From: Anaeramoeba ignava BMAN
Lineage: Eukaryota; Protista; Anaeramoebae
Assembly (NCBI GenBank): GCA_028826165.1
Contig: JAPDFW010000125.1
Span: 1 to 64,000 of the forward strand
Length of the DNA: 64,000 nucleotides
Direction of reading: 5' to 3'
Part shown: piece after piece, positions 1 through 64,000 of the stretch
Layout of the letters: every line of letters begins with the position of its first letter
Numbering within the stretch: the stretch's first letter is position 1
Position numbers and translations under genes: made by a program
The notes under the pieces: generated by a model
What the model was told of the DNA's origin: nothing
Seen by the model: the letters and a program-made list of their open reading frames with translations, nothing else
Database searches by the model: none

Positions 1-3000
1 TTCATCTATTATTTTTGTTAAATAAATAATTTAAATAAAATAAAATTGTTTTTATTTTTATTTTTGTTTTTGTTTTTATTTTTGTTTTTAAAATTGAAAA
101 AAAATTATACCTTTATCATTTTCTTGAATTGAATTTTTAAGTTTTGTAAAATAAATTTTTGCTTTATCTAATGATTGAGTAATTTCTTGTTTTTGTTTTT
201 GTTTTTGTTTTTGTTTCCATTTGTTCCAATTTTTTCTTTTTTTCCTTTTTAATTTTCTTGTTTCTAATTTAATTTGTTCTTTTTCTTCAATTCTTTTTCT
301 GTTTGATATTTAATTGAATTGAAGTTATAATAAGATATTATTCTTTTGTCTTCTTCTTTAAGTTCTTCTTCAATATTTGAATTTAATAAAATGGATTTGG
401 TTTCATTTAAATTAAATGATTTTTGATTTGTTGAAATTGTTGAAAAAGTAAATGTTTGTGTTTGTTGAATTTGTGTGAATAAAATTGAAAAGAATTTATC
501 ATTATCAAAATATTCTTCTTTTTCTTGAGAATTAATAGTTTCGTTTTGGTTTAATTTAATTAATGAATTTAGATTTAATCCTTCTTTCTTTTGTTTTTGT
601 AATAATTTGTAAATGTTTTCTTGGGAATTTTCTTTCCATTTTTGTTGAAAAAGTTGTAATAATTGAAATTTGTTTTGAATTGATTGATGTAAGGAAATTA
701 ATCCAATAAAACTGATATTTTGTTCAAGTTGTGAATTTTTGAAATCAAATCTTTGAATAATTTGTTGAATATTTGGAATAATAAATTCTTCACATTTTTC
801 AATAAGAAATTTAGATGAAATGTTTTGACTTTTGAAATAAATGATAGCAATATTATCAAGTTGTAGATATTCTTTCATTTCAAGCTCAATTTGTTTTTTA
901 ACATCATTTAACTTATTTTGATTAGCAAATTCCCAATATTTATCAAATTCTTCTTTATTAAAAGATAATTCTCCACTATAAATATATTCCATTATTGGTG
1001 TAACAATATTTGAATGAAAATTATTAAATGTTAATTTTGTCTGTTGTTTTTCAAAAATTTTGGTTAAAAAGTTAATGAACGAGCAGTCAAAATGGATTTA
1101 TGGCAATAAAGTATTCTTTTTATCAATTCCACAATAAATTTGGATATCTGATGTTTTTTTTTATTGAATATTGATAAAATTTGTTTCTGATGTTTTTTTA
1201 TTAAAAATTCTTTAAGTTTTTGTAATTCGTTTTTGGTTTTTGGTTTTGATTCATTTTTCCCTTTTTCAAATAAATAAAATTAAATTTAATTAATAATTTA
1301 TAAATATTTTGATTATTTAAAAATAATTTAGATAAATAATATTTTTATATTTTTAAATAAATAAAATAAATAAAAATTAAATAATTTTAATTGATAATTT
1401 ATAAATATTTTTATTATTTAAATAATTTATGTTTAAAATAATTATTATATATTTATAAATCACTTACTTTTATTGTCTGATGTTTTCTATTTTGTTTTTC
1501 AAATAAATAAAATAAATTTAAAATAAATTATAAATATTTTTATTATTCAAATAATTTAAATAAATAATTTATGTTTAAAATAATATTTTATATATTTTTA
1601 ATTAAATATTGTTTTTGCTCTTTTTCAAATAAATAAAACAATTTAAAATTAAATTTAATTAATAATTTATAAATATTTTTGTTGATTTAAATAAATTAAA
1701 TAATAATTTATGCGTAAAATTATATTTTTATATTTTTATTAATTATTTCTTTTTCCTTTTTTTTTAATAAATAAAATAAATTGAAATTAAATAAATTTAA
1801 TTAATAATTTATAAATATTTCGATTATTTAAATAATTTAAATAAATGATTTATGTGTAAAATAATAATTATATATTTTTATATTTTTAAATTTCTTACTT
1901 TATTTTTTTTTTCCTTTTTTTTATTAAATAAAATAAATTGAAATTAAATAATATTAATTAATAATTTATAAATATTTTGTTTATTTAAATAATTTAAATA
2001 AATAATTTATGTGAAATATTAATTTAATATTTTTATATTTTTAAATTTTTTAATTTTTAATGATGCTTTCTGTTTTTCCTTTTTATTAAATAAAATAAAT
2101 TGAAATTAAATAATATTAATTAATAATTTATAAATATTTTGTTTATTTAAATAATTTAAATAAATAATTTATGTGTGAAATAATAATAATTATAAATATT
2201 TAATTTAATATTTTTAATTTAATTATTTTTAATTTTTTTTTTATTAAATAAAATAAATTAAAATTAAATAATTTTAATAAATAATTTATAAATATTTTGT
2301 TTATTTAAATAATTTAGATAAATAATTTATGTTTAAAATAATAATTTAATATTTTTAATTTAATTATTTTTAATTTTTAATTTGTGTTTTTCCTTTTTAA
2401 TAAATAAAATAAATTAAAATTAAATAATTTTAATAAATAATTTATAAATATTTTGATTATTTAAATAATTTAAATAAATAATTTATGTGTGAAATAATAT
2501 TTTAATATTTTTAATTTAATTATTTTTAATTTTTAATTTGTTTTTTTCCTTTTTTTAATAAATAAAATAAATTGAAATTAAATAATATTAATTGATATTT
2601 TATAAATATTTTGATTATTTAAATAATTTAGATAAATGATTTTATGTGTAAAATAATAATTATATATTTTTATATTTTTTAAATTTTTACTTTTATTTTG
2701 ATGTTTTGTTTTTTTCCTTTTTAATAAATAAAATAAATTGAAAATTAAATAATATTAATTAATAATTTATAAATATTTTGATTATTTAAAATAATTTAGA
2801 TAAATAATTTATGTTTAAAATAATAATTTAATATTTTTAATTTAATTATTTTTAATTTTTAATTTGTTTTTTTCCTTTTTTTTTAATAAATAAAATAAAT
2901 TTAAATTAATTAATATTAATAAATAATAATTTATAAATATTTTGGTTATTTAAATAATTTAAATAAATAATTTATGTGTAAAAAATAATAAATATAAATA

Positions 3001-3030
3001 AATTACTTTTATTTCTTTGTGTTTACTTTT
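1..3030 (-). pseudogene. Disrupted BTB/POZ-domain gene, continuing off the left edge
   Basis: ORF 264-992 starts MEYIYSGELSF, a typical BTB C-terminal motif. Upstream frameshifted pieces read SDIQIYCGIDKK and FNNFHSNIVTPI. There are stops and frameshifts at 993-1260 and below 264, a GT-AG intron at 6-110, an acceptor at 1261, a first donor at 3005-3006, and an Inr-like motif at about 3040-3060. Could instead be unpolished assembly. Confidence 0.6.
1261..3006. repeat. Satellite A, about 130-165 bp unit, about 11-12 copies, made of intron+microexon units of the BTB gene
   Basis: Recurring aaataaataaaataaatt...ataaatattttg(a/t)ttatttaaataattta(g/a)ataaataatttatgt. Unit junctions carry minus-strand splice sites. 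Confidence 0.85.
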
Positions 3031-3099
3031 GTGAAAAAAAAAATGAAAAAAAAATGAAAAATTTGTTTTTATTTTTTTAATTAAAAAAGAAAAAAAAAA

Positions 3100-6000
3100 T
3101 AAATTAAAAAAGAAAATTTCTTATTTATTAAGTTTTGAATAAATTTCAAAGCAAATTGTTTATTTAATTTCTTTTTCAAAAATGAAATAAAATTGATAAA
3201 ATTGTTCTTAATCATAATTTTGAATTTTTTTTAACTAAATTTATTTATTTTTTTCCAAATAAAAATCAATTAAAATATTTTTTTTGAAAGAATTTATAAA
3301 TAAATTAAATCTATTTAAATATTGAATTTCTTTCTATTTTTTTTTTTGGAAATAATTTAATAATAATTTTTAAATCAAAACAATTCAATTCTATCTATTT
3401 TTTTTTTTGGAATTTAAATAATAATCCTATCTATTTTTTTTTGGAATTTAAATATTAATTCTATTAACAAAAAAGAGAAATTTTTTGAATATTTTATATT
3501 TTGTAATAAAAAATCAAGAAATATTTCTTTTTTTGGAAATGTTTTGATTTGAGTTTGAGGTTTATAAAGGAAATAAATTTGGAAATTTTGTTGAATAAAA
3601 AAGAAAGGAATAAATAAATAATAAATAAATAAATAAATAGTTTTTTTCAAAGTTATTCAAAAGTAGAATTAAATAAAATCTTCCAAAATTTGAAGATAAA
3701 TATTTTAAAGAAGATTTGTTGAGTATTTATATAATAATTGATTTATCTCTATAATATTTGTGAATTTGGAAATATTTTGAAATCAAATTTGTTTTGGATT
3801 ATATTTTGGATTAAATAAATGAACAGATATCATGTTTTTAAAAAGAATTTTGAATATTTCTTGATTAAATTGATTTAAATATTAAATTCAATAAGAGTTA
3901 GAATTTTGATATTTATATTATTTTCCAATATCTAAGTAAAGAGAATTGAAATTTAAAAGTGATTTGGGATTTTGAAGATTATTTTCATTTTTTTCATTTT
4001 GTTTTTCCAATAAGGATTTAATTTCTCAATTTTAAAGAAGTTAGAATTTATAAATAATTTTTTGTTGTTGTTGTTAAATAATTAAGATTAATGAACAGAA
4101 ATAACTTGTTATTGTTTAGAATTTTGTGAATTTAAATTGGATTTGAAATTTAATTTAATATTTTGAAAAAGAATTTTCTTGTTTGATATTAATGGAAATC
4201 TCTTCAAAATGGAATGATTAATAAATATTTATGATTAGGAATTTTGTAATTTTATCAATTATTTTGGAGAAATGAAGAATAATTTTGTAATAATTAAATT
4301 AAATTAAATTAAATTAAATTTATTGATAAAATTGAGTTATATCTATTATATTTTTTGAATAGATTAAATAGAAGTATATTTCCTTGAAATAAATAAAGAA
4401 TTTGTGAATATTATTGAAATTATTAAGAAATGTATTTTCAATTCAATTCAATTTAATATTCTTTTTCTTGAAGAAAATAATTTAATAATAATTTTGAAAT
4501 GGAAATAAATAATATTCTGTAAATTGGAAATATTTCTAAAGAAAGGATATATAAATTATTCAAAAATGTTGTTGAATTTTGTTAATTTTGTTTTAGAATA
4601 TAAAAAGTTGTAATTAATCATCAATTTCAAAATATTTGTGGAAAATATTATTTTTGTGTGTATTGAATAATTGATATTTACAAATAAAAGGAGAAATATT
4701 TTGTGAAGATTTGTGAAAATAAGTATTCATTAATATCAGTAATTTTTTATTCAAAAAAAATATTCAAGAAATATATTTTGATTTTATCTTTTTTTCAGTT
4801 TCAAGAAAATGGAAAAAATTCCATAATTTCAATATTTGGTTAATTGTTTATTTGTGATATTTTGATTCAAGAAATAAATAAATATTCAAATTATTATTTT
4901 AAGTTATTGAATATATGTATCAAGTGTTTCCAATGCAAAAGTAAATTGAAGATATTTAAATAATTTTCATAAATTCTTGAAATAATAAAAATGGAAATAA
5001 GTATTTCTGTTTATGGATTAAATTGTTGAATATATGTAAGATAGATATTTTTGTTGTTGATAATAATTCAAATTCTTCTTTCTTTTCATAATATAAATCA
5101 AATAAAATAATCTTGAAAAATTGTGAGATTTGAGAAATATTGATTAAAGTGGAAGAAAATATTTCTGTAATGATGTAAACAGTTAGAAAGTTTGTTTTTG
5201 AAGGGAAATGAATGAAAATTGTTGTATATTCAATATTAAAAGATCAAATAAGTGTTGAAATATTTTGGAAATCAAGAATATTTTCTTTTCTTTTCTTTTT
5301 ATTGTAAATGTTTCAATTTGTGGATTATCTCTTAATTGTTATTCTATTTTTTCTTAATAGAAAAATCTATATTAAATAAAATTCTTTCTTTCTTCTTCTT
5401 TTAAATTTCTTTTTAAAATATCCAATATTGTTAAATATCAATACTTTTCATTTAATTCAAATATTAAAATGAATTCTGTAATAAGATCTGTAAAAAACAG
5501 GAGAAACAAATAAGAATTAATAAAATATTTCATGTGTTAATTATAGATTTTAAGGAAATATTTTGGTTATTAATTTAATTACACAAATTTCTTCTTCTTC
5601 TTTTTTTCGAATAAGAAATAACATTAAAAAGAGAATATAAAGGTTTTTCTTTATAATATCAATAAATAGATTATGAAAATACAGTAAGCTTGTTATTGTT
5701 TGTTTTATGTTAATTTCTTTTTTTGATTTTGAAATGTAGAATTGTTTTAAAATATCCATTTTAAGTTCTTTTTCTTTTTCTTCTGTAAATTATTCCATAA
5801 TAATATTTGGTTTTATCTTGATATTTTAATTTATTGATTTCAAATCCTTTTCAATTAGATTCAATCTATTTTCTTTTTGTGTTTCTATTCAAAGATTCTG
5901 TTTTAATATCAATTTTATCAACTGAAATATATATTTTTATTGTATTATTTTTGAATTGAGAAAAAGAGATATAATGTTATTGATGAATTTTTTTTTGATT

Positions 6001-8408
6001 TAATACAAAGGTGAAAACTTGAATATTTATCAATTTGATTTCCTTTTTCTTTTATTATTATTTTTGTTTTTGCAATTAAATTTTCATAATCAAAATTAAT
6101 GTAAATTTGATTTGATTTCTTTAAATATTATGAAGAGATATATTTATTTTGTTGATTATAATTTTGTTTGAATTTCATTTCAATTTGTAAATAATTTGAT
6201 AATTTAAATTATTTGTTTTTTGATAATTGAAATTTATTGTTAGATTTTTTTTTGTAGAGAAAATGTATCAATTTTGATTTTTGATTTGGGAATTTTGTTT
6301 CATAATTTTATTCAATTAATATAATAAGTTTCATTTTCAAAATTATTTTTTTTTGAATATAAGGAAATATTTTATAAAATTTTGAGAGTTTTTATTTGAT
6401 AAATTCTATTGTATTCCTTTTTTAAATAAATAAAAAAATTATTTTGGAATTTGAATTAAAAAAAATTTAAATCAAATAAAATAATTTACTATTGGATAAT
6501 AATAATCATCTTCAATTTTCTAAATTGTTTTAATAATTATTTCTTGAATAAAATCAACAATTTCAAATCATTTTTTGAAGCAAAGAATTTTGAAAATTTT
6601 CTTTAATAATAATATCTAAATATTTCTTCAATTTTTATTTCTTCATTATTATTTTTAACATATTTATATTTATTTTTAAATCATTTTTAAATTAATTTAG
6701 ATAATAAAACCTTTTTATAAATTATATAAATAAATTATTTTACATTTTAATTTTAATTTTAATTACTTATTTTTTGATTAAATTTATATTAAAAATGATT
6801 AAATTATTTTATTAATTATTTAATCAAAAAATTAAATAATAAAATTATATTTTATATTATTAATTTATTTCAAAATAATTTATAATTTAAATTTAATTAA
6901 ATATTATTATTTAATATTATTTAAAATTATTTTATTTTTTTTGGAAATTAAATTAATTAAATTTATTTTTGATTTAAATTTATATTTATTTTTAAATCAA
7001 TTTTGAATTAATTTAGATAATAAATTCTTTTTATAAATTATGTAAATAAATTATTTTATATTTTAATTTTAATTTTTATTATTTAATTTTTGATTAAATT
7101 TATATTAAAAATGTTTAAATTATTTTATTAATTATTTAATAAGTAAAATAAATAATAAAAAATTATATTTTATATTAATAATTTATTTCAAATTAATTTA
7201 TAATTTAAATTTAATTAAATATTATTATTTAATATTATTTAAAAATTATTTTATTTTTTTTGGAAATAAAATTAATTAAATTTTATTTTTGATTTAAATT
7301 TATATTTATTTTTAAATCTATTTTGAATTAATTTAGATAATAAATCCTTTTTATAAATTATATAAATAAATTATTTTATATTTTAATTTTAATTTTTATT
7401 ATTTAATTTTTGATTAAATTTATATTAAAAATGATTAAATTATTTTATTAATTATTTAATAAGGAAAATAAATAATAAAATTATATTTTATATTATCAAT
7501 TTATTTCAAAATAATTTATACTTTAAAATTAATTAAATATTATTATTTAAATTTATTTAAAATTATTTTATTTTTGGAAATAAAATTAATTAAATTTAAT
7601 TTTTGATTTAAATTTATATTTATTTTAAAATCAATTTTGAATTAATTTAGATAATAAATCCTTTTTATAAATTATATAAGTAAATTATTTTACATTTTAA
7701 TTTTAATTTTTATTATTTAATTTTTGATTAAATTTATATTAAAAATGATTAAATTATTTTATTAATTATTTAATAAGGAAAATAAATAATAAAATTATAT
7801 TTTATATTAATAATTTATTTCAAAATAATTTATACTTTAAATTTAATTAAATATTATTATTTAAATTTATTTAAAATTATTTTATTTTTGGAAATTAAAT
7901 TAATTAAATTTAATTTTTGATTTAAATTTATATTTATTTTAAAATCAATTTTGAATTAATTTAGATAATAAATCCTTTTTATAAATTATATAAATAAATT
8001 ATTTTACATTTTAATTTTAATTTTTATTATTTAATTTTTGATTAAATTTATATTAAAAATGTTTAAATTATTTTATTAATTATTTAATAAGGGAAATAGA
8101 TAGTAAAATTATATTTTATATTATTAATTTATTTCAAATTAATTTATACTTTTAAATTTAATTAAATATTATTATTTAAATTTATTTAAAAATTATTTTT
8201 ATTTTTGGAAATTAAATTAATTAAATTTAATTTTTGATTTAAATTTATATTTATTTTTAAATCTATTTTAAATTAATTTAGATAATAAATTCTTTTTATA
8301 AATTATATAAATAAATTATTTTACATTTTAATTAACATTTTCTCTTTATTTTTTTTATAATTTTTATTTGAAATTTTTATTTGATTTTTTCTTTTTTTTT
8401 CTTTTCAT
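3100..8408 (-). pseudogene. Long decayed protein-coding gene of unknown family
   Basis: 3100-6660 has coding-like composition with short interrupted frames (ORFs 3414-3650, 5550-5759) and a GT-AG intron at about 6418-6490. Candidate ATG at 8408 lies downstream of the Inr-like motifs at 8431-8448, with a donor at 8323-8324. Many stops and frameshifts; boundaries approximate. Confidence 0.5.
6662..8335. repeat. Satellite B, about 316 bp unit, about 5.3 copies, inside the putative first intron of the pseudogene
   Basis: ttagataataaa recurs at about 6698, 7013, 7332, 7647, 7961 and 8278. Confidence 0.9.
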
Positions 8409-8451
8409 TTTTTTAATTTAAAAAAAAACAAAAAATGAAAAAAATGAATAA

Positions 8452-10958
8452 AAGTTTTAAAATCATTTCTTGATTAATTTTATTGCAAAAATAGTAAATA
8501 AATTATTAAAAATTAAATTAAATATTTATCTAAAATTTTTGTTTCAAATTTATTTCTTTATTTTTAATAATATTTATTTAATATTAATAATAAATTCTTT
8601 TTAAAAATCATTTCTTAATTAATTTTATTGCAAAATAATAAATTAATTATTATTAAAAATTAAATAAAATAATAAATGAAATATTTTAATCAAGTTTATT
8701 TCTTTATTTTTAATAATATTTATTTAATATTAATAATAAATTCTTTTTAAAATTATTTCTTAATTAATTTTATTACAAAATATTAAATTAATTATTATTA
8801 AAAATTAAGTAAAATAATAAATAAAATATTTTAATTAATTTTATTTCTTTATTTTTAATAACAATAATTTAATATTAATAATAAATTCTTTTTAAAATCA
8901 TTTCTTAATTAATTTTATTACAAAATAGTAAATTAATTATAATTAAAAATTAAATTAAAATTTTATTTAATTTTTTTTTTCAAATTTATTTCTTTATTTT
9001 TAATAATAATAATTTACTATTAATAATAAATTCTTTTTAAAATCATTTCTTAATTAATTTTATTGCAAAATAGTAAATTAATTATAATTAAAAATTAAAT
9101 TAAATTTTTATTTAATTTTTGTTTCAAATTTATTTCTTTATTTTTAATAATATTAATTTAATATTAATAATAAATTCTTTTTAAAATCATTTCTTAATTA
9201 ATTTTATTGCAAAATAGTAAATTAATTATAATTAAAAATTAAATTAAATTTTTATTTAATTTTTGTTTCATTTTATTTCTTTATTTTTAATAACATTAAT
9301 TTAATATTAATAATAAATCCTTTTTAAAATCATTTCTTGATTAATTTTATTGCAAAAATAATAAATTAATTATTATTAAAAATTAAATAAAATAATAAAT
9401 AAAATATTTTAATTAAATTTATTTCATTATTTTTAATAATATTTATTTAATATTAATAATAAAAAGGTTTTAAAATCATTTCTTAATTAATTTTATTGCA
9501 AAATAATAAATTAATTATTATTAAAAATTAAATAAAATATTTATCTAATTTTTGTTTCAAATTTATTTCTTTATTTTTAATAATATTAATTTAATATTAA
9601 TAATAAATTCTTTTTTAAATCATTTCTTAATTAATTTTATTGCAAAATAATAAATTAATTATTATTAAAAATTAAATTAAATTTTTATCTAATTTTTGTT
9701 TCAAATTTATTTCTTTATTTTTAATAATATTAATTTAATATTAATAATAAATTCTTTTTAAAATCATTTCTTAATTAATTTTATTGCAAAATAATAAATT
9801 AATTATTATTAAAAATTAAATTAAATATTTATCTAATTTTTGTTTCAAATTTATTTCTTTATTTTTAATAATAATAATTTAATATTAATAATAAATTCTT
9901 TTTAAAATTATTTCTTAATTAATTTTATTGCAAAATATTAAATTAATTATTATTAAAAATTAAAGTAAAAATAATAAATAAAATATTTTAATCAATTTTA
10001 TTTCTTTATTTTTAATAATATTAATTTAATATTAATAATAAATTCTTTTTAAAATCATTTCTTAATTAATTTTATTGCAAAATAATAAATTAATTATAAT
10101 TAAAAATTAAATTAAATATTTATCTAATTTTTGTTTCAAATTTATTTCTTTATTTTTAATAATAATTATTTAATATTAATAATAAATTCTTTTTAAATTA
10201 TTTCTTAATTAATTTTATTGCAAAATAGTAAATTAATTATTATTAAAAATTAAATTAAATTTTTATCTAATTTTTGTTTCAAATTTATTTCTTTATTTTT
10301 AATAATATTTATTTAATATTAATAATAAATTCTTTTTAAAAATCATTTCTTAATTAATTTTATTGCAAAAATAATAAATAAATTATAATTAAAAATTAAA
10401 TTAAATTTTTATCTAATTTTGTTTCAAATTTATTTCTTTTATTTTTAATAACATTTATTTAATATTAATAATAAATTCTTTTTAAATCATTTCTTAATTA
10501 ATTTTATTGCAAAATAATAAATTAATTATTATTAAAAATTAAATTAAAATTTTTATCTAATATTTGTTTCAAATTTATTTCTTTTATTTTTAATAATATT
10601 TATTTAATATTAATAATAAATTCTTTTTAAATCATTTTTAATTAATTTTATTGCAAAATAATAAATAAATTATAATTAAAAATTAAGTAAAATTTTTATT
10701 TAATTTTTGTTTTAAATTTATTTCTTTATTTTTAATAATTTTTATTTAATATTAATAATAAATTCTTTTTAAAATTATTTCTCGATTAATTTTATTGCAA
10801 AATAATAAATTAATTATAATTAAAAATTAAATAAAATAATAAATGAAATATTTTAATTAATTTTATTTCTTTATTTTTAATAATGTTAATTTAATATTAA
10901 TAATAAATTCTTTTTAGAATCATTTCTTAATTAATTTTATTGCAAAATATTAAATTAA
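8452..10958. repeat. Satellite C, about 145 bp unit, about 17.5 copies, intergenic
   Basis: tcatttcttaattaattttattgcaaaa recurs every 143-147 bp, with two alternative middle segments. Confidence 0.95.
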
Positions 10959-11115
10959 AAAAGGATTTTTTTCTGATTACATTTTTTAAAATTATTTTTT
11001 TTATTGTTTTATAATTGTTTTGAATGAAAAAAAAACAAGAAACAAAATCAATTTTTGAAATAAATTAAATTGTTCAAGTTCAAATTCAAATTAAAATTCA
11101 AATTAAAAAAGAAAA

Positions 11116-14100
11116 TTAATTATTTTTAGAAAGATCATTATTATAAAATTTTGAGTTTTGAAATCTTTGATTTTGGAATTTTTCTAAAGAAATATCTTCA
11201 AGAATAACTGGAGAAGAAGGAGATAAAGAAGGACCGAATATCATGTCTTCATAATGAGAAGGTTTTTTAATAGGAATAGCACGTTGATTTGTAGTTTCTT
11301 GTTGGTTTTGTTGAGAAATAAGAGGATTTTGTTTTGGAGCATTTCTAAACAGGTTTAATTTTTGGTTTTTTGTGATTTGGTCACGAGGAGTTGGTGGTTG
11401 TGAAAGGGAATTTGAATTTGAATTTGATTTGGTTTTATCTGAGTTTCTTTTCTTTTTTGAATGTTTTTTATGAGATTTTTGGTGAATTGAAAATTTTTCT
11501 TGTTGAATTCTGTTTTTTGATTTTGATTTGTGTTTATAATAAGGAATGATATTTTGGAGTTCTTGGTTATTTTTTTGTTTTTGTTGTTTTTGTTGTTTTT
11601 GTTTTTCGAAGGGACTATCAATTTCCTTTTCAAATGGACTTTCAATTTCTTTTTCAATTTCTTCATTTTTTTTAGAATTCAAGTTCAAATTGGAAATTAA
11701 ATTGATATTTGTTTCATTTAAGCGTGAAATATTTTTTGATTTTCCAGAAGTTTTGTGGATACGATGTTCTTTGTGGGAATTTTTCTTTGAATGCTTTGCG
11801 CGGGAGTGTTTGTTTTTTCTATTCTTGGGTTCGATATTTTCTTCTGAATTATTTTTTCTTTGGGTTGTTATTTCGATATATTGTTTAATAACCATATTTC
11901 TAGCGTTTGTTCTAAGAGGGGATTCTTGTTTGTGAATGGGGAATCCACCACTATCGTGTTTTGTGAGAGATGCAGTGATTGTCCATTTATTTGATGGAGG
12001 TGTTGCGAGAACTTCTCCGAGATTTCGAATTAATTGGTTTGAATTTTTATCGTCTTCTTCATCTTTTTGTTGATTTTGCTGGTTCTCGATTTTGTTTGCT
12101 CTTGTTATTGGAATCGGCATTGATTTTTGGTCTTGAATTTCGAATATGCCTGAGTTGTCTTCGTTTTCTAGTTTTCTGAATTTTTCTTTTGTTTTTTCTT
12201 GATGGATGAATAAATTTTCTGATGAAGAATCGCTTTGTTTATAATTGTCTAATTGTCTTCTTAATGAAATTATTTTTTCGAAATAATTTGATTCTGTATT
12301 TTGGTTTGCGTTCATTGAGTCTTCTCTTTCGTTAGTCCAAACTTCAAACATTTGTGTCATTTGGAATGCTTGGAGAAACTAGAATAGAAAAATTAGAATA
12401 AATTATTCAATTATTAAATAAAGTATTAAAATAAATTATTAAATAAAATATTAAATAAAATATTAAATAAAATATTAAATAAAATATTAAATAAAATATT
12501 AAATAAATTATTAAATAAAATATTAAATAAAATATTAAATAAAATATTAAATAAAATATTAAATAAAATATTAAATAAAAATTAAAAAATAAAATAAAAT
12601 AAAATATTAAATAAATATTAAATAAATTAAATTAAAAATATTAAATAAAAATATTAAATAAAATTATTAAATAAAATATTAAATAAAATATTAAATAAAT
12701 TAATAAATTATTAAAATAAATTATTAAATAAAATATTAAATAAAATATTAAATAAATTATTAAATAAAATATTAAATAAATTATTAAATAAATTAATAAA
12801 TAAATTATTAAATAAAATATTAAATAAATTAATAAATAAATTATTAAATAAAATATTAAATAAATTATTAAATAAATTATTAAATAAAATATTAAATAAA
12901 ATATTAAATAAATTATTAAATAAAATATTAAATAAATTAATAAATAAATTATTAAATAAATTTCTTTTACTTTTTTGGTTGATTTTCTCTTCGAATTGGC
13001 AAATGATTCGAAATCAAATGTATTTTTTTTGGTTTCTTTGTCATAAACCATATAATCTTTATAATCACCGAATATTTTATAGAAAAAATTTAGAAAAGAA
13101 TTGACAATTTCTTTAGAATCAAAAATTCCAGTTTCTAAAAAGAAAATGAACAATAAGATTTTTAAATTGAATGAAAAATATTATTATTTATTATTTATTA
13201 TTTATTATTACTTTTGAATTGTTCTTGAGATTTTTTGATATCATTTAATAAATTATTTGCTCTATGAGAAGGTAGTAAAGCGATATCTGCTGGATCAAAT
13301 TCGATAGTATGAGCATCTAAATTTACATAAACAATTTCTTCTAGTGATAATTTTTCGAGTTCTGGTATTAAAGAGTTATGAATTCCTACAATAAAAGGAA
13401 GTGGAGAACAAGCAACAATAAGCATTGATTCAGGGAGAATTGGGGAGAATATATGCTAATTTTTTAAATAAATTATTAAATAAAATATTAAATAAAATAT
13501 TAAATAAAATATTAAATAAAATATTAAATAAAATATTAAATAAAATATTAAATAAAATATTAAATAAATTATTAAATAAAATATTAAATATTAGATATAA
13601 AACCTGCCAATTAAATGGATATAGAAGTGCTGTTGATGCTAATATAATTTTGGAAAGAGTTTCTAAACTTGATGATGAAAATAATATTCTTCGTTCAAAT
13701 ATTATTGAGGCAAATAAGCATATAATTAATTTTGCATCTAAAGTTGAAAATAATTTTTGAAGATCATACTTTTCAAAAGAAAAGAAAAATAAACAATTTT
13801 AAATTTTAAATTTTAAAATTAAAATTAATTTAATTTTCTTTTTTATACTTCTGCATGAAGTTCATCACTTCTTTTAATTTCAATCGATTCTTTTATAAGT
13901 TTTCCTTGAGAATGTAAATTAAAAGATAAATTTTCACCTAAATTAGGAACAGGTTGTTTACGAAGTTCTTCCAAAAAGCTCTTAAAATAATGTATTCCAG
14001 CAACTCTTTTTGATTTTAACATCCATAAAAGTTTTTCCCAAATTGAAAACATTGGATAATCTATAACAATATAAATATTTAAAATAATATAAATATAAAT

Positions 14101-14713
14101 ATTTAAAATAAATATAAATATAAATATAAATATAAATATAAATATAAATATAAATATAAATATAAATATAAATATAAATATAAATATAAATATAAATATA
14201 AATATAAATATAAATATAAATATAAATATAAATATAAATATAAATATAAATATAAATATAAATATAAATATTTAAAATAATATAAATATAAATATTTAAT
14301 TTATATTTTTTAAGTAATTACCAGTAACAAAAAGAAAACATTCAGGATATTCATTTCTTTTGAATATTCTTAAACATGAACCAAAAAACTTTTGCCCATC
14401 TCCTTTTGTAAGAGCAAAAGTAAAATATTCACTTTTATAAAAGAAATATATAAAAAATTTTAACTTGAAAAAATATGTGTTTTTTTTTATTGATTTACGT
14501 TTCAATTTGTTGGTTATTATTTATGACTTTTTCATCAGGAAAACAGAAATGTTTAATTTTATCTTTTAATTTATCATCTTTTTTTTTTGGATAAGAAAAA
14601 ACTACTGCAATATGATCTGAATTATTTAATTCTGTTTCTTGATTTGAATAAGGAGATTTTAAAAATTGAACAATATGAAAAACATCAAATAAAGTTTTTT
14701 GTGAATTTTCCAT
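11116..14713 (-). CDS. DENN-domain protein (DENND1/DENND2-like Rab GEF) with a low-complexity C-terminal tail, 7 exons
   Basis: Exons 14713-14499, 14431-14322, 14060-13849, 13768-13604, 13455-13212, 13134-12971, 12378-11116, all GT-AG and in frame. Motifs [72 protein letters not shown]. Confidence 0.9.
12379..12970. repeat. Intronic (ttaaataaa(a/t)ta)n 12-mer; the same unit fills intron 13456-13603
   Basis: Tandem 12-mers in two introns of the DENN gene. Confidence 0.9.
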
Positions 14714-14908
14714 TATAATTTTTCTTTTTAAAATAATAAAAATAATAAAATAAAAAAAAAGGAAAAAAATGAAAAATAAAAAAATAAAAAAATTTTTTTT
14801 AAATTACTAATTTTTTCATAATAATTATTCAGTTAAAATATTTTTTTTTAATTTTTTTTTTTTTCATTTTTTTTTAGTTTCTTTTTTTTTAAATAAATAA
14901 AATAATAA
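14714..14908. promoter_or_regulatory. 195 bp bidirectional promoter with outward-facing TCATTT initiator-like motifs
   Basis: aaaatgaaaa at about 14766-14776 (minus gene) and ttttcatttt at 14861-14870 (plus gene). Confidence 0.65.
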
Positions 14909-17900
14909 ATGGAAAGATTAGATAAATGGATTGATTGTGTTTGTGTTTTACAATATCAAGAACATAATGGAACAAGTAAAAATATTATTTAAAAAAATAT
15001 ATTTTCTTTATAAATCTTTTTTTTTAAATTAAAATAAAAATAAAAATAGAAATTTTAAAAAAATATCCAAATAATTTCCAATTTACAAAAAAGCAAAAGA
15101 ATAAATTGTAAGTAAAATTAAAAATTAAAATTAAAATTAAAATTAAAATTAAAATTTAAATTTAAAAAAAAAGAAAAAAAATATCATTTCCAGATACAAA
15201 TCGACAATTATTTGAAACAACATATTCATTTAAATTTTCCAAAATTCAACATCATCAAAAAGAAAAAGAAAATGAAAATGAAAATGAAAATGAAAAAGAA
15301 AAAGATAAAAATAAACAAAATGAAATTGAAATAGAAATTGAAGAAAATAATGAAAATGAAAAAACAGCAAAAAAAATAGAAAAATTAAAAAAAAAACAAC
15401 AAAAAACAGAAAAGAAAAAATCACGAAAAATCATATTGAATCAAAAACAAAAAACAACATTATATGGATTTGCTTATTATAGAAGAACACAAGGAACAGA
15501 TATTTCACGAGGAAATGAATATTCGATAGTAATTTTAACGAAGCATTTATTTTTAGGAGTTTTAAAAAAAATAACGGAAATACTTGGGTCATTTTATTTC
15601 CAATATGGAGATGAAGCTATTGAGAATGGATTAGCGGAGATCAACAAATGGCCGATAATTTTCACACCTGAAAGAGTGTATCAACTTCCGTTATTAGGGA
15701 CAATACTGCCTGTTTATTTTTTAACGCCGAATCGGGCGATTATTGTGAATTCCAAAACACTTGTGACAATTCCCGCGAAGAATCCCTTGCGTTTTATTGA
15801 GCAAGATCGGGATTTTTCGCGCAAGTTTATTTGCCACACTGAATTTCCTGGAATTGAAATTAATTTGTATAAAATATTCCATAGTTGCATTTCCTCTTTG
15901 TGGTTGCTTTGGCAGCTTGTTATTACTGGCGAGCCTATTCTTGTTATTGCTCCTACTCCTGAGGAGTGCAATCATGCTGTCTTCGGTTTGATGAGTTTGA
16001 TTGCTCCTGTTGAGTATAAGGGTGTTGTTTCTCAATATCATATTCGTTTTGGTGCGAATTTTGATAGTAATTTTGATCATCGTGCTCTTGAAAATGATAA
16101 GTTTTATACTCAAGCTTTTATTACTGCAACAACATTGGATTTATCTTCTGTTGATTTAGCGAAGTTTCCGAATCAACTTTATATAACTGAGCATGAGTAA
16201 ATTATTAATAAATTAAAATATAAATTTAAATATAAATTTAAATATAAATTTAAATATAAATTTAAATATAAATTTAAATATAAATTTAAATATAAATTTA
16301 AATATAAATTTAAATATAAATTTAAATATAAATTAAAATATAAATTAAATATAAATTAAAATATAAATTAAAATATAAAATTATTAATAAATTAAAATAT
16401 AAATTAAAATAGAAATTAAAACATAAATTAAAATATAAATTAAAACATAAATTAAAATATAAATTAAAATATAAATTAAAATATAAATTAAAAATATAAA
16501 TTAAAATATAAATTAAAATATAAATTTAAATATAAATTAAAATATAAAATTATATTAATAAATTAAAATATAAATTAAAATATAAATTAAAAATATAAAT
16601 TAAAATATAAATTAAAATATAAATTTAAATATAAATTAAAATATAAATTAAAAATATAAATTAAAACATAAATTAAAATATAAATTAAAATATAAATTAA
16701 AATATAAATTAAATATAAATTAAAATATAAATTAAAAATAAAATTAAAAATATAAATTAAAATAGAAATTAAAATATAAATTAAAAATATAAATTAAAAC
16801 ATAAATTAAAATATAAATTAAAAATATAAATTAAAATATAAATTAAAATATAAATTAAAATATAAATTAAAATATAAATTAAAAATATAAATTAAAAATA
16901 TAAATTTAAATATAAATTTAAATATAAATTAAAAACATAAATTAAAAATATAAATTAAAATATAAATTAAAAATATAAATTAAAATATAAATTAAAAATA
17001 TAAATTAAAAATATAAATTAAAATATAAATTAAAATTAATAAATTAAAATATAAATTTATTAATAAATTAAAATATAAATTAAAATATAAATTTATTAAT
17101 AAAATAAAAATATAAATTAAAATATAAATTAAAATATAAAATTATTAATAAATTAAAATATAAATTAAAAATATAAATTAAAATATAAAATATAAAATAA
17201 AATATTTAAAAATATAAATTAAAAAATATAAATTAAAATAATATAAATTAAAAAATAAATTAAAAATATAAATTAAAATATAAATTAAAAATATAAATTA
17301 AAAATATAAAATTAAAATATAAATTAAAATATAAAATTTAAAATAATAAATTAAAAATTAAAATATAAATTTATTAATAAATTAAAATATAAATTAAAAT
17401 ATAAATTTATTAATAAAATAAAATATAAATTAAATATAAATTAAAATATAAATTTATTAATAAATTAAAATATAAATTAAAAATATAAATAAAAAATAAA
17501 AAAAAATATAAATTAAAATATAAAAAAAATATAAATTAAAAATATAAATTAAAAATATAAATTAAAATATAAAATTAAAATATAAATTAAAATATAAATT
17601 AAAATATAAATTTATTTATAAATTTAAATATAAATTAAAAATATAAATTTATTTATAAATTTAAATATAAATTAAAATATAAATTTATTTTATAAATTTA
17701 AAATATAAATAAAATATAAATTAAAATATAAATTTATTAATAAATTAAAATATAAATTTATTAATAAATTAAAAATATAAAATTAAAAAAAAATAAATTA
17801 AAATATAAAATTAAAATATAAATTAAAAATATAAATTAAAAATATAAATTAAAATATAAATTTATTAATAAATTAATTAATAAATTAAAATATAAATTAA

Positions 17901-20806
17901 AATATAAATTAAAAATATAAATTAAAATATAAATTAAAAATAAAAAATAAAAAAATAAATTAAAAAATAAATTAAAATATAAATTTATTAATAAAATAAA
18001 AATATAAATTAAATATAAATTTAAATATAAATTAAAAATATAAATTAAAATATAAATTAAAAATATAAATTAAAAATATAAATTAAAAATATAAATTTAT
18101 TAATAAATTAAAATATAAATAAAAAAAAATATAAATTTAAAATATAAATTTAAAATATAAAAAAATATAAAAATTAAATATAAAATTAAAATATAAATTA
18201 AAATATAAATTAAAATATAAAATAAAATATAAATTAAAATAGAAATTGAAATATAAATTAAAAATATAAATTAAAATATAAATTAAAATATAAATTAAAA
18301 ATATATATTAAAATAGAAATTAAAATATAAATTAAAATATAAATTAAAAATATAAATTAAAATATAAATTAAAATATATAAATTAAAAATATAAATTAAA
18401 ATATAAATTAAAATATAAATTAAAATATAAATTAAAAATATAAAATTATTAATAAAAAAATAAAAATATAAATAAAATATAAATTAAAATATAAATTAAA
18501 AAATATAAATTAAAATATAAATTAAAATATAAAATTAAAATATAAATTAAAAATATAAATTAAAAATATAAATTAAAAATATAAATTAAAAATATAAATT
18601 AAAATATAAATTTAAAATATAAATTAAAAATATAAATTAAAAATATAAATTTAAATATAAATTAAAATATAAATTTATTAATAAATTTATTAATAAATTA
18701 AAATATAAATTTATTAATAAATTAAAAATATAAATAAAAATAGAAATTAAAAATATAAATTTAAATATAAATTAAATATAAATTAATTAATAAATTTAAA
18801 TATAAATTAAAATAGAAATTAAAAATATAAATTAAAATATAAATAAAAATATAAATTTAAATATAAATTAAAATATAAATTTAAATATAAATTAAAATAT
18901 AAATTAAAATATAAATTTATTAATAAATTAAAATATAAATTTATTAATAAATAAAAATATAAATTAAAATATAAATTAAAATATAAATTAAAATTCATAA
19001 ATATAAATTAAAATATAAATTAAAAATAAATTAAAATATAAATTAAAATATAAATAAAAAATAAAAATATAAAATATAAAAATTAAAATATAAATTAAAA
19101 TATAAATTAAAAATATAAATTTAAATATAAATTAAAAAAATATAAATTAAAATATAAATTAAAAATATAAATTAAAATATAAATTTATTAATAAATTAAA
19201 ATATAAATTAAAATATAAATTTATTAATAAAATAAAAAATATAAATAAAAATATAAATTAAAATATAAATTAAAAATATAAAATTAAAACATAAATTAAA
19301 AATATAAATTAAAAATATAAATTAAAATATAAATTAAAATATAAATTAATTCAATAAATTTAAACATAAATTAAAATATAAATTAAAAATATAAATTAAA
19401 AAATATAAATTAAAATATAAATTTAAATATAAATTAAATATAAATTTATTAATAAAATAAAATATAAATTAAATATAAATTAAAATATAAATTAAAATAT
19501 AAATTAAAATATAAATTAAAAAATATAAATTAAAATATAAATTAAAATATAAAATAAAAATATAAATAAAAATATAAATTAAAAATATAAATATAAATAT
19601 AAATTAAAAATATTAAAATATAAATTAAAATATAAAATAAAATATAAAATAAAATATAAATAAAAATATAAATTAAAATATAAAATTATTAATAAATTAA
19701 AATATAAATAAAAATATAAATTAAAATATAAATTTATTTATAAATTAAAATATAAATTTATTAATAAATTAAAATATGAATTAATTAATAAATTAAAATA
19801 TAAATTAATTAATAAATTAAAATATAAATTAAAATATAAATTAAAATATAAAATTAAAATATAAATTAAAATATAAAATTATTAATAAATTAATTAATAA
19901 ATTAAAATATAAATTTATTTATAAAAATATTTTTAAAAAAAAAGTCCAAAACACTCAGGAAAAAAACATTTCACAATCAAATTAATCCATAAAAGAAGAT
20001 GCTTAATTTCCCCAAATAAATCAATCCTCAAAAGAATGAAAACACACAAACAATCATTCTTAGAACAAGAACAAGAAAGCAAAAATCAAATCTTACGAGA
20101 ACATTTTTTTCAACTGACAAGAAGCTTCACACTTCCACTTGAAAATTACTTCATATCATTAATGCCATTAGGAAGAGACGTTGTGCCATTTTATCATCCA
20201 CCCATTTTAAAAGGATTTTGTGAAAAGGAGTTTATTGGATTCTTATTATCAACAGAACCAGGAAGGCATTTAGAAGGAGGAGAAAAAGAAGGATGGGAAT
20301 TAATCTATAGAAAATTCATTCGTTCCCCAAATTTCGAGGCTTGGTACCAACAAAGAAGAGAAGAGGCAATCTATTCAATCCAAATTTACTACAGAAATAG
20401 CTTCCTTAGTATGAATTCTCGTGATATGCTTGCTAAATTAACTGATCTTCAAAAAGAAGATCTTCTCAAAAAAATTGATAATTCAATTCTCGCTTTTGCA
20501 AAAGATAAAGAATTGGCTTCAAAATTAAAAATTTTTAGACAGGATGTAATGAATGATCTTCCTCAACAAAGAATAACTGAAATTCGCAGAAAAACATTTC
20601 GCAAATTGAAAAAGAAATCAAAAGATTTTATTGATGAAAATCCTGAAGCAGTTTTTGAAGAAATCCAAATTCCTGATTCAATTAATATTGATGATGATAA
20701 TAATAATAACAATAATAACAATAACAACAATAACAACAATAATAATGATGATTCCCAAAGTTCAGAAAAAGAATTTATTGAAGATGATAGTGATGATGAA
20801 AAATAA
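14909..20806 (+). CDS. DENND6: DENND6/FAM116-like DENN protein (Rab GEF), 4 exons
   Basis: Exons 14909-14975, 15050-15107, 15174-16196, 19945-20806. Motifs ISFPDTN, LYGFAYYRR, LWLLWQLVITGEPILVIAPTP, LREHFFQLTRSFTLPLENYF, YRKFIRSPNFEAW match DENND6. Confidence 0.85.
16197..19944 (+). repeat. 3.75 kb intron filled with a degenerate (aaattaaaatat)n microsatellite
   Basis: GT at 16197 and AG at 19943-19944 join the DENND6 frame. The interior is almost purely A/T tandem 11-13-mers. Confidence 0.9.
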
Positions 20807-21042
20807 TCACTTTTTTATTATCAAATTTTTAATTTTAATTTTCTTTTCTTTTCTTTGATTTTTAATTAAAAAAAAAGGTTTTTTTTTTTTAGTTCAGAAA
20901 TCAGTTTTAATAATTAATAATAAAAGGAAAAACAAAATCTAAACTTGTTTTTTAAAAGAATTATCTTTTGCAAAGTATCTAATAAAAGAAATTTAAAAAA
21001 GGAAAAAAGAATTAATAATTAAATTTTTAAAATGAAAAAAAT

Positions 21043-22653
21043 TTAATAATAAAAAAAATACCTTTGAGTTAATTCTTTGGATTTTCTTCGTTTTGCTTCA
21101 GGATCACCCAATTCAATACCATTAGCAGGAAGAGCCAAACTGGAAGTCACACCAGCTAATGAATAGGTATTTGCACCGCGATTGGAGAAGCCCTTTATAA
21201 CTGTTGTTCTTCCATCTACGGGTGTAGGTTTAACTTGAGAATAAGGGGTTGATGAAGTTTTTAGACCGGGAATAACAGAAGAGAAGCCATCATAATACAA
21301 GGCCTTCTGCTTAAGTTTTTTCTCCTCGGATTTGCCTCTATTTTGGATCTCCTGGAGATGTATTTTGAGGTTGTCTGTTCCTTCTGTAAGCAAGCCAAAG
21401 CCTTTAGTTCCATCAAAAGAAGTTTCTTCCGGAATTCCGAATTTCAAGCGCGATTGCTGTTTTCGGAGTTCAGTCATCTTGAACTTTTCTTTCCTCTTTC
21501 GAGCTCGTCTTCCTCCCCTGCGTTTCTTCTTGCCATCATTGGGAACGGGCAAGGGTTTGGGCATTTTTGCAGGCGGAGGTTCTTGTAATTTTTCAATATA
21601 ATTTTCCACTTCTTTTCTCAATTTTTTTCCTTGCGCTCCTTTTTTGGATTGTCCGACAAGATCTATTCTTGCTGCCAATATACATTTTGCCGCCACTTGT
21701 CGGACAACCTTTTTTCTGAGCTCCACTGGGGTTTTTTCTACAAGCTCGCAGTCCAAAATTACTCCAGCATAACGAACTGAACGAGCGGATGAAAAACCTT
21801 CCAAATTTTTCCTATCTAATCCTAATAACTGAATACCCGACGCTGGCATCCGAGTTAAAGACTCTATTCCCCCAGATATTCCAATTAATTCTGCTGCTAT
21901 AGAGGTCCCCACTACTGCTGATAAATTTGGGGCTACAACCTTCATTTGGCTTTCAACATATTTTAGTATTTTTTTCTTCTTCTCATTCAATTCTAATAAA
22001 CTATCACATTTTTCAATAGTTTGTTTTAGCTCATCCTTCGTGAGCTTCTTTCCAGATGTTGTTGTTATCGACATTGATATTATCATTACTGTTGCTGTTG
22101 GCACAATTTTGTTGAGATCCAATTTTGTTGTGTTTTGCTTGTTCTTGATCATTTTTACAACTCTTGCATAATCAAGTGGAGATGTTACAATCGTCTCTAG
22201 TTCTGGGAATTTATTCGAGTAAATATCTCGGATTTGTTTGTATATGCGAAGTATTGAATTTGTGACTTCGTTAATTTGGTAATTGCATTTTTTTAAAAAT
22301 TCATGTTTTGGATCGTTTTTAATAAATTGTGATTTATTATTGATTTTTTCAATTTCATTCAATATTTCTTGAGTTTCATCTAAATTTTCAATTTCAATTT
22401 CAATTTCATTTGAATTTTGATTTGAATTTTGATTTGAATTTTGATTTTCATTTTGATTTAAATTTTCATTTGAATTTTCATTTGAATTTTCATTTGTATT
22501 TTCATTTGTATTTTCATTTGTATTTTTTTGGGTAAGAACATCTTTTGGAATTTGTGTTGGATTAATTTGTCCTTCTTGATTCTCTTCTTTTTCAAGATTA
22601 ATTCTTTTATCAAAATTTGTAATATCAAAAAGAAATTGTTCAGCAAGTGACAT
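21043..22653 (-). CDS. PRP31: U4/U6 snRNP protein Prp31, intronless
   Basis: NOP domain (YSNKFPELETIV, APNLSAVVGTSIAAELIG, AKCILAARID) plus the Prp31 C-terminal KPLPVP..KKRRGGRRARKRKEKFKMTELRKQQSRLKFG. Confidence 0.97.
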   Translation of the reverse strand: MSLAEQFLFDITNFDKRINLEKEENQEGQINPTQIPKDVLTQKNTNENTNENTNENSNENSNENLNQNENQNSNQNSNQNSNEIEIEIENLDETQEILNEIEKINNKSQFIKNDPKHEFLKKCNYQINEVTNSILRIYKQIRDIYSNKFPELETIVTSPLDYARVVKMIKNKQNTTKLDLNKIVPTATVMIISMSITTTSGKKLTKDELKQTIEKCDSLLELNEKKKKILKYVESQMKVVAPNLSAVVGTSIAAELIGISGGIESLTRMPASGIQLLGLDRKNLEGFSSARSVRYAGVILDCELVEKTPVELRKKVVRQVAAKCILAARIDLVGQSKKGAQGKKLRKEVENYIEKLQEPPPAKMPKPLPVPNDGKKKRRGGRRARKRKEKFKMTELRKQQSRLKFGIPEETSFDGTKGFGLLTEGTDNLKIHLQEIQNRGKSEEKKLKQKALYYDGFSSVIPGLKTSSTPYSQVKPTPVDGRTTVIKGFSNRGANTYSLAGVTSSLALPANGIELGDPEAKRRKSKELTQRYFFYY

Positions 22654-23054
22654 AATTTTAATATTTTATTAAAAAAAAAAAAATGAAAAAAAAAATGAAA
22701 AAAAAAAATGAAAAAAAAAAAATAAATTTTTATTTTTTTATTTCGTTTTGAAATAAAATTATCTCAAACTGAGAGTGAATTAATAAATAAGAAAAAGAAA
22801 ATTTAAAATTTGAAATCATTTTCATTTTAATTTTTCATATTCTTATTAATTTATTTTGATTCTAGAAAGTTTGAAAAATTAAAAAATCAAAATTTTATAT
22901 TTTTTTTTATTTATAAAATTTTGTGTTTTTCTCGTTCTTTGAATCAAAGTTTATTTCTTCAATTTTACTTTGATTTTTCTCACGAGAAGAAATTAAATTA
23001 AAAAATTTTTAAAATTAAAATTCATTTTTTTCATTTTTCATTTTATTTAAAAAA
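22654..23054. promoter_or_regulatory. Bidirectional promoter PRP31/EEP with triplicated TCATTT motifs at each end
   Basis: Three aaatgaaaa at 22681-22715 and three ttcattt at 23021-23044. Confidence 0.65.
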
Positions 23055-23960
23055 ATGGAATTAAAAAAACAATTTAAAATTTCTTTAACAACTTGTAATG
23101 TTCTTTATGAACCTTATTATAAACGTTGGATTAAAGATCGCCAATTTTTAATGCCTTTTGAAAAAAGAATTCAAGCTTTTGAATTAAATAAGAACTTTTT
23201 CAATTCAAATGATATTGTTTGTTTTCAAGAATTTCCTTATTCAAAAGACAATAAAAACGAACAATCCAAAAATTCATTTAAAAAAAAAGCAAAAGAAATT
23301 TTTCCAAAAAATGAATTTAAACACATCAAAGATCCGCAAGCAAAAAGTGATGGACTTTATTCAGTTATTAAGTCAAGTACTTTTGATTTAATCAAGTCAG
23401 AAATTATTACTTTTGAAAAAAGTGATGATATTTATGTTGGAACAAAAAGAATTCAATTTCTTTCTTTGTGTTTGCATGAAAAACCTGAATGCACTTTTGG
23501 AATCATCAACACTCATCTTCCTTTTGTTAAGCATTGGTTCCAATCATCAGAAGAAAACTCAAGAAAATTATTTCATCAACTTCTTGATATCAAATCAAAA
23601 AACAATGATATTCAAAATTGGATTGTTTGTGGCGATTTTAATTTTAATATTTTAGGAAAATTGAAATCAAGATATTCTTTATTGATTGAGGAATCTTGTT
23701 TTGATCCAAAGAAAGGATGGAAGAATATTGTTTCTGATTTTGGATTTTCTGAAAAATCAACAAGTGTTAATCATGAATTGGAAATGAATGATTATATTTT
23801 ATGGAATTCTCAGTTTCTTTTTGCTTCTTCTGTTACACAAATTCCTGAAGATCTTGAACATCTTGTGAAACATTTTAATAAGACAGAAAATCCTTGGTTT
23901 TATGATGATTATTTTTCAGATCATTCAGCAGTTAAAATTGAATTTGATTTCCAAAATTAA
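23055..23960 (+). CDS. Endonuclease/exonuclease/phosphatase (EEP) family protein, CCR4/nocturnin/Angel-like, intronless
   Basis: Catalytic motifs in order: TCNVL, DIVCFQE, NTHL, CGDFN, NDYI, SDH. Confidence 0.85.
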   Translation: MELKKQFKISLTTCNVLYEPYYKRWIKDRQFLMPFEKRIQAFELNKNFFNSNDIVCFQEFPYSKDNKNEQSKNSFKKKAKEIFPKNEFKHIKDPQAKSDGLYSVIKSSTFDLIKSEIITFEKSDDIYVGTKRIQFLSLCLHEKPECTFGIINTHLPFVKHWFQSSEENSRKLFHQLLDIKSKNNDIQNWIVCGDFNFNILGKLKSRYSLLIEESCFDPKKGWKNIVSDFGFSEKSTSVNHELEMNDYILWNSQFLFASSVTQIPEDLEHLVKHFNKTENPWFYDDYFSDHSAVKIEFDFQN

Positions 23961-24085
23961 AAATTAAAAATTAAATTTCTTTTTTCTTTTTTTTTTGAAA
24001 GGAAAATAATTCATTAAATGAATTAAAACAAAAAAAAAATTAATTGATTATTCTTATTCTTATTTCTTTTTTCTTTTTTTCTTTT

Positions 24086-27000
24086 TCAATCAATTTTCGC
24101 AAGTTTTTTAAATTTTTCTTGATCTTCTTTACTTAATAAACCTTTAGAAACAAGTGTTTGAATTTTACTTTCCAAAATTTTATAATTTGCAATTAATTCT
24201 TCACGAGGTTTATTATCTTTATCTTTTTTATTATCTTTTTTATTATCTTTTTCATTTTCATTTTCATTTTCATTTTCATTTTCATTTTCATTTTCATTCT
24301 CATTTTCATTCTCATTTTCATTCTCATTTTGATAAGAATTTGGATCAATACCATTGAAAAAATTAGAAGGGAAATTTTGTTGAAAAGATTGATTGGGAGA
24401 TCCTAAAGGAAACTGGGTATTATATTGAGGAAAAAATGGGACTGGATAATAAATAAAAGGGAATCCAAATGGAAGTGGATTATAATTTTGAACAGGAGTT
24501 CTTCTTTTTCTGATGATAATTCTTTTCTTTGAAGAATGGCGATGTTTAGGGAATTTCTCGCGGGTTGATTTTCTTGAGCTTTTTCTGTGGTGACTAGTGT
24601 GTTTTTTGTGTCTGGATGAACGATGAGATGAACGATGTTTTGGAGATGTTGATTCGATTGTTGATTCTGTAGTTAAATCTGAGGAATCCAGAATTGTGAT
24701 TGAGGAATTGCTATAAGAATCTGAGTCGTCACTTGATGAATATGAGAATCGTGATCGATGTTTTTGTCTGTGATTCAAATCAACTGCTCCAATTTGTGGT
24801 ATTTGTTGTGCAGATTGCATGTTGTTAGGATTTGATAGTAATTGTTGTTGATTTCCTAATACATTTCCGATTTGGTTCATTTCGTTGATTGTTTGATTTG
24901 GGATGTTTTGAGGATATTGTGCTAAATTTTGTAATTGATTCTCGTTTTCATTTGGTTTGGAATTTTGGGTTTCTTGTTGAGCTTCATTTAAATTGACATT
25001 TTTTTCATTTCCTGAATTTTCTTCTTTTTGGATACTATTTTCATTGCTATCTGAATGGTAAGAAATTTCCTTTTCTTTTTCTTTTTCCTTTTCTTTTTCT
25101 TCAATTTCCATTTCTGAATTTTGATTGGAATCAGTGGAAACTTTGTAATTGTTATTTTTGGTTTCAATTTCTCCGTTATCTTTCGAATATTTTTCATTTT
25201 CTTCTTCTTGATTGCTTTCTGATGAAGAATTAGATTGTGCTGTTTCATTGTATTCTTTTTGGGAATCTTGATCCATGTTTTTCGAAAATTTTTTGTGATT
25301 TTTTTTGGAATCTGAATGAAGAGAGTGTTTTTTACTGTGATGATGTTTCTTTTTGCTTTTTTTCTTTTCTGAGTGAGATTTCTTATGTTTTTTGTCTTTA
25401 TTAATTCGGTGTCTTGTTAGCATTCTTTTTTTTTCAGCTTTTGATGTAAAATATTCGTCAGTATCAGAAGATGTTGATTCATCTTGTGATTTTTTTCTTT
25501 TTGATTTTGATTTTGGTTTTAGTTTTGATCGTGATTTCGATTTTGATTTTGATTTAGATCTTGATCTTCTTTTGCTTTTTTTTGGAGGTGGTCTTGATTT
25601 TTTTAAGCTCATTGCTTTTTTTTCTGTCATTACTTTTGGATCTAAAAGTTTTCTACATTTTTTGAGCCAAATAAAGAATGTATAATCGATTGTTTTATCT
25701 CTTCCAGTTCTTTGGAAATTGAAGTATTTTTGCATCCAAGATTTGATTGTTAGATCTGAATGATTTGAGCCTAAAAATTTGATTTTAATTTTATAAATGA
25801 ATTTTAATTTTAATTTTAATTTTAATTTTAATTTTGATTTTAATTTTAATTTTGATTTTAATTTTAAATTTTAATTTTAATTTTGATTTTAATTTTAATT
25901 TCAATTTTGATTTTAATTTTAATTACCTTCTAAAGTATTTACTCCTGCTTTTGCTGCTGCTTTTATTTGAGAAAGTCGTTGATCTTTTTTAGGATAATCT
26001 TTAGATATTTCAACATAATTACGAACCATTCCTCGAATTTGAAAACTTGTATAATCTTCAAAATTATAATCTTGATCATTTGGATCTGGATTAATCAATA
26101 AAGGATTTTGAGAAATAAAATTTTCGAGAGTAACTTTTTTTGATATTGATTTTAATTTTGATTTTGATTTTAATTTTGATTTTGATTTTGATTTTAATTT
26201 TAATTTTAATTTTAATTTTTATTTTGATATTAATTTTAATTTTGATTTTAATTTTATTTTTTATTTTTAATTTTGATTTTGGATTTTGATTTTGATTTTG
26301 ATTTTGATTTTAATTTTGATTTTAATTTGAATTTTGATTTTGATTTTAATTTTGATTTAAATTTTAATATTAAATTTTAATTTTGATTTTAATTTTGATT
26401 TTAATTTTAATTTTAATTTTAATTTTAATTTTGATTTTGATTTTGATTTTGATTTTAATTTTAATTTTTAATTTTGATTTTAATTTTAATTTTAATTTTG
26501 ATTTTATTTTAATTTTAATTTTAATTTTGTAAGTACGCTCTTTAGATTCATTCAAATTAGAAGGTGATTCATTTTGAGTTTCATCATCAGGATATTCTTC
26601 ATAATTTGGTTTTTTTTGGTCACTCAATTCATCTTCTTGTAAATTAGTAGATTGATTTAAAACTTTATAATCCAAATTAGAAACTTCACTATCAACAGAA
26701 TCGGAATCAGTTTCATCATTACGAACAAATTTAATATTTGGGTCATTTTCATGAATTTCATGTTCATTTGATTCTTCATCATAATCAATTTCTGTTGTCA
26801 TAATTGGATAAGTTTGAGGTTTAACTTGATTTCCAATTAAATTTTCTTGTTGTTCTTCATATGGAGTTAATTCGTTTTCATTAATACTTATGTTTGAGTT
26901 TTCATAAAGAGTTACATTTCCATATCCTTGTTCATAACTCTCACTTGTTTCATCATCTTCTTTGTTTGTTTTGCTTTTTTTCATTGATTTTTTAGTGTTT

Positions 27001-28721
27001 TCTTCATTTTCATTTTCATTTTCATTTTCATTTTCATTTTCATTTTCATTTTCATTTTCATTTTCATTTTCATTTTCTTCTGTTGTTTCTTGAATAATAT
27101 TTGTATTTTCTTCTAAATTTTCTTGATTTTCATAATTTTCAAGAGTTTGAAGATTTGGATCATTTACATCATTTAAATCTTTTACATCATTCAAATCATT
27201 TGCATTTTCTCGGAGTTTTTCATCTATAATTAAAATTAAAATTAAAATTAAAATTAAAATTAAAATTAAAATTAAAATTAAAATTAAAATTAAAATTAAA
27301 ATTAAAATTAAAATTAAAATTAAAATCAAAATTAAAATTCAAAATTGGAATTGGAATTAAAATTAAAAAATTATAATTAAAATTATAATTAAAATCAAAA
27401 TTAAAATTAAAATTGGAATTAAAATTAAAATTAAAATTGGAATTAAAATTAAAATTGAAATTATAATTAAAATCCAAAATTGGAATTGAAATTAAAATGA
27501 ACCTTCAATTTCTTTTTTTAACCATTCAGAGAAATAATAATCATATTCAGGAATATGAGATCCTTTTAAATAACGTGAAACTTTATTCCGAACTGAAGAA
27601 TTCATTTTATTTGTTATTTTATCCAAAACATTAGGAAGATTTGCTCGAAATGCTGCATCTTGTTGTGTGATATTATTTCTTTTGAGATATTTACGAACTT
27701 TTCGAGCAGTTGCTGATGGTTGTGATGTGTAAGAATCTATTATTGATTATTATTTAAATAAATTTAATCCACATTAAATCCACATTAAATCCAAATAAAT
27801 TAAATCCAAATTAAATCCAAATTAAATTCCAAATAAATTAAATCCACATTAAATCCAAATAAATTAAATCCACATTAAATCCAAATAATTAAATTCAAAT
27901 TAAATCCAAATAAATTAAATCCAAATTAAATCCAAATAAATTAAATCCAAATTAAATCCAAATTAATTAAATCCAAATTAAATCCAAATTAATTAAATCC
28001 AAATTAAATCCAAATTAAATCCAAATTAAATCCAAATCAAATCCAAATTAAATCCAAATTAAATCCAAATTAAATAAATCCAAATTAAATAAATCCAAAT
28101 TAAATCCAAATAAATTAAATCCAAATTTAAATCCAAATAAATTAAATCCAAATTAAATCCAAATAAATTAAATCCAAATTAAATCCAAATAAATTAAATC
28201 CAAATTAAATCCAAATAAATTAAATCCAAATTAAATCCAAATAAATTAAATCCAAATTAAATTCCAAATAAATTAAATCCAAATTAAATTCTAAATTTAA
28301 TTTCATTTCTAATTTTAATTTCATTTCTAATTTTAATTTTAATTTCATTTCTAATTTTAATTTTAATTTCATTTCTAATTTTAATTTTAATTTCATTTCT
28401 AATTTTAATTTTAATTTCATTTCTAATTTTAAAATATATTTTGAAATTTGTTTTAAATCTGTTTTGGAAATAAAAAAGAAAAGAGATTGATAAAATATAG
28501 AATAAATAATATAAATCGATTACATTTCTTTCTAGAAGGACTTTTTTTTATAGACTCTTGAAATGGATCATTTTTAACTAAAAAAAAAAAAGACAAAAAA
28601 AATTTTTTTTATATAAAATTAATTTCCAAAAATTTTAAAAGAAATAATCAAATTTTTTTTCTTAGTTTTGATTATAAAACAAACTTTCACTTTTTTCGTT
28701 ATTTAGTTCTTCAACGTTCAT
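24086..28721 (-). CDS. Low-complexity nuclear protein with two lambda-repressor-like (HNF1/POU-specific-like) HTH domains, putative transcription factor, 6 exons
   Basis: Exons 28721-28685, 28577-28524, 27736-27503, 27223-26537, 26133-25927, 25770-24086 splice in frame. Domain 1: VRKYLKRNNITQQDAAFRANL...VSRYLKG...YFSEWLKK. Domain 2: VRNYV...LSQIKAAAKAGV...MQKYF...FFIWLKK. Also basic and Q/N-rich tracts. Confidence 0.7.
27737..28523. repeat. Intronic (aaattaaatcc)n 11/15-mer plus an (atttctaattttaattttaatttc)n block
   Basis: Direct tandem repeats within intron 2 of the HTH gene. Confidence 0.88.
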
Positions 28722-28843
28722 TAACGTAAAAAAATAGAGAAATTAAAATAAAAAAATGAAAATGAAAAAATGAAAATTTTAATTTTTTTTTTGAATTTTT
28801 TTTTTCATTTTTTTTTAAATTTTTTTTTAAGAATTATTTTTTA
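28722..28843. promoter_or_regulatory. 122 bp bidirectional promoter
   Basis: aatgaaaa x3 at 28755-28776 and tttttcatttt at 28801-28812. Confidence 0.65.
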
Positions 28844-31800
28844 ATGTTGAGATTAAATAGGTTATTTCATTTATCAGATAATTCAATTACTAAAAATATA
28901 ACACATACAATTCCACAATCAAAAGAAAGTAAAAATAAATTTAAAGAAAAGAAATTTAAAAAAAAATTTTTTTGATGAAATTTTAAAATAATTTTTTCCA
29001 AATAATAATTTTATTATTAGTAAGTAAAGAAAGCAAAAACGAAGATGATTTAGAAAATGAAATAAATATTGAAAATAAAATAAATATTGAAAATGAAATA
29101 AATATTGAAAATGAAATAAATATTGAAAATAATTTAAATATTGAAAATGATTTGGAAAATGATTTGGAAAATGATTTGGAAAATGATTTAAAAAGTGATT
29201 TAGAGAAAAAATACTTACTAGAAACTCCTATACTTGTTGGACAAGAATATAACATAAAAGAATCTAAATCAACTTTAATTGTTTCTCGACTTGGAATTGA
29301 TAATGTATTTAAATTATACATTTTTAAAATGAATGAATTTTTTTTTAATATTGTTAAAATTGTTTTTTTAGTTGGGAAATATTGTTTCATTTTTAGATCT
29401 TCTTGACCCTAGAACTTATAATAGAAAAACTATTTATCAACATAATGAAATATTTAATTGTGTTAATGCTAGCATTAATCATAATGAAACATTTTTAGGT
29501 TTGTAGTTTTATTTTGAATTTTAAAATTTTGAATTTAATTTTAATTTAAATTTAAATTTTTGAATTTAGCTTTTACATTATTGAAAGAAAAGAGAGAAGC
29601 TAGTCTTTTATCTCGTGCGTTTTTATTTTTTATGATAAAAATTTATTTATAATAATTGATTGATTGAAAAAATAATATAAAATAATATAAAATAATATAA
29701 TATAAAAAAAGGTTATTATGAATCTTATTTAGTGCAATTAAAAAATAATAACATGATTACGGAAATTGATGCTCCATCAAGCTATTTCTGTTCTGTTATT
29801 GTATAAAATTCCAAAAAAATTAAATCAAATTAAATTCATTTAAAATAATTTTTTTTGTTCAGTTTCTTCCTTATTATCGTCGATTTAGAGATTATTTCCT
29901 TTTTATCAAAGATAGAAAATTAATTAATGTTTGCTTTATTAAATCGAAAAGAATTGCAATGGTAGAAAATATTTGGATTCAAAAAAAAAAATCAATTTAT
30001 TTATTTATTAATTTATTGAATTGTTTATGGAAAAAAAAAATATTCAAAAGAAAAAAAACCGAAAATTGGAAATAAAAGTTTCAACAAAAATTTGTAATAC
30101 CTTCATTTGGTATGAATATGTGCCTGAATTGAAAAAGTTATTTATAATTGGATTAAACAAGCAACGCCATAAACTTGTATGCATTAATTTGCAAACAAAA
30201 AGTTTTCAAAAGGAACTTGAATTTGATTTGGATTTCAGTGCTCCTAAACTTAGAAATAAAGAAGTTTCTTTATTTTATGATCATGAATATTTCACTCATG
30301 GTCATATACTGCCAAATTGGCTAATTAGATTTAAAATTATTTATATTAATAATGTAAACAGACAAACAAACAAAAAAAAAAGCCAATTTTCAAATTGACA
30401 AAAATTTTTTATTGGATTATCATTTTTAAAATTAAAAACAAAACAAAACAAAAGGAAGATTTTTGTTTGATTCAAGAAAGCTTGCAATTTGATTCAAAAA
30501 ATGGTTATTTTCTTAACGTTTGTATTTGGATTTATTTTAAAAATGAAAAATTAGAACTCAAAATTCCTTTAAAAGGAATCAAAGAAGAATTTATCCGAAG
30601 AATTCGATCATTTTTTGGAGCAATTTTCCAACTTCTTGTTATTTATATTCCTGGTTATTTTATACAGTTAATTGATTTTTCAAATTTACATGAAACTTGT
30701 GAATTATTTCGTTTAATTGGTGAATTAAAATAATTTTAATTTTAATATGAAATTTTAATATGAAATTTTAATTGAAATTTAAAATTGAAGGAAATCAACA
30801 CTCAACTTCATTAAAAAATGAAACAGAATTTTCCATTTCAAATATTTCACCAGTCGTTTTATCATCAGTTAAGGAAATTGAAAATTACAGTAAAACAATT
30901 TTATTTGGAAAAAAAAAACGATATTCAAAAATAAAAAAATATAAAAATAAAAATAAAAATAATTCAGGAAATTTTTTCATTGATAATTCAAATGGAACAG
31001 TCTATAATTTTCGATTGGATTCAAACTATTTTTTAACCACATTTTGCAAAGAAAAAACTGAAAATTGGATTTATTGGATTCATGTTGGAAATATTCATAT
31101 CAAAGATGAATCAATTGCAGAAAATTCGATTCATCATCTTGCACTTGAATCTCCTTTTAATTTAACAAAAGAATTATTTATTGAGCATTTAGTAGGAGCT
31201 ACTTATCAAAATTTTAAACAATATTTAAAGGAAAATCGACAAAAAAACTTGATTGAATTTACAAAAAACAATTTGCCAGTTACATCATTATTAGCATTTA
31301 AATTTGTTGTAAATGAAATTAAATGAAAAACAAAAAAAAAATTCATCCTGAAAAAAAAAAACAACAACAACAACAATCACAATAAAACACAATTAGAATC
31401 AACACTCAATTTCAGAATTGCTTAAAGCTAATTATTCAAATAATACTCATCATAACTATCAAACATTTAATGAAACAAATGGATATATTTTTTCCAAATA
31501 CAGAAAACCAGATCTGAAAGAAATAATTGATATATATTTAAAATCAAAAGAAAATGAATTATTTCTTGAATGCAAATTAAATACACATAAGAAAAAAGAG
31601 AAAACGAAACAAGGAAAAGTGGAAGATTTTCCAACAGAAAAAGAAATATTATCACAATCCATTTTTTATTATTTTAACAAAAATTTATCTGTGAAATTTA
31701 AAAACTCGTATGAAACAGCAAGCGAATTAACAAAAATATATCTCACTTGCCAAGAACAAACAGTGGAAAGATTGTTTTCAATTCTTCAATATTCATTATT

Positions 31801-32538
31801 AGTTCCTGAAAAAGTTTGGAAACAAAATGAGAATCTTCCACTTTTAAATTGTCCAATAGATACATTGGAATTTGTTTATCATCTCCTTAAATACGATACA
31901 TCACATGTTTTGCCAAATCCTTTTGGCGATAATTCAGAGCTTCGAATGGAGCCAAATAGATCTGGTTATATTTCTTTTTATGAGGATTTAAATTCAAACA
32001 AAGGAATTGATCCAAATTATTATGTTAAAATTTTTCAAACATATCAAAACGCGTTTAATATTTTAAACAATTTGTATTTTGCTTTGCAAGAGTTACATGT
32101 ACCCTTTCCAAGTCTTTTCCATTATCATTTTTGTCGGTTGAGTTTTGTATGTTTGGAACAAAGGTAAAAAAATCAAAAAATCAAAAAATCAAAAAATCAA
32201 AAAATCAAAAAATCAAAAAATCAAAAAATCAAAAAAGGAAATTTTTGGAATATGTTGATAATAAAGTTGTGATTCCAGATGTTAATTTTGTAAAAGAAGT
32301 TTTGAAATTTATGGCAAATCCATCTTTTAATTTTAGAATAAGACTTGCAAATTCTTTAACTTCAGATGAAATGCATGATGTTATTGATTTATATCCTGAT
32401 CTTTTCCCAAATTCTTTTTCTTTTTGTTGGTATGTTGTAAATCCTATTGATGATCCTTGGGAAAATTTGATTGAAGAAGATTTCTTAGAACTTCCATTTG
32501 AAATTGAATTAATATTTCCAACAAAAAATCAATTTTGA
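28844..32538 (+). CDS. Gamma-secretase-activating protein (GSAP/pigeon)-like, 11 exons
   Basis: Ten GT-AG introns join ORFs 29152, 30021, 30395, 30772, 31418 and 32131 in frame. Motifs ILVGQE, NASINHNETFLAFT, YESYLVQL, FIWYEY, HLVGATY, LHVPFPSLFHYHFCRLSFVCL, FLEYVDNKV resemble GSAP. Confidence 0.65.
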
Positions 32539-32579
32539 ATTAAAAATGATAAAAAATAATTTTTTTTTTGTTCCACTTT

Positions 32580-35495
32580 TTATTTTTTTTTGAAATTTCT
32601 TTCAATCCAAATAAAAGGTTCATAAATTCCTTTTTTTGAGATAGCACAACAAGTTTGAAAACACCAAGATTGTTCCATTTTTTCAATTTCAAATTCTTCA
32701 TAAATTTCCCGAATTGTCAATTTATTTGGCAAATCAGATTTATTACATAAAAAAACAAAAGGAACATCTTTCATTTCTGGGTCTTTTTGAACTTTTTCAA
32801 ATTCTAATTTTGATTCATGAAGTCTTTCTCTATCATGTAAATCTATAACATAAATAACGCATTGAGTTCCATTAAAATAATGTCTCCATAAAGGACGAAT
32901 TTTATCCATTCCGCCAATATCCCAAATGACAAAATTAGATTTAGTTTTTTTTGTTTTGATTGATTCCACATTAAATCCTATTTCAAAATAAATTTTAATT
33001 TTGAAATAAATTTTAATTTTAATTTTGAATTATTTGCCTATTGTTAATTGTGATATAGCTTCTCCAATCTTTAATTCATATAAAATTGTTGTTTTTCCAG
33101 CTTGATCTAAGCCAAGCATCAAACAACGAATTTCACTCTTTTTGATTTTAGTTTTTTTGCTTAATTCTCTCAATTTATTTTCTTTTTCAGTTAAAAGTGG
33201 TTTTTGAATCAAAATATTATAATACTTTCTATGATAAATATATGCCTTTTTATAGCCATTTTCTTGATTTAAATTTTCATCAATAAATTGTTGTTCTGGT
33301 TTTGAAATGAAAAGAAAATCTCCAAGAAAAATTTCTTTCCATAAACAATCAAGTGAAGAATAAAAAAGAAAATTTTTTGAAACAGAAGCCAGTAAACCTA
33401 AATAATGTTTTGGAAGATATGAAAGAATCTCAATAATTTCATCATCAGAAAGAATTGCAAAATTCCCAAGATTTTCCAAATCAATAAAGTTTTCCTTTTG
33501 GGATTGATTTTGATTTGTATCTTGAATATTTTCCAAATCAATAAATTTCTCCTTTTGGGATTGATTTTGATTTGTGTCTTGAATAAGATTTGCTTCGTAT
33601 TTGCTGACTAAAAAGCAAGAATGAACCCAACCACAAGCACAAGATTTAACGATATATTTTTCAGGAATTGAAACAAGTTGAGGAATTGATATTTCTTTAT
33701 CATCAACTCCAATTCCAAGTTGTCCATATAAATTGGATCCAAGAGAATAGACTTTCCCTCTATTATCCAAAAAGAAGCAATAATCACTATCAAATCCACC
33801 AGCAAAAACTTGGGAAATAAGAATGTCATTTTCTTGTGAAATTATGCATTGAATGAATTTGTTTTGGTCTTGTTTGATTTTGTAATGTGAATGAATGGCT
33901 TTCCCACATAAAAATACTCTTCCATCTTCTCCTAGTAGAATACTTATATCATTTCCACATTCAACTTGTTTTATTGATCCAATATCATAAGGAAGTTCTG
34001 GTAATTCTGGTGTGTTTCTATTTTCAAAATCTCCTAATCCAAGTTGTCCATATTTGTTTTTCCCACAGGAATATACTTTATTTGTTTTGGTAACTACCAT
34101 TATATGATTCCCTCCGATTGAAGCTAATTTTGCTTCACTTATTTTCTGTATTTTTTCTGGATTTGTTCGTTCTTTTTGATCAGAATGACCTAATTGACCA
34201 AAATTATTTTCTCCCCAAGAAAAAGTATCTCCACTTTATTTTGAATTTAATTATTTATTTTTAAATATTTATTTTAGATTTAAATATTTATATTTTAATA
34301 TTTATTTTAGATTTAAATATTTATTTTAGATTTAAATATTTATTTTAGATTTAAATATTTATTTTGAAATATTTAAATATTTATTTTATATTAAAATTTA
34401 TTTATTTTGAATTTAAATATTTTTATTTAAATATTTTTTTTAAATTTTATATTTAAAATTTATTTTATATTTAAATATTTATTTTGGATTTAAATATTTA
34501 TTTTTAGATTTAAATATTTATTTTAAATTTAAATATTTATTTTTTTTAAATTTGGATTTAAATATTTATTTTGGAATTTAAAATATTTATTTTGAATTTA
34601 AAAATATTTTTTTTATATTTTTAAATATTTATTTTAGATTTAAATATTTATATTAGATTTAAATATTTATTTTATATTTAAATATTTATTTTATATTTAA
34701 ATATTTATTTTATATTTAAATATTTATTTTGAATTTAAATATTTATTTTGAATTTAAATATTTATATTTAAATATTTATTTTGAATTTAAATATTTATTT
34801 TATATTTAAATATTTATTTTGGATTTAAATATTTATTTTGGATTTAAATATTTATTTTGAATTTAAATATTTATTTTGGATTTAAATATTTATTTTGGAT
34901 TTAAATATTTATTTTGGATTTAAATATTTATTTTGATTCACTTTTCATCAATTGCAATCCACATTTGATTCCCAGCACAAACATTTACAATCTTTCTCTT
35001 TGTTACTTTATCAAATGAAATTTTATTAAATTTAATTTTGGAAGATTCTTTTTGAGGAATCATTGGTAAAACATGAGAAAATACTTGATTTTCAACTAAT
35101 AAAATTATTGAAAAATCTTTAGCAGAAATTTTTTGGATTGATTTTCGAGTAAATTGTTTATTTTGAATAATAAATTGATTGAGAAAACGAGAATTTGATT
35201 TTAAAGAAGATTTATCATTATCAAAAAGAATTGTATCATCTTGAAAATTAGAAGAATCTGTAATATTTTGTGATTGTAAATTAGGCAATCCCCAAATCAA
35301 TAATTTTCCTGTTGATAATACAATTATAGTAAATGATGATCCACAAACTAAATGAATTATTTTTTCTTTTCGTTTTATTGAATATTTAAGTATTTGATTT
35401 ATTGAAAATGGTTTTCTAGCAAGAATTGATGGAGATTTTCTAAGTAAAAGTGCATTATTTTGATTTGTTCCTGAAAGAAAGATTTTAAAAGACAT
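32580..35495 (-). CDS. RCC1-repeat + F-box + C-terminal Arf-family GTPase fusion protein, 3 exons
   Basis: Exons 35495-34942, 34233-33038, 32977-32580. RCC1 repeats (SWGENNFGQLG, SCGKNKYGQLGLG, SLGSNLYGQLGIG, ACGWVHSCF). F-box LSDDEIIEILSYL...LASVSKNF...LWKE. Arf motifs GLDQAGKTT, TIGFNVE, WDIGGMDKIRPLWRHYF, NKSD, TCCA. Confidence 0.88.
34234..34941. repeat. Intronic 19-20-mer built on the palindrome taaatattta
   Basis: (taaatatttattttg(g/a)att)n, most homogeneous near the donor end (34680-34935). Confidence 0.88.
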
Positions 35496-35698
35496 TTTTA
35501 AAAGAGAAAAAAAATGAAAAAAAAAAATGAAAAAAAAAAAGCAAAAATTTTATTTGTTTATCTTTTTAGTTTTAAAGTTTTGATAAAAAGAAAAAAGGAT
35601 AAAAAGTGAAAGAAAAAGAAAAAGAAAAATTATTCAATTTTAAAAAAAGAAATTAAAAGAAGAAATAAAAAGAAATTAAAAGAAAATAAAAGAAGAAA

Positions 35699-36832
35699 TT
35701 ATTCAATTTCAAAAAATTTTTTTAAAATTGCAAAATTTTGAAGAAAGTTTATAAAATCTCTTTCAGTAAATTCATCTTCTGAAAATCTTGCTCGTTCATA
35801 CATTTCAACAAAATATTTACACAATTTTGGATTTAATTCTGGTTCTTTTTTTAAAAGGAATTGCATATAAGCTCTAACAGATTGTGAATCTAAACGAGCC
35901 AATGAAGGATCTTTTCGTTTTGCAAGTTGTTCTAAAAAGAAGAAAATAATTTTTTAATTTTTTAATTTAATTTTTTAATTTAATTTTTTAATTTAATTTT
36001 TTAATTTAATTTTTTAATTTAATTTTTTAATTTAATTTTTTTATTTACCAAGAATAAAAGGTGAATCTGCTACAACTCTTTTATAATTCCATTCCGATTT
36101 ATGCCATCCAGGTTTTTGTTGTGTTTGTGCAAATTGAAGAATTTGATCATGAATTCTTGATGCTTCTTGAAAACCTGAATAAATATGTCTTAAAGCAGTC
36201 TTAATTTAAATATTTAATTTTAATTTTTAATTTTAATTTTAATTTTGATTTTAATTTTAATTATAATATAGATTTTGATTTTAATTTTGATTTAAATTTT
36301 AATTTTAAATTTTAATTTTAATTTTAAATTTAATTTTGATTTTAATTTAAATATTTATTTTGATTTTAATTTTAATTTTAATTTTAATATTAATTTTAAT
36401 ATTAATTTTAATTTTAATTTTAATTTTAATTTTAATTTTAATTTTTAATTTTAATATTAATTTTTATTTTAATTTTAATTTTATTTTTAATTTTAATTTT
36501 AATTTTAATATTAATATTAATTATAAATACTTCAGGTATATCTTTTTTTGTATTTCTCATTCTTGCTCTTGGAATTTGATTTAATAAACGTCGATGTTTT
36601 CTATATCTATATTGAATCAAAAAAACAACAACCATAAACTAATTTTTTTTTTGTTTATAAAAGAAAAAAAAAGGGGAAAATTTCGTGTTTTTATTTTTTA
36701 TATTAATTTTTTAAATAAATAAAAATTTATATTTTTTTTTTAAATTATTTTTACTAAAAGTCCTAAAATAGAAGTAAAAACAGTGATATGAACTAATGAT
36801 TGTTCAATTGTTTCTTGATTAACATCTGACAT
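35699..36832 (-). CDS. NICE-3/C1orf43/DLT1-like single-pass membrane protein, 4 exons
   Basis: ATG at 36832 and three GT-AG introns. N-terminal TM segment, then a PGW motif, SVRAYMQFL and YERARFSEDEF, typical of the NICE-3 family. Confidence 0.65.
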
Positions 36833-37010
36833 TATTATAAAACAAATAATAAAATTAAAAGAAAATAATAAACAAGAACAAATAACAAAATAACAAACAA
36901 AAAAAACAAAATAAAGAAATAAGAAATAAAAAAAAAAATGAAAAAAAAAAAATAAAAAATTTTTGCTTTTTATATTGTAAAAAAAACACTTAAAAAAAAG
37001 AGAGGATCAA

Positions 37011-38190
37011 TTTAAAATACTTAAAATTAATTAAAATATTTTATCCGATTTTATTTAAATTAATTAAAAATTTAATTAAAAATCTAATTAAAATATTTTA
37101 TTAATTTTATATTAATTTTGATAATAATTTTAATTTATAATTTAATTTAAAAATCAATTTAAAATAATAAAAATTAATTAAAATATTTTATCCGATTTTA
37201 TTTAAATTAATTAAAAATCTAATTAAAAATCTAATTAAAATATTTTATTAATTTTATATTAATTTTGATAATAATTTTAATTTATAATTTAATTTAAAAA
37301 TTTATTTAAAATACTAAAAATTAATTAAAATATTTTATCCGATTTTATTTAAATTAATAAAATCTAATTAAAAATTATTAAAATATTTTATTAATTTTAT
37401 ATCAATTTTGATAATAATTTAATAATTTAATTTAAAAATCAATTTAAAATAATATAAATTAATTAAAATATTTTATCCGATTTTTATTTAAATTAATTTA
37501 AAAATTTAATTAAAAATCTAATTAAAATATTTTATTAATTTTATATCAATTTTGATAATAATTTTAATTTATAATTTAATTTAAAAATTTATTTAAAATA
37601 ATAAAAATTAATTAAAATATTTTATCCGATTTTATTTAAATTAATTAAAAATCTAATTAAAAATCTAATTAAAATATTTTATTAATTTTATATTAATTTT
37701 AATAATAATTTTAATTTATAATTTAATTTAAAATCAATTTAAAATAATTAAAATTAATTTAAAATATTTTATCCGATTTTATTTAAATTAATTAAAAATC
37801 TAATTAAAAATCTAATTAAAATATTTTATTAAAATATTTTATTAATTTTATAATTTAATTTTTAATTTAAAAATAAAAATTTTAAAATATTTTATCCGAT
37901 TTTTATTTAAATTTTAAAAATCTTTAAAAATAAATTATTTAAAATTAAATCAAAAATTAATTAAAATATTTTATCCGATTTTATTTTAAATTAATTAAAA
38001 ATTTAATTAAAAATCTAATTAAAATATTTTATTAATTTTATATTAATTTTGATAATAATTTTAATTTATAATTTAATTTAAAAATTTATTTAAAATAATA
38101 AAAATTAATTAAAATATTTTATCCGATTTTATTTAAATTTTAATTAAAAATCAATTAAAAATCTAATTAAAATAATAAAATTTTGATATT
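37011..38190. repeat. Satellite D, about 147 bp unit, about 8 copies, intergenic
   Basis: ttttatccgatttt recurs at about 37043, 37190, 37337, 37475, 37624, 37771, 37894, 37973 and 38121. Confidence 0.93.
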
Positions 38191-38204
38191 AATTTTATCT
38201 GGTT

Positions 38205-40482
38205 TTATTTAATAGAATCATTTTGTTTTTCATTCTCATTTTTTCCAATTTTTAAATTATAAAATTCTTGATAAAAATCTTGTTTTGATTTCATTCTAGC
38301 TAGAGCAGGAAAAACAGAAAAAAAAGAAGATTGTCTTTTCTTCATTTGTAAAGAATCAAGGAAACTTTGCAATTCATCCAATTTCTTTGCTTTTTGGATA
38401 TTTTTTGGATTATTGTTGTTGTTATTATTACTATTTTTAATCACTTTAATATATTGCAAATCAAAAAATATTTCAATAAAGGAAGTGATTGAATCAATAA
38501 CAGCAGTTTCTTCATAAATTGCCATTTTCGAGAAATTAAAACTGAATTCCATAAATTTCATAATTTTCGAAATCGTATCATCATTGCTTTCAACTTTAAA
38601 TGTAAATCTTGCGAAAAAAGAATCAAATATTGTTTTTAATGCTTTTGAAACCAGTTTATCTACGTTTTTGGATTCTATCCATCTTAATTTCATAAGTAAA
38701 GCAATTAGTTCTTCTTGACAAAAAACATCATGAATTGTTGTTGCTATTTTTTGCAATTCTATCGATCCTAAACGTGAAAGAATGTTTTGAATAATTTTTG
38801 CAATTTGTATTTGGAATTTTGGAAAGTTCAAATACATTTGAAAAAATATAATGATATTTTCTGGGTTTTTTTTAGGAAGAAAATGATTATAACTTGTGCA
38901 TATTTTAACCACTTTGAGGATGTTTGGGAAAGTGTTTGTGAAAAATATTTTTTGTTGCTCAGGAAGTTGATTGATTTTGTGATATTCATAAACACCAACT
39001 GATAAAATGATTAAATGTTGAGTAAGTTTTTTGTTTGGTTGATCTGGAGAAAATAAACTCATTCCACTTTTAGAAAAAATTTCGAAAAAATCATCGAATG
39101 TTGGGAATTGAATTTTTTGAACTTTTGAAATATAAGTTTGTGAGATTTTTTTTTTGATAATTTGAGCAGCTAATCTTGAAGTTATTAAGTTATCTGATAA
39201 AACTTCCTGAAATAATTTTTTGAATTGTTGGATTTCTTTGTTATTTTGAGTTGATTCTTGTAAAGTTTGTGATTGTGATTGTGATTGTGATTTATATTCA
39301 TTTTCAGTTTCTGATTTATATTCATTTTCAATTTCTGATTTATATTCGTTTTCAGTTTCTGATTTATATTCGTTTTCAGTTTCTGATTTATATTCGTTTT
39401 CAGTTTCTGATTTATATTCATTTTCAGTTTCTGATTTATATTCGTTTTCAATTAAATTTTCATTTTTTTTTTGTTTCTTTTTCTTTTTCTTTTCTGATTT
39501 AAAAATTATCATTCTTTGGAATGATGGAGTTATAAAATTAGGTTTGTTTTCTTTTTGGAAAGAGCTAAAATGTTTCATTGAATTAAGAATTCCTGATGTT
39601 ATATTAACTTCTTTTTGGTATTTTGATAATTCTTCAATAATTTTTTGTGGATTATCATCAGAATCAGAATCAACATCAGAAAAAGAAAAATTATCCATTT
39701 TCAAACTATAATTTTCATTTTCATTTTCATTTTGATTTTCATTTTCATTTTCATTTTCATTTTCATTTTCATTTTGATTTTCATTTTGATTTTCATTTCC
39801 ATTTTCATTTCCATTTTGATTTTGATTTTTTTTTTTGAAATTTAATTTTGATTGAAATGAATGACTTTTTGATTCATTTAGATTTTGATTTTCATTTAGA
39901 TTTTGTTTTTCATTTAGATTTTGATTTCATTTTGATTTTGATTTTGATTTTGATTTTGATTTTGTTTTTTTTTTTGATTTTGATTTTGATTTTGATTTTG
40001 ATTTTGATTTTCTTTTTGATTTTCTTTTTGATTTTCTTTTTGATTTTGTTTTTGATTTTGATTTTGATTTTGATTTTGATTTTGATTTTGATTTTGATTT
40101 TGATTTTGATTTTGATTTTTGTTTTTGATTTTGATTTTGATTTTGATTTTGATTTTGATTTTGATTTTCATTTTTGATTTTGTTTTTTTGATTTTCGTTT
40201 TCATTTTTCATTTTCATTTTCATTTTGATTTTCATTTTCATTTTCATTTTGATTTTCTTTTTGATTTTCTTTTTGATTTTCTTTTTGATTTTCTTTTTCT
40301 TGGATTTTTTCTGCGAAATCTAATATAGTTTGATTTTGATTTTCTTTTTGATTTTGATTTTGATTTTGATCTGGTTTTGGTTTTGTTTTGGTTTTGGTTT
40401 TTGTTCTTTTTTGATTCTGTTGATCAATTTTTTCTTCTTGTTTTGAATTTTTTCTTTTTTTGTTTTGATTTATTTGACTCAT
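38205..40482 (-). CDS. Hypothetical protein: NQ/NE-repeat N-terminus (frameshifted as given), ENEYKSET repeats, alpha-helical C-terminal domain
   Basis: ATG at 40482 follows Inr-like motifs. The N-terminal microsatellite region changes frame several times at 39850-40250. Clean 499 aa ORF at 38205-39704. Confidence 0.65.
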
Positions 40483-40648
40483 TTTATTTTTAAATTTGAA
40501 AAAAATGAAAAATGAAAAATGATTTTTTTTTTAACGAAAATTTTTATATAAAATTAAAACAATCCAAAAAATTCGTTAAAAAGAAAAACAAAAATCTATT
40601 TTAAATTTAATTATAAATTTAATTGCAAATTTAATTTCTTTTTGATTT

Positions 40649-41403
40649 CTACATTTTTTTCCGATCTTCAGAAACTAATAAAATTTGAAATTTCTTTCTA
40701 ATGTGATAAAATTCAAAAAAAGAAACAAAAATAAAAGTAAAAAGAAAAATTACAAACCAAAGTAAAAGAAAAGTATTTAAACTTTCTTCAAAATCTAAAT
40801 ATAATTTTTTTTGAGAATGAAAATTTTGAAATTTTTTTGAAAAATTTTGGAAAATTTCAAATTGATTTTCGAATTTTTTTTGTAAAAGATCTAAATCATC
40901 TAAAAATTTTAAAATAAATTAAATAAAAATTAAAGATTTTGTTTTGTTTGTTTTTTTTTTACTTTTTTTTCCAATTTCTTTTGAAAATTGAAATAAATTT
41001 TCAACTGTAATTGAAATTGAATTTTTCATTCCATTTTCAAAACAAAATTGATATTCTTTTAAAGGAATTGAAATGAAAGAAAAAGAAGTTGGTTCAAATT
41101 GAATAAAGTCATTGTAAATCATTTCATTTTGATGATCAAAAATCTTATTAAATTTTTTTTTATTTTAAAATTTTTTTGATTTATTTTTATTTATTTTAAA
41201 AAGGATTTTTAATTTACTTTAAGTTTTATATTAAATTCATTTGAATCTGAATGTTCAATTTTATTTAATTTACAAAATAATTTTGTTTTATTTTTGAAAG
41301 ATTTTTCTGTAAAACATTGAGTTGATTCTTTTTCAATAAAAAAATTTAAAGAAATTATTGATTTAAATAAAAAGAAAAGAAATAAAATTTTTAAAAGAAA
41401 CAT
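40649..41403 (-). CDS. Divergent p24/emp24/TMED GOLD-domain cargo receptor, 3 exons
   Basis: Exons 41403-41218, 41143-40963, 40899-40649. Signal peptide, TQCFTE...EYQFCFEN GOLD cysteines, coiled coil, C-terminal TM and basic tail RKKM. Confidence 0.75.
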
Positions 41404-41538
41404 TTTTAAAAAAGAAAAAAAAAAATGAAAAAAATGAAATTACTAATAATTTAAAAATATTATTTAAAAAAACGTAAAAAATTTTTATTTTTTTTAATTT
41501 TTTTTTTCATTTTTTTCATTTTTAAAAAAAAAGAAAAA
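41404..41538. promoter_or_regulatory. 135 bp bidirectional promoter p24/GluRS
   Basis: aaatgaaa x2 at 41423-41439 and tttcattt x2 at 41505-41523. Confidence 0.65.
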
Positions 41539-44500
41539 ATGGAAGTTCATTTTAATATTCAAAAAGTACCAAATCTTGCGATATTGATTTCATTTGCAGA
41601 AAGAGATTTAAGAGTTAAATTCATTCCAACAAATGAAAATTATTATTCATCAATTTTAAAATTAAATTCAAAAGAAGATCCAATTTTATGTGGAGATTAT
41701 GCAATTGCAAAATATTTTGCTAGAATTTCAAAAACTCCTTTATTATCTTCTTCACAAAAACCTGAAGAGCTTAGTTTGATTGACCAATGGTTGGATTTTG
41801 TTATTAGTTATCCTCAAAATCAATTCTCTGATTTGTTTCCTATGATTAATGCTTATTTGACTTTTAAAACTTTTTTTGTTGGTTATTCTCTTTCTATTGT
41901 TGATTATGCTATTTTTACAAATTGTTTTGAATGTAGATTTCAAAATTCATTTTAAAATCAAAATCATTTATAAAATTCATTTTAAAATTCATTTTAAAAA
42001 TTAAAAAAATTAAAATTAAAATTAAAATTAAAATTAAAATTAAAATTAAAATTAAAATTAATATTGAAAAAAAATTAAAATTAAAATTAAAATTAAAATT
42101 AAAATTGAAATAAAAAATTAAAATTAAAATTAAAAATTAAAATTTAAAATTAAAATAAAAATTAAAATTTGAAATCAAAATCAAAATCATTTTAAAATTC
42201 ATTTTAAAAATTTTAAAAATTAAAATCAAAAATTCAAAAATTAAAATCAAAAAATTAAAAATTAAAATTAAAATTAAAAATTCATTAAAATTAAAATTAA
42301 AATTCATTTATAAAATTAAAATTAAAATTAAAATCAAAATTAAAATTAAAATTAAAATTAAAATTAAAATCAAAATTAAAATTAAAATTAAAATTAAAAT
42401 TAAAATTCATTTTAAAAATTAAAATTAAAATTAAAATTAAAATTAAAATTAAAATTAAAATTAAAATTAAAAATTAAATTTTAAAATTCATTTTAAAAAT
42501 TAAAATTAAAATTAAAATTAAAATTAAAATTAAAATTAAAATTAAAATTAAAATTAAAATTGAAAAAATTAAAATTAAAATTAAATTTAAAATTAAATTT
42601 AAAATTAAAATTAAAAAGGGTATCAACAACCAAAAGAATCTCAATATCCTAACTTTGATAGATGGTTTAATTATATGAAAACTATTCCTGAATGTATTAG
42701 ATTAACAAAAATGAAACCTTTTAAAGTTGAAGAAAAAAAACCAGAAGTTGAAAGTAAAAAGAAAACAATTGGAAAAAAAGTAGTTCAAGAAAAAAAAGCA
42801 GCATATTTTGAATTACCAAATGCTGAAATGGGAAAAGTTGTAACAAGATTTCCACCAGAACCAAGTGGTTATCTTCATATTGGTATAAATTAAAATTAAA
42901 ATTAAAATTAAAATTAAAATTAAAATTAAAATTAATATTAATATTAAATTAAAATTAATATTAAAATTAAAATTAAAATTAAAATTAAAATTAAAATTAA
43001 AATTAATATTGAAATTAAAATTAAAATTAAAATTAAATATTAATATTAAAATTAAAATTAAAATTAAATTTAAAATTAATATTAAAATTAAAATTAAAAT
43101 TAAAATTAAAATTAATATTAAAATTAATATTAATATTAAAATTAAAATTAAAATAATTAAAATTAAAATTAAAATTAAAATCAAAATCAAAATCAAAATT
43201 AATATTAAAATTAAATATTAAAATTAAAATTAAAATTCATTTTAATATTAAAATTAAAAATAATATCAAAATTAAAATTAAAATTAAAATTAATATTAAA
43301 ATTAAAATTAAAATTAAAATTAAAATTAAAATCAAAATTAAAATTAAATATTAATATTAAATTAAAATTAAAATTAAAATTAAAATTAAAATCAAAAATT
43401 AAAATTAAAATTAAAATAAAAAAGGACATGCAAAGGCAGCGTTATTAAATCAACATTATGCAAATCAATATAAAGGAAAACTTATAGTAAGATTTGATGA
43501 TACTAATCCAGTTACAGAAACAGAAGAATATGAGAAATGCATTCGGGAAGATTTAGACAAATTAGAAATCAAAGCAAATTTAATAACACATACAAGCGAT
43601 TCATTTCCAGTAATATTCAAGTATGCAGATCAAATTATTCAACAAGGAGATGCTTATGTTGATGATACAGAATCAAAGGATATCAAAATACAAAGAAAAC
43701 AAGGAATTGATTCCAAAAACAGAAACAATTCAATTGAAGAAAATCTTAAACTTTGGAATGAAATGAAAATTGGATCTCAAAAAGGTTTAACTTGTGTTTT
43801 GAGAGCTAAAATTTCTATGACTCATGAATGTAAAGCTATGAGAGATCCTGCTTTGTTTCGTTGTGAATTAACCCCTCATTATAGATTGGGAACTCAATAT
43901 AAATGTTATCCTCTTTATGATTTTGCTTGTCCAATTGGTATTTTAAAATTTAAAATTCATTTATAAATTAAAATTTAAAATTCATTTATAAAATTAAATG
44001 AAAATTCAAATCAAAATTAAAATTATAATTAAAATTAATATTCAAATCAAAATTAATATTCAAATTAAAATTAAAATTAATATTAAAATTAATTTGAAAA
44101 TTTGATAGTATTGATGGTGTAACTCATGCTCTTCGTTCTGATGAATATAATGAAAAAAATTTAATTTATCATTGGGTTTGTGAACATTTAAAGATTAGAG
44201 AACCTCATATTCACACTTTTAGGTAGAAAAATTAAAAATTAAAAAATTAAAAATCTAAAAATTTAAAAATTAAAAATTAAAAATTAAAAATTTAAAATTT
44301 AAAAATTAAAATTAAAAATTAAAAAATTAAAAAATTTAAAAATTTAAAAATAAAGTCGATTAAATCTACAATACACACCATTATCAAAAAGAGTATTAAG
44401 ATGGTTTGTACAAAACAAAAAAACAAATGGATGGGATGATCCACGATTCCCAACAATTCGAGGAGTAATGCGAAGAGGGATGACAGTTGAAGCATTACAA

Positions 44501-45214
44501 TACTTCATTCAACTTCAAGGAAGCTCACGAACAGCAAACTTAATGGAATGGAACATGTTATGGTCTTTTAACAAATCAATTATTGATCCAAAAATTCCAA
44601 GATTTACTTCAATTGATGAAAAAGATTATGTTGTTGTTGAAATTGAAGGAGTTTCTGATAAAATCGAAGTCAAACAATGGCCGAAATTGAAGACAAATCC
44701 TTCTTTGGGAATGAAGGATGTTCGTTATTTAAACAAAATTATCATTCAACAATCAGATGCAGTTTTATTGAAAGAAAATGAGGAGATAACTTTGATTAAT
44801 TGGGGAAATTGCATCATTAAACAAATTCATAAGGATGGGAATAACTCAAAAATACTCAGAATTTCGGCTGTTTTACATTTGGAAGGCGATTTTAAAAAGA
44901 CTAAATGGAAGCTTACTTGGCTCCCAAATACTGATGATTTGTTGAAAATTAAATTGGTTGACGTCGGTTATTTAATTACTAAACAAAAACTTGAAAAAAA
45001 AGATCCCTTTGAAAAATTTGTTGCTGAAAATACTTGGTTTGAAGAATTTGTTTTGGGTGATCCCCAAATTGCTCAACTTAAAAAGGGGGATATTTTTCAG
45101 TTGGAAAGAAAGGGTTATTATATTGTTGACAATGAATTTTCAAAAGAAACTAATTCAGTAGTTCTTTTGAATATTCCTGATGGAAGAAAGAAGAAAGAAC
45201 CCAAAAAGAAATAA
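41539..45214 (+). CDS. EARS: Cytosolic glutamyl-tRNA synthetase with N-terminal GST-like domain, 5 exons
   Basis: Exons 41539-41932, 42619-42882, 43425-43937, 44102-44222, 44356-45214. Motifs [72 protein letters not shown]. The intron 3 acceptor is non-canonical as given. Confidence 0.96.
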
Positions 45215-45772
45215 TTTTCAATTTCTAAATCAATTTTTAAATCTAAATCAATTTTAATTTCTAAATCAATTTCAAAATCAATTTCTAAATCAATTTCTAA
45301 ATCTAAATCAATTTCAAAATCAATTTCTAAATCTAAATCAATTTTAAAATCAATTTCTAAATCAATTTCTAAATCAATTTCTAAATCTAAATCAATTTTA
45401 ATTTCTAAATCAATTTCTAAATCTAAATCAATTTTAATTTCTAAATCAATTTCTAAATCAATTTCTAAATCAATTTCTAAATCAATTTTAATTTCTAAAT
45501 CAATTTCTAAATCTAAATCAATTTCTAAATCAATTTTAAAATCAATTTCTAAATCAATTTCTAAATCAATTTCTAAATCAATTTCTAAATCAATTTCTAA
45601 ATCAATTTTAATTTCAATTTTAAATCAATTTCTAAATCAATTTCTAAATCAATTTCTAAATCAATTTCTAAATCAATTTTAATTTCTAAATAAATTTCAA
45701 AATCAATTTCTAAATCAATTTCTAAATCAATTTCTAAATCAATTTCTAAATCAATTTTAAAATCAATTTCTT
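45215..45772. repeat. Intergenic (tctaaatcaatt)n 12-mer array
   Basis: Direct tandem repeats start immediately after the GluRS stop codon and end just before the next promoter. Confidence 0.92.
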
Positions 45773-45822
45773 TTAAAAAAATAAATTTCAAAAATAATTT
45801 TTTTCATTTTTTTCTTTTCAAA

Positions 45823-47631
45823 ATGAAATTTTTAAATTTTTTAATTTTCTTTTTATTTTTTTCAAGTAATTTCACATTTATCCTTCATTTAAATGAAGAA
45901 GCTTTTGAAAATTCACTTAAACAATTTGATTACTGGATTATAAAATTTACAGATAATCAACCAGAAAGTCACACATCAGTAAAAATTTAATTCAAAATTT
46001 AATTCAAATTTAATTCAAAAATTAATTCAAAATTTAATTCTAAAATTAATTCAAAATTTAATTCAAAATTCAAAATTTAATTCAAAATTTAATTCAAAAT
46101 TTAATTCAAAATTTAATTCTAAAAATTAATTCAAAAATTTAATTCAAAATTTAATTCTAAAATTAATTCAAAAATTAATTCTAAAATTAATTCAAAATTC
46201 AAAATTTAATTCAAAATTTAATTCAAAATTTAATTCAAAATTCAAAATTTAATTCAAAATTTAATTTAAAATTTAATTCAAAATTTAAAATTTAATTTCA
46301 AAAATTAAATTCAAAAAATTCAAAATTCAAAATTTAATTCAAAAATTAATTCAAAATTTAATTCAAAAATTAATTCAAAATTCAAAAATTAATTCAAAAA
46401 TTAATTCAAAATTTAATTCAAAAATTAATTCAAAATTCAAAATTTAATTCAAAAATTAATTCAAAATTTAATTCAAAAATCAATTCAAAATTTAATTCAA
46501 AATTTAATTCAAAAATTAAAAAAATAGAGAGAAGTCTTATTCACAAAATTCGTTTACAAATTTAAAACATCATTCCATTCAGGAATTGTTAATTGTAACA
46601 AAGAAATTAATCTCTGCAAAAAATTTGGAATTCAAGAATATCCAACTTTCAAACTATTTGCCAAACAAGAATTTAAAGCAGATTTAACATTTGATAAAAA
46701 TTACACAGTTGATGATATAAGAAATCTATTGAATAACGACTTAGACATCGCTAAAAACATAACTTCGCTAAAGGAAATAAAAGAAAGCGAAGACCCACAA
46801 ATCATTCTTTTAATCCAATCAACAAACGGACACGAAAATGAAATTGTTTCCAATTATTTAAATGTTGCCTTAAAATTATTTCCTTTTCGAAATTTTTATC
46901 TTTTTAAATTTGATAACGAAAACGAACTTTCCGAAACAGGTTTCCCAAAATTTGTTGTGGAAGAGGCCAAACACTTCCACGGTGCTTTACTTAACTTTAA
47001 TTCTGGAAAGTTTGCTTCGCTTAAAGTTTTGCCAAGAGATGAAAATCTCTTTTATGAATTTGTTAAAAAAACTTTTGAATTCGTTTTCCAAGAATTAACA
47101 CCAAAAATATATGAAAAATTAGTTTCCGAAGAAAGAAATATTGCCGTTTTGGTCGTTGATACTTCAAACGAAGATACTCACTTGTTCAAGAATTCTTTTG
47201 AATTTTATGCTCATTCCAAAATTGGTGATTTTAACTTTACTTGGATTGATTTTGAAAATTTGTCAAAAATTCCAAAAAAAATTTCAGTTCAAAAAAATCA
47301 ACTTCCGAGAGTTGTTGCTATCATTTCTTCAGAGGATAAGCTTTATATCCAGCCAAGAGAGATTGGCATTGCTCGCTTTATTAATGCTATTTTGGAAAAT
47401 AAACTTGATGATGCAATTAATCAAGCAAAAAAACAACTTGATTTGCAAAGAAATCCTTCAAAAAATGAAAATGTCAAACCAGATTCTCAAAGTTTTTGGA
47501 ACAATGAAATTTGGAACACAAAAAATACTTTGATTGCTTTGATTTCTTTGATTGTGATTATTGGATCTGGTTGTTTAGGATATAAATTATATCCTGTAGA
47601 AAAAGAAAAAAAAGAGAAAAAAGAAAAATAA
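45823..47631 (+). CDS. PDI/TMX-like thioredoxin-fold ER membrane protein lacking CxxC, 2 exons
   Basis: Exons 45823-45978 and 46528-47631. Signal peptide, WIIKF..., VNCNKEINLCKKFGIQEYPTFKLF, b/b-prime-like domains (FTWID, LPRVVAI), C-terminal TM and di-lysine tail KKEK. Confidence 0.8.
45979..46527. repeat. Intronic (aattcaaaa(t/a)tt)n 12-mer
   Basis: Tandem array filling the single intron of the PDI-like gene. Confidence 0.9.
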
Positions 47632-47774
47632 AATTTTTTCTTTTCGGAACTTTTTTTTTGCTTTTCCAAAAATTACAAAATAAAAAATCAAGTTAAATTT
47701 TTCTTTAATAAAACAATTCAAAAAAAACAAGAATAAAAAGATAATTTTTTGTGTTATTTAATTTAAAAGAAAGT

Positions 47775-50700
47775 TTAATTTTTGATAACTTTTTGGAATT
47801 GGTTCAGCTTTATCTGCAAATTTAATTGAAAAATTTTGTAAAGTTTTTTTTTCAAAGAAAATTTCAACAGCAATTTGATTTTGCATTGCTTGATAAAATT
47901 TTTTTTGAGAATCTTCTTCTAAATATTTTGCAATAAAATGAATGATATTTTTTTGATTAGAAATGAAATCTTTGGCTAAATAGCTTAATTCTTTTGGTAA
48001 ATTGAATTGATAGAATATTTTCTAAATTTAATTAAAAATTAATTAAAAATTAATTAAAAATTAAAAATTAATTGAAATTAGAATTTACTTTTTTCTTTTC
48101 AATTTTTTTAAATTTTTTCCCAATAAAAAAAAGTTTGCACATTGTTTCAAGTTGATTTTCTAAAGTTTCTGGATAAAATATAGTGATTGGAGGTGATTCT
48201 AGTGTTAAATATGAAACAACAAAATTAATTCTTGGATCATAAGAAACAACGAGTTCTTTTCTCAAATCTGATGAAGTAAAATAAGGTGAATTATGATTTG
48301 ATTTTGATCTAATTGAGTTATCTAAGAATTAAGAATTAAATTAAATATTTTTAAATTGAATTGAATTGAATTGAAATATTTTTAAATTGAATTAAATTAA
48401 ATTGAAATATTTTTGAATTAAATTAAATTAAATTAAATTAAATTAAATTAAATTAAATTGAAATATTTTTAAATTAAATTAAATTGAAATATTTTTAAAT
48501 TAAATTAAATTGAAATATTTTTAAATTTAAATTAAATTATTTCATTAATACTCGTAAAAATTCCAAATCTTATATCATCTAATGAAAACTTATATCCTCC
48601 AATTTTATATTGATAAGTTTTGAAAAAATTCTTATTCAAAACAGGAATATTAATTGTAAATGAAATATGTAAAAGTAATAAATGAAAAATATTTAAGAAA
48701 AAAGCTTTTCTTTCAATTTCTTTCATTTCAGATAAATCAACTTTTTTTAATTCACTTGTTCCAATTAAAAACCTTCTAAAAGAAACAGTTAAAGAAGAAT
48801 CTTGAAAATTTAAAGTTTGTTTTTTTGAAGTGTGTTTCCTAATCATTCCCAATATAAAATGAAGTAAATTAATAGAAACAACTAATGGTTCTCTTGATGG
48901 ACCAATCCAACGTCTTTTGTTTAAGATATTTTTGTTCTTATTATTTGGTAATTTAATAATTAACTAAAATTGAAAATGATAAACTTGTTTTCAATTCAAT
49001 TCAATTCAAAAAAAATTCAATTGTTTTATTTTGTTTTACATGAAGTTCTTGATTTGATTTTTCTTTTTCATCAATACATTTTTCTCTTTTCTTCATTTCT
49101 TGCATTTCATTATATTTTAAACTATCTTTAAATCTTGGAAATAAACTATCATTTGCAATTCCCAAAAGATGCTTTTTTTAAATCAAATTTTAAATCAAAT
49201 TTTAAATCAATATTTAAATCAATATTATAATCAATATTTAAATAAATATTTAAATAAATATTTAAATCAATATTATAATCAATATTTAAATCAATATTTA
49301 AATCAATATTTAAATCAATATTATAATCAATATTATAATCAATATTTAAATCAATATTTAAATCAATATTTAAATCAATATTTAAATCAATTTTATAATC
49401 AATATTTAAATCAATTTTATAATCAATTTTTAAATCAATTTTTAAATCAATTTTTAAATCAATTTTTAAATCAAATTTTAAATCAATATTTAAATAAATA
49501 TTTAAATCAATATTTAAATAAATATTTAAATAAATATTTAAATCAAATTTATAATCAAATTTATAATCAATTTTTAAATCAATATTAAAAATCAATTTTA
49601 TAATCAATTTTATAATCAATTTTTAAATCAATATTTAAATCAATATTTAAATCAATATTTAAATCAATATTTAAATCAATATTTAAATCAATATTTAAAT
49701 CAATATTTAAATCAATATTTAAATCAATATTTAAATCAATATTATAATCAATTTTTAAATCAATTTTTAAATCAATTTTTAAATAAATATTTAAATCAAT
49801 TTTTAAATCAATATTTAAATCAATTTTTAAATCAATTTTTAAATCAATATTTAAATCAATTTTTAAATCAATTTTTAAATCAATTTTTAAATCAATTTTT
49901 AAATCAATTTTTAAATCAATTTTATAATCAATTTTTAAATCAATTTTATAATCAATATTTAAATCAATATTTAAATAAATATTTAAATCAATTTTTAAAT
50001 CAATTTTTAAATCAATATTAAAAATCAATTTTATAATCAATTTTATAATCAATTTTTAAATCAATATTTAAATCAATATTTAAATCAATATTTAAATCAA
50101 ATATTTAAATAAATATTTAAATCAATTTTATAATCAATATTTAAATCAATTTTATAATCAATTTTTAAATAAATATTTAAATCAATTTTTAAATCAATAT
50201 TATAATCAATTTTATAATCAATTTTATAATCAATTTTATAATCAATTTTTAAATAAATATTTAAATCAATTTTTAAATCAATATTATAATCAATTTTATA
50301 ATCAATTTTATAATCAATTTTATAATCAATTTTTAAATAAATATTTAAATAAATATTTAAATCAATATTTAAATAAATATTTAAATCAATTTTATAATCA
50401 ATTTTTAAATCAATTTTTATAATCAATTTTATAAATAATTTTATAATCAATTTTTAAATCAATTTTTAAATAAATATTTAAATCAATTTTATAATCAATT
50501 TTTAAATCAATTTTATAATCAATTTTTAAATAAATATTTAAATCAATTTTATAATCAATATTTAAATCAATTTTATAATCAATTTTATAATCAATTTTTA
50601 AATCAATTTTTAAATCAATATTTTAAATCAATTTTTAAATAAATATTTAAATAAATTTTATAATCAATTTTTAAATCAATTTTTAAATAAATTTTTTAGA

Positions 50701-53286
50701 ATCAATTTTTAAATCAATTTGTTAATATTTAAATCAATATTTAAATAAATATTTAAATAAATATTTAAATAAATATTTAAATCAAATTTATAATCAAATT
50801 TAATCAATTTTTAAATCAATTTTTAAATAAATATTTAAATAAATATTTAAATCAATATTTAAATAAATATTTAAATAAATATTTAAATCAAATTTATAAT
50901 CAATTTTTAAATCAATTTTTAAATCAATATTTAAAAAATATTTAAATAAATTTTAAATATTTAAATCAATTTTTAAATCAATTTTAAATCAATTTTACAA
51001 TCAAATTTATAATCAATTTTTAAATAAATATTTAAATCAATTTTTAAATAAATATTTAAATCAATTTTTAAATAAATATTTAAATCAATTTTAAATAAAT
51101 ATTTAAATCAATTTTTAAATAAATATTTAAATCAATTTTTAAATCAAATATTTAAATCAATTTTTAAATAAATATTTAAATCAATTTTATAATCAATTTT
51201 ATAATCAAATATTTAAATCAATTTTTAAATCAAATTTTTAAATCAATTTTATAATCAATTTTTAAATAAATTTTTAAATAAATTTTTAAATAAATATTTA
51301 AATCAATATTTAAATAAATATTTAAATCAATTTTAAATAAATATTTAAATCAATTTTTAAATCAATTTTATAATCAATTTTATAATCAATTTTTAAATAA
51401 ATTTTTAAATCAATATTAAAATCAATATTTAATCAATTTTATAAATAAATTTTATAATCAATATTTAAATAAATATTTAAATCAATTTTTAAATCAATTT
51501 TTAAATAAATATTTAAATAAATATTTAAATCAATTTTATAATCAATATTTAAATCAATTTTATAATCATAATCAATTTTATAATCAATTTTTAAATCAAT
51601 TTTTAAATCAATATTTAAATCAATATTTAAATCAATATTATAATCAATATTTAAATAAATATTTAAATCAATTTTATAATCAATTTTATAAATAAATTTT
51701 TAAATAAATATTTAAATAAATTTTTAAATAAATATTTAAATAAATTTTTAAATAAATATTTAAATAAATATTTAAATCAATTTTATAATCAATTTTATAA
51801 TCAATTTTATAATCAATTTTTAAATCAAATTTTAAATCAATATTTAAATCAATATTTAAATCAATATTATAATCAATATTTAAATAAATATTTAAATAAA
51901 TATTTAAATCAATTTTTAAATAAATTTTTAAATAAATATTTAAATCAATTTTATAATCAATTTTATAATAAATTTTATAATAAATTTTATAATCAATTTT
52001 ATAATCAATTTTATAATCAATTTTATAATCAATTTTATAATCAATTTTATAATAAATATTTAAATAAATAAATACAATCAATGCTTTATCAAAAATTTCA
52101 AAAGTTGATTCAATTTCAAATTGAGTTAAAATTTCTTGACGAATTATTTCATCAATATTAATTTCAAATGCAGAATTATTTCTGATATAATGATTTATTA
52201 TTTTTGTTGATGTTGTATGAATAGCTTTCTTTTCAGTTTCTGAAGGAAATTGTTGGAAATGACCTGATAATTTTTTATATTGAATTACCTAATTTTTTGA
52301 TATAATTTTTGATATAAATATAAATATAAATATAAATATAAATATAAATATAAATATAAATATAAATATAAATATAAATATAAATATAAATATAAATATA
52401 AATATAATTATAAATATAAATATAAATATAAATATAAATATAAATATAAATATAAATATAAATTTAAATATAAATATAAATATAAATATAAATATAAATA
52501 TAAATATAAATATAAATATAAATATAAATATAAATATAAATATAAATATAAATATAAATATAAATATAAATATAAATATAAATATAAAATAAAATAAATA
52601 TAAAAAAATATAAATATAATTTAAAATAAATATAAAAATAATGTAAAATAAAATAAATATAAATATAAATATAAAATAAAATAAATATAAATATAAATTT
52701 AAAATAATAAAAATATAAATATAAAAATAATATAAATATAAATATTTAAAATAATATAAATATAAATATTTAAAATAATATAAATATAAATATAAATATA
52801 AATATAATTATAAATATAAATATAAATATAAATATAAATATAAATATAAATATAATTATAATTATAATTATAAATTTAATTATAATTATAAATATAAATA
52901 TAAATATAATTTTAATAAATATTATTTTTACATCTCTAATAAAAAGTGGAGATTCAACTGAATAAATGCTTTCACAAAATTTTATAAAACAACTAATACA
53001 ATATTTATCAGTAATAACTTCATAAAGTTTTTCATTTGTAGTTTCTTTAATAATTTGATAAATTAATTGGTGTTGTTGAGATTTATCAGTTTTAATTTCT
53101 AATTTTTTAAAAAAGAAAAAAATAAATAATAAATTAAAAAGAAAAAAAAATTTTTTTACTTTGATTATTTTCATTTTCATTTATGTTTTGATTTATATTT
53201 TCATTTATATTTTGATTTATATTTTGATTTATATTTTCATTTATGTTTTCATTTATATTTTCATTGTTTTGATTTGTATTTGACAT
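47775..53286 (-). CDS. RGS domain + DUF547 protein, 7 exons
   Basis: Exons 53286-53160, 53098-52932, 52288-52076, 49171-49040, 48963-48552, 48321-48089, 48021-47775. RGS: FIKFCESIYSVESPLFIRDV, IINHYIRNNSAFEINID, FDKA, LFPRFKDS. DUF547: ERKAFFLNIFHLLLLH, YKIGGYKFSLDDIRFGI, DPRINF. Confidence 0.82.
49172..52075. repeat. 2.9 kb intron filled with a 12-mer variant minisatellite tt(ta/at)aat(c/a)aat(a/t)
   Basis: Strict 12-bp periodicity. This array is the source of the spurious IDLN/IDYK ORFs. Confidence 0.93.
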
Positions 53287-53402
53287 TTTTTAAATTATTT
53301 AGAAAAAAAAAAGAAAAAAGAAAAAAAATGAATTTGGAAAAAGATTTTTTTTTTTTAATTTCAAAAAGAAAAAGAAAAAGAAAGAGAAAGAAAAAGAAAA
53401 AG

Positions 53403-56400
53403 TTAATTTGAGTTGGAATCATCATCAAGAATTGGAAGAGGAATTTGTAAAATATCATCATGAGTCAAAGAATTACGAGGAGTAAGTTTTGAAGAACTTT
53501 CTGAATTTTGAATTTTAATTTGAATTGGATTTTGAATTTGGTTTTTATTTTGATTATGATTATTAGCGAAATCAGAATTCCATTTTTCAACATTATTATC
53601 ATCATCATCATCATCATTATCATCATCATTTTCATCTTTTTCATCAGTCTCATCTTTTTGGTCTGTTTCATCATCAGTTTCTTTTGCTTCAGTTTCAATT
53701 TCTTGATTGTTTGAATTTTGATTTTTTTTTGGATCATTATCATTATCATTATCATCAATAATAATATTATCATTTTCAAAACCATCTTTTTGATTTTGAC
53801 TTTTAGTGTTTGAATCAATATGAGAAGTATTATCATTATCGGAAGAATTAGAATCATTGATCTCATCAAGTTCAAGATCAGTCTTATTTGGCTGAGAAGT
53901 TGTTCTCGGAAGATTTTTTCTCTTTCCATAACCTTTGACAATATACGAAATTGCGAAAGAAAGAAGAACAAGAGAAACAAAGACGCAAATTGAGAAAAGA
54001 ATAACGCCGAACACTTTGAGGCCTAAGGAAAGAAAACCCAGAAGAAGGAGATAGAGCCCAATCACGAGGATATCATAGGCTGAATAGTTGATAGTGTGGA
54101 TGATGTGGTCTTGATGAGGCTTCATGATGACTGTGAAAAGAATCATAAGCAAAATGAGGACAAATACAATCCATCCGTTTGCTTTGAAGAAAAAAAGAGC
54201 GCCGACTATGAGAATAAATTTGAACGTGATATCAACAAGTTCCCACCAATAACGGTTTTTTTGGAAACGCAGATACATCCATCCATAAAGCTTGGCGTGC
54301 TTAAGCGAGAATTGATGTTTCTTGACTCTGTAGAGAATAAACACAAATAAAAGCGGGATTAAAACAACATAAAGAATAACCGCAATTATGAACAGGACAA
54401 GAAATTTGTTCCATTTAGAGCTTCCCAGAATGATTGTTGGGTCGCTGTTCAGTGTTTTTTGTCCGTCGCCTTGAGTCGTGTATGAAAAAGGTTTCAAGGC
54501 TATAAATGCTAAAGGAATAAACATGAATTTGAGAACAATTGATGATGAATACACAAGTTTGTTCTTGAATTTCTCCATCTTCTCAAGCTTTCGTGTGTTG
54601 TGGCGGTAATACAACCGCGCAATAAGATAGAACAATCCATATCCAGCTAGGAAATAAAACGGAAGGAAAAATGCAATAAGATATTTGTCGTAAAACGTGA
54701 AATTCCATGAGCATTCAGGACTTGCAAGTGCGTCAAGATTGAAACAGAAAATACCAAAGAAATATCGGAAGAAATTCTTGATAACATCAGGAAATGGAAG
54801 ACTCATCGAGAAAACAGCGCCGAAAAGCTGGAAAAATGTTCCTAAGATGTTGGTAGCGGGAAAGTTCACACCAACACCGCTGAATCGGAAAAGAAGCGCA
54901 CAGATCACAATCAGGAAGATTATAAACGCAAGAAAGATTGCCCATGTGTTTTTCGGACATTTTTTGCAATCGTAATTGAAATGGAAATATCCAGGAATGC
55001 AATTATAACAAAGGGAATTAGGATCTCTTCCAAACGCGCATTTGTCTGCGCCAGGACAGATGTCTGGGATTTGAGATGAGCAGATGTAGCAGAAGGATTG
55101 TCCAAGCCCATCGTTGAATTGCCCTGCAGGACATGTTGTGCAGAATGTTGATCCTGGATCTGCTGCATATGTTCCTGAAGGACATTGTGTGCATTGCACT
55201 GTTTTTTGCTGGTTTGTGTATGTTCCTGATTCGCATGGTGTGCAATATTGTGTGTCTCCCTCGGAATACTTTCCTTCAACGCATCCAAAACAACTCGACC
55301 AATTCGATCCAAAATATCCTGGTGGACAATTGTGCAATTTGATTGCAAAAGCATCGTATTGTTCTGATTGATCCCGTAATCCGTTCCATGCTACAAACTG
55401 CGGGGATCTTGCCAATCCAACAAGAACAGGTACTGTTTCGTTATTAAAAACAACTGCATTCGCTCCTCCGCCAATAATCCCGGAAACAATAATCTCGCTC
55501 ACATTAGGGTTGAATAAAATGAAATAGGATTGCATATAATAAATATCTTCAGGATCACTTGCGTAATTGTAGAGATAATTCCCGCTCAATGGGTTTCCTC
55601 TTCCCGTTACAAACACCTGTTTTTGGTTATCAAAAAGAATGGAAAACACAGAATCGGAATGCATATCAGAGCCAAGATACGAAGAATACAACAACTGCGA
55701 GAAATTCCAATTATATTTCGCAATAAAACCATCAGATAAATCAGTGTAATTAGGCTGGAATCCATCCGTTGTATTAGGCAAATTGGTTGAGAATGTTGAT
55801 CCTCCAATCCACGCAAATCCGTCATCATCATAAACAACCACAAGACAACGATCGTTTTCATCCCCTTCATAATATTCTTTGTTCCAAATGTCTGTGAAAT
55901 TTGTCTGATTAACAATAACAAGAAAACAAGCAACAGTTGTGTATATTTTCTTGCCATGCATATCCGGTAACAACTCCCGCGCAGTGGATCCAACAAGAGC
56001 AATTGCCTCGTGACTAGGATTAAATGCTATTGAATAAATATGAGTGAACAATCCTCCATCCAAACAAATAAAATCTTGCAATTTGGTTGCATTTTCATCG
56101 AGCTTCAAAAAAACTGCTGATTGTCCTTCAACTCCAATGCATCTTTCATTAGTACTTTCTTTGTTAGTATCGTCCATAGGGAAATATCCTTCGGAATCTG
56201 CAGAAATATAAATAGAATCATTCACAAGAACCAAATCAGTTGCAATTAAATTTCTTGTTCCGCAAACTAAAGTTGAGAAAAGCATTTCTTGTCCGTCGTT
56301 TGATAACTTGAAAAGTACTATCTGGTTCGCTTCATATGTGCCGCATGAGCTCATATATGCATTAGTTGATGTTGGGAAATCTCCATCAAACATCTTCAAA

Positions 56401-59400
56401 TATTTCCCAACAATAACAGGATTATCTTTCGAATCAAGAACAACTTTGATTCCTTCTTCAACTGAACGTGTTCCAATATAAGTTGAGAATAAAATTGACA
56501 ATCCATCCGGCGCAAATTTAACAACAAATATATCATTTCCTCCTGAATAATATTGATTCAATGGATCAACAACAGGGAAATCTCGACTGTTGGTTGTCCC
56601 AATAACAAACATATTGTTGTTACTATCCATTGCCAAACTATATGCAGAATCAGTTGTTCCTCCTCCAAGAAAAGTTGAAAATCCAGGATCGATAATAAAA
56701 TTGTTGGAACTTGTTTGGAATTTTCGATCGTTAATTTCAAATCCAAATATTAAATGTTTCTGTATCATTTTCTCACTTGTTTTTGTTGATTCGATAGAGA
56801 TGATTGAATATTTGCATTTTAACTTTTCTCCGTTTTGGAACGCAATAGGTTTTGATTCCCCAAAAAGTTTTTTACTTGTGTTTTTTTCAAAGAAATTCAG
56901 GGTTTGTTTTTCAGAATTGAAAATGAAGTCAACATCTTCGTTAGCTTCTTTTGCTTCAGAATATGTGTATTTCCATTTGATTTGTGAAAGGATATCCTTT
57001 GTGTTTTGTTGTGTTTTCGAATGGAAAACAAATTCACTTTTAAGTTGGCTTCTTCTGTCGAGTTTAAAATGCAAATCAACATTGGGATACACATTTTCAT
57101 ATCTAATTTCTTTGAATGTATCCAAGTTTTTAAACCAATTAGATGAATCTTTTCCAATCATAAAATTAGCTTTTCCGATTGTTTTTTTTGATGAAATGTT
57201 GTTGAGATTGCCGTTAATTGGTTTCATTTCGATTTTTCTATTATTGATAATGAAAGTAATTGATTCATTGGTGAAAAATACTTCTCCTGCACCAAGAAGT
57301 TTAGCGATAAATTTGATGTTTGATTGTGAGTTGTTTTGGATTATGTTTTCAACAATAACAACAGGGAGAGGATTGAATGTTTGATTTGGAGGAGAGTATT
57401 GAAAATTTGATTTAAAATTTGATCTAAAATTTTTATATAAATTTTAATATAATTTTGATATAAATTTTTATATAAATTTTAATATAAATTTTGATATAAA
57501 TTTTAATATAAATTTTGATATAAATTTTGATATAAATTTTGATATAAATTTTGATATAAATTTTGATATAAATTTTATTATAAAATTAATTATAAATTTG
57601 ATTATAAATTTGATATAAATTTTTATATAAATTTTTATATAAATTTTGATATAATTTTTGATATAAATTTTGATATAAATTTGATTATAAATTTAATTAT
57701 AAATTTAATTATAAATTTAATTATAAAATTAATTATAAAATTGATTATAAATTTGATTATAAATTTAATTATAAATTTGATTATAAATTTAATTATAAAT
57801 TTGATTATAAATTTGATTGTAAAATTAATTATAAAATTGATTATAAAATTAATTATAAATTTAATTATAAATTTTGATATAAATTTAATTATAAATTTGA
57901 TTATAAATTTGATTGTAAAATTGATTATAAATTTAATTATAAATTTAATTATAAATTTGATTGTAAATTTAATTATAAATTTGAATATAAAATATAATTA
58001 TAAATATAATTATAAATTTAATTATAAATTTTTAATATAAATTTAATTATAAATTGATTATAAATTTAATTATAAAATTTGATTATAAATTTGATATAAA
58101 TTTTTGATATAATTTTTATATAAATTTGATTATAAATTTAATTATAAATTTAATTATAAATTTAATTATAGATTTTGATTGTAAATTTAATTATAAATTT
58201 GATTATAAATTTAATTATAAATTTAATTATAAATTTAATTATAAATTTAATTATAAATTTAATTATAAATTTGATTATAAATTTAATTGTAAAATTGATT
58301 ATAAATTTGATTGTAAAATTAATTATAAATTTAATTATAAATTTTGATTATAAATTTAATTATAAATTTAATTATAAATTTAATTATAAATTGATTGTAA
58401 ATATAATTATAAAATTGATTGTAAATATAATTATAAAATTGATTATAAAATTTTTATATTTAAATTTTTGTTATAAATTTAATTATAAATTTGATTATAA
58501 ATTTGATTATAAATTTGATTATAAATTTGATTATAAATTTTTATATAAATTTGATTGTAAATTTGATATAAATATGATTATAAATTTGATATAAATTTAA
58601 TTATAAATATGATTATAAAATTAATTATAAATTTAATTATAAATTTAATTATAAATATGATTATAAAATTAATTATAAATTTAATTATAAATTTGATTAT
58701 AAATTTGATTGTAAAATTAATTATAAATTTAATTATAAATTTGATTATAAATTTGATTATAAATTTAATTGTAAAAATTGATTATAAATTTGATTGTAAA
58801 TATAATTATAAAATTGATTGTAAAATTAATTATAAATTTAATTATAAATTTGATTATAAATTTAATTATAAATTTGATTATAAATTTAATTATAAAATTG
58901 ATTATAAATTTAATTATAAATTGATTGTAAATATAATTATAAAATTGATTATAAATTTAATTATAAATTTTATTATAAATTTGATTGTAAATTTAATTAT
59001 AAATTTAATTATAAATTTAATTATAAATTTAATTATAAATTAATTATAAATTTAATTATAAATTTAATTATAAATTTAATTATAAAATTTAATTATAAAT
59101 TTGATTGTAAATTTAATTGTAAATTTGATTATAAATTTGATTGTAAATTTAATTATAAATTTAATTATAAATTTGATTATAAATTTAATTATAAATTTAA
59201 TATAAATTTTTATATAAATTTTTATATAAATTTAATTGTAAATTTAATATAAAATTGATTATAAATTTAATATAAAATTGATTATAAATTTTTATATAAA
59301 TTTGATTGTAAATTTGATTGTAAATTTGATTATAAATTTAATTGTAAATTTAATTATAGATTTTGATTGTAAAATTGATTATAAAATTTTTATATTTAAA

Positions 59401-59633
59401 TTTATAATTAGATAAGGCTTAAATTAGGAATTAATTTTTTGCTTTGTGATTTAATTTGAAAAATTTAAAGAAATAAATTACTCGAATTGATTTTCTTTTG
59501 ATTCGAAATTTCTAAAAACGTTTTCTGTAAAAAAATCAGTTGAATAAATTGAACTTGAACTTGAACTTGAACAAAAAATTTTGATCAAAAATGAAGATAA
59601 AAAAAGAAGAAAAATTTTAATTGTGAATGACAT
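53403..59633 (-). CDS. Large cell-surface membrane protein: signal peptide, DUF7948-like N-domain, SBBP beta-propeller repeats, Cys-rich GCC2/GCC3 (TNFR-like) repeats, multi-pass TM region, acidic tail; 2 exons
   Basis: Exon 1 (59633-59482, signal peptide) splices to 57423-53403. Motifs IRYENVYPNVDL, IIDPGFSTFLGGGTTD, VIGTTNSRDFP, STYIG, YSSYLG; C..C..GTY repeats; about 8-9 hydrophobic helices with YGWMYLRFQKNRYWWELV. Confidence 0.85.
57424..59481. repeat. 2.06 kb intron filled with 11-12-mer (ataaattt(g/a)att)n
   Basis: Tandem 12-mers between donor 59480-59481 and acceptor 57424-57425. Confidence 0.92.
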
Positions 59634-59976
59634 TAGTTTTTGGTTTAAAAAAACAAATGCAAATTTCTCAATATAATTTTGTGTTTAACTTTTTAAACTT
59701 TTTAAACAAGAAAAGAAAATAAAAAGGGAATAATTATATAAAACAAAAATAAAAGCGAAAGTGTAAAAAAAAAATGAAAGAAAAGAAAAATAAAAAATTG
59801 ATCTTTTTTTTTTAAACTGAAAAAAAATTTCTATTTAAACTGTTCAAAAAAAAAAAATAATTTTTTAAATGACGTATTTAGTTATTAAATTATTAATTTA
59901 TTTTTAAAAATTACTCAGTTTTATTTTTTATTTAAATTTTTTTTTTCTTATTGATCAATTAAAAAAAAAAATTTAA

Positions 59977-61679
59977 TTAATTCTTCTTTATATTTTGATT
60001 TTGATTTGGATTTTGATTTTGATTTGGATTTATATTTGTTTCTTGTTTTGTTGGTGTTTTAGGTGTAATTCTATTTAATAAAATTCTAATTTCATTTAAT
60101 TCAGAATTAATTAAATTTTGATTTTCTTTTAAAATTCCATTTTCAATTAATTTTAATTTTTCTGTTAATTTTGAAATAATTTCTTTTTGATTTTGAGTTT
60201 GAATTTGTTTTCTTTGAATTAAATCTCGATTTTTTTCTTTTAATTGATTAATTTGATTTGTAAATTTTGAATTTTCATTTTTAATTTTATCTAATTTTTC
60301 ATTGATAGATCTTATATTTTGATCTTTTTTTTGAAGATCTTGATTTAATTTTGAATTTGAATCTGTTAAAAGATTAATTTTTTGATTTTTATTTTTAATA
60401 ATTTCTTGAAATTCTTCAGCATTTAAAGGAGATTTTCTTTTTAAAAAATTAGGAGAAATTTTTTGATTTTTAATTGGATTTTGATTTGGATTTTTAATTG
60501 GATTTTTAATTGGATTTTGATTTGGATTTTTAATTGAATTTTGATTTGAATTTTTAATTGGATTTTGATTTGAATTTTTTGAAAGAAACATTATTTTTGT
60601 ATTATATTCTTCAATTTCTTGATCTTTTTGTTCAATTATTTTCTTTAAAGAAATGATAACTTTTTCTAAATGATCATTTTTTTCTAACAAAATTGTATTT
60701 TGATGGGATTTATTTTTAAGAAAACCTTCTAAAGAATTAATCCTTTCTCTTAATTGTTTTGAAATATTTTCCTTTTCAATTAATTCTTGATTCATTTTAC
60801 TCTTAACAATATTAATCAAATGTAATTGTTTTTCAAGATGAACAATTTTTTTCTTAAAGATATCATTTGATTTAGTTAAATTTTCAATAACTTTGCTTGC
60901 AGTTTCAAGTTGTGAAAAAATTTTTTCCAATTCTTTAGTTGTTTGAGCAAAAGTTGTTTGTAAAGAAAATAACTCTTTTTTTGATGATTGTAATTGGGTA
61001 TTTAATTGCTGAATTTCTTCCTGTTTTTGTATAATTTCTGTTTCTTTGTTTTGAATAACTTTTCCTAGTTCCTCATTTTGTTCTTCAATGTTACATTTCA
61101 AAGTATCAATTATTGCATTTTTTTTTTCATTTTCTTTTTTTAATCTATCATAATCACTATAAGAAATATTAAGATTATGCTGATATTGCTCAAGGATTGT
61201 TAATTGTTTTTTGAGTTCTTTCATTTGTGATGCATTTTTATCCAGTTTCTTTTGTATTTGTTCAAAATAATGAGTTTCATTTTCAAGTTGAATTTTTAAA
61301 TTATCAATTTCTTCATTTAATTTTTCATTTTCTTCTTGTGATTCTGAATTTTGTTTTCTTAGAATTTTGCAATCTTTAAGCACACTTTCTAATCTATCTT
61401 TTAATGCAATTTCTTTTTCTTCTAATTGTTTATTTTTCTCTTTAAAATTTTGTATTTTTGTTTTCATATTTGAAACTTTTTTTTCTTTTTCTTTTTCATT
61501 TTCATTTTCATTTTCTTTATGATTTTCTTTTTCTTCGTTTAAATTAGTTTCTTCTTTATTTTTCTATTTATTTTAATAATTTAAATTTTTATTTTTAAAT
61601 TAAATTTTTTTCTATAATTTAATTTTTTAATTTTTACTTTTTCTTGATTTTTTTGAAATTTTTCAAAATTTTTTGACAT
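59977..61679 (-). CDS. Long coiled-coil protein of unknown function, 2 exons
   Basis: Exon 61679-61638 splices in frame to 61563-59977. Continuous K/E/Q/L heptad pattern. Confidence 0.8.
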
Positions 61680-61874
61680 GTTTTTTTAAAAAAATCTTTT
61701 ATAAAAAAATGTAAATATCACAAACTAACAAAAAATAGAAAAAGAAAATAGAAAAAGAAATTAAGAAATTACAAGAAAAAAAAATGAAAAAAAAAATGAA
61801 AAAAAAAAGCAAAAAAAAATTTTTTCATTTTTTTCATTTTTTTTTTCCATTTTTTTTATATTTAAAATTTTAAA
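61680..61874. promoter_or_regulatory. 195 bp bidirectional promoter, coiled-coil gene/CARMIL
   Basis: aaatgaaaa x2 at 61782-61805 and tttcattt x2 at 61823-61842. Confidence 0.65.
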
Positions 61875-62419
61875 ATGAGTGATAAAAAAGAAGTTACAGA
61901 TAAAATTAAATCAACAATTTCAAATCTTTTACCAGGAGAAAAAATACAATTTCTTGAATGGATTACAAAACAAAAAGCAAAAAACAAAGTTGAAGATAGA
62001 TTAGTTGTTTTAACTTCATATAGAGTTATAACGTTTGGAAAAAGAAAAACTTCAATAAAAGCAAAAGTAAAAAAAAAAATTAAAAAAAAAAAACAATTTG
62101 AATTTTTTTTTCCAATTCATTTTCTTAAAAAAAAATTTTTTTTTAGATTTGTCGAAATGGCCATCTTTTTGATTTAAAAGAATTAACAAGTTTTGATGAT
62201 AAAAAAGTAAAAGAACTTTAATTCAATTTTTAAATAATTTTTTTAAAATAAATTTTTTTTATTTTTTTAGTTAAAAGCAGTTTTTAAAGATTTTGAACTT
62301 GAAATTACTTCTGAAAAAGCAAATGAAATTACAGAAACAATTTTAAAGAATTATTTAAAAATAAGTCTTGGAATACCAGAAGAACATTATTTAAAATTTT
62401 CATGTATTCCTGAAGGAAG
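61875..62419 (+). CDS. CARMIL: CARMIL/LRRC16-like protein, N-terminal PH domain (partial; continues past the window)
   Basis: Exons 61875-62066, 62147-62206, 62271-62419. KNKVEDRLVVLTSYRV...ICRNGHLFDLKEL resembles the CARMIL PH domain. The LRRs are not in the window. Confidence 0.7.
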
Positions 62420-64000
62420 GTAAATTTAAAATTAATTATAAAATTATATATAAAATTATTTATAAAATTAATTATAAAATTATTTATAAAATTAATTATA
62501 AAATTATATATAAAATTAATTATAAAATTAAATATAAAATTATTTATAAAATTATTTATAAAATTATTTATAAAATTATTTATAAAATTATTTATAAAAT
62601 TATTTATAAAATTAATTATAAAATTAATTATAAAATTATTTATAAAATTATTTATAAAATTAAATATAAAAATTAATTATAAAATTAATTATAAAATTAT
62701 TTATAAAATTAAATATAAAATTAAATATAAAATTAAATATAAAATTATTTATAAAATTATTTATAAAAATTATTTATAAAATTATTTATAAAATTATTTA
62801 TAAAATTATTTATAAAATTATTTATAAAATTATTTATAAAATTATTTATAAAATTATTTATAAAATTATTTATAAAATTATTTATAAAATTAAATATAAA
62901 ATTATTTATAAAATTTAATTATAAAATTATTTATAAAATTATTTATAAAATTAATTATAAAATTATTTTATAAAATTATTTATAAAATTAATTATAAAAT
63001 TATTTATAAAAATATAATTATAAAATTATTTATAAAATTATTTATAAAATTAAATATAAAATTAAATATAAAATTATTTATAAAATTCTTAAATAAATTA
63101 TTTTTAAAATTATTTATAAAATTAATTATAAAATTATTTATAAAATTAATTATAAAATTAAATATAAAATTAAATATAAAATTAAATATAAAATTATTTA
63201 TAAAATTAATTATTAAATTATTTATAAAATTATTTATAAAAATTAAATATAAAATTATTTATAAAATTAAATATAAAATTATTTATAAAATTATTTATAA
63301 AATTATTTATAAAATTATTTATAAAATTAAATATAAAATTAAATATAAAATTATTTATAAAATTATTTATAAAATTATTAATAAAATTATTTATAAAATT
63401 ATTTATAAAATTATTTATAAAATTAAATATAAAATTAAATATAAAATTAAATATAAAATTAATTATAAAATTATTTATAAAATTATTTATAAAATTATTT
63501 ATAAAATTATTTTATAAAATTATTTATAAAATTATTTATAAAATTATTTATAAAATTATTTATAAAATTAAATATAAAATTATTTATAAAATTAAATATA
63601 AAATTATTTATAAAATTATTTATAAAATTAATTATAAAATTATTTATAAAATTAATTATAAAATTATTTATAAAATTATTTATAAAATTAAATATAAAAT
63701 TAATTATAAAATTAATTATAAAATTATTTATAAAATTATTTATAAAATTAAATATAAAAATTATTTATAAAATTAAATATAAAATTATTTATAAAATTAT
63801 TTATAAAAATTAAATATAAAATTATTTATAAAATTAAATATAAAATTATTTATAAAATTATTTATAAAATTATTTATAAAATTAATTATAAAAATTAATT
63901 ATAAAATTATTTATAAAATTATTTATAAAATTATTTATAAAATTATATATAAAATTAAATATAAAATTATTTATAAAATTATTTATAAAATTAAATATAA
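62420..64000. repeat. Intron filled with (ataaaatta(t/a)(t/a)t)n 12-mer, running off the window
   Basis: GT donor at 62420, then a pure A/T 12-bp periodic array. Confidence 0.92.

What the first reader, a model, noticed from the sequence alone, without database searches (positions are those of the whole stretch)
32580..35495. RCC1-propeller + F-box + Arf GTPase fusion whose Arf domain has Met in place of catalytic Gln71
Seen: three exons splice in frame into RCC1 repeats, an F-box and a complete Arf G-domain with intact G1 (GLDQAGKTT), switch I (TIGFNVE) and G4 (NKSD). G3 reads WDIGGMDKIR (ATG at 32907-32909) where Arf1 has WDVGGQDKIR. Known: Q71L makes Arf1 hydrolysis-defective; F-boxes recruit Skp1-Cul1; RCC1-like propellers bind or activate small GTPases; TRIM23/ARD1 is a precedent for an E3-Arf fusion, with different domains. 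Inference: an SCF substrate receptor using a GTP-locked, non-myristoylated Arf as bait to capture Arf effectors or GAPs for ubiquitination, possibly regulated by its own propeller.
Basis: partly seen in the sequence, partly recalled or inferred. Interest (0 to 1): 0.8.

Follow-up and report, generated by a model that had tools for sequence, protein, structure and literature searches.

The report
RCC1–F-box–Arf fusion gene copy
This is a real three-exon gene of the anaerobic amoeba Anaeramoeba ignava that joins an RCC1 propeller, an F-box and an Arf GTPase domain lacking its catalytic glutamine. It is one copy of a fusion family found in many protist groups, listed in a 2021 survey and never studied.

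Summary
On the minus strand, three exons (35495-34942, 34233-33038, 32977-32580) read in frame as a seven-bladed RCC1-like propeller, an F-box with a helical linker, and an Arf1/6-like G domain. ATG at 32909-32907 sits where Arf1 has Gln71.

- **Intron 2 donor.** It is GC, not GT, and no GT lies nearby. The public models split the locus into a 585-aa protein ending TIGK* and a 109-aa fragment that starts at this very Met. RNA reads could not be obtained, so splicing of the Arf exon is inferred, not shown.
- **Met is not special.** Nine paralogous loci in this genome, and relatives in A. flamelloides, Archamoebae, other Amoebozoa, diplonemids, a Picozoa sp. and Apiculatamorpha, all lack Gln. 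Pro is the commonest replacement, then Glu, with Gly, Ala, Ser, Leu, Ile and Met also seen.
- **Prior art.** Vargová et al. 2021 list "RCC, F-box-like" Arf proteins in a supplementary table. This scan has also reported paralogous copies on other pieces of this genome.

The SCF-receptor reading is plausible: the F-box fold is supported, Skp1 and cullins are in the genome, and the Arf domain sits where F-box proteins carry their substrate-binding domain, as in FBXO4. It is untested. I class this as a new member of a known but uncharacterised kind, of moderate interest.

The parts
34942..35495 (-). Exon 1: start codon and the first roughly 2.5 blades of the RCC1-like propeller, with a low-complexity loop
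   Evidence: the public model uses the same exon. AlphaFold2 pLDDT is above 90 for residues 1-70 and 110-184.
34234..34941 (-). Intron 1: 708 nt, GT..AG, 4.9% G+C, almost entirely 37.5 copies of a 19-nt unit
   Evidence: All paralogues have a repeat-filled intron at the same position.
33038..34233 (-). Exon 2: the remaining propeller blades, spacer, F-box, helical linker and the Arf N-terminus (G1 to the Thr-Ile-Gly of switch I)
   Evidence: Pfam RCC1 7.9e-39 and Arf 2.1e-8. The model of P0001:1-430 has pLDDT 88 and pTM 0.87, and matches complete RCC1-like domains of HERC2, RPGR, HERC1 and RCC1 with target TM about 0.8.
33471..33585 (-). In-frame 57-nt x 2 tandem duplication in the spacer between propeller and F-box
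   Evidence: translation.
33336..33452 (-). F-box. The usual Leu-Pro is Leu-Ser in this copy.
   Evidence: Pfam F-box 5.3e-4, 20.2 bits against a cut-off of 20.5, for this copy. All 7 paralogue pieces hit F-box-like or F-box models, best 1.3e-10. AlphaFold2 pLDDT is 94-96. Foldseek hits include Skp2 at rmsd 1.1 A over 41 residues, Fbw7, FBXO3 and FBXO4.
33153..33335 (-). Helical linker between the F-box and the G domain; holds the family's conserved Trp/Tyr-Lys motif
   Evidence: Alignments A1 and A2. Helices have pLDDT 89-93 up to residue 85. 76-92 columns align to the F-box plus linker of Fbw7, Cdc4 and FBXO3.
33090..33113 (-). G1 / P-loop GLDQAGKT
32978..33037 (-). Intron 2: 60 nt, GC..AG, phase 1 inside the Gly codon of TIG|FNVE, in frame, with a TAA at 33032-33030
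   Evidence: Six paralogues have a GT donor at the same site. The public model P0001 reads through to TIGK*.
32580..32977 (-). Exon 3: the Arf domain from switch I (FNVE) to the C-terminus, plus the stop codon
   Evidence: Pfam Arf 3.1e-35. Best PDB matches are Arf6 and Arf1 at 5e-34. A separate 109-aa public model, P0288, starts at the G3 Met.
32907..32909 (-). ATG = Met at the position of Arf1 Gln71 / Arf6 Gln67 in G3 (WDIGGMDKIRPLWRHYF)
32733..32744 (-). G4 NKSD
   Evidence: frame checked.

Best explanation
**What it is.** The locus is one of nine paralogous loci in Anaeramoeba ignava of a fusion family found in several distant protist groups. The layout is a seven-bladed RCC1-like propeller, then an F-box, then a helical linker, then an Arf1/6-like G domain. 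If intron 2 is removed through its GC-AG borders, the product is a 715-aa protein.

**How it most likely works.** I think it is the receptor subunit of a Skp1-cullin ubiquitin ligase.
- The F-box docks on Skp1.
- The Arf domain sits where F-box proteins carry their substrate-binding domain. It keeps the nucleotide-binding motifs and an Arf1-identical switch II, but lacks the catalytic Gln, as every family member does. I expect it to act as a slowly hydrolysing or non-hydrolysing nucleotide-dependent binding module, not a cycling switch. It would either hold partners of GTP-Arf or hold the ligase at Arf-positive membranes.
- The N-terminal propeller would be a second binding or regulatory platform.

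**Shown:** the domains, their folds, the family and its spread, the loss of Gln across the family, and Skp1 and cullins in the genome.

**Inferred:** GC-AG splicing, Skp1 binding, nucleotide binding without hydrolysis, and any target.
For: **Architecture.** Pfam, the propeller model and its PDB matches, and the F-box and linker model and its PDB matches.

**Family in this genome.** Eight further loci share the exon plan, and six of them have an intron at the same phase-1 site as intron 2.

**Family elsewhere.** A profile of F-box + linker + Arf N-terminus matches in one stretch proteins of A. flamelloides, Pelomyxa, Mastigamoeba, Soliformovum, Copromyxa, Amoeba proteus, Diplonema, Flectonema, a Picozoa sp. 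and Apiculatamorpha.

**Common origin.** The propellers of 19 fusion proteins fall on one side of a branch against the 16 best non-fusion RCC1 proteins (78/97, 75% of bootstrap trees). The eight Anaeramoeba propellers form a clade at 100/99, with the two species interleaved.

**Missing Gln.** No propeller-bearing member has Gln in G3, whereas the ordinary Arfs of the same genome all read WD.GGQ.

**Ligase partners.** Skp1 and cullins are in the genome.

**Exon 3 is still under constraint.** It has 131 open codons in a genome where the other two frames carry 4 and 18 stops. Its G+C is exon-like at 26%, against 10% for intron 2. Its end branch is the shortest among the distinct A. ignava family members in the Arf tree, 0.52 against 0.98-1.59; only the close pair C65/C20 is shorter.

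**GC-AG splicing occurs here.** 20 of 32,108 annotated introns in this genome are GC-AG (PMC11550330, supplement 1).

[quoted passage not shown] In RhoBTB an atypical GTPase domain gates a cullin-3 adaptor (PMC4931677). HERC1's RCC1-like domains bind ARF1 and release its nucleotide (PMC6692442).
Against: - No RNA evidence for removal of intron 2.
- The public models end at TIGK* and start a separate fragment at the G3 Met.
- No full-length product of this locus is in the protein collection.
- This copy's F-box is the weakest of the family. It scores just under Pfam's cut-off and has Leu-Ser for Leu-Pro.
- Its switch I is one residue shorter than in Arf1 and the paralogues, and lacks TTIP.
- Its pre-G1 segment has no obvious amphipathic helix (read).
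- The Foldseek E-values for the F-box are weak, 7.5e-3 or worse.
- The Arf-domain tree is unresolved.
- No biochemical data exist for any member of the family.
Confidence: 0.6

Rival explanations
1. This copy is broken or split. The T-to-C change at the second base of the intron 2 donor stopped splicing. The product would then be the annotated 585-aa RCC1 + F-box protein with a 40-residue Arf stub, and exon 3 would be a young relic or a separately called fragment.
For: - The public models are exactly this: P0001 ends TIGK* and P0288 starts at the G3 Met.
- GC-AG introns are rare here, 20 of 32,108.
- There is no alternative GT donor.
- This copy also has the weakest F-box and an altered switch I.
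- Other family copies carry frame breaks, at the C46 and C139 loci.
Against: - Exon 3 is fully open and scores 3.1e-35 against the Arf model.
- Switch II is identical to Arf1 except for Gln to Met.
- The acceptor AG and the phase are intact, and apart from that one base the donor matches the GTAAAT of two paralogues.
- The Arf branch of this copy is short, not long.
- Annotation pipelines seldom place GC donors without strong junction support, so the public model is weak evidence.
Confidence: 0.27
2. A GTP-locked Arf domain is the bait of an SCF ligase and delivers Arf effectors or ArfGAPs to ubiquitination, with the propeller acting as its regulator.
For: - The Arf domain occupies the substrate-receptor position after the F-box and linker, as in FBXO4.
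- Switch II, a main effector surface, is conserved.
- Family members in other taxa are almost Arf1-identical in both switches apart from the Gln position.
Against: - Switch I of this copy has diverged.
- The replacing residue varies freely (Pro, Glu, Gly, Ala, Ser, Leu, Ile, Met), and several paralogues also alter DxxG or NKxD. That fits loss of catalysis more than a conserved locked state.
- The model gives no role to a propeller that the whole family conserves.
- No binding data exist.
Confidence: 0.2
3. A membrane-anchored or self-regulated adaptor. The propeller is the substrate or ligand platform. The Arf domain, once loaded by a Sec7 exchange factor, holds the protein on membranes, or it gates the F-box from within the molecule as proposed for RhoBTB. 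The propeller might also act on the Arf domain's nucleotide, as reported for HERC1.
For: - RCC1-like domains serve as binding platforms in HERC2, RPGR and UVR8, which are the best structural matches.
- Family members in other taxa keep an Arf-like hydrophobic/basic helix before G1 (sequences).
- The RhoBTB auto-inhibition model (PMC4931677) and HERC1's action on ARF1 (PMC6692442) are precedents.
Against: - In this copy the pre-G1 segment is charged, not amphipathic.
- There is no N-terminal myristoylation site, because the domain is internal.
- F-box proteins usually carry the substrate receptor C-terminal to the F-box.
Confidence: 0.25

Closest known systems
'RCC, F-box-like' Arf proteins listed by Vargova et al. 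2021 (MbaArf1e and MbaArf1f of Mastigamoeba balamuthi; TtrArlX1 of Thecamonas trahens with Kelch + RCC + F-box)
   Same: Same domain order. The profile of F-box + linker + Arf N-terminus matches the Mastigamoeba protein (P0266, which begins like MbaArf1e) in one stretch. Its propeller falls with the other fusion propellers in the tree. It too lacks Gln, with Glu in its place.
   Different: The survey lists them only in a supplementary table and treats such architectures as lineage-specific. It describes no family, no missing Gln and no Anaeramoeba members. This copy has Met, a GC-AG intron and Leu-Ser in the F-box.
FBXO4 (F-box protein with an atypical small-GTPase domain as substrate receptor)
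   Same: F-box, then a helical linker, then a GTPase-fold domain. FBXO4 chains are among the structural matches of the F-box and linker model (9jkb_D and 3l2o_B). Its GTPase-like domain binds the substrate TRF1 (PMC7086354).
   Different: From general knowledge, the FBXO4 domain is a nucleotide-free GTPase-like fold and not an Arf. FBXO4 has no RCC1 propeller. No sequence relationship was tested.
TRIM23 / ARD1
   Same: A ubiquitin-ligase module fused to a C-terminal Arf domain. Vargova et al. cite it as the precedent.
   Different: TRIM23 has RING, B-box and coiled-coil domains and no F-box or propeller. No such domains were found here.
RhoBTB proteins
   Same: An atypical small GTPase domain fused to a cullin-adaptor module. 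In the published model the GTPase domain gates cullin binding (PMC4931677).
   Different: Rho family rather than Arf, BTB with cullin 3 rather than F-box with Skp1 and cullin 1, and the GTPase is N-terminal.
HERC1 (p619)
   Same: RCC1-like domains in a ubiquitin ligase that bind ARF1 and release its nucleotide (PMC6692442). HERC RCC1-like domains are the best structural matches of this propeller.
   Different: HERC1 is a HECT ligase, and ARF1 is a separate protein there. Here the Arf domain is in the same chain.
Arf1 Q71L / Arf6 Q67L laboratory mutants
   Same: The same position carries a hydrophobic residue. Arf6 Q67L chains are the best PDB matches of exon 3.
   Different: Those are engineered single changes in otherwise normal, myristoylated Arfs. 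Here switch I is also changed and the domain is internal.

Membership tests
RCC1-F-box-Arf fusion family | N-terminal complete RCC1-like seven-bladed propeller | tested here: met
   Pfam RCC1 7.9e-39. AlphaFold2 pLDDT 88 and pTM 0.87. Target TM about 0.8 to whole RCC1-like domains.
RCC1-F-box-Arf fusion family | F-box between the propeller and the G domain | tested here: met
   This copy scores 5.3e-4, just under Pfam's cut-off. All 7 paralogue pieces hit F-box models. The fold model and its F-box/Skp1 structural matches agree.
RCC1-F-box-Arf fusion family | C-terminal Arf-family G domain in the same reading frame | tested here: inconclusive
   Both halves are present and in frame. Joining them needs a GC-AG intron for which no RNA evidence was obtained.
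RCC1-F-box-Arf fusion family | One-stretch profile match over F-box, linker and Arf N-terminus with members from other taxa | tested here: met
   P0001 scores 1.3e-50, and members of about ten genera match profile positions 1-146.
RCC1-F-box-Arf fusion family | Propeller groups with the propellers of other fusion proteins | tested here: met
   fusion against non-fusion split at 78/97; Anaeramoeba clade at 100/99.
RCC1-F-box-Arf fusion family | No catalytic Gln in G3 | tested here: met
   Met here. No propeller-bearing member has Gln.
Canonical Arf GTPase | G1, G3 (DxxG), G4 (NKxD) and G5 nucleotide-binding motifs | tested here: met
   GLDQAGKT, DIGG, NKSD and CAI, read.
Canonical Arf GTPase | Catalytic Gln after DxxG (Arf1 Gln71) | tested here: not met
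   ATG (Met) at 32909-32907.
Canonical Arf GTPase | N-terminal Gly2 myristoylation site and amphipathic helix | tested here: not met
   The domain is internal, and the segment before G1 in this copy is charged.
Canonical Arf GTPase | GTP binding and GAP-stimulated hydrolysis | not testable with these tools
   Needs biochemistry.
SCF F-box substrate receptor | F-box three-helix fold | tested here: met
   Skp2 F-box at rmsd 1.1 A over 41 residues; Foldseek probabilities 0.95-0.99, but E-values of 7.5e-3 or worse.
SCF F-box substrate receptor | Conserved Leu-Pro at the start of the F-box | tested here: not met
   This copy has Leu-Ser. Six of the seven aligned paralogue pieces have Pro.
SCF F-box substrate receptor | Skp1 and cullin encoded in the genome | tested here: met
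   Skp1 at C55:287920. Several cullin genes.
SCF F-box substrate receptor | Physical binding to Skp1 and ubiquitination of a substrate | not testable with these tools
   Needs a pull-down or a complex prediction with coordinates.
TRIM23/ARD1 | RING, B-box and coiled-coil N-terminal to the Arf domain | tested here: not met
   No such Pfam hits.

The most novel reading that the evidence does not exclude
The RCC1-F-box-Arf proteins could be one ancient class of SCF receptors, possibly as old as the last eukaryotic common ancestor. An Arf domain that cannot hydrolyse GTP by the usual route would sit in the substrate-receptor position and couple GTP-Arf partners or Arf-positive membranes to ubiquitination. 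The class would have been lost from animals, fungi and plants, and so overlooked.
Probability: 0.3. Interest if true: 0.7.

Novelty: new member of a known kind. Interest (0 to 1): 0.42.

Why it matters
For this locus, the result corrects a public annotation that cuts one gene into a truncated RCC1 protein and an Arf fragment.

For the family, it links two central eukaryotic control systems, Arf GTPases and cullin-RING ligases, in a single chain. The family is found in several distant protist groups (Anaeramoeba, Amoebozoa, diplonemids, a Picozoa sp., Apiculatamorpha, and Thecamonas in the 2021 table), always without the catalytic Gln. That pattern gives a concrete hypothesis: a non-cycling Arf module serves as the receptor or anchor of an SCF ligase. 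It could be tested in organisms that can be cultured. From general knowledge, Diplonema papillatum and Acanthamoeba can be transformed.

The 2021 survey treated such architectures as lineage-specific. The propeller tree and the one-stretch profile matches suggest a single origin instead.

Tried and rejected
- **Genomic context of P0001.** The look-up of encoding contigs had no record.
- **Word-based protein searches.**
  - With exon 2, only RCC1 proteins and the truncated public model came back, because of the length window.
  - With the F-box/Arf region of P0001, only the query itself came back.
  - With exon 3, the separate 109-aa model came back and no spliced product.
- **Joined protein.** All searches used single exons by reference, or public proteins.
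- **Arf-domain tree.** The backbone is unresolved. It neither shows nor excludes one origin for the fusion Arf domains. It pairs this copy with the C55 paralogue, while the propeller tree pairs it with C65 and C106. I left this conflict unexplained.
- **Ciliate-type code.** I considered whether TAA codes for Gln, which would let the in-frame intron 2 be read through. I rejected this: Gln is coded by CAA/CAG throughout, the long exons contain no TAA or TAG, and TAA ends the gene.
- **Another donor.** None is available. There is no GT between 33124 and 32969.
- **U12-type intron.** The donor does not resemble the (G/A)TATCCTTT motif described for this genome.
- **TRIM23 or RhoBTB membership.** Their defining domains are absent.
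Full report
**Organism and locus.**
- The window is extremely A+T-rich, with 1-40% G+C in 2-kb steps.
- The product of exons 1 and 2 is identical to an NCBI protein of Anaeramoeba ignava, P0001 (585 aa, 'regulator of chromosome condensation').
- The assembly has 42.8 Mb in 147 contigs.

**Gene structure (minus strand).**
- Exon 1 is 35495-34942.
- Intron 1 is 34941-34234: GT..AG, 708 nt, 4.9% G+C, made of 37.5 copies of a 19-nt unit.
- Exon 2 is 34233-33038.
- Intron 2 is 33037-32978, 60 nt.
- Exon 3 is 32977-32580, including the TAA stop.
- The three exons total 2148 nt, which is 715 codons plus the stop.
- The public model uses the same intron 1.
- Intron 2 starts GC, not GT. It lies in phase 1 inside the Gly codon of TIG|FNVE, is in frame and carries a TAA. 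If it is retained, the product ends TIGK*, exactly as P0001 does.
- There is no GT between 33124 and 32969, so GC..AG is the only way to join the two halves of the Arf domain.
The public annotation therefore cuts this gene in two.

**Domains.**
- Pfam finds RCC1 repeats in exons 1 and 2, an Arf N-terminus at the end of exon 2, and the rest of the Arf domain in exon 3 at 3.1e-35. The F-box hit lies just under Pfam's cut-off.
- The AlphaFold2 model of residues 1-430 has pLDDT 88 and pTM 0.87. It is beta-stranded from residue 3 to 396, so exon 1 contributes real blades.
- That model matches whole RCC1-like domains of HERC2, RPGR, HERC1 and RCC1, with target TM about 0.8.
- The F-box, linker and Arf N-terminus piece was modelled with a 34-row family alignment. 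It has pLDDT 89-96 over the first 85 residues.
- The Foldseek matches of that piece are nearly all F-box proteins solved with Skp1: Fbw7, FBXO4, FBXO3, Cdc4, and Skp2 at rmsd 1.1 A over 41 residues. The E-values are weak, as expected for so small a domain.
- Exon 3 aligns end to end with Arf6 and Arf1. Switch II (DKIRPLWRHYF) is identical to Arf1, and the Met falls on the Leu of Arf6 Q67L crystal chains.
- G1, DxxG, NKxD and the G5 Cys-Ala are all present.
- Three features are particular to this copy:
  - Leu-Ser replaces the F-box Leu-Pro.
  - Switch I is one residue shorter and lacks TTIP.
  - The segment before G1 is charged, not amphipathic.

**A family in this genome.**
- Searches of the assembly with exon 3 and with the F-box/Arf piece found eight further loci: C65, C20, C126, C46, C106, C55, C59 and C139.
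- All of them begin with an RCC1 exon followed by a repeat-filled intron. In C65, C20, C126, C46 and C106 one further exon carries the remaining RCC1 blades, the F-box and the Arf N-terminus. C55, C59 and C139 have an extra break between the propeller and the F-box.
- Six have an intron at exactly the site of intron 2, all with GT donors (GTAAAT twice, GTAATG twice, GTTTGA, GTATAA). The window's GCAAAT differs from GTAAAT by one base.
- The C59/C139 pair lacks this intron.
- Ordinary Arf genes of the genome also have an intron just before GFNVE.
- G3 in the paralogues reads GGS, GGG, GGA, GGA, SGG, GVA and GGG. None has Gln, while the ordinary Arfs all read WD.GGQ.
- Public full-length models exist for five paralogues, P0121 to P0125.

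**The family elsewhere.**
- A profile of the seven F-box + linker + Arf N-terminus pieces was run against 1.84 billion representative proteins. About forty proteins matched all 146 positions in one stretch.
- Their sources are A. flamelloides, Pelomyxa schiedti, Mastigamoeba balamuthi, Soliformovum, Copromyxa, Amoeba proteus, Diplonema papillatum, Flectonema, a Picozoa sp., Apiculatamorpha and metagenomes.
- Pfam confirms RCC1 + F-box + Arf in the eight propeller-bearing representatives scanned. The Soliformovum protein has an extra Kelch propeller.
- In all propeller-bearing members, the Gln position is taken by something else. Pro is the commonest (nine proteins from several distant groups), then Glu (Archamoebae), then Gly, Ala, Ser, Leu, Ile and Met.
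- Gln appears only in a short metagenomic F-box + Arf protein without a propeller (P0263) and in an unrelated multidomain Arf protein (P0215).
- In a tree of the propellers, the 19 fusion proteins fall on one side of a branch against the 16 best non-fusion RCC1 proteins (78/97, 75% of bootstrap trees).
- The eight Anaeramoeba propellers form a clade at 100/99 with the two species interleaved, so the expansion predates their split.
- The Arf-domain tree has too few columns to resolve anything beyond close pairs.

**Prior art.**
- Vargova et al. 2021 (PMC8358228) state that some lineage-specific ARF-family proteins carry BTB or F-box domains.
- Their supplementary table lists MbaArf1e and MbaArf1f as 'RCC, F-box-like', TtrArlX1 as 'Kelch repeats, RCC, F-box', and a Euglena protein as 'RCC1'.
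- The word 'glutamine' does not occur in the main text.
- Neither the Anaeramoeba genome paper nor a 2025 preprint on metamonad ARFs mentions the fusion.
- A wider paper search found nothing else.
- Notes of this scan on other pieces of the same genome describe paralogous copies and reach the same classification. I read them after my own analysis.

**Is the Arf exon used?**

For:
- Exon 3 has 131 open codons, while the other two frames carry 4 and 18 stops.
- Its G+C is exon-like, 26% against 10% for the intron.
- Its Arf score is high.
- Its end branch in the Arf tree is 0.52, shorter than the other distinct A. ignava copies at 0.98-1.59. Only the close pair C65/C20 is shorter.
- GC-AG introns are annotated in this genome, 20 of 32,108.

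Against:
- Such introns are rare.
- The public model does not splice this one.
- No full-length product is in the protein collection.
- I could not obtain reads.

I put about 0.7 on splicing and 0.27 on a recently split gene.

**Mechanism.**
- Skp1 and several cullins are encoded in the genome.
- The G domain follows the F-box and a rigid helical linker, which is the position of the WD40, LRR or other substrate receptor in F-box proteins. FBXO4 uses an atypical small-GTPase domain there (PMC7086354).
- The free choice of residue at the Gln position, and the extra motif changes in some paralogues, point to inherited loss of catalysis, not a tuned lock. From general knowledge, hydrolysis with a residue supplied in trans (as in Rap with RapGAP) cannot be excluded.
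- Other roles fit the RhoBTB and HERC1 precedents equally well: a membrane anchor, an internal gate of the F-box, or a partner of the propeller.
- None of these was testable here.

**Verdict.** The gene and its motifs are real, and the Met is real. The architecture is a catalogued but unstudied kind, and this copy is one of nine loci. What is particular to this copy is the GC donor and the split public annotation. At family level, the added findings are the universal loss of Gln, the wide distribution and the likely single origin.

Noticed in passing
window 32580-35495: The public gene models cut this locus in two. P0001 (585 aa) covers exons 1 and 2 and ends TIGK*. P0288 (109 aa) starts at the G3 Met codon. 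Both look like artefacts of a GC donor the annotation did not use.
   Followed up: yes
window 34235-34936; L046 and L049 (intron 2 of the C20 and C106 paralogues): Introns of this gene family are filled with tandem repeats of different units: 19 nt x 37.5 here, and arrays of 618-646 nt in intron 2 of two paralogues. The same intron positions hold short plain introns in other copies.
   Followed up: partly
window 33471-33585: An in-frame 57-nt x 2 tandem duplication (94% matches) repeats a 19-residue Gln/Asn-rich stretch in the spacer between propeller and F-box.
   Followed up: no
L047 (C126:17800-22800) and L048 (C46:1-4800); L051 (C59) and L052 (C139): Two pairs of near-identical family copies lie on different contigs. 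One member of each pair (C46, C139) has frame breaks. They may be recent segmental duplicates, uncollapsed haplotypes or sequencing errors.
   Followed up: no
L002, L009, L010 (C125, C96, C13): Ordinary Arf genes of the genome have an intron immediately before GFNVE, the same place as intron 2 of the fusion genes. The G-domain part of the fusion therefore seems to keep an Arf intron position.
   Followed up: partly
L018 (C126:226187-226552): Another Arf-like gene without the catalytic Gln (WDIAGNES), with no sign of a propeller or F-box in the stretch seen.
   Followed up: no
window 31418-32538 (+) and 35699-35902 (-): Neighbouring genes. A convergent gene with a weak match to the C-terminus of gamma-secretase-activating protein ends about 40 nt from this gene's stop. 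Upstream is the last exon of a NICE-3-like gene. Neither shows a functional link to this gene.
   Followed up: partly
trees: The Arf exon of this copy pairs with the C55 paralogue (96/88), but its propeller pairs with C65 and C106 (97/90). This could be long-branch attraction or exchange between paralogues.
   Followed up: no

What the first reader, a model, noticed from the sequence alone, without database searches (positions are those of the whole stretch)
44356..45214. Synonymous codon endings flip from A/C to T/G across long exons, independent of gene orientation
Seen (hand counts): in GluRS exon 5 the first 17 four-fold-degenerate codons all end in A, whereas at 44884-45127 only 1 of 24 ends in A and 17 end in T. 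The pattern resets at introns. GluRS exons 1 and 3 repeat it. DENND6 exon 3 is A-ending near 15450-15620 and has almost no A endings at 15900-16125 (ctt gtt act cct gct, gag/aag). The minus-strand DENN last exon (12378 to 11116) and the 4 kb exon at 57423-53403 show it in their own sense. The pattern is reverse-complement symmetric about each exon, so neither tRNA adaptation nor simple transcription-strand bias explains it. Inference: a strand-asymmetric mutational process radiating from the AT-rich introns and spacers, for example very frequent replication initiation, unwinding or repair entry there, or selection for exon-definition or chromatin signals.
Basis: partly seen in the sequence, partly recalled or inferred. 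Interest (0 to 1): 0.75.

Follow-up and report, generated by a model that had tools for sequence, protein, structure and literature searches.

The report
Mirror-image mutation halos around AT-rich introns
In this very AT-rich microbial eukaryote, silent codon positions within about 400 bases after an AT-rich intron or spacer favour A and avoid G, while those within about 400 bases before one favour T and avoid C, on either strand; this is likely a mutation scar left where DNA breaks in the AT-rich stretches are chewed back and refilled, which would let break sites be read from sequence alone.

Summary
Across 15 hand-built gene models, 18 of 20 long exons are A-richer at the 5' end than at the 3' end, on both strands. 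It is not an exon-long gradient. It is two fixed-range halos of about 400 nt: after a non-coding stretch A rises and G falls; before one T rises and C falls, with mirror-equal strength. Exon interiors are flat. Start-codon, acceptor, donor and stop edges behave alike, AT-rich coding patches carry the A/T part too, and sequence context does not matter. That favours a DNA-level mutational bias. Sign and range fit 5'-to-3' resection from breaks in AT-rich DNA, which is inferred, not shown. Against: four-fold C/G does not flip, only 14 of 25 introns reset individually, 4 of 15 genes lack the slope, and no polymorphism was available. The scan noted a matching C/G version on other genomes (e1-7131326, e1-9714643). 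New variant of a known kind; interest 0.6.

The parts
44356..44650 (+). GluRS exon 5, 5' halo: A-ending, G-poor synonymous sites
   Evidence: first 17 four-fold sites all A; 0 of 26 two-fold purine codons end in G in the first 300 nt
44884..45214 (+). GluRS exon 5, 3' halo: T-ending, C-poor two-fold sites, up to the stop codon
   Evidence: 17 T, 1 A of 24 at 44884-45127; Pfam tRNA-synt_1c domains confirm the frame
44223..44355 (+). GluRS intron 4 (predicted, 133 nt, GC 3%): short AT-rich source of the exon 5 halo
   Evidence: GT..AG and open joined frame; fitted weight 1.21 +- 0.24; splice not checked by reads
43938..44101 (+). GluRS intron 3 (164 nt, GT..AT as the window reads)
   Evidence: skipped by contigs of runs X3, X4, X5; weaker fitted weight 0.61 +- 0.24
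44102..44222 (+). GluRS exon 4: T-ending throughout, no reset after intron 3
   Evidence: 10 T, 1 A of 11 four-fold sites
43425..43937 (+). GluRS exon 3, A-to-T
   Evidence: A19/T5 to A5/T18
42619..42882 (+). GluRS exon 2, short, no forward gradient
   Evidence: A3/T7 to A12/T5; AUC 0.37
41539..41932 (+). GluRS exon 1, A-to-T from the start codon
   Evidence: A14/T4 to A2/T20
15174..16196 (+).
   Evidence: edge counts A15/T0 and A3/T34
19945..20806 (+). DENND6-like exon 4, A halo after the 3.7-kb intron; no T halo at its stop
   Evidence: A19/T3 and A7/T7
11116..12378 (-). DENN gene last exon, A-to-T in its own sense
   Evidence: A16/T3 and A9/T26
21062..22653 (-). PRP31 exon 1, A-to-T
   Evidence: A14/T7 and A12/T23; orthologue control
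24086..25770 (-). last exon of an unnamed gene, A-to-T
   Evidence: A27/T5 and A3/T11
26537..27223 (-). internal exon of the same gene, A-to-T
   Evidence: A12/T4 and A8/T18
46528..47631 (+). thioredoxin-like exon 2, A-to-T
   Evidence: A16/T7 and A9/T13
53403..57423 (-). 4-kb exon: T halo at the 3' end, G loss but little A gain at the 5' end, flat interior
   Evidence: A17/T14 and A7/T16; 150-nt profile
59977..61563 (-). coiled-coil exon, AT-rich throughout: counter-example without the gradient
   Evidence: AUC 0.42; GC3 0.06

Best explanation
Silent sites within about 400 nt of any AT-rich stretch are biased in mirror fashion (the strand running 5'-to-3' into the stretch has less C and A and more T), and this is likely a mutational halo, likely made when breaks in the AT-rich DNA are resected 5'-to-3' and the exposed single strand is damaged and copied. 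Shown: the bias, its range, its mirror symmetry, its independence from edge type, strand and sequence context. Inferred: that AT-rich introns and spacers are nucleosome-poor and break-prone (meiotic or mitotic); that resection leaves the into-the-stretch strand single-stranded; that cytosine deamination gives C>T and base loss with insertion of A opposite the lesion gives A>T and G>T on that strand (textbook chemistry, recalled). Halos from both sides would cancel in short exons and leave them GC-poor.
For: Mirror symmetry: A-vs-T coefficients +1.04 (5') and -1.27 (3'), sum -0.23 +- 0.17; G in two-fold codons falls at 5' edges only (-1.96, z -9.3; 3' 0.01) and C mainly at 3' edges (-1.82, z -10.2; 5' -0.59). 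All edge types act: ATG 0.96, acceptor 0.89, donor -1.15, stop -1.65; introns 0.65 and intergenic 0.78. Fixed range: a Gaussian of 350-450 nt is the best edge kernel; 686 interior sites in 9 exons show no trend (rho -0.002). Strength rises with spacer length and levels off (0.42, 0.77, 1.07, 0.99 for <100, 100-200, 200-700, >700 nt; 44 of 46 well-estimated spacers positive). AT-rich coding patches give the same A/T halo (z 4.96 and 4.73; reached by 1 and 2 of 300 shifted masks). Same direction in 8 of 8 four-fold families and Ile, and before all four next bases; no CpG or TpC preference; codon positions 1-2 barely move (|z| up to 2.4). Precedents: human break hotspots have strand-asymmetric C>N and A>N mutations in the resected flanks (PMC7615360, section 4 and passages); Arabidopsis SPO11 breaks are raised in AT-rich promoters, terminators and introns (PMC5880243, passages).
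Against: No mutation was observed: the four runs laid showed no difference in GluRS exons 3-4. In four tandem arrays 58 single-copy changes gave A>T:T>A of 4:7 in left halves and 13:8 in right halves, if anything the wrong way (few events, inside the deserts). Four-fold C and G are not mirrored (5' C 0.07, G 0.04; 3' C 0.09, G 0.03), and PRP31's last third has 25 C against 4 G. Around AT-rich coding patches the G/A and C/T parts are not clearly one-sided, G/A often leaning the wrong way. Genes differ strongly (LRT 67, 14 df); 4 of 15 have negative slopes and 14 of 25 introns reset individually. The 2.1-kb intron has a weak halo (0.46). The odds shifts (about 3-fold for A/T, 6-7-fold for G and C) need the local process to outweigh background mutation. 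Human resection is 1-2 kb a side, longer than this halo. Whether the organism has meiosis is unknown. Gene models are by hand, kernels were chosen after the fact, and z values treat sites as independent (exon-flip p=8.5e-5, gene-flip p=8.9e-4 are the safer figures).
Confidence: 0.4

Rival explanations
1. Transcription- and splicing-coupled mutation: polymerase pausing, R-loops or repair factors differ just after and just before each intron or gene end, giving different mutation regimes on the two strands, as proposed for fungal gene ends.
For: Exon-edge kernels fit well; the housekeeping gene GluRS has one of the steepest slopes (2.94) and genes differ; same C-early, G-late polarity as in fungi (PMC3315797, abstract and passages); earlier scan notes e1-9714643 and e1-7554276 read it this way (unchecked).
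Against: Needs two separate processes that happen to be equal, opposite and of the same range; acts alike at ATG, splice and stop edges; AT-rich coding patches without a splice site carry the A/T halo; one-sided models fit far worse than two-sided (12.7 and 25.2 against 52.5); outward transcription from a spacer would expose the wrong strand (inference); fungal AT skew is reported flat.
Confidence: 0.18
2. Selection on DNA for chromatin: A after and T before each AT-rich gap helps position or remodel nucleosome arrays on exons.
For: Mirror symmetry, AT-rich anchoring and a range of 2-3 nucleosomes fit; strength levels off above about 200 nt of spacer; selection for poly(dA:dT) at nucleosome barriers is reported in human (PMC4966569, passages).
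Against: The A excess is no stronger where it extends an A run (next base A 0.84, others 1.05-1.36); spacer weight does not track A/T-run density (rho 0.09); no visible nucleosome-scale oscillation in 30-nt bins (low power).
Confidence: 0.15
3. Replication starts often in the AT-rich gaps, and the first few hundred bases of leading strand carry a polymerase-specific error bias.
For: In yeasts the leading strand is rich in A and C (PMC3459929, passages), the sign seen here to the 3' side of each gap; geometry is mirror-symmetric and ignores genes.
Against: Fork polarity should persist or fall linearly across an exon, but interiors are flat; the four-fold AT skew jumps by about 0.7 across a gap (+0.36 against -0.30) where the yeast origin GC jump is 9% (PMC3459929); gaps lie about 1 kb apart, so each could fire only rarely (inference).
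Confidence: 0.14
4. Selection on the RNA: splice-enhancer motifs, codon adaptation along the message, or exon self-pairing between an A-rich start and a U-rich end.
For: Codon trends near exon ends occur in many species (PMC4476162, passages); 21 of 45 acceptors here are A-rich rather than pyrimidine-rich, so exonic signals might matter.
Against: Opposite sign at the two ends; present at ATG and stop edges; weak at 30-60 nt and strongest at 90-240 nt; mRNA-position models fit poorly; five exons fold no better than synonymous shuffles (z -1.1 to +1.4, 14 shuffles each); 28 PRP31 orthologues average -0.06 for the same statistic.
Confidence: 0.05

Closest known systems
Strand-asymmetric mutation in the resected flanks of meiotic break hotspots (Hinch et al. 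2023, PMC7615360; also PMC11922761)
   Same: Mirror symmetry about a centre, loss of C and A on one strand, limited range, independent of gene direction.
   Different: There it is seen as rare variants around PRDM9 sites over +-2 kb with CpG and deaminase contexts; here it is standing composition at nearly every AT-rich gap, about 400 nt, context-free, with a large A>T part, and no break data.
[quoted passage not shown]
   Same: C favoured over G early and G over C late, reaching synonymous sites.
   Different: That pattern is per gene and its AT skew is flat; here AT skew is the main signal, four-fold GC skew does not flip, and intron edges act like gene ends.
Replication-associated skew at yeast origins (Marsolier-Kergoat 2012, PMC3459929)
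   Same: A- and C-rich strand leaving the centre; read at third codon positions.
   Different: Origins about 40 kb apart, GC jump 9%, slow decline over kilobases; here centres about 1 kb apart, a far larger jump and flat exon interiors.
Exon-end codon trends from splice enhancers (Wu and Hurst 2015, PMC4476162)
   Same: Codon choice depends on distance from the exon edge and on flanking intron length.
   Different: Enhancer motifs are purine-rich at exon ends; here the two ends have opposite sign, the range is hundreds of bases and non-splice edges are included.

Membership tests
Break-hotspot (resection) asymmetry | Reverse-complement symmetry about the centre | tested here: met
   +1.04/-1.27 and -1.96/-1.82; imperfect for four-fold C/G
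Break-hotspot (resection) asymmetry | C and A lost on the strand whose 3' end faces the centre | tested here: met
   as composition only; strand assignment follows from 5' resection geometry (PMC11922761 passage) and is my inference
Break-hotspot (resection) asymmetry | Limited range with no effect beyond it | tested here: met
   range shorter than human
Break-hotspot (resection) asymmetry | Asymmetry visible in new or rare mutations | tested here: inconclusive
   no variants; 58 array changes lean the other way
Break-hotspot (resection) asymmetry | Mapped breaks or single-stranded DNA at the centres; Spo11 and resection genes present | not testable with these tools
   no genome held; no break maps
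Fungal 5'/3' GC skew | GC skew flips from C to G at four-fold sites along the gene | tested here: not met
   four-fold C vs G z -0.3
Fungal 5'/3' GC skew | AT skew flat along the gene | tested here: not met
   +0.36 to -0.30
Replication-origin skew | Leading strand rich in A and C (yeast sign) | tested here: met
   sign matches for A and for two-fold C over G
Replication-origin skew | Skew persists or declines steadily between centres | tested here: not met
   interior rho -0.002, 686 sites
Splice-enhancer codon trend | Confined to splice edges and strongest next to the junction | tested here: not met

The most novel reading that the evidence does not exclude
In this lineage nearly every AT-rich intron and spacer is a recurrent DNA-break site, and break repair, not translation, sets synonymous codon use: a site's third base is predicted by its distance and side from the nearest AT-rich tract. 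The codons then hold a fossil map of break sites and resection length (about 400 nt beyond the tract), and the same process would explain the C/G versions that the scan noted in other AT-rich-intron genomes and perhaps the fungal gene-end skew.
Probability: 0.3. Interest if true: 0.82.

Novelty: new variant of a known kind. Interest (0 to 1): 0.6.

Why it matters
If mutational, it shows a local repair process strong enough to override genome-wide mutation and dictate codon endings, and it gives a sequence-only way to map breaks and single-strand tract length in protists without genetics. It offers a testable cause for the unexplained gene-end skews of fungi. Whatever the cause, codon-bias, GC3 and selection estimates in such genomes are confounded by exon length and distance to introns.

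Tried and rejected
No whole genome is held, so all counts rest on 15 gene models (60 exons, 2,742 four-fold sites) in 64 kb; the BTB frame at 267-1097, the unannotated 1-11115 region and the low-complexity 5' part of the gene ending at 38205 were left out. mRNA-position, gene-end and one-sided models were rejected on fit. 'Only long AT deserts act' fitted worse than all non-coding gaps (25 against 45). Local amino-acid composition explains little (4.1). Tandem-array changes gave no usable polarity. The unannotated 2900-6800 region is somewhat T-richer on its right but is confounded and uninformative. RNA folding showed no gain. No RNA holder was listed as such; three runs nonetheless gave contigs that skip GluRS intron 3; intron 4 was not checked by reads. 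The PRP31 search found no close relative (35-49% identity among the 120 listed of 545), so the lineage is not established; a resemblance to AT-rich anaerobic amoebae is recalled only, and the listing was not followed up. Literature: searches returned 0 papers, one and two (listings), none describing this pattern; subscription papers are not covered, and Touchon et al. 2004 on splicing-coupled skews was not available. No supplements were read.

Full report
Setting. The window is from a very AT-rich eukaryote whose introns and spacers are mostly 6- and 12-base repeats with 0-20% GC. No whole genome is held. PRP31 has no close relative among the 120 listed hits (35-49% identity), so the lineage is not established. 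I built 15 gene models by hand (60 exons); the joined frames have no internal stop, Pfam supports the frames of 11 of the 16 pieces scanned, and one junction, GluRS intron 3, is skipped by contigs of runs X3, X4 and X5. The other junctions are predictions. The BTB frame, the region 1-11115 and one low-complexity gene start were left out.

Observation. In the 20 exons of 380 nt or more, four-fold AT skew by quintile is +0.36, +0.25, +0.02, -0.11, -0.30; G-ending two-fold codons rise from 4% to 18% and C-ending ones fall from 21-28% to 12%. In 18 of these 20 the 5' edge is A-richer than the 3' edge (my count). Flipping whole exons or whole genes gives p=8.5e-5 (60 exons) and 8.9e-4 (15 genes). 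Both strands show it (z 8.0 and 6.4). Limits: four-fold GC skew does not flip; the 21 exons of 150-379 nt are flat; T lies later than A in only 24 of 39 testable exons.

Shape. With codon family and next base controlled, position in the mRNA gains 7-13 log-likelihood units and distance to exon edges 47. Both edges are needed (12.7 and 25.2 alone, 52.5 together) and their coefficients are equal and opposite within error. G in two-fold codons is lost at 5' edges only and C mainly at 3' edges, by -1.96 and -1.82. So the GC dome of each exon is two one-sided losses. The pooled A/T profile is weak at 30-60 nt, highest at 90-240 nt and near zero beyond about 420 nt; a Gaussian of 350-450 nt is the best edge kernel tried; 686 sites more than 500 nt from both edges show no trend. 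Overlapping halos would cancel in short exons, which fits their flatness and may explain why only 14 of 25 introns reset when tested one by one, though that result also counts against a strict reset. GluRS itself shows the unevenness: T persists through exon 4 after the true intron 3, and the switch to A comes at intron 4.

What is the source? Start-codon, acceptor, donor and stop edges all act, as do introns of 170 nt or less. Strength rises with gap length and levels off above 200 nt; 44 of 46 well-estimated gaps are positive; A-run and TA content do not matter. A model that ignores annotation and uses local AT richness at non-third positions fits better than exon edges (310-312 against 280). 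AT-rich patches inside exons add a one-sided A/T effect that 1 and 2 of 300 shifted masks reach, but their G/A and C/T effects are not clearly one-sided. The bias has the same direction in all eight four-fold families (z 2.6 or more in seven; valine 1.0) and isoleucine, before every next base, with no CpG or TpC preference; codon positions 1 and 2 barely respond. It is not a property of the protein: of 80 PRP31 loci fetched, 50 were distinct and 28 had enough sites; their first-minus-last-third AT skew averaged -0.06 (SD 0.34, maximum 0.53) against 0.60-0.62 here, or 0.29 over a shorter range. Five exons fold no better than synonymous shuffles.

Mechanism. A context-free, protein-neutral, mirror-symmetric, fixed-range bias anchored on AT-rich DNA most simply reflects mutation. 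On the strand that runs 5'-to-3' into the gap, C and A give way to T. That is the strand left single-stranded when a break in the gap is resected (5' ends are resected, PMC11922761, passages). Human hotspot flanks show strand-asymmetric C>N and A>N changes (PMC7615360, section 4 and passages; the text I read does not state the side, so the strand match is my inference), and Arabidopsis breaks are raised in AT-rich promoters, terminators and introns (PMC5880243, passages). Deamination and A insertion opposite abasic sites would push every damaged base toward T (recalled chemistry). None of this chain is shown here. I give it 0.4. Against it: no variants, array changes leaning the other way (4:7 left, 13:8 right for A>T:T>A among 58 events), unmirrored four-fold C/G, strong differences among genes with 4 of 15 negative, and the strength required.

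Rivals. Transcription- or splicing-coupled mutation (0.18) needs two matched processes and does not explain the coding-patch effect. Chromatin selection (0.15; PMC4966569, passages) predicts enrichment in run-forming contexts, not seen. Frequent origins (0.14) match the yeast sign (PMC3459929, passages) but not the flat interiors or the size. RNA-level selection (0.05; PMC4476162, passages) fails on sign, range and edge type. About 0.08 is left for causes not listed.

Known and new. It works like hotspot-flank asymmetry but membership is untested for lack of break or variant data. It fails membership of the fungal gene-end GC skew (PMC3315797, abstract and passages), where AT skew is flat. Searches found no description of an exon-edge A/T mirror of this kind; PMC9645720 (passages) added nothing; subscription literature and supplements were not seen. 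The scan's unchecked notes describe the C/G side on other genomes: e1-7131326 (C avoided before and G after long AT-rich introns, as here), e1-9714643, e1-7554276 and e1-9716460. These suggest recurrence but are not independent proof.

Verdict. Real and strong, better described as two 400-nt halos per AT-rich gap than as an exon-long flip; cause open, break resection most likely. New variant of a known kind, interest 0.6.

Noticed in passing
window 43938-44101 (+): GluRS intron 3 reads GT..AT; contigs of runs X3, X4 and X5 join 43937 to 44102 with no shift possible, passing over an AG 7 nt further on that would break the frame. Either a true non-canonical intron or a wrong letter in the window; no listed DNA piece spans the acceptor.
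   Followed up: partly
window 33037-32978 (-): Predicted GC..AG intron in the RCC1-ARF gene; not checked by reads.
   Followed up: no
window, 45 predicted acceptors: 21 of 45 have four or more A at -8..-3 instead of a pyrimidine tract, 15 have four or more T.
   Followed up: no
window, 120 nt upstream of start codons: TTTTCATTTT lies upstream of 12 of 14 start codons (61 copies in the window); it resembles an initiator-type core promoter (recalled, untested).
   Followed up: partly
window 35495-32580 (-): One predicted gene joins RCC1 repeats to an ARF GTPase (Pfam), with a stretch between them that looks like an F-box (recalled; no Pfam hit).
   Followed up: partly
window 1272-2989, 6662-8333, 8455-10958, 37006-38172: Intergenic tandem arrays with 158-, 314-, 144- and 147-nt units, close to one or two nucleosome lengths.
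   Followed up: partly
window 3000-6660: Non-repetitive region of 11-19% GC without a long open frame and with G over C on the + strand; possibly a decayed gene or element on the minus strand.
   Followed up: partly
window 1097-110 (-): BTB-domain frame whose start and end seem to lie in other frames; frameshifts or a pseudogene.
   Followed up: no
window 55470-55020 (-): An A-ending patch (33 A, 6 T over 300 nt) in the middle of the 4-kb exon with no AT-rich tract beside it, in Gly/Thr/Cys repeats; partly codon-family composition, otherwise unexplained.
   Followed up: no
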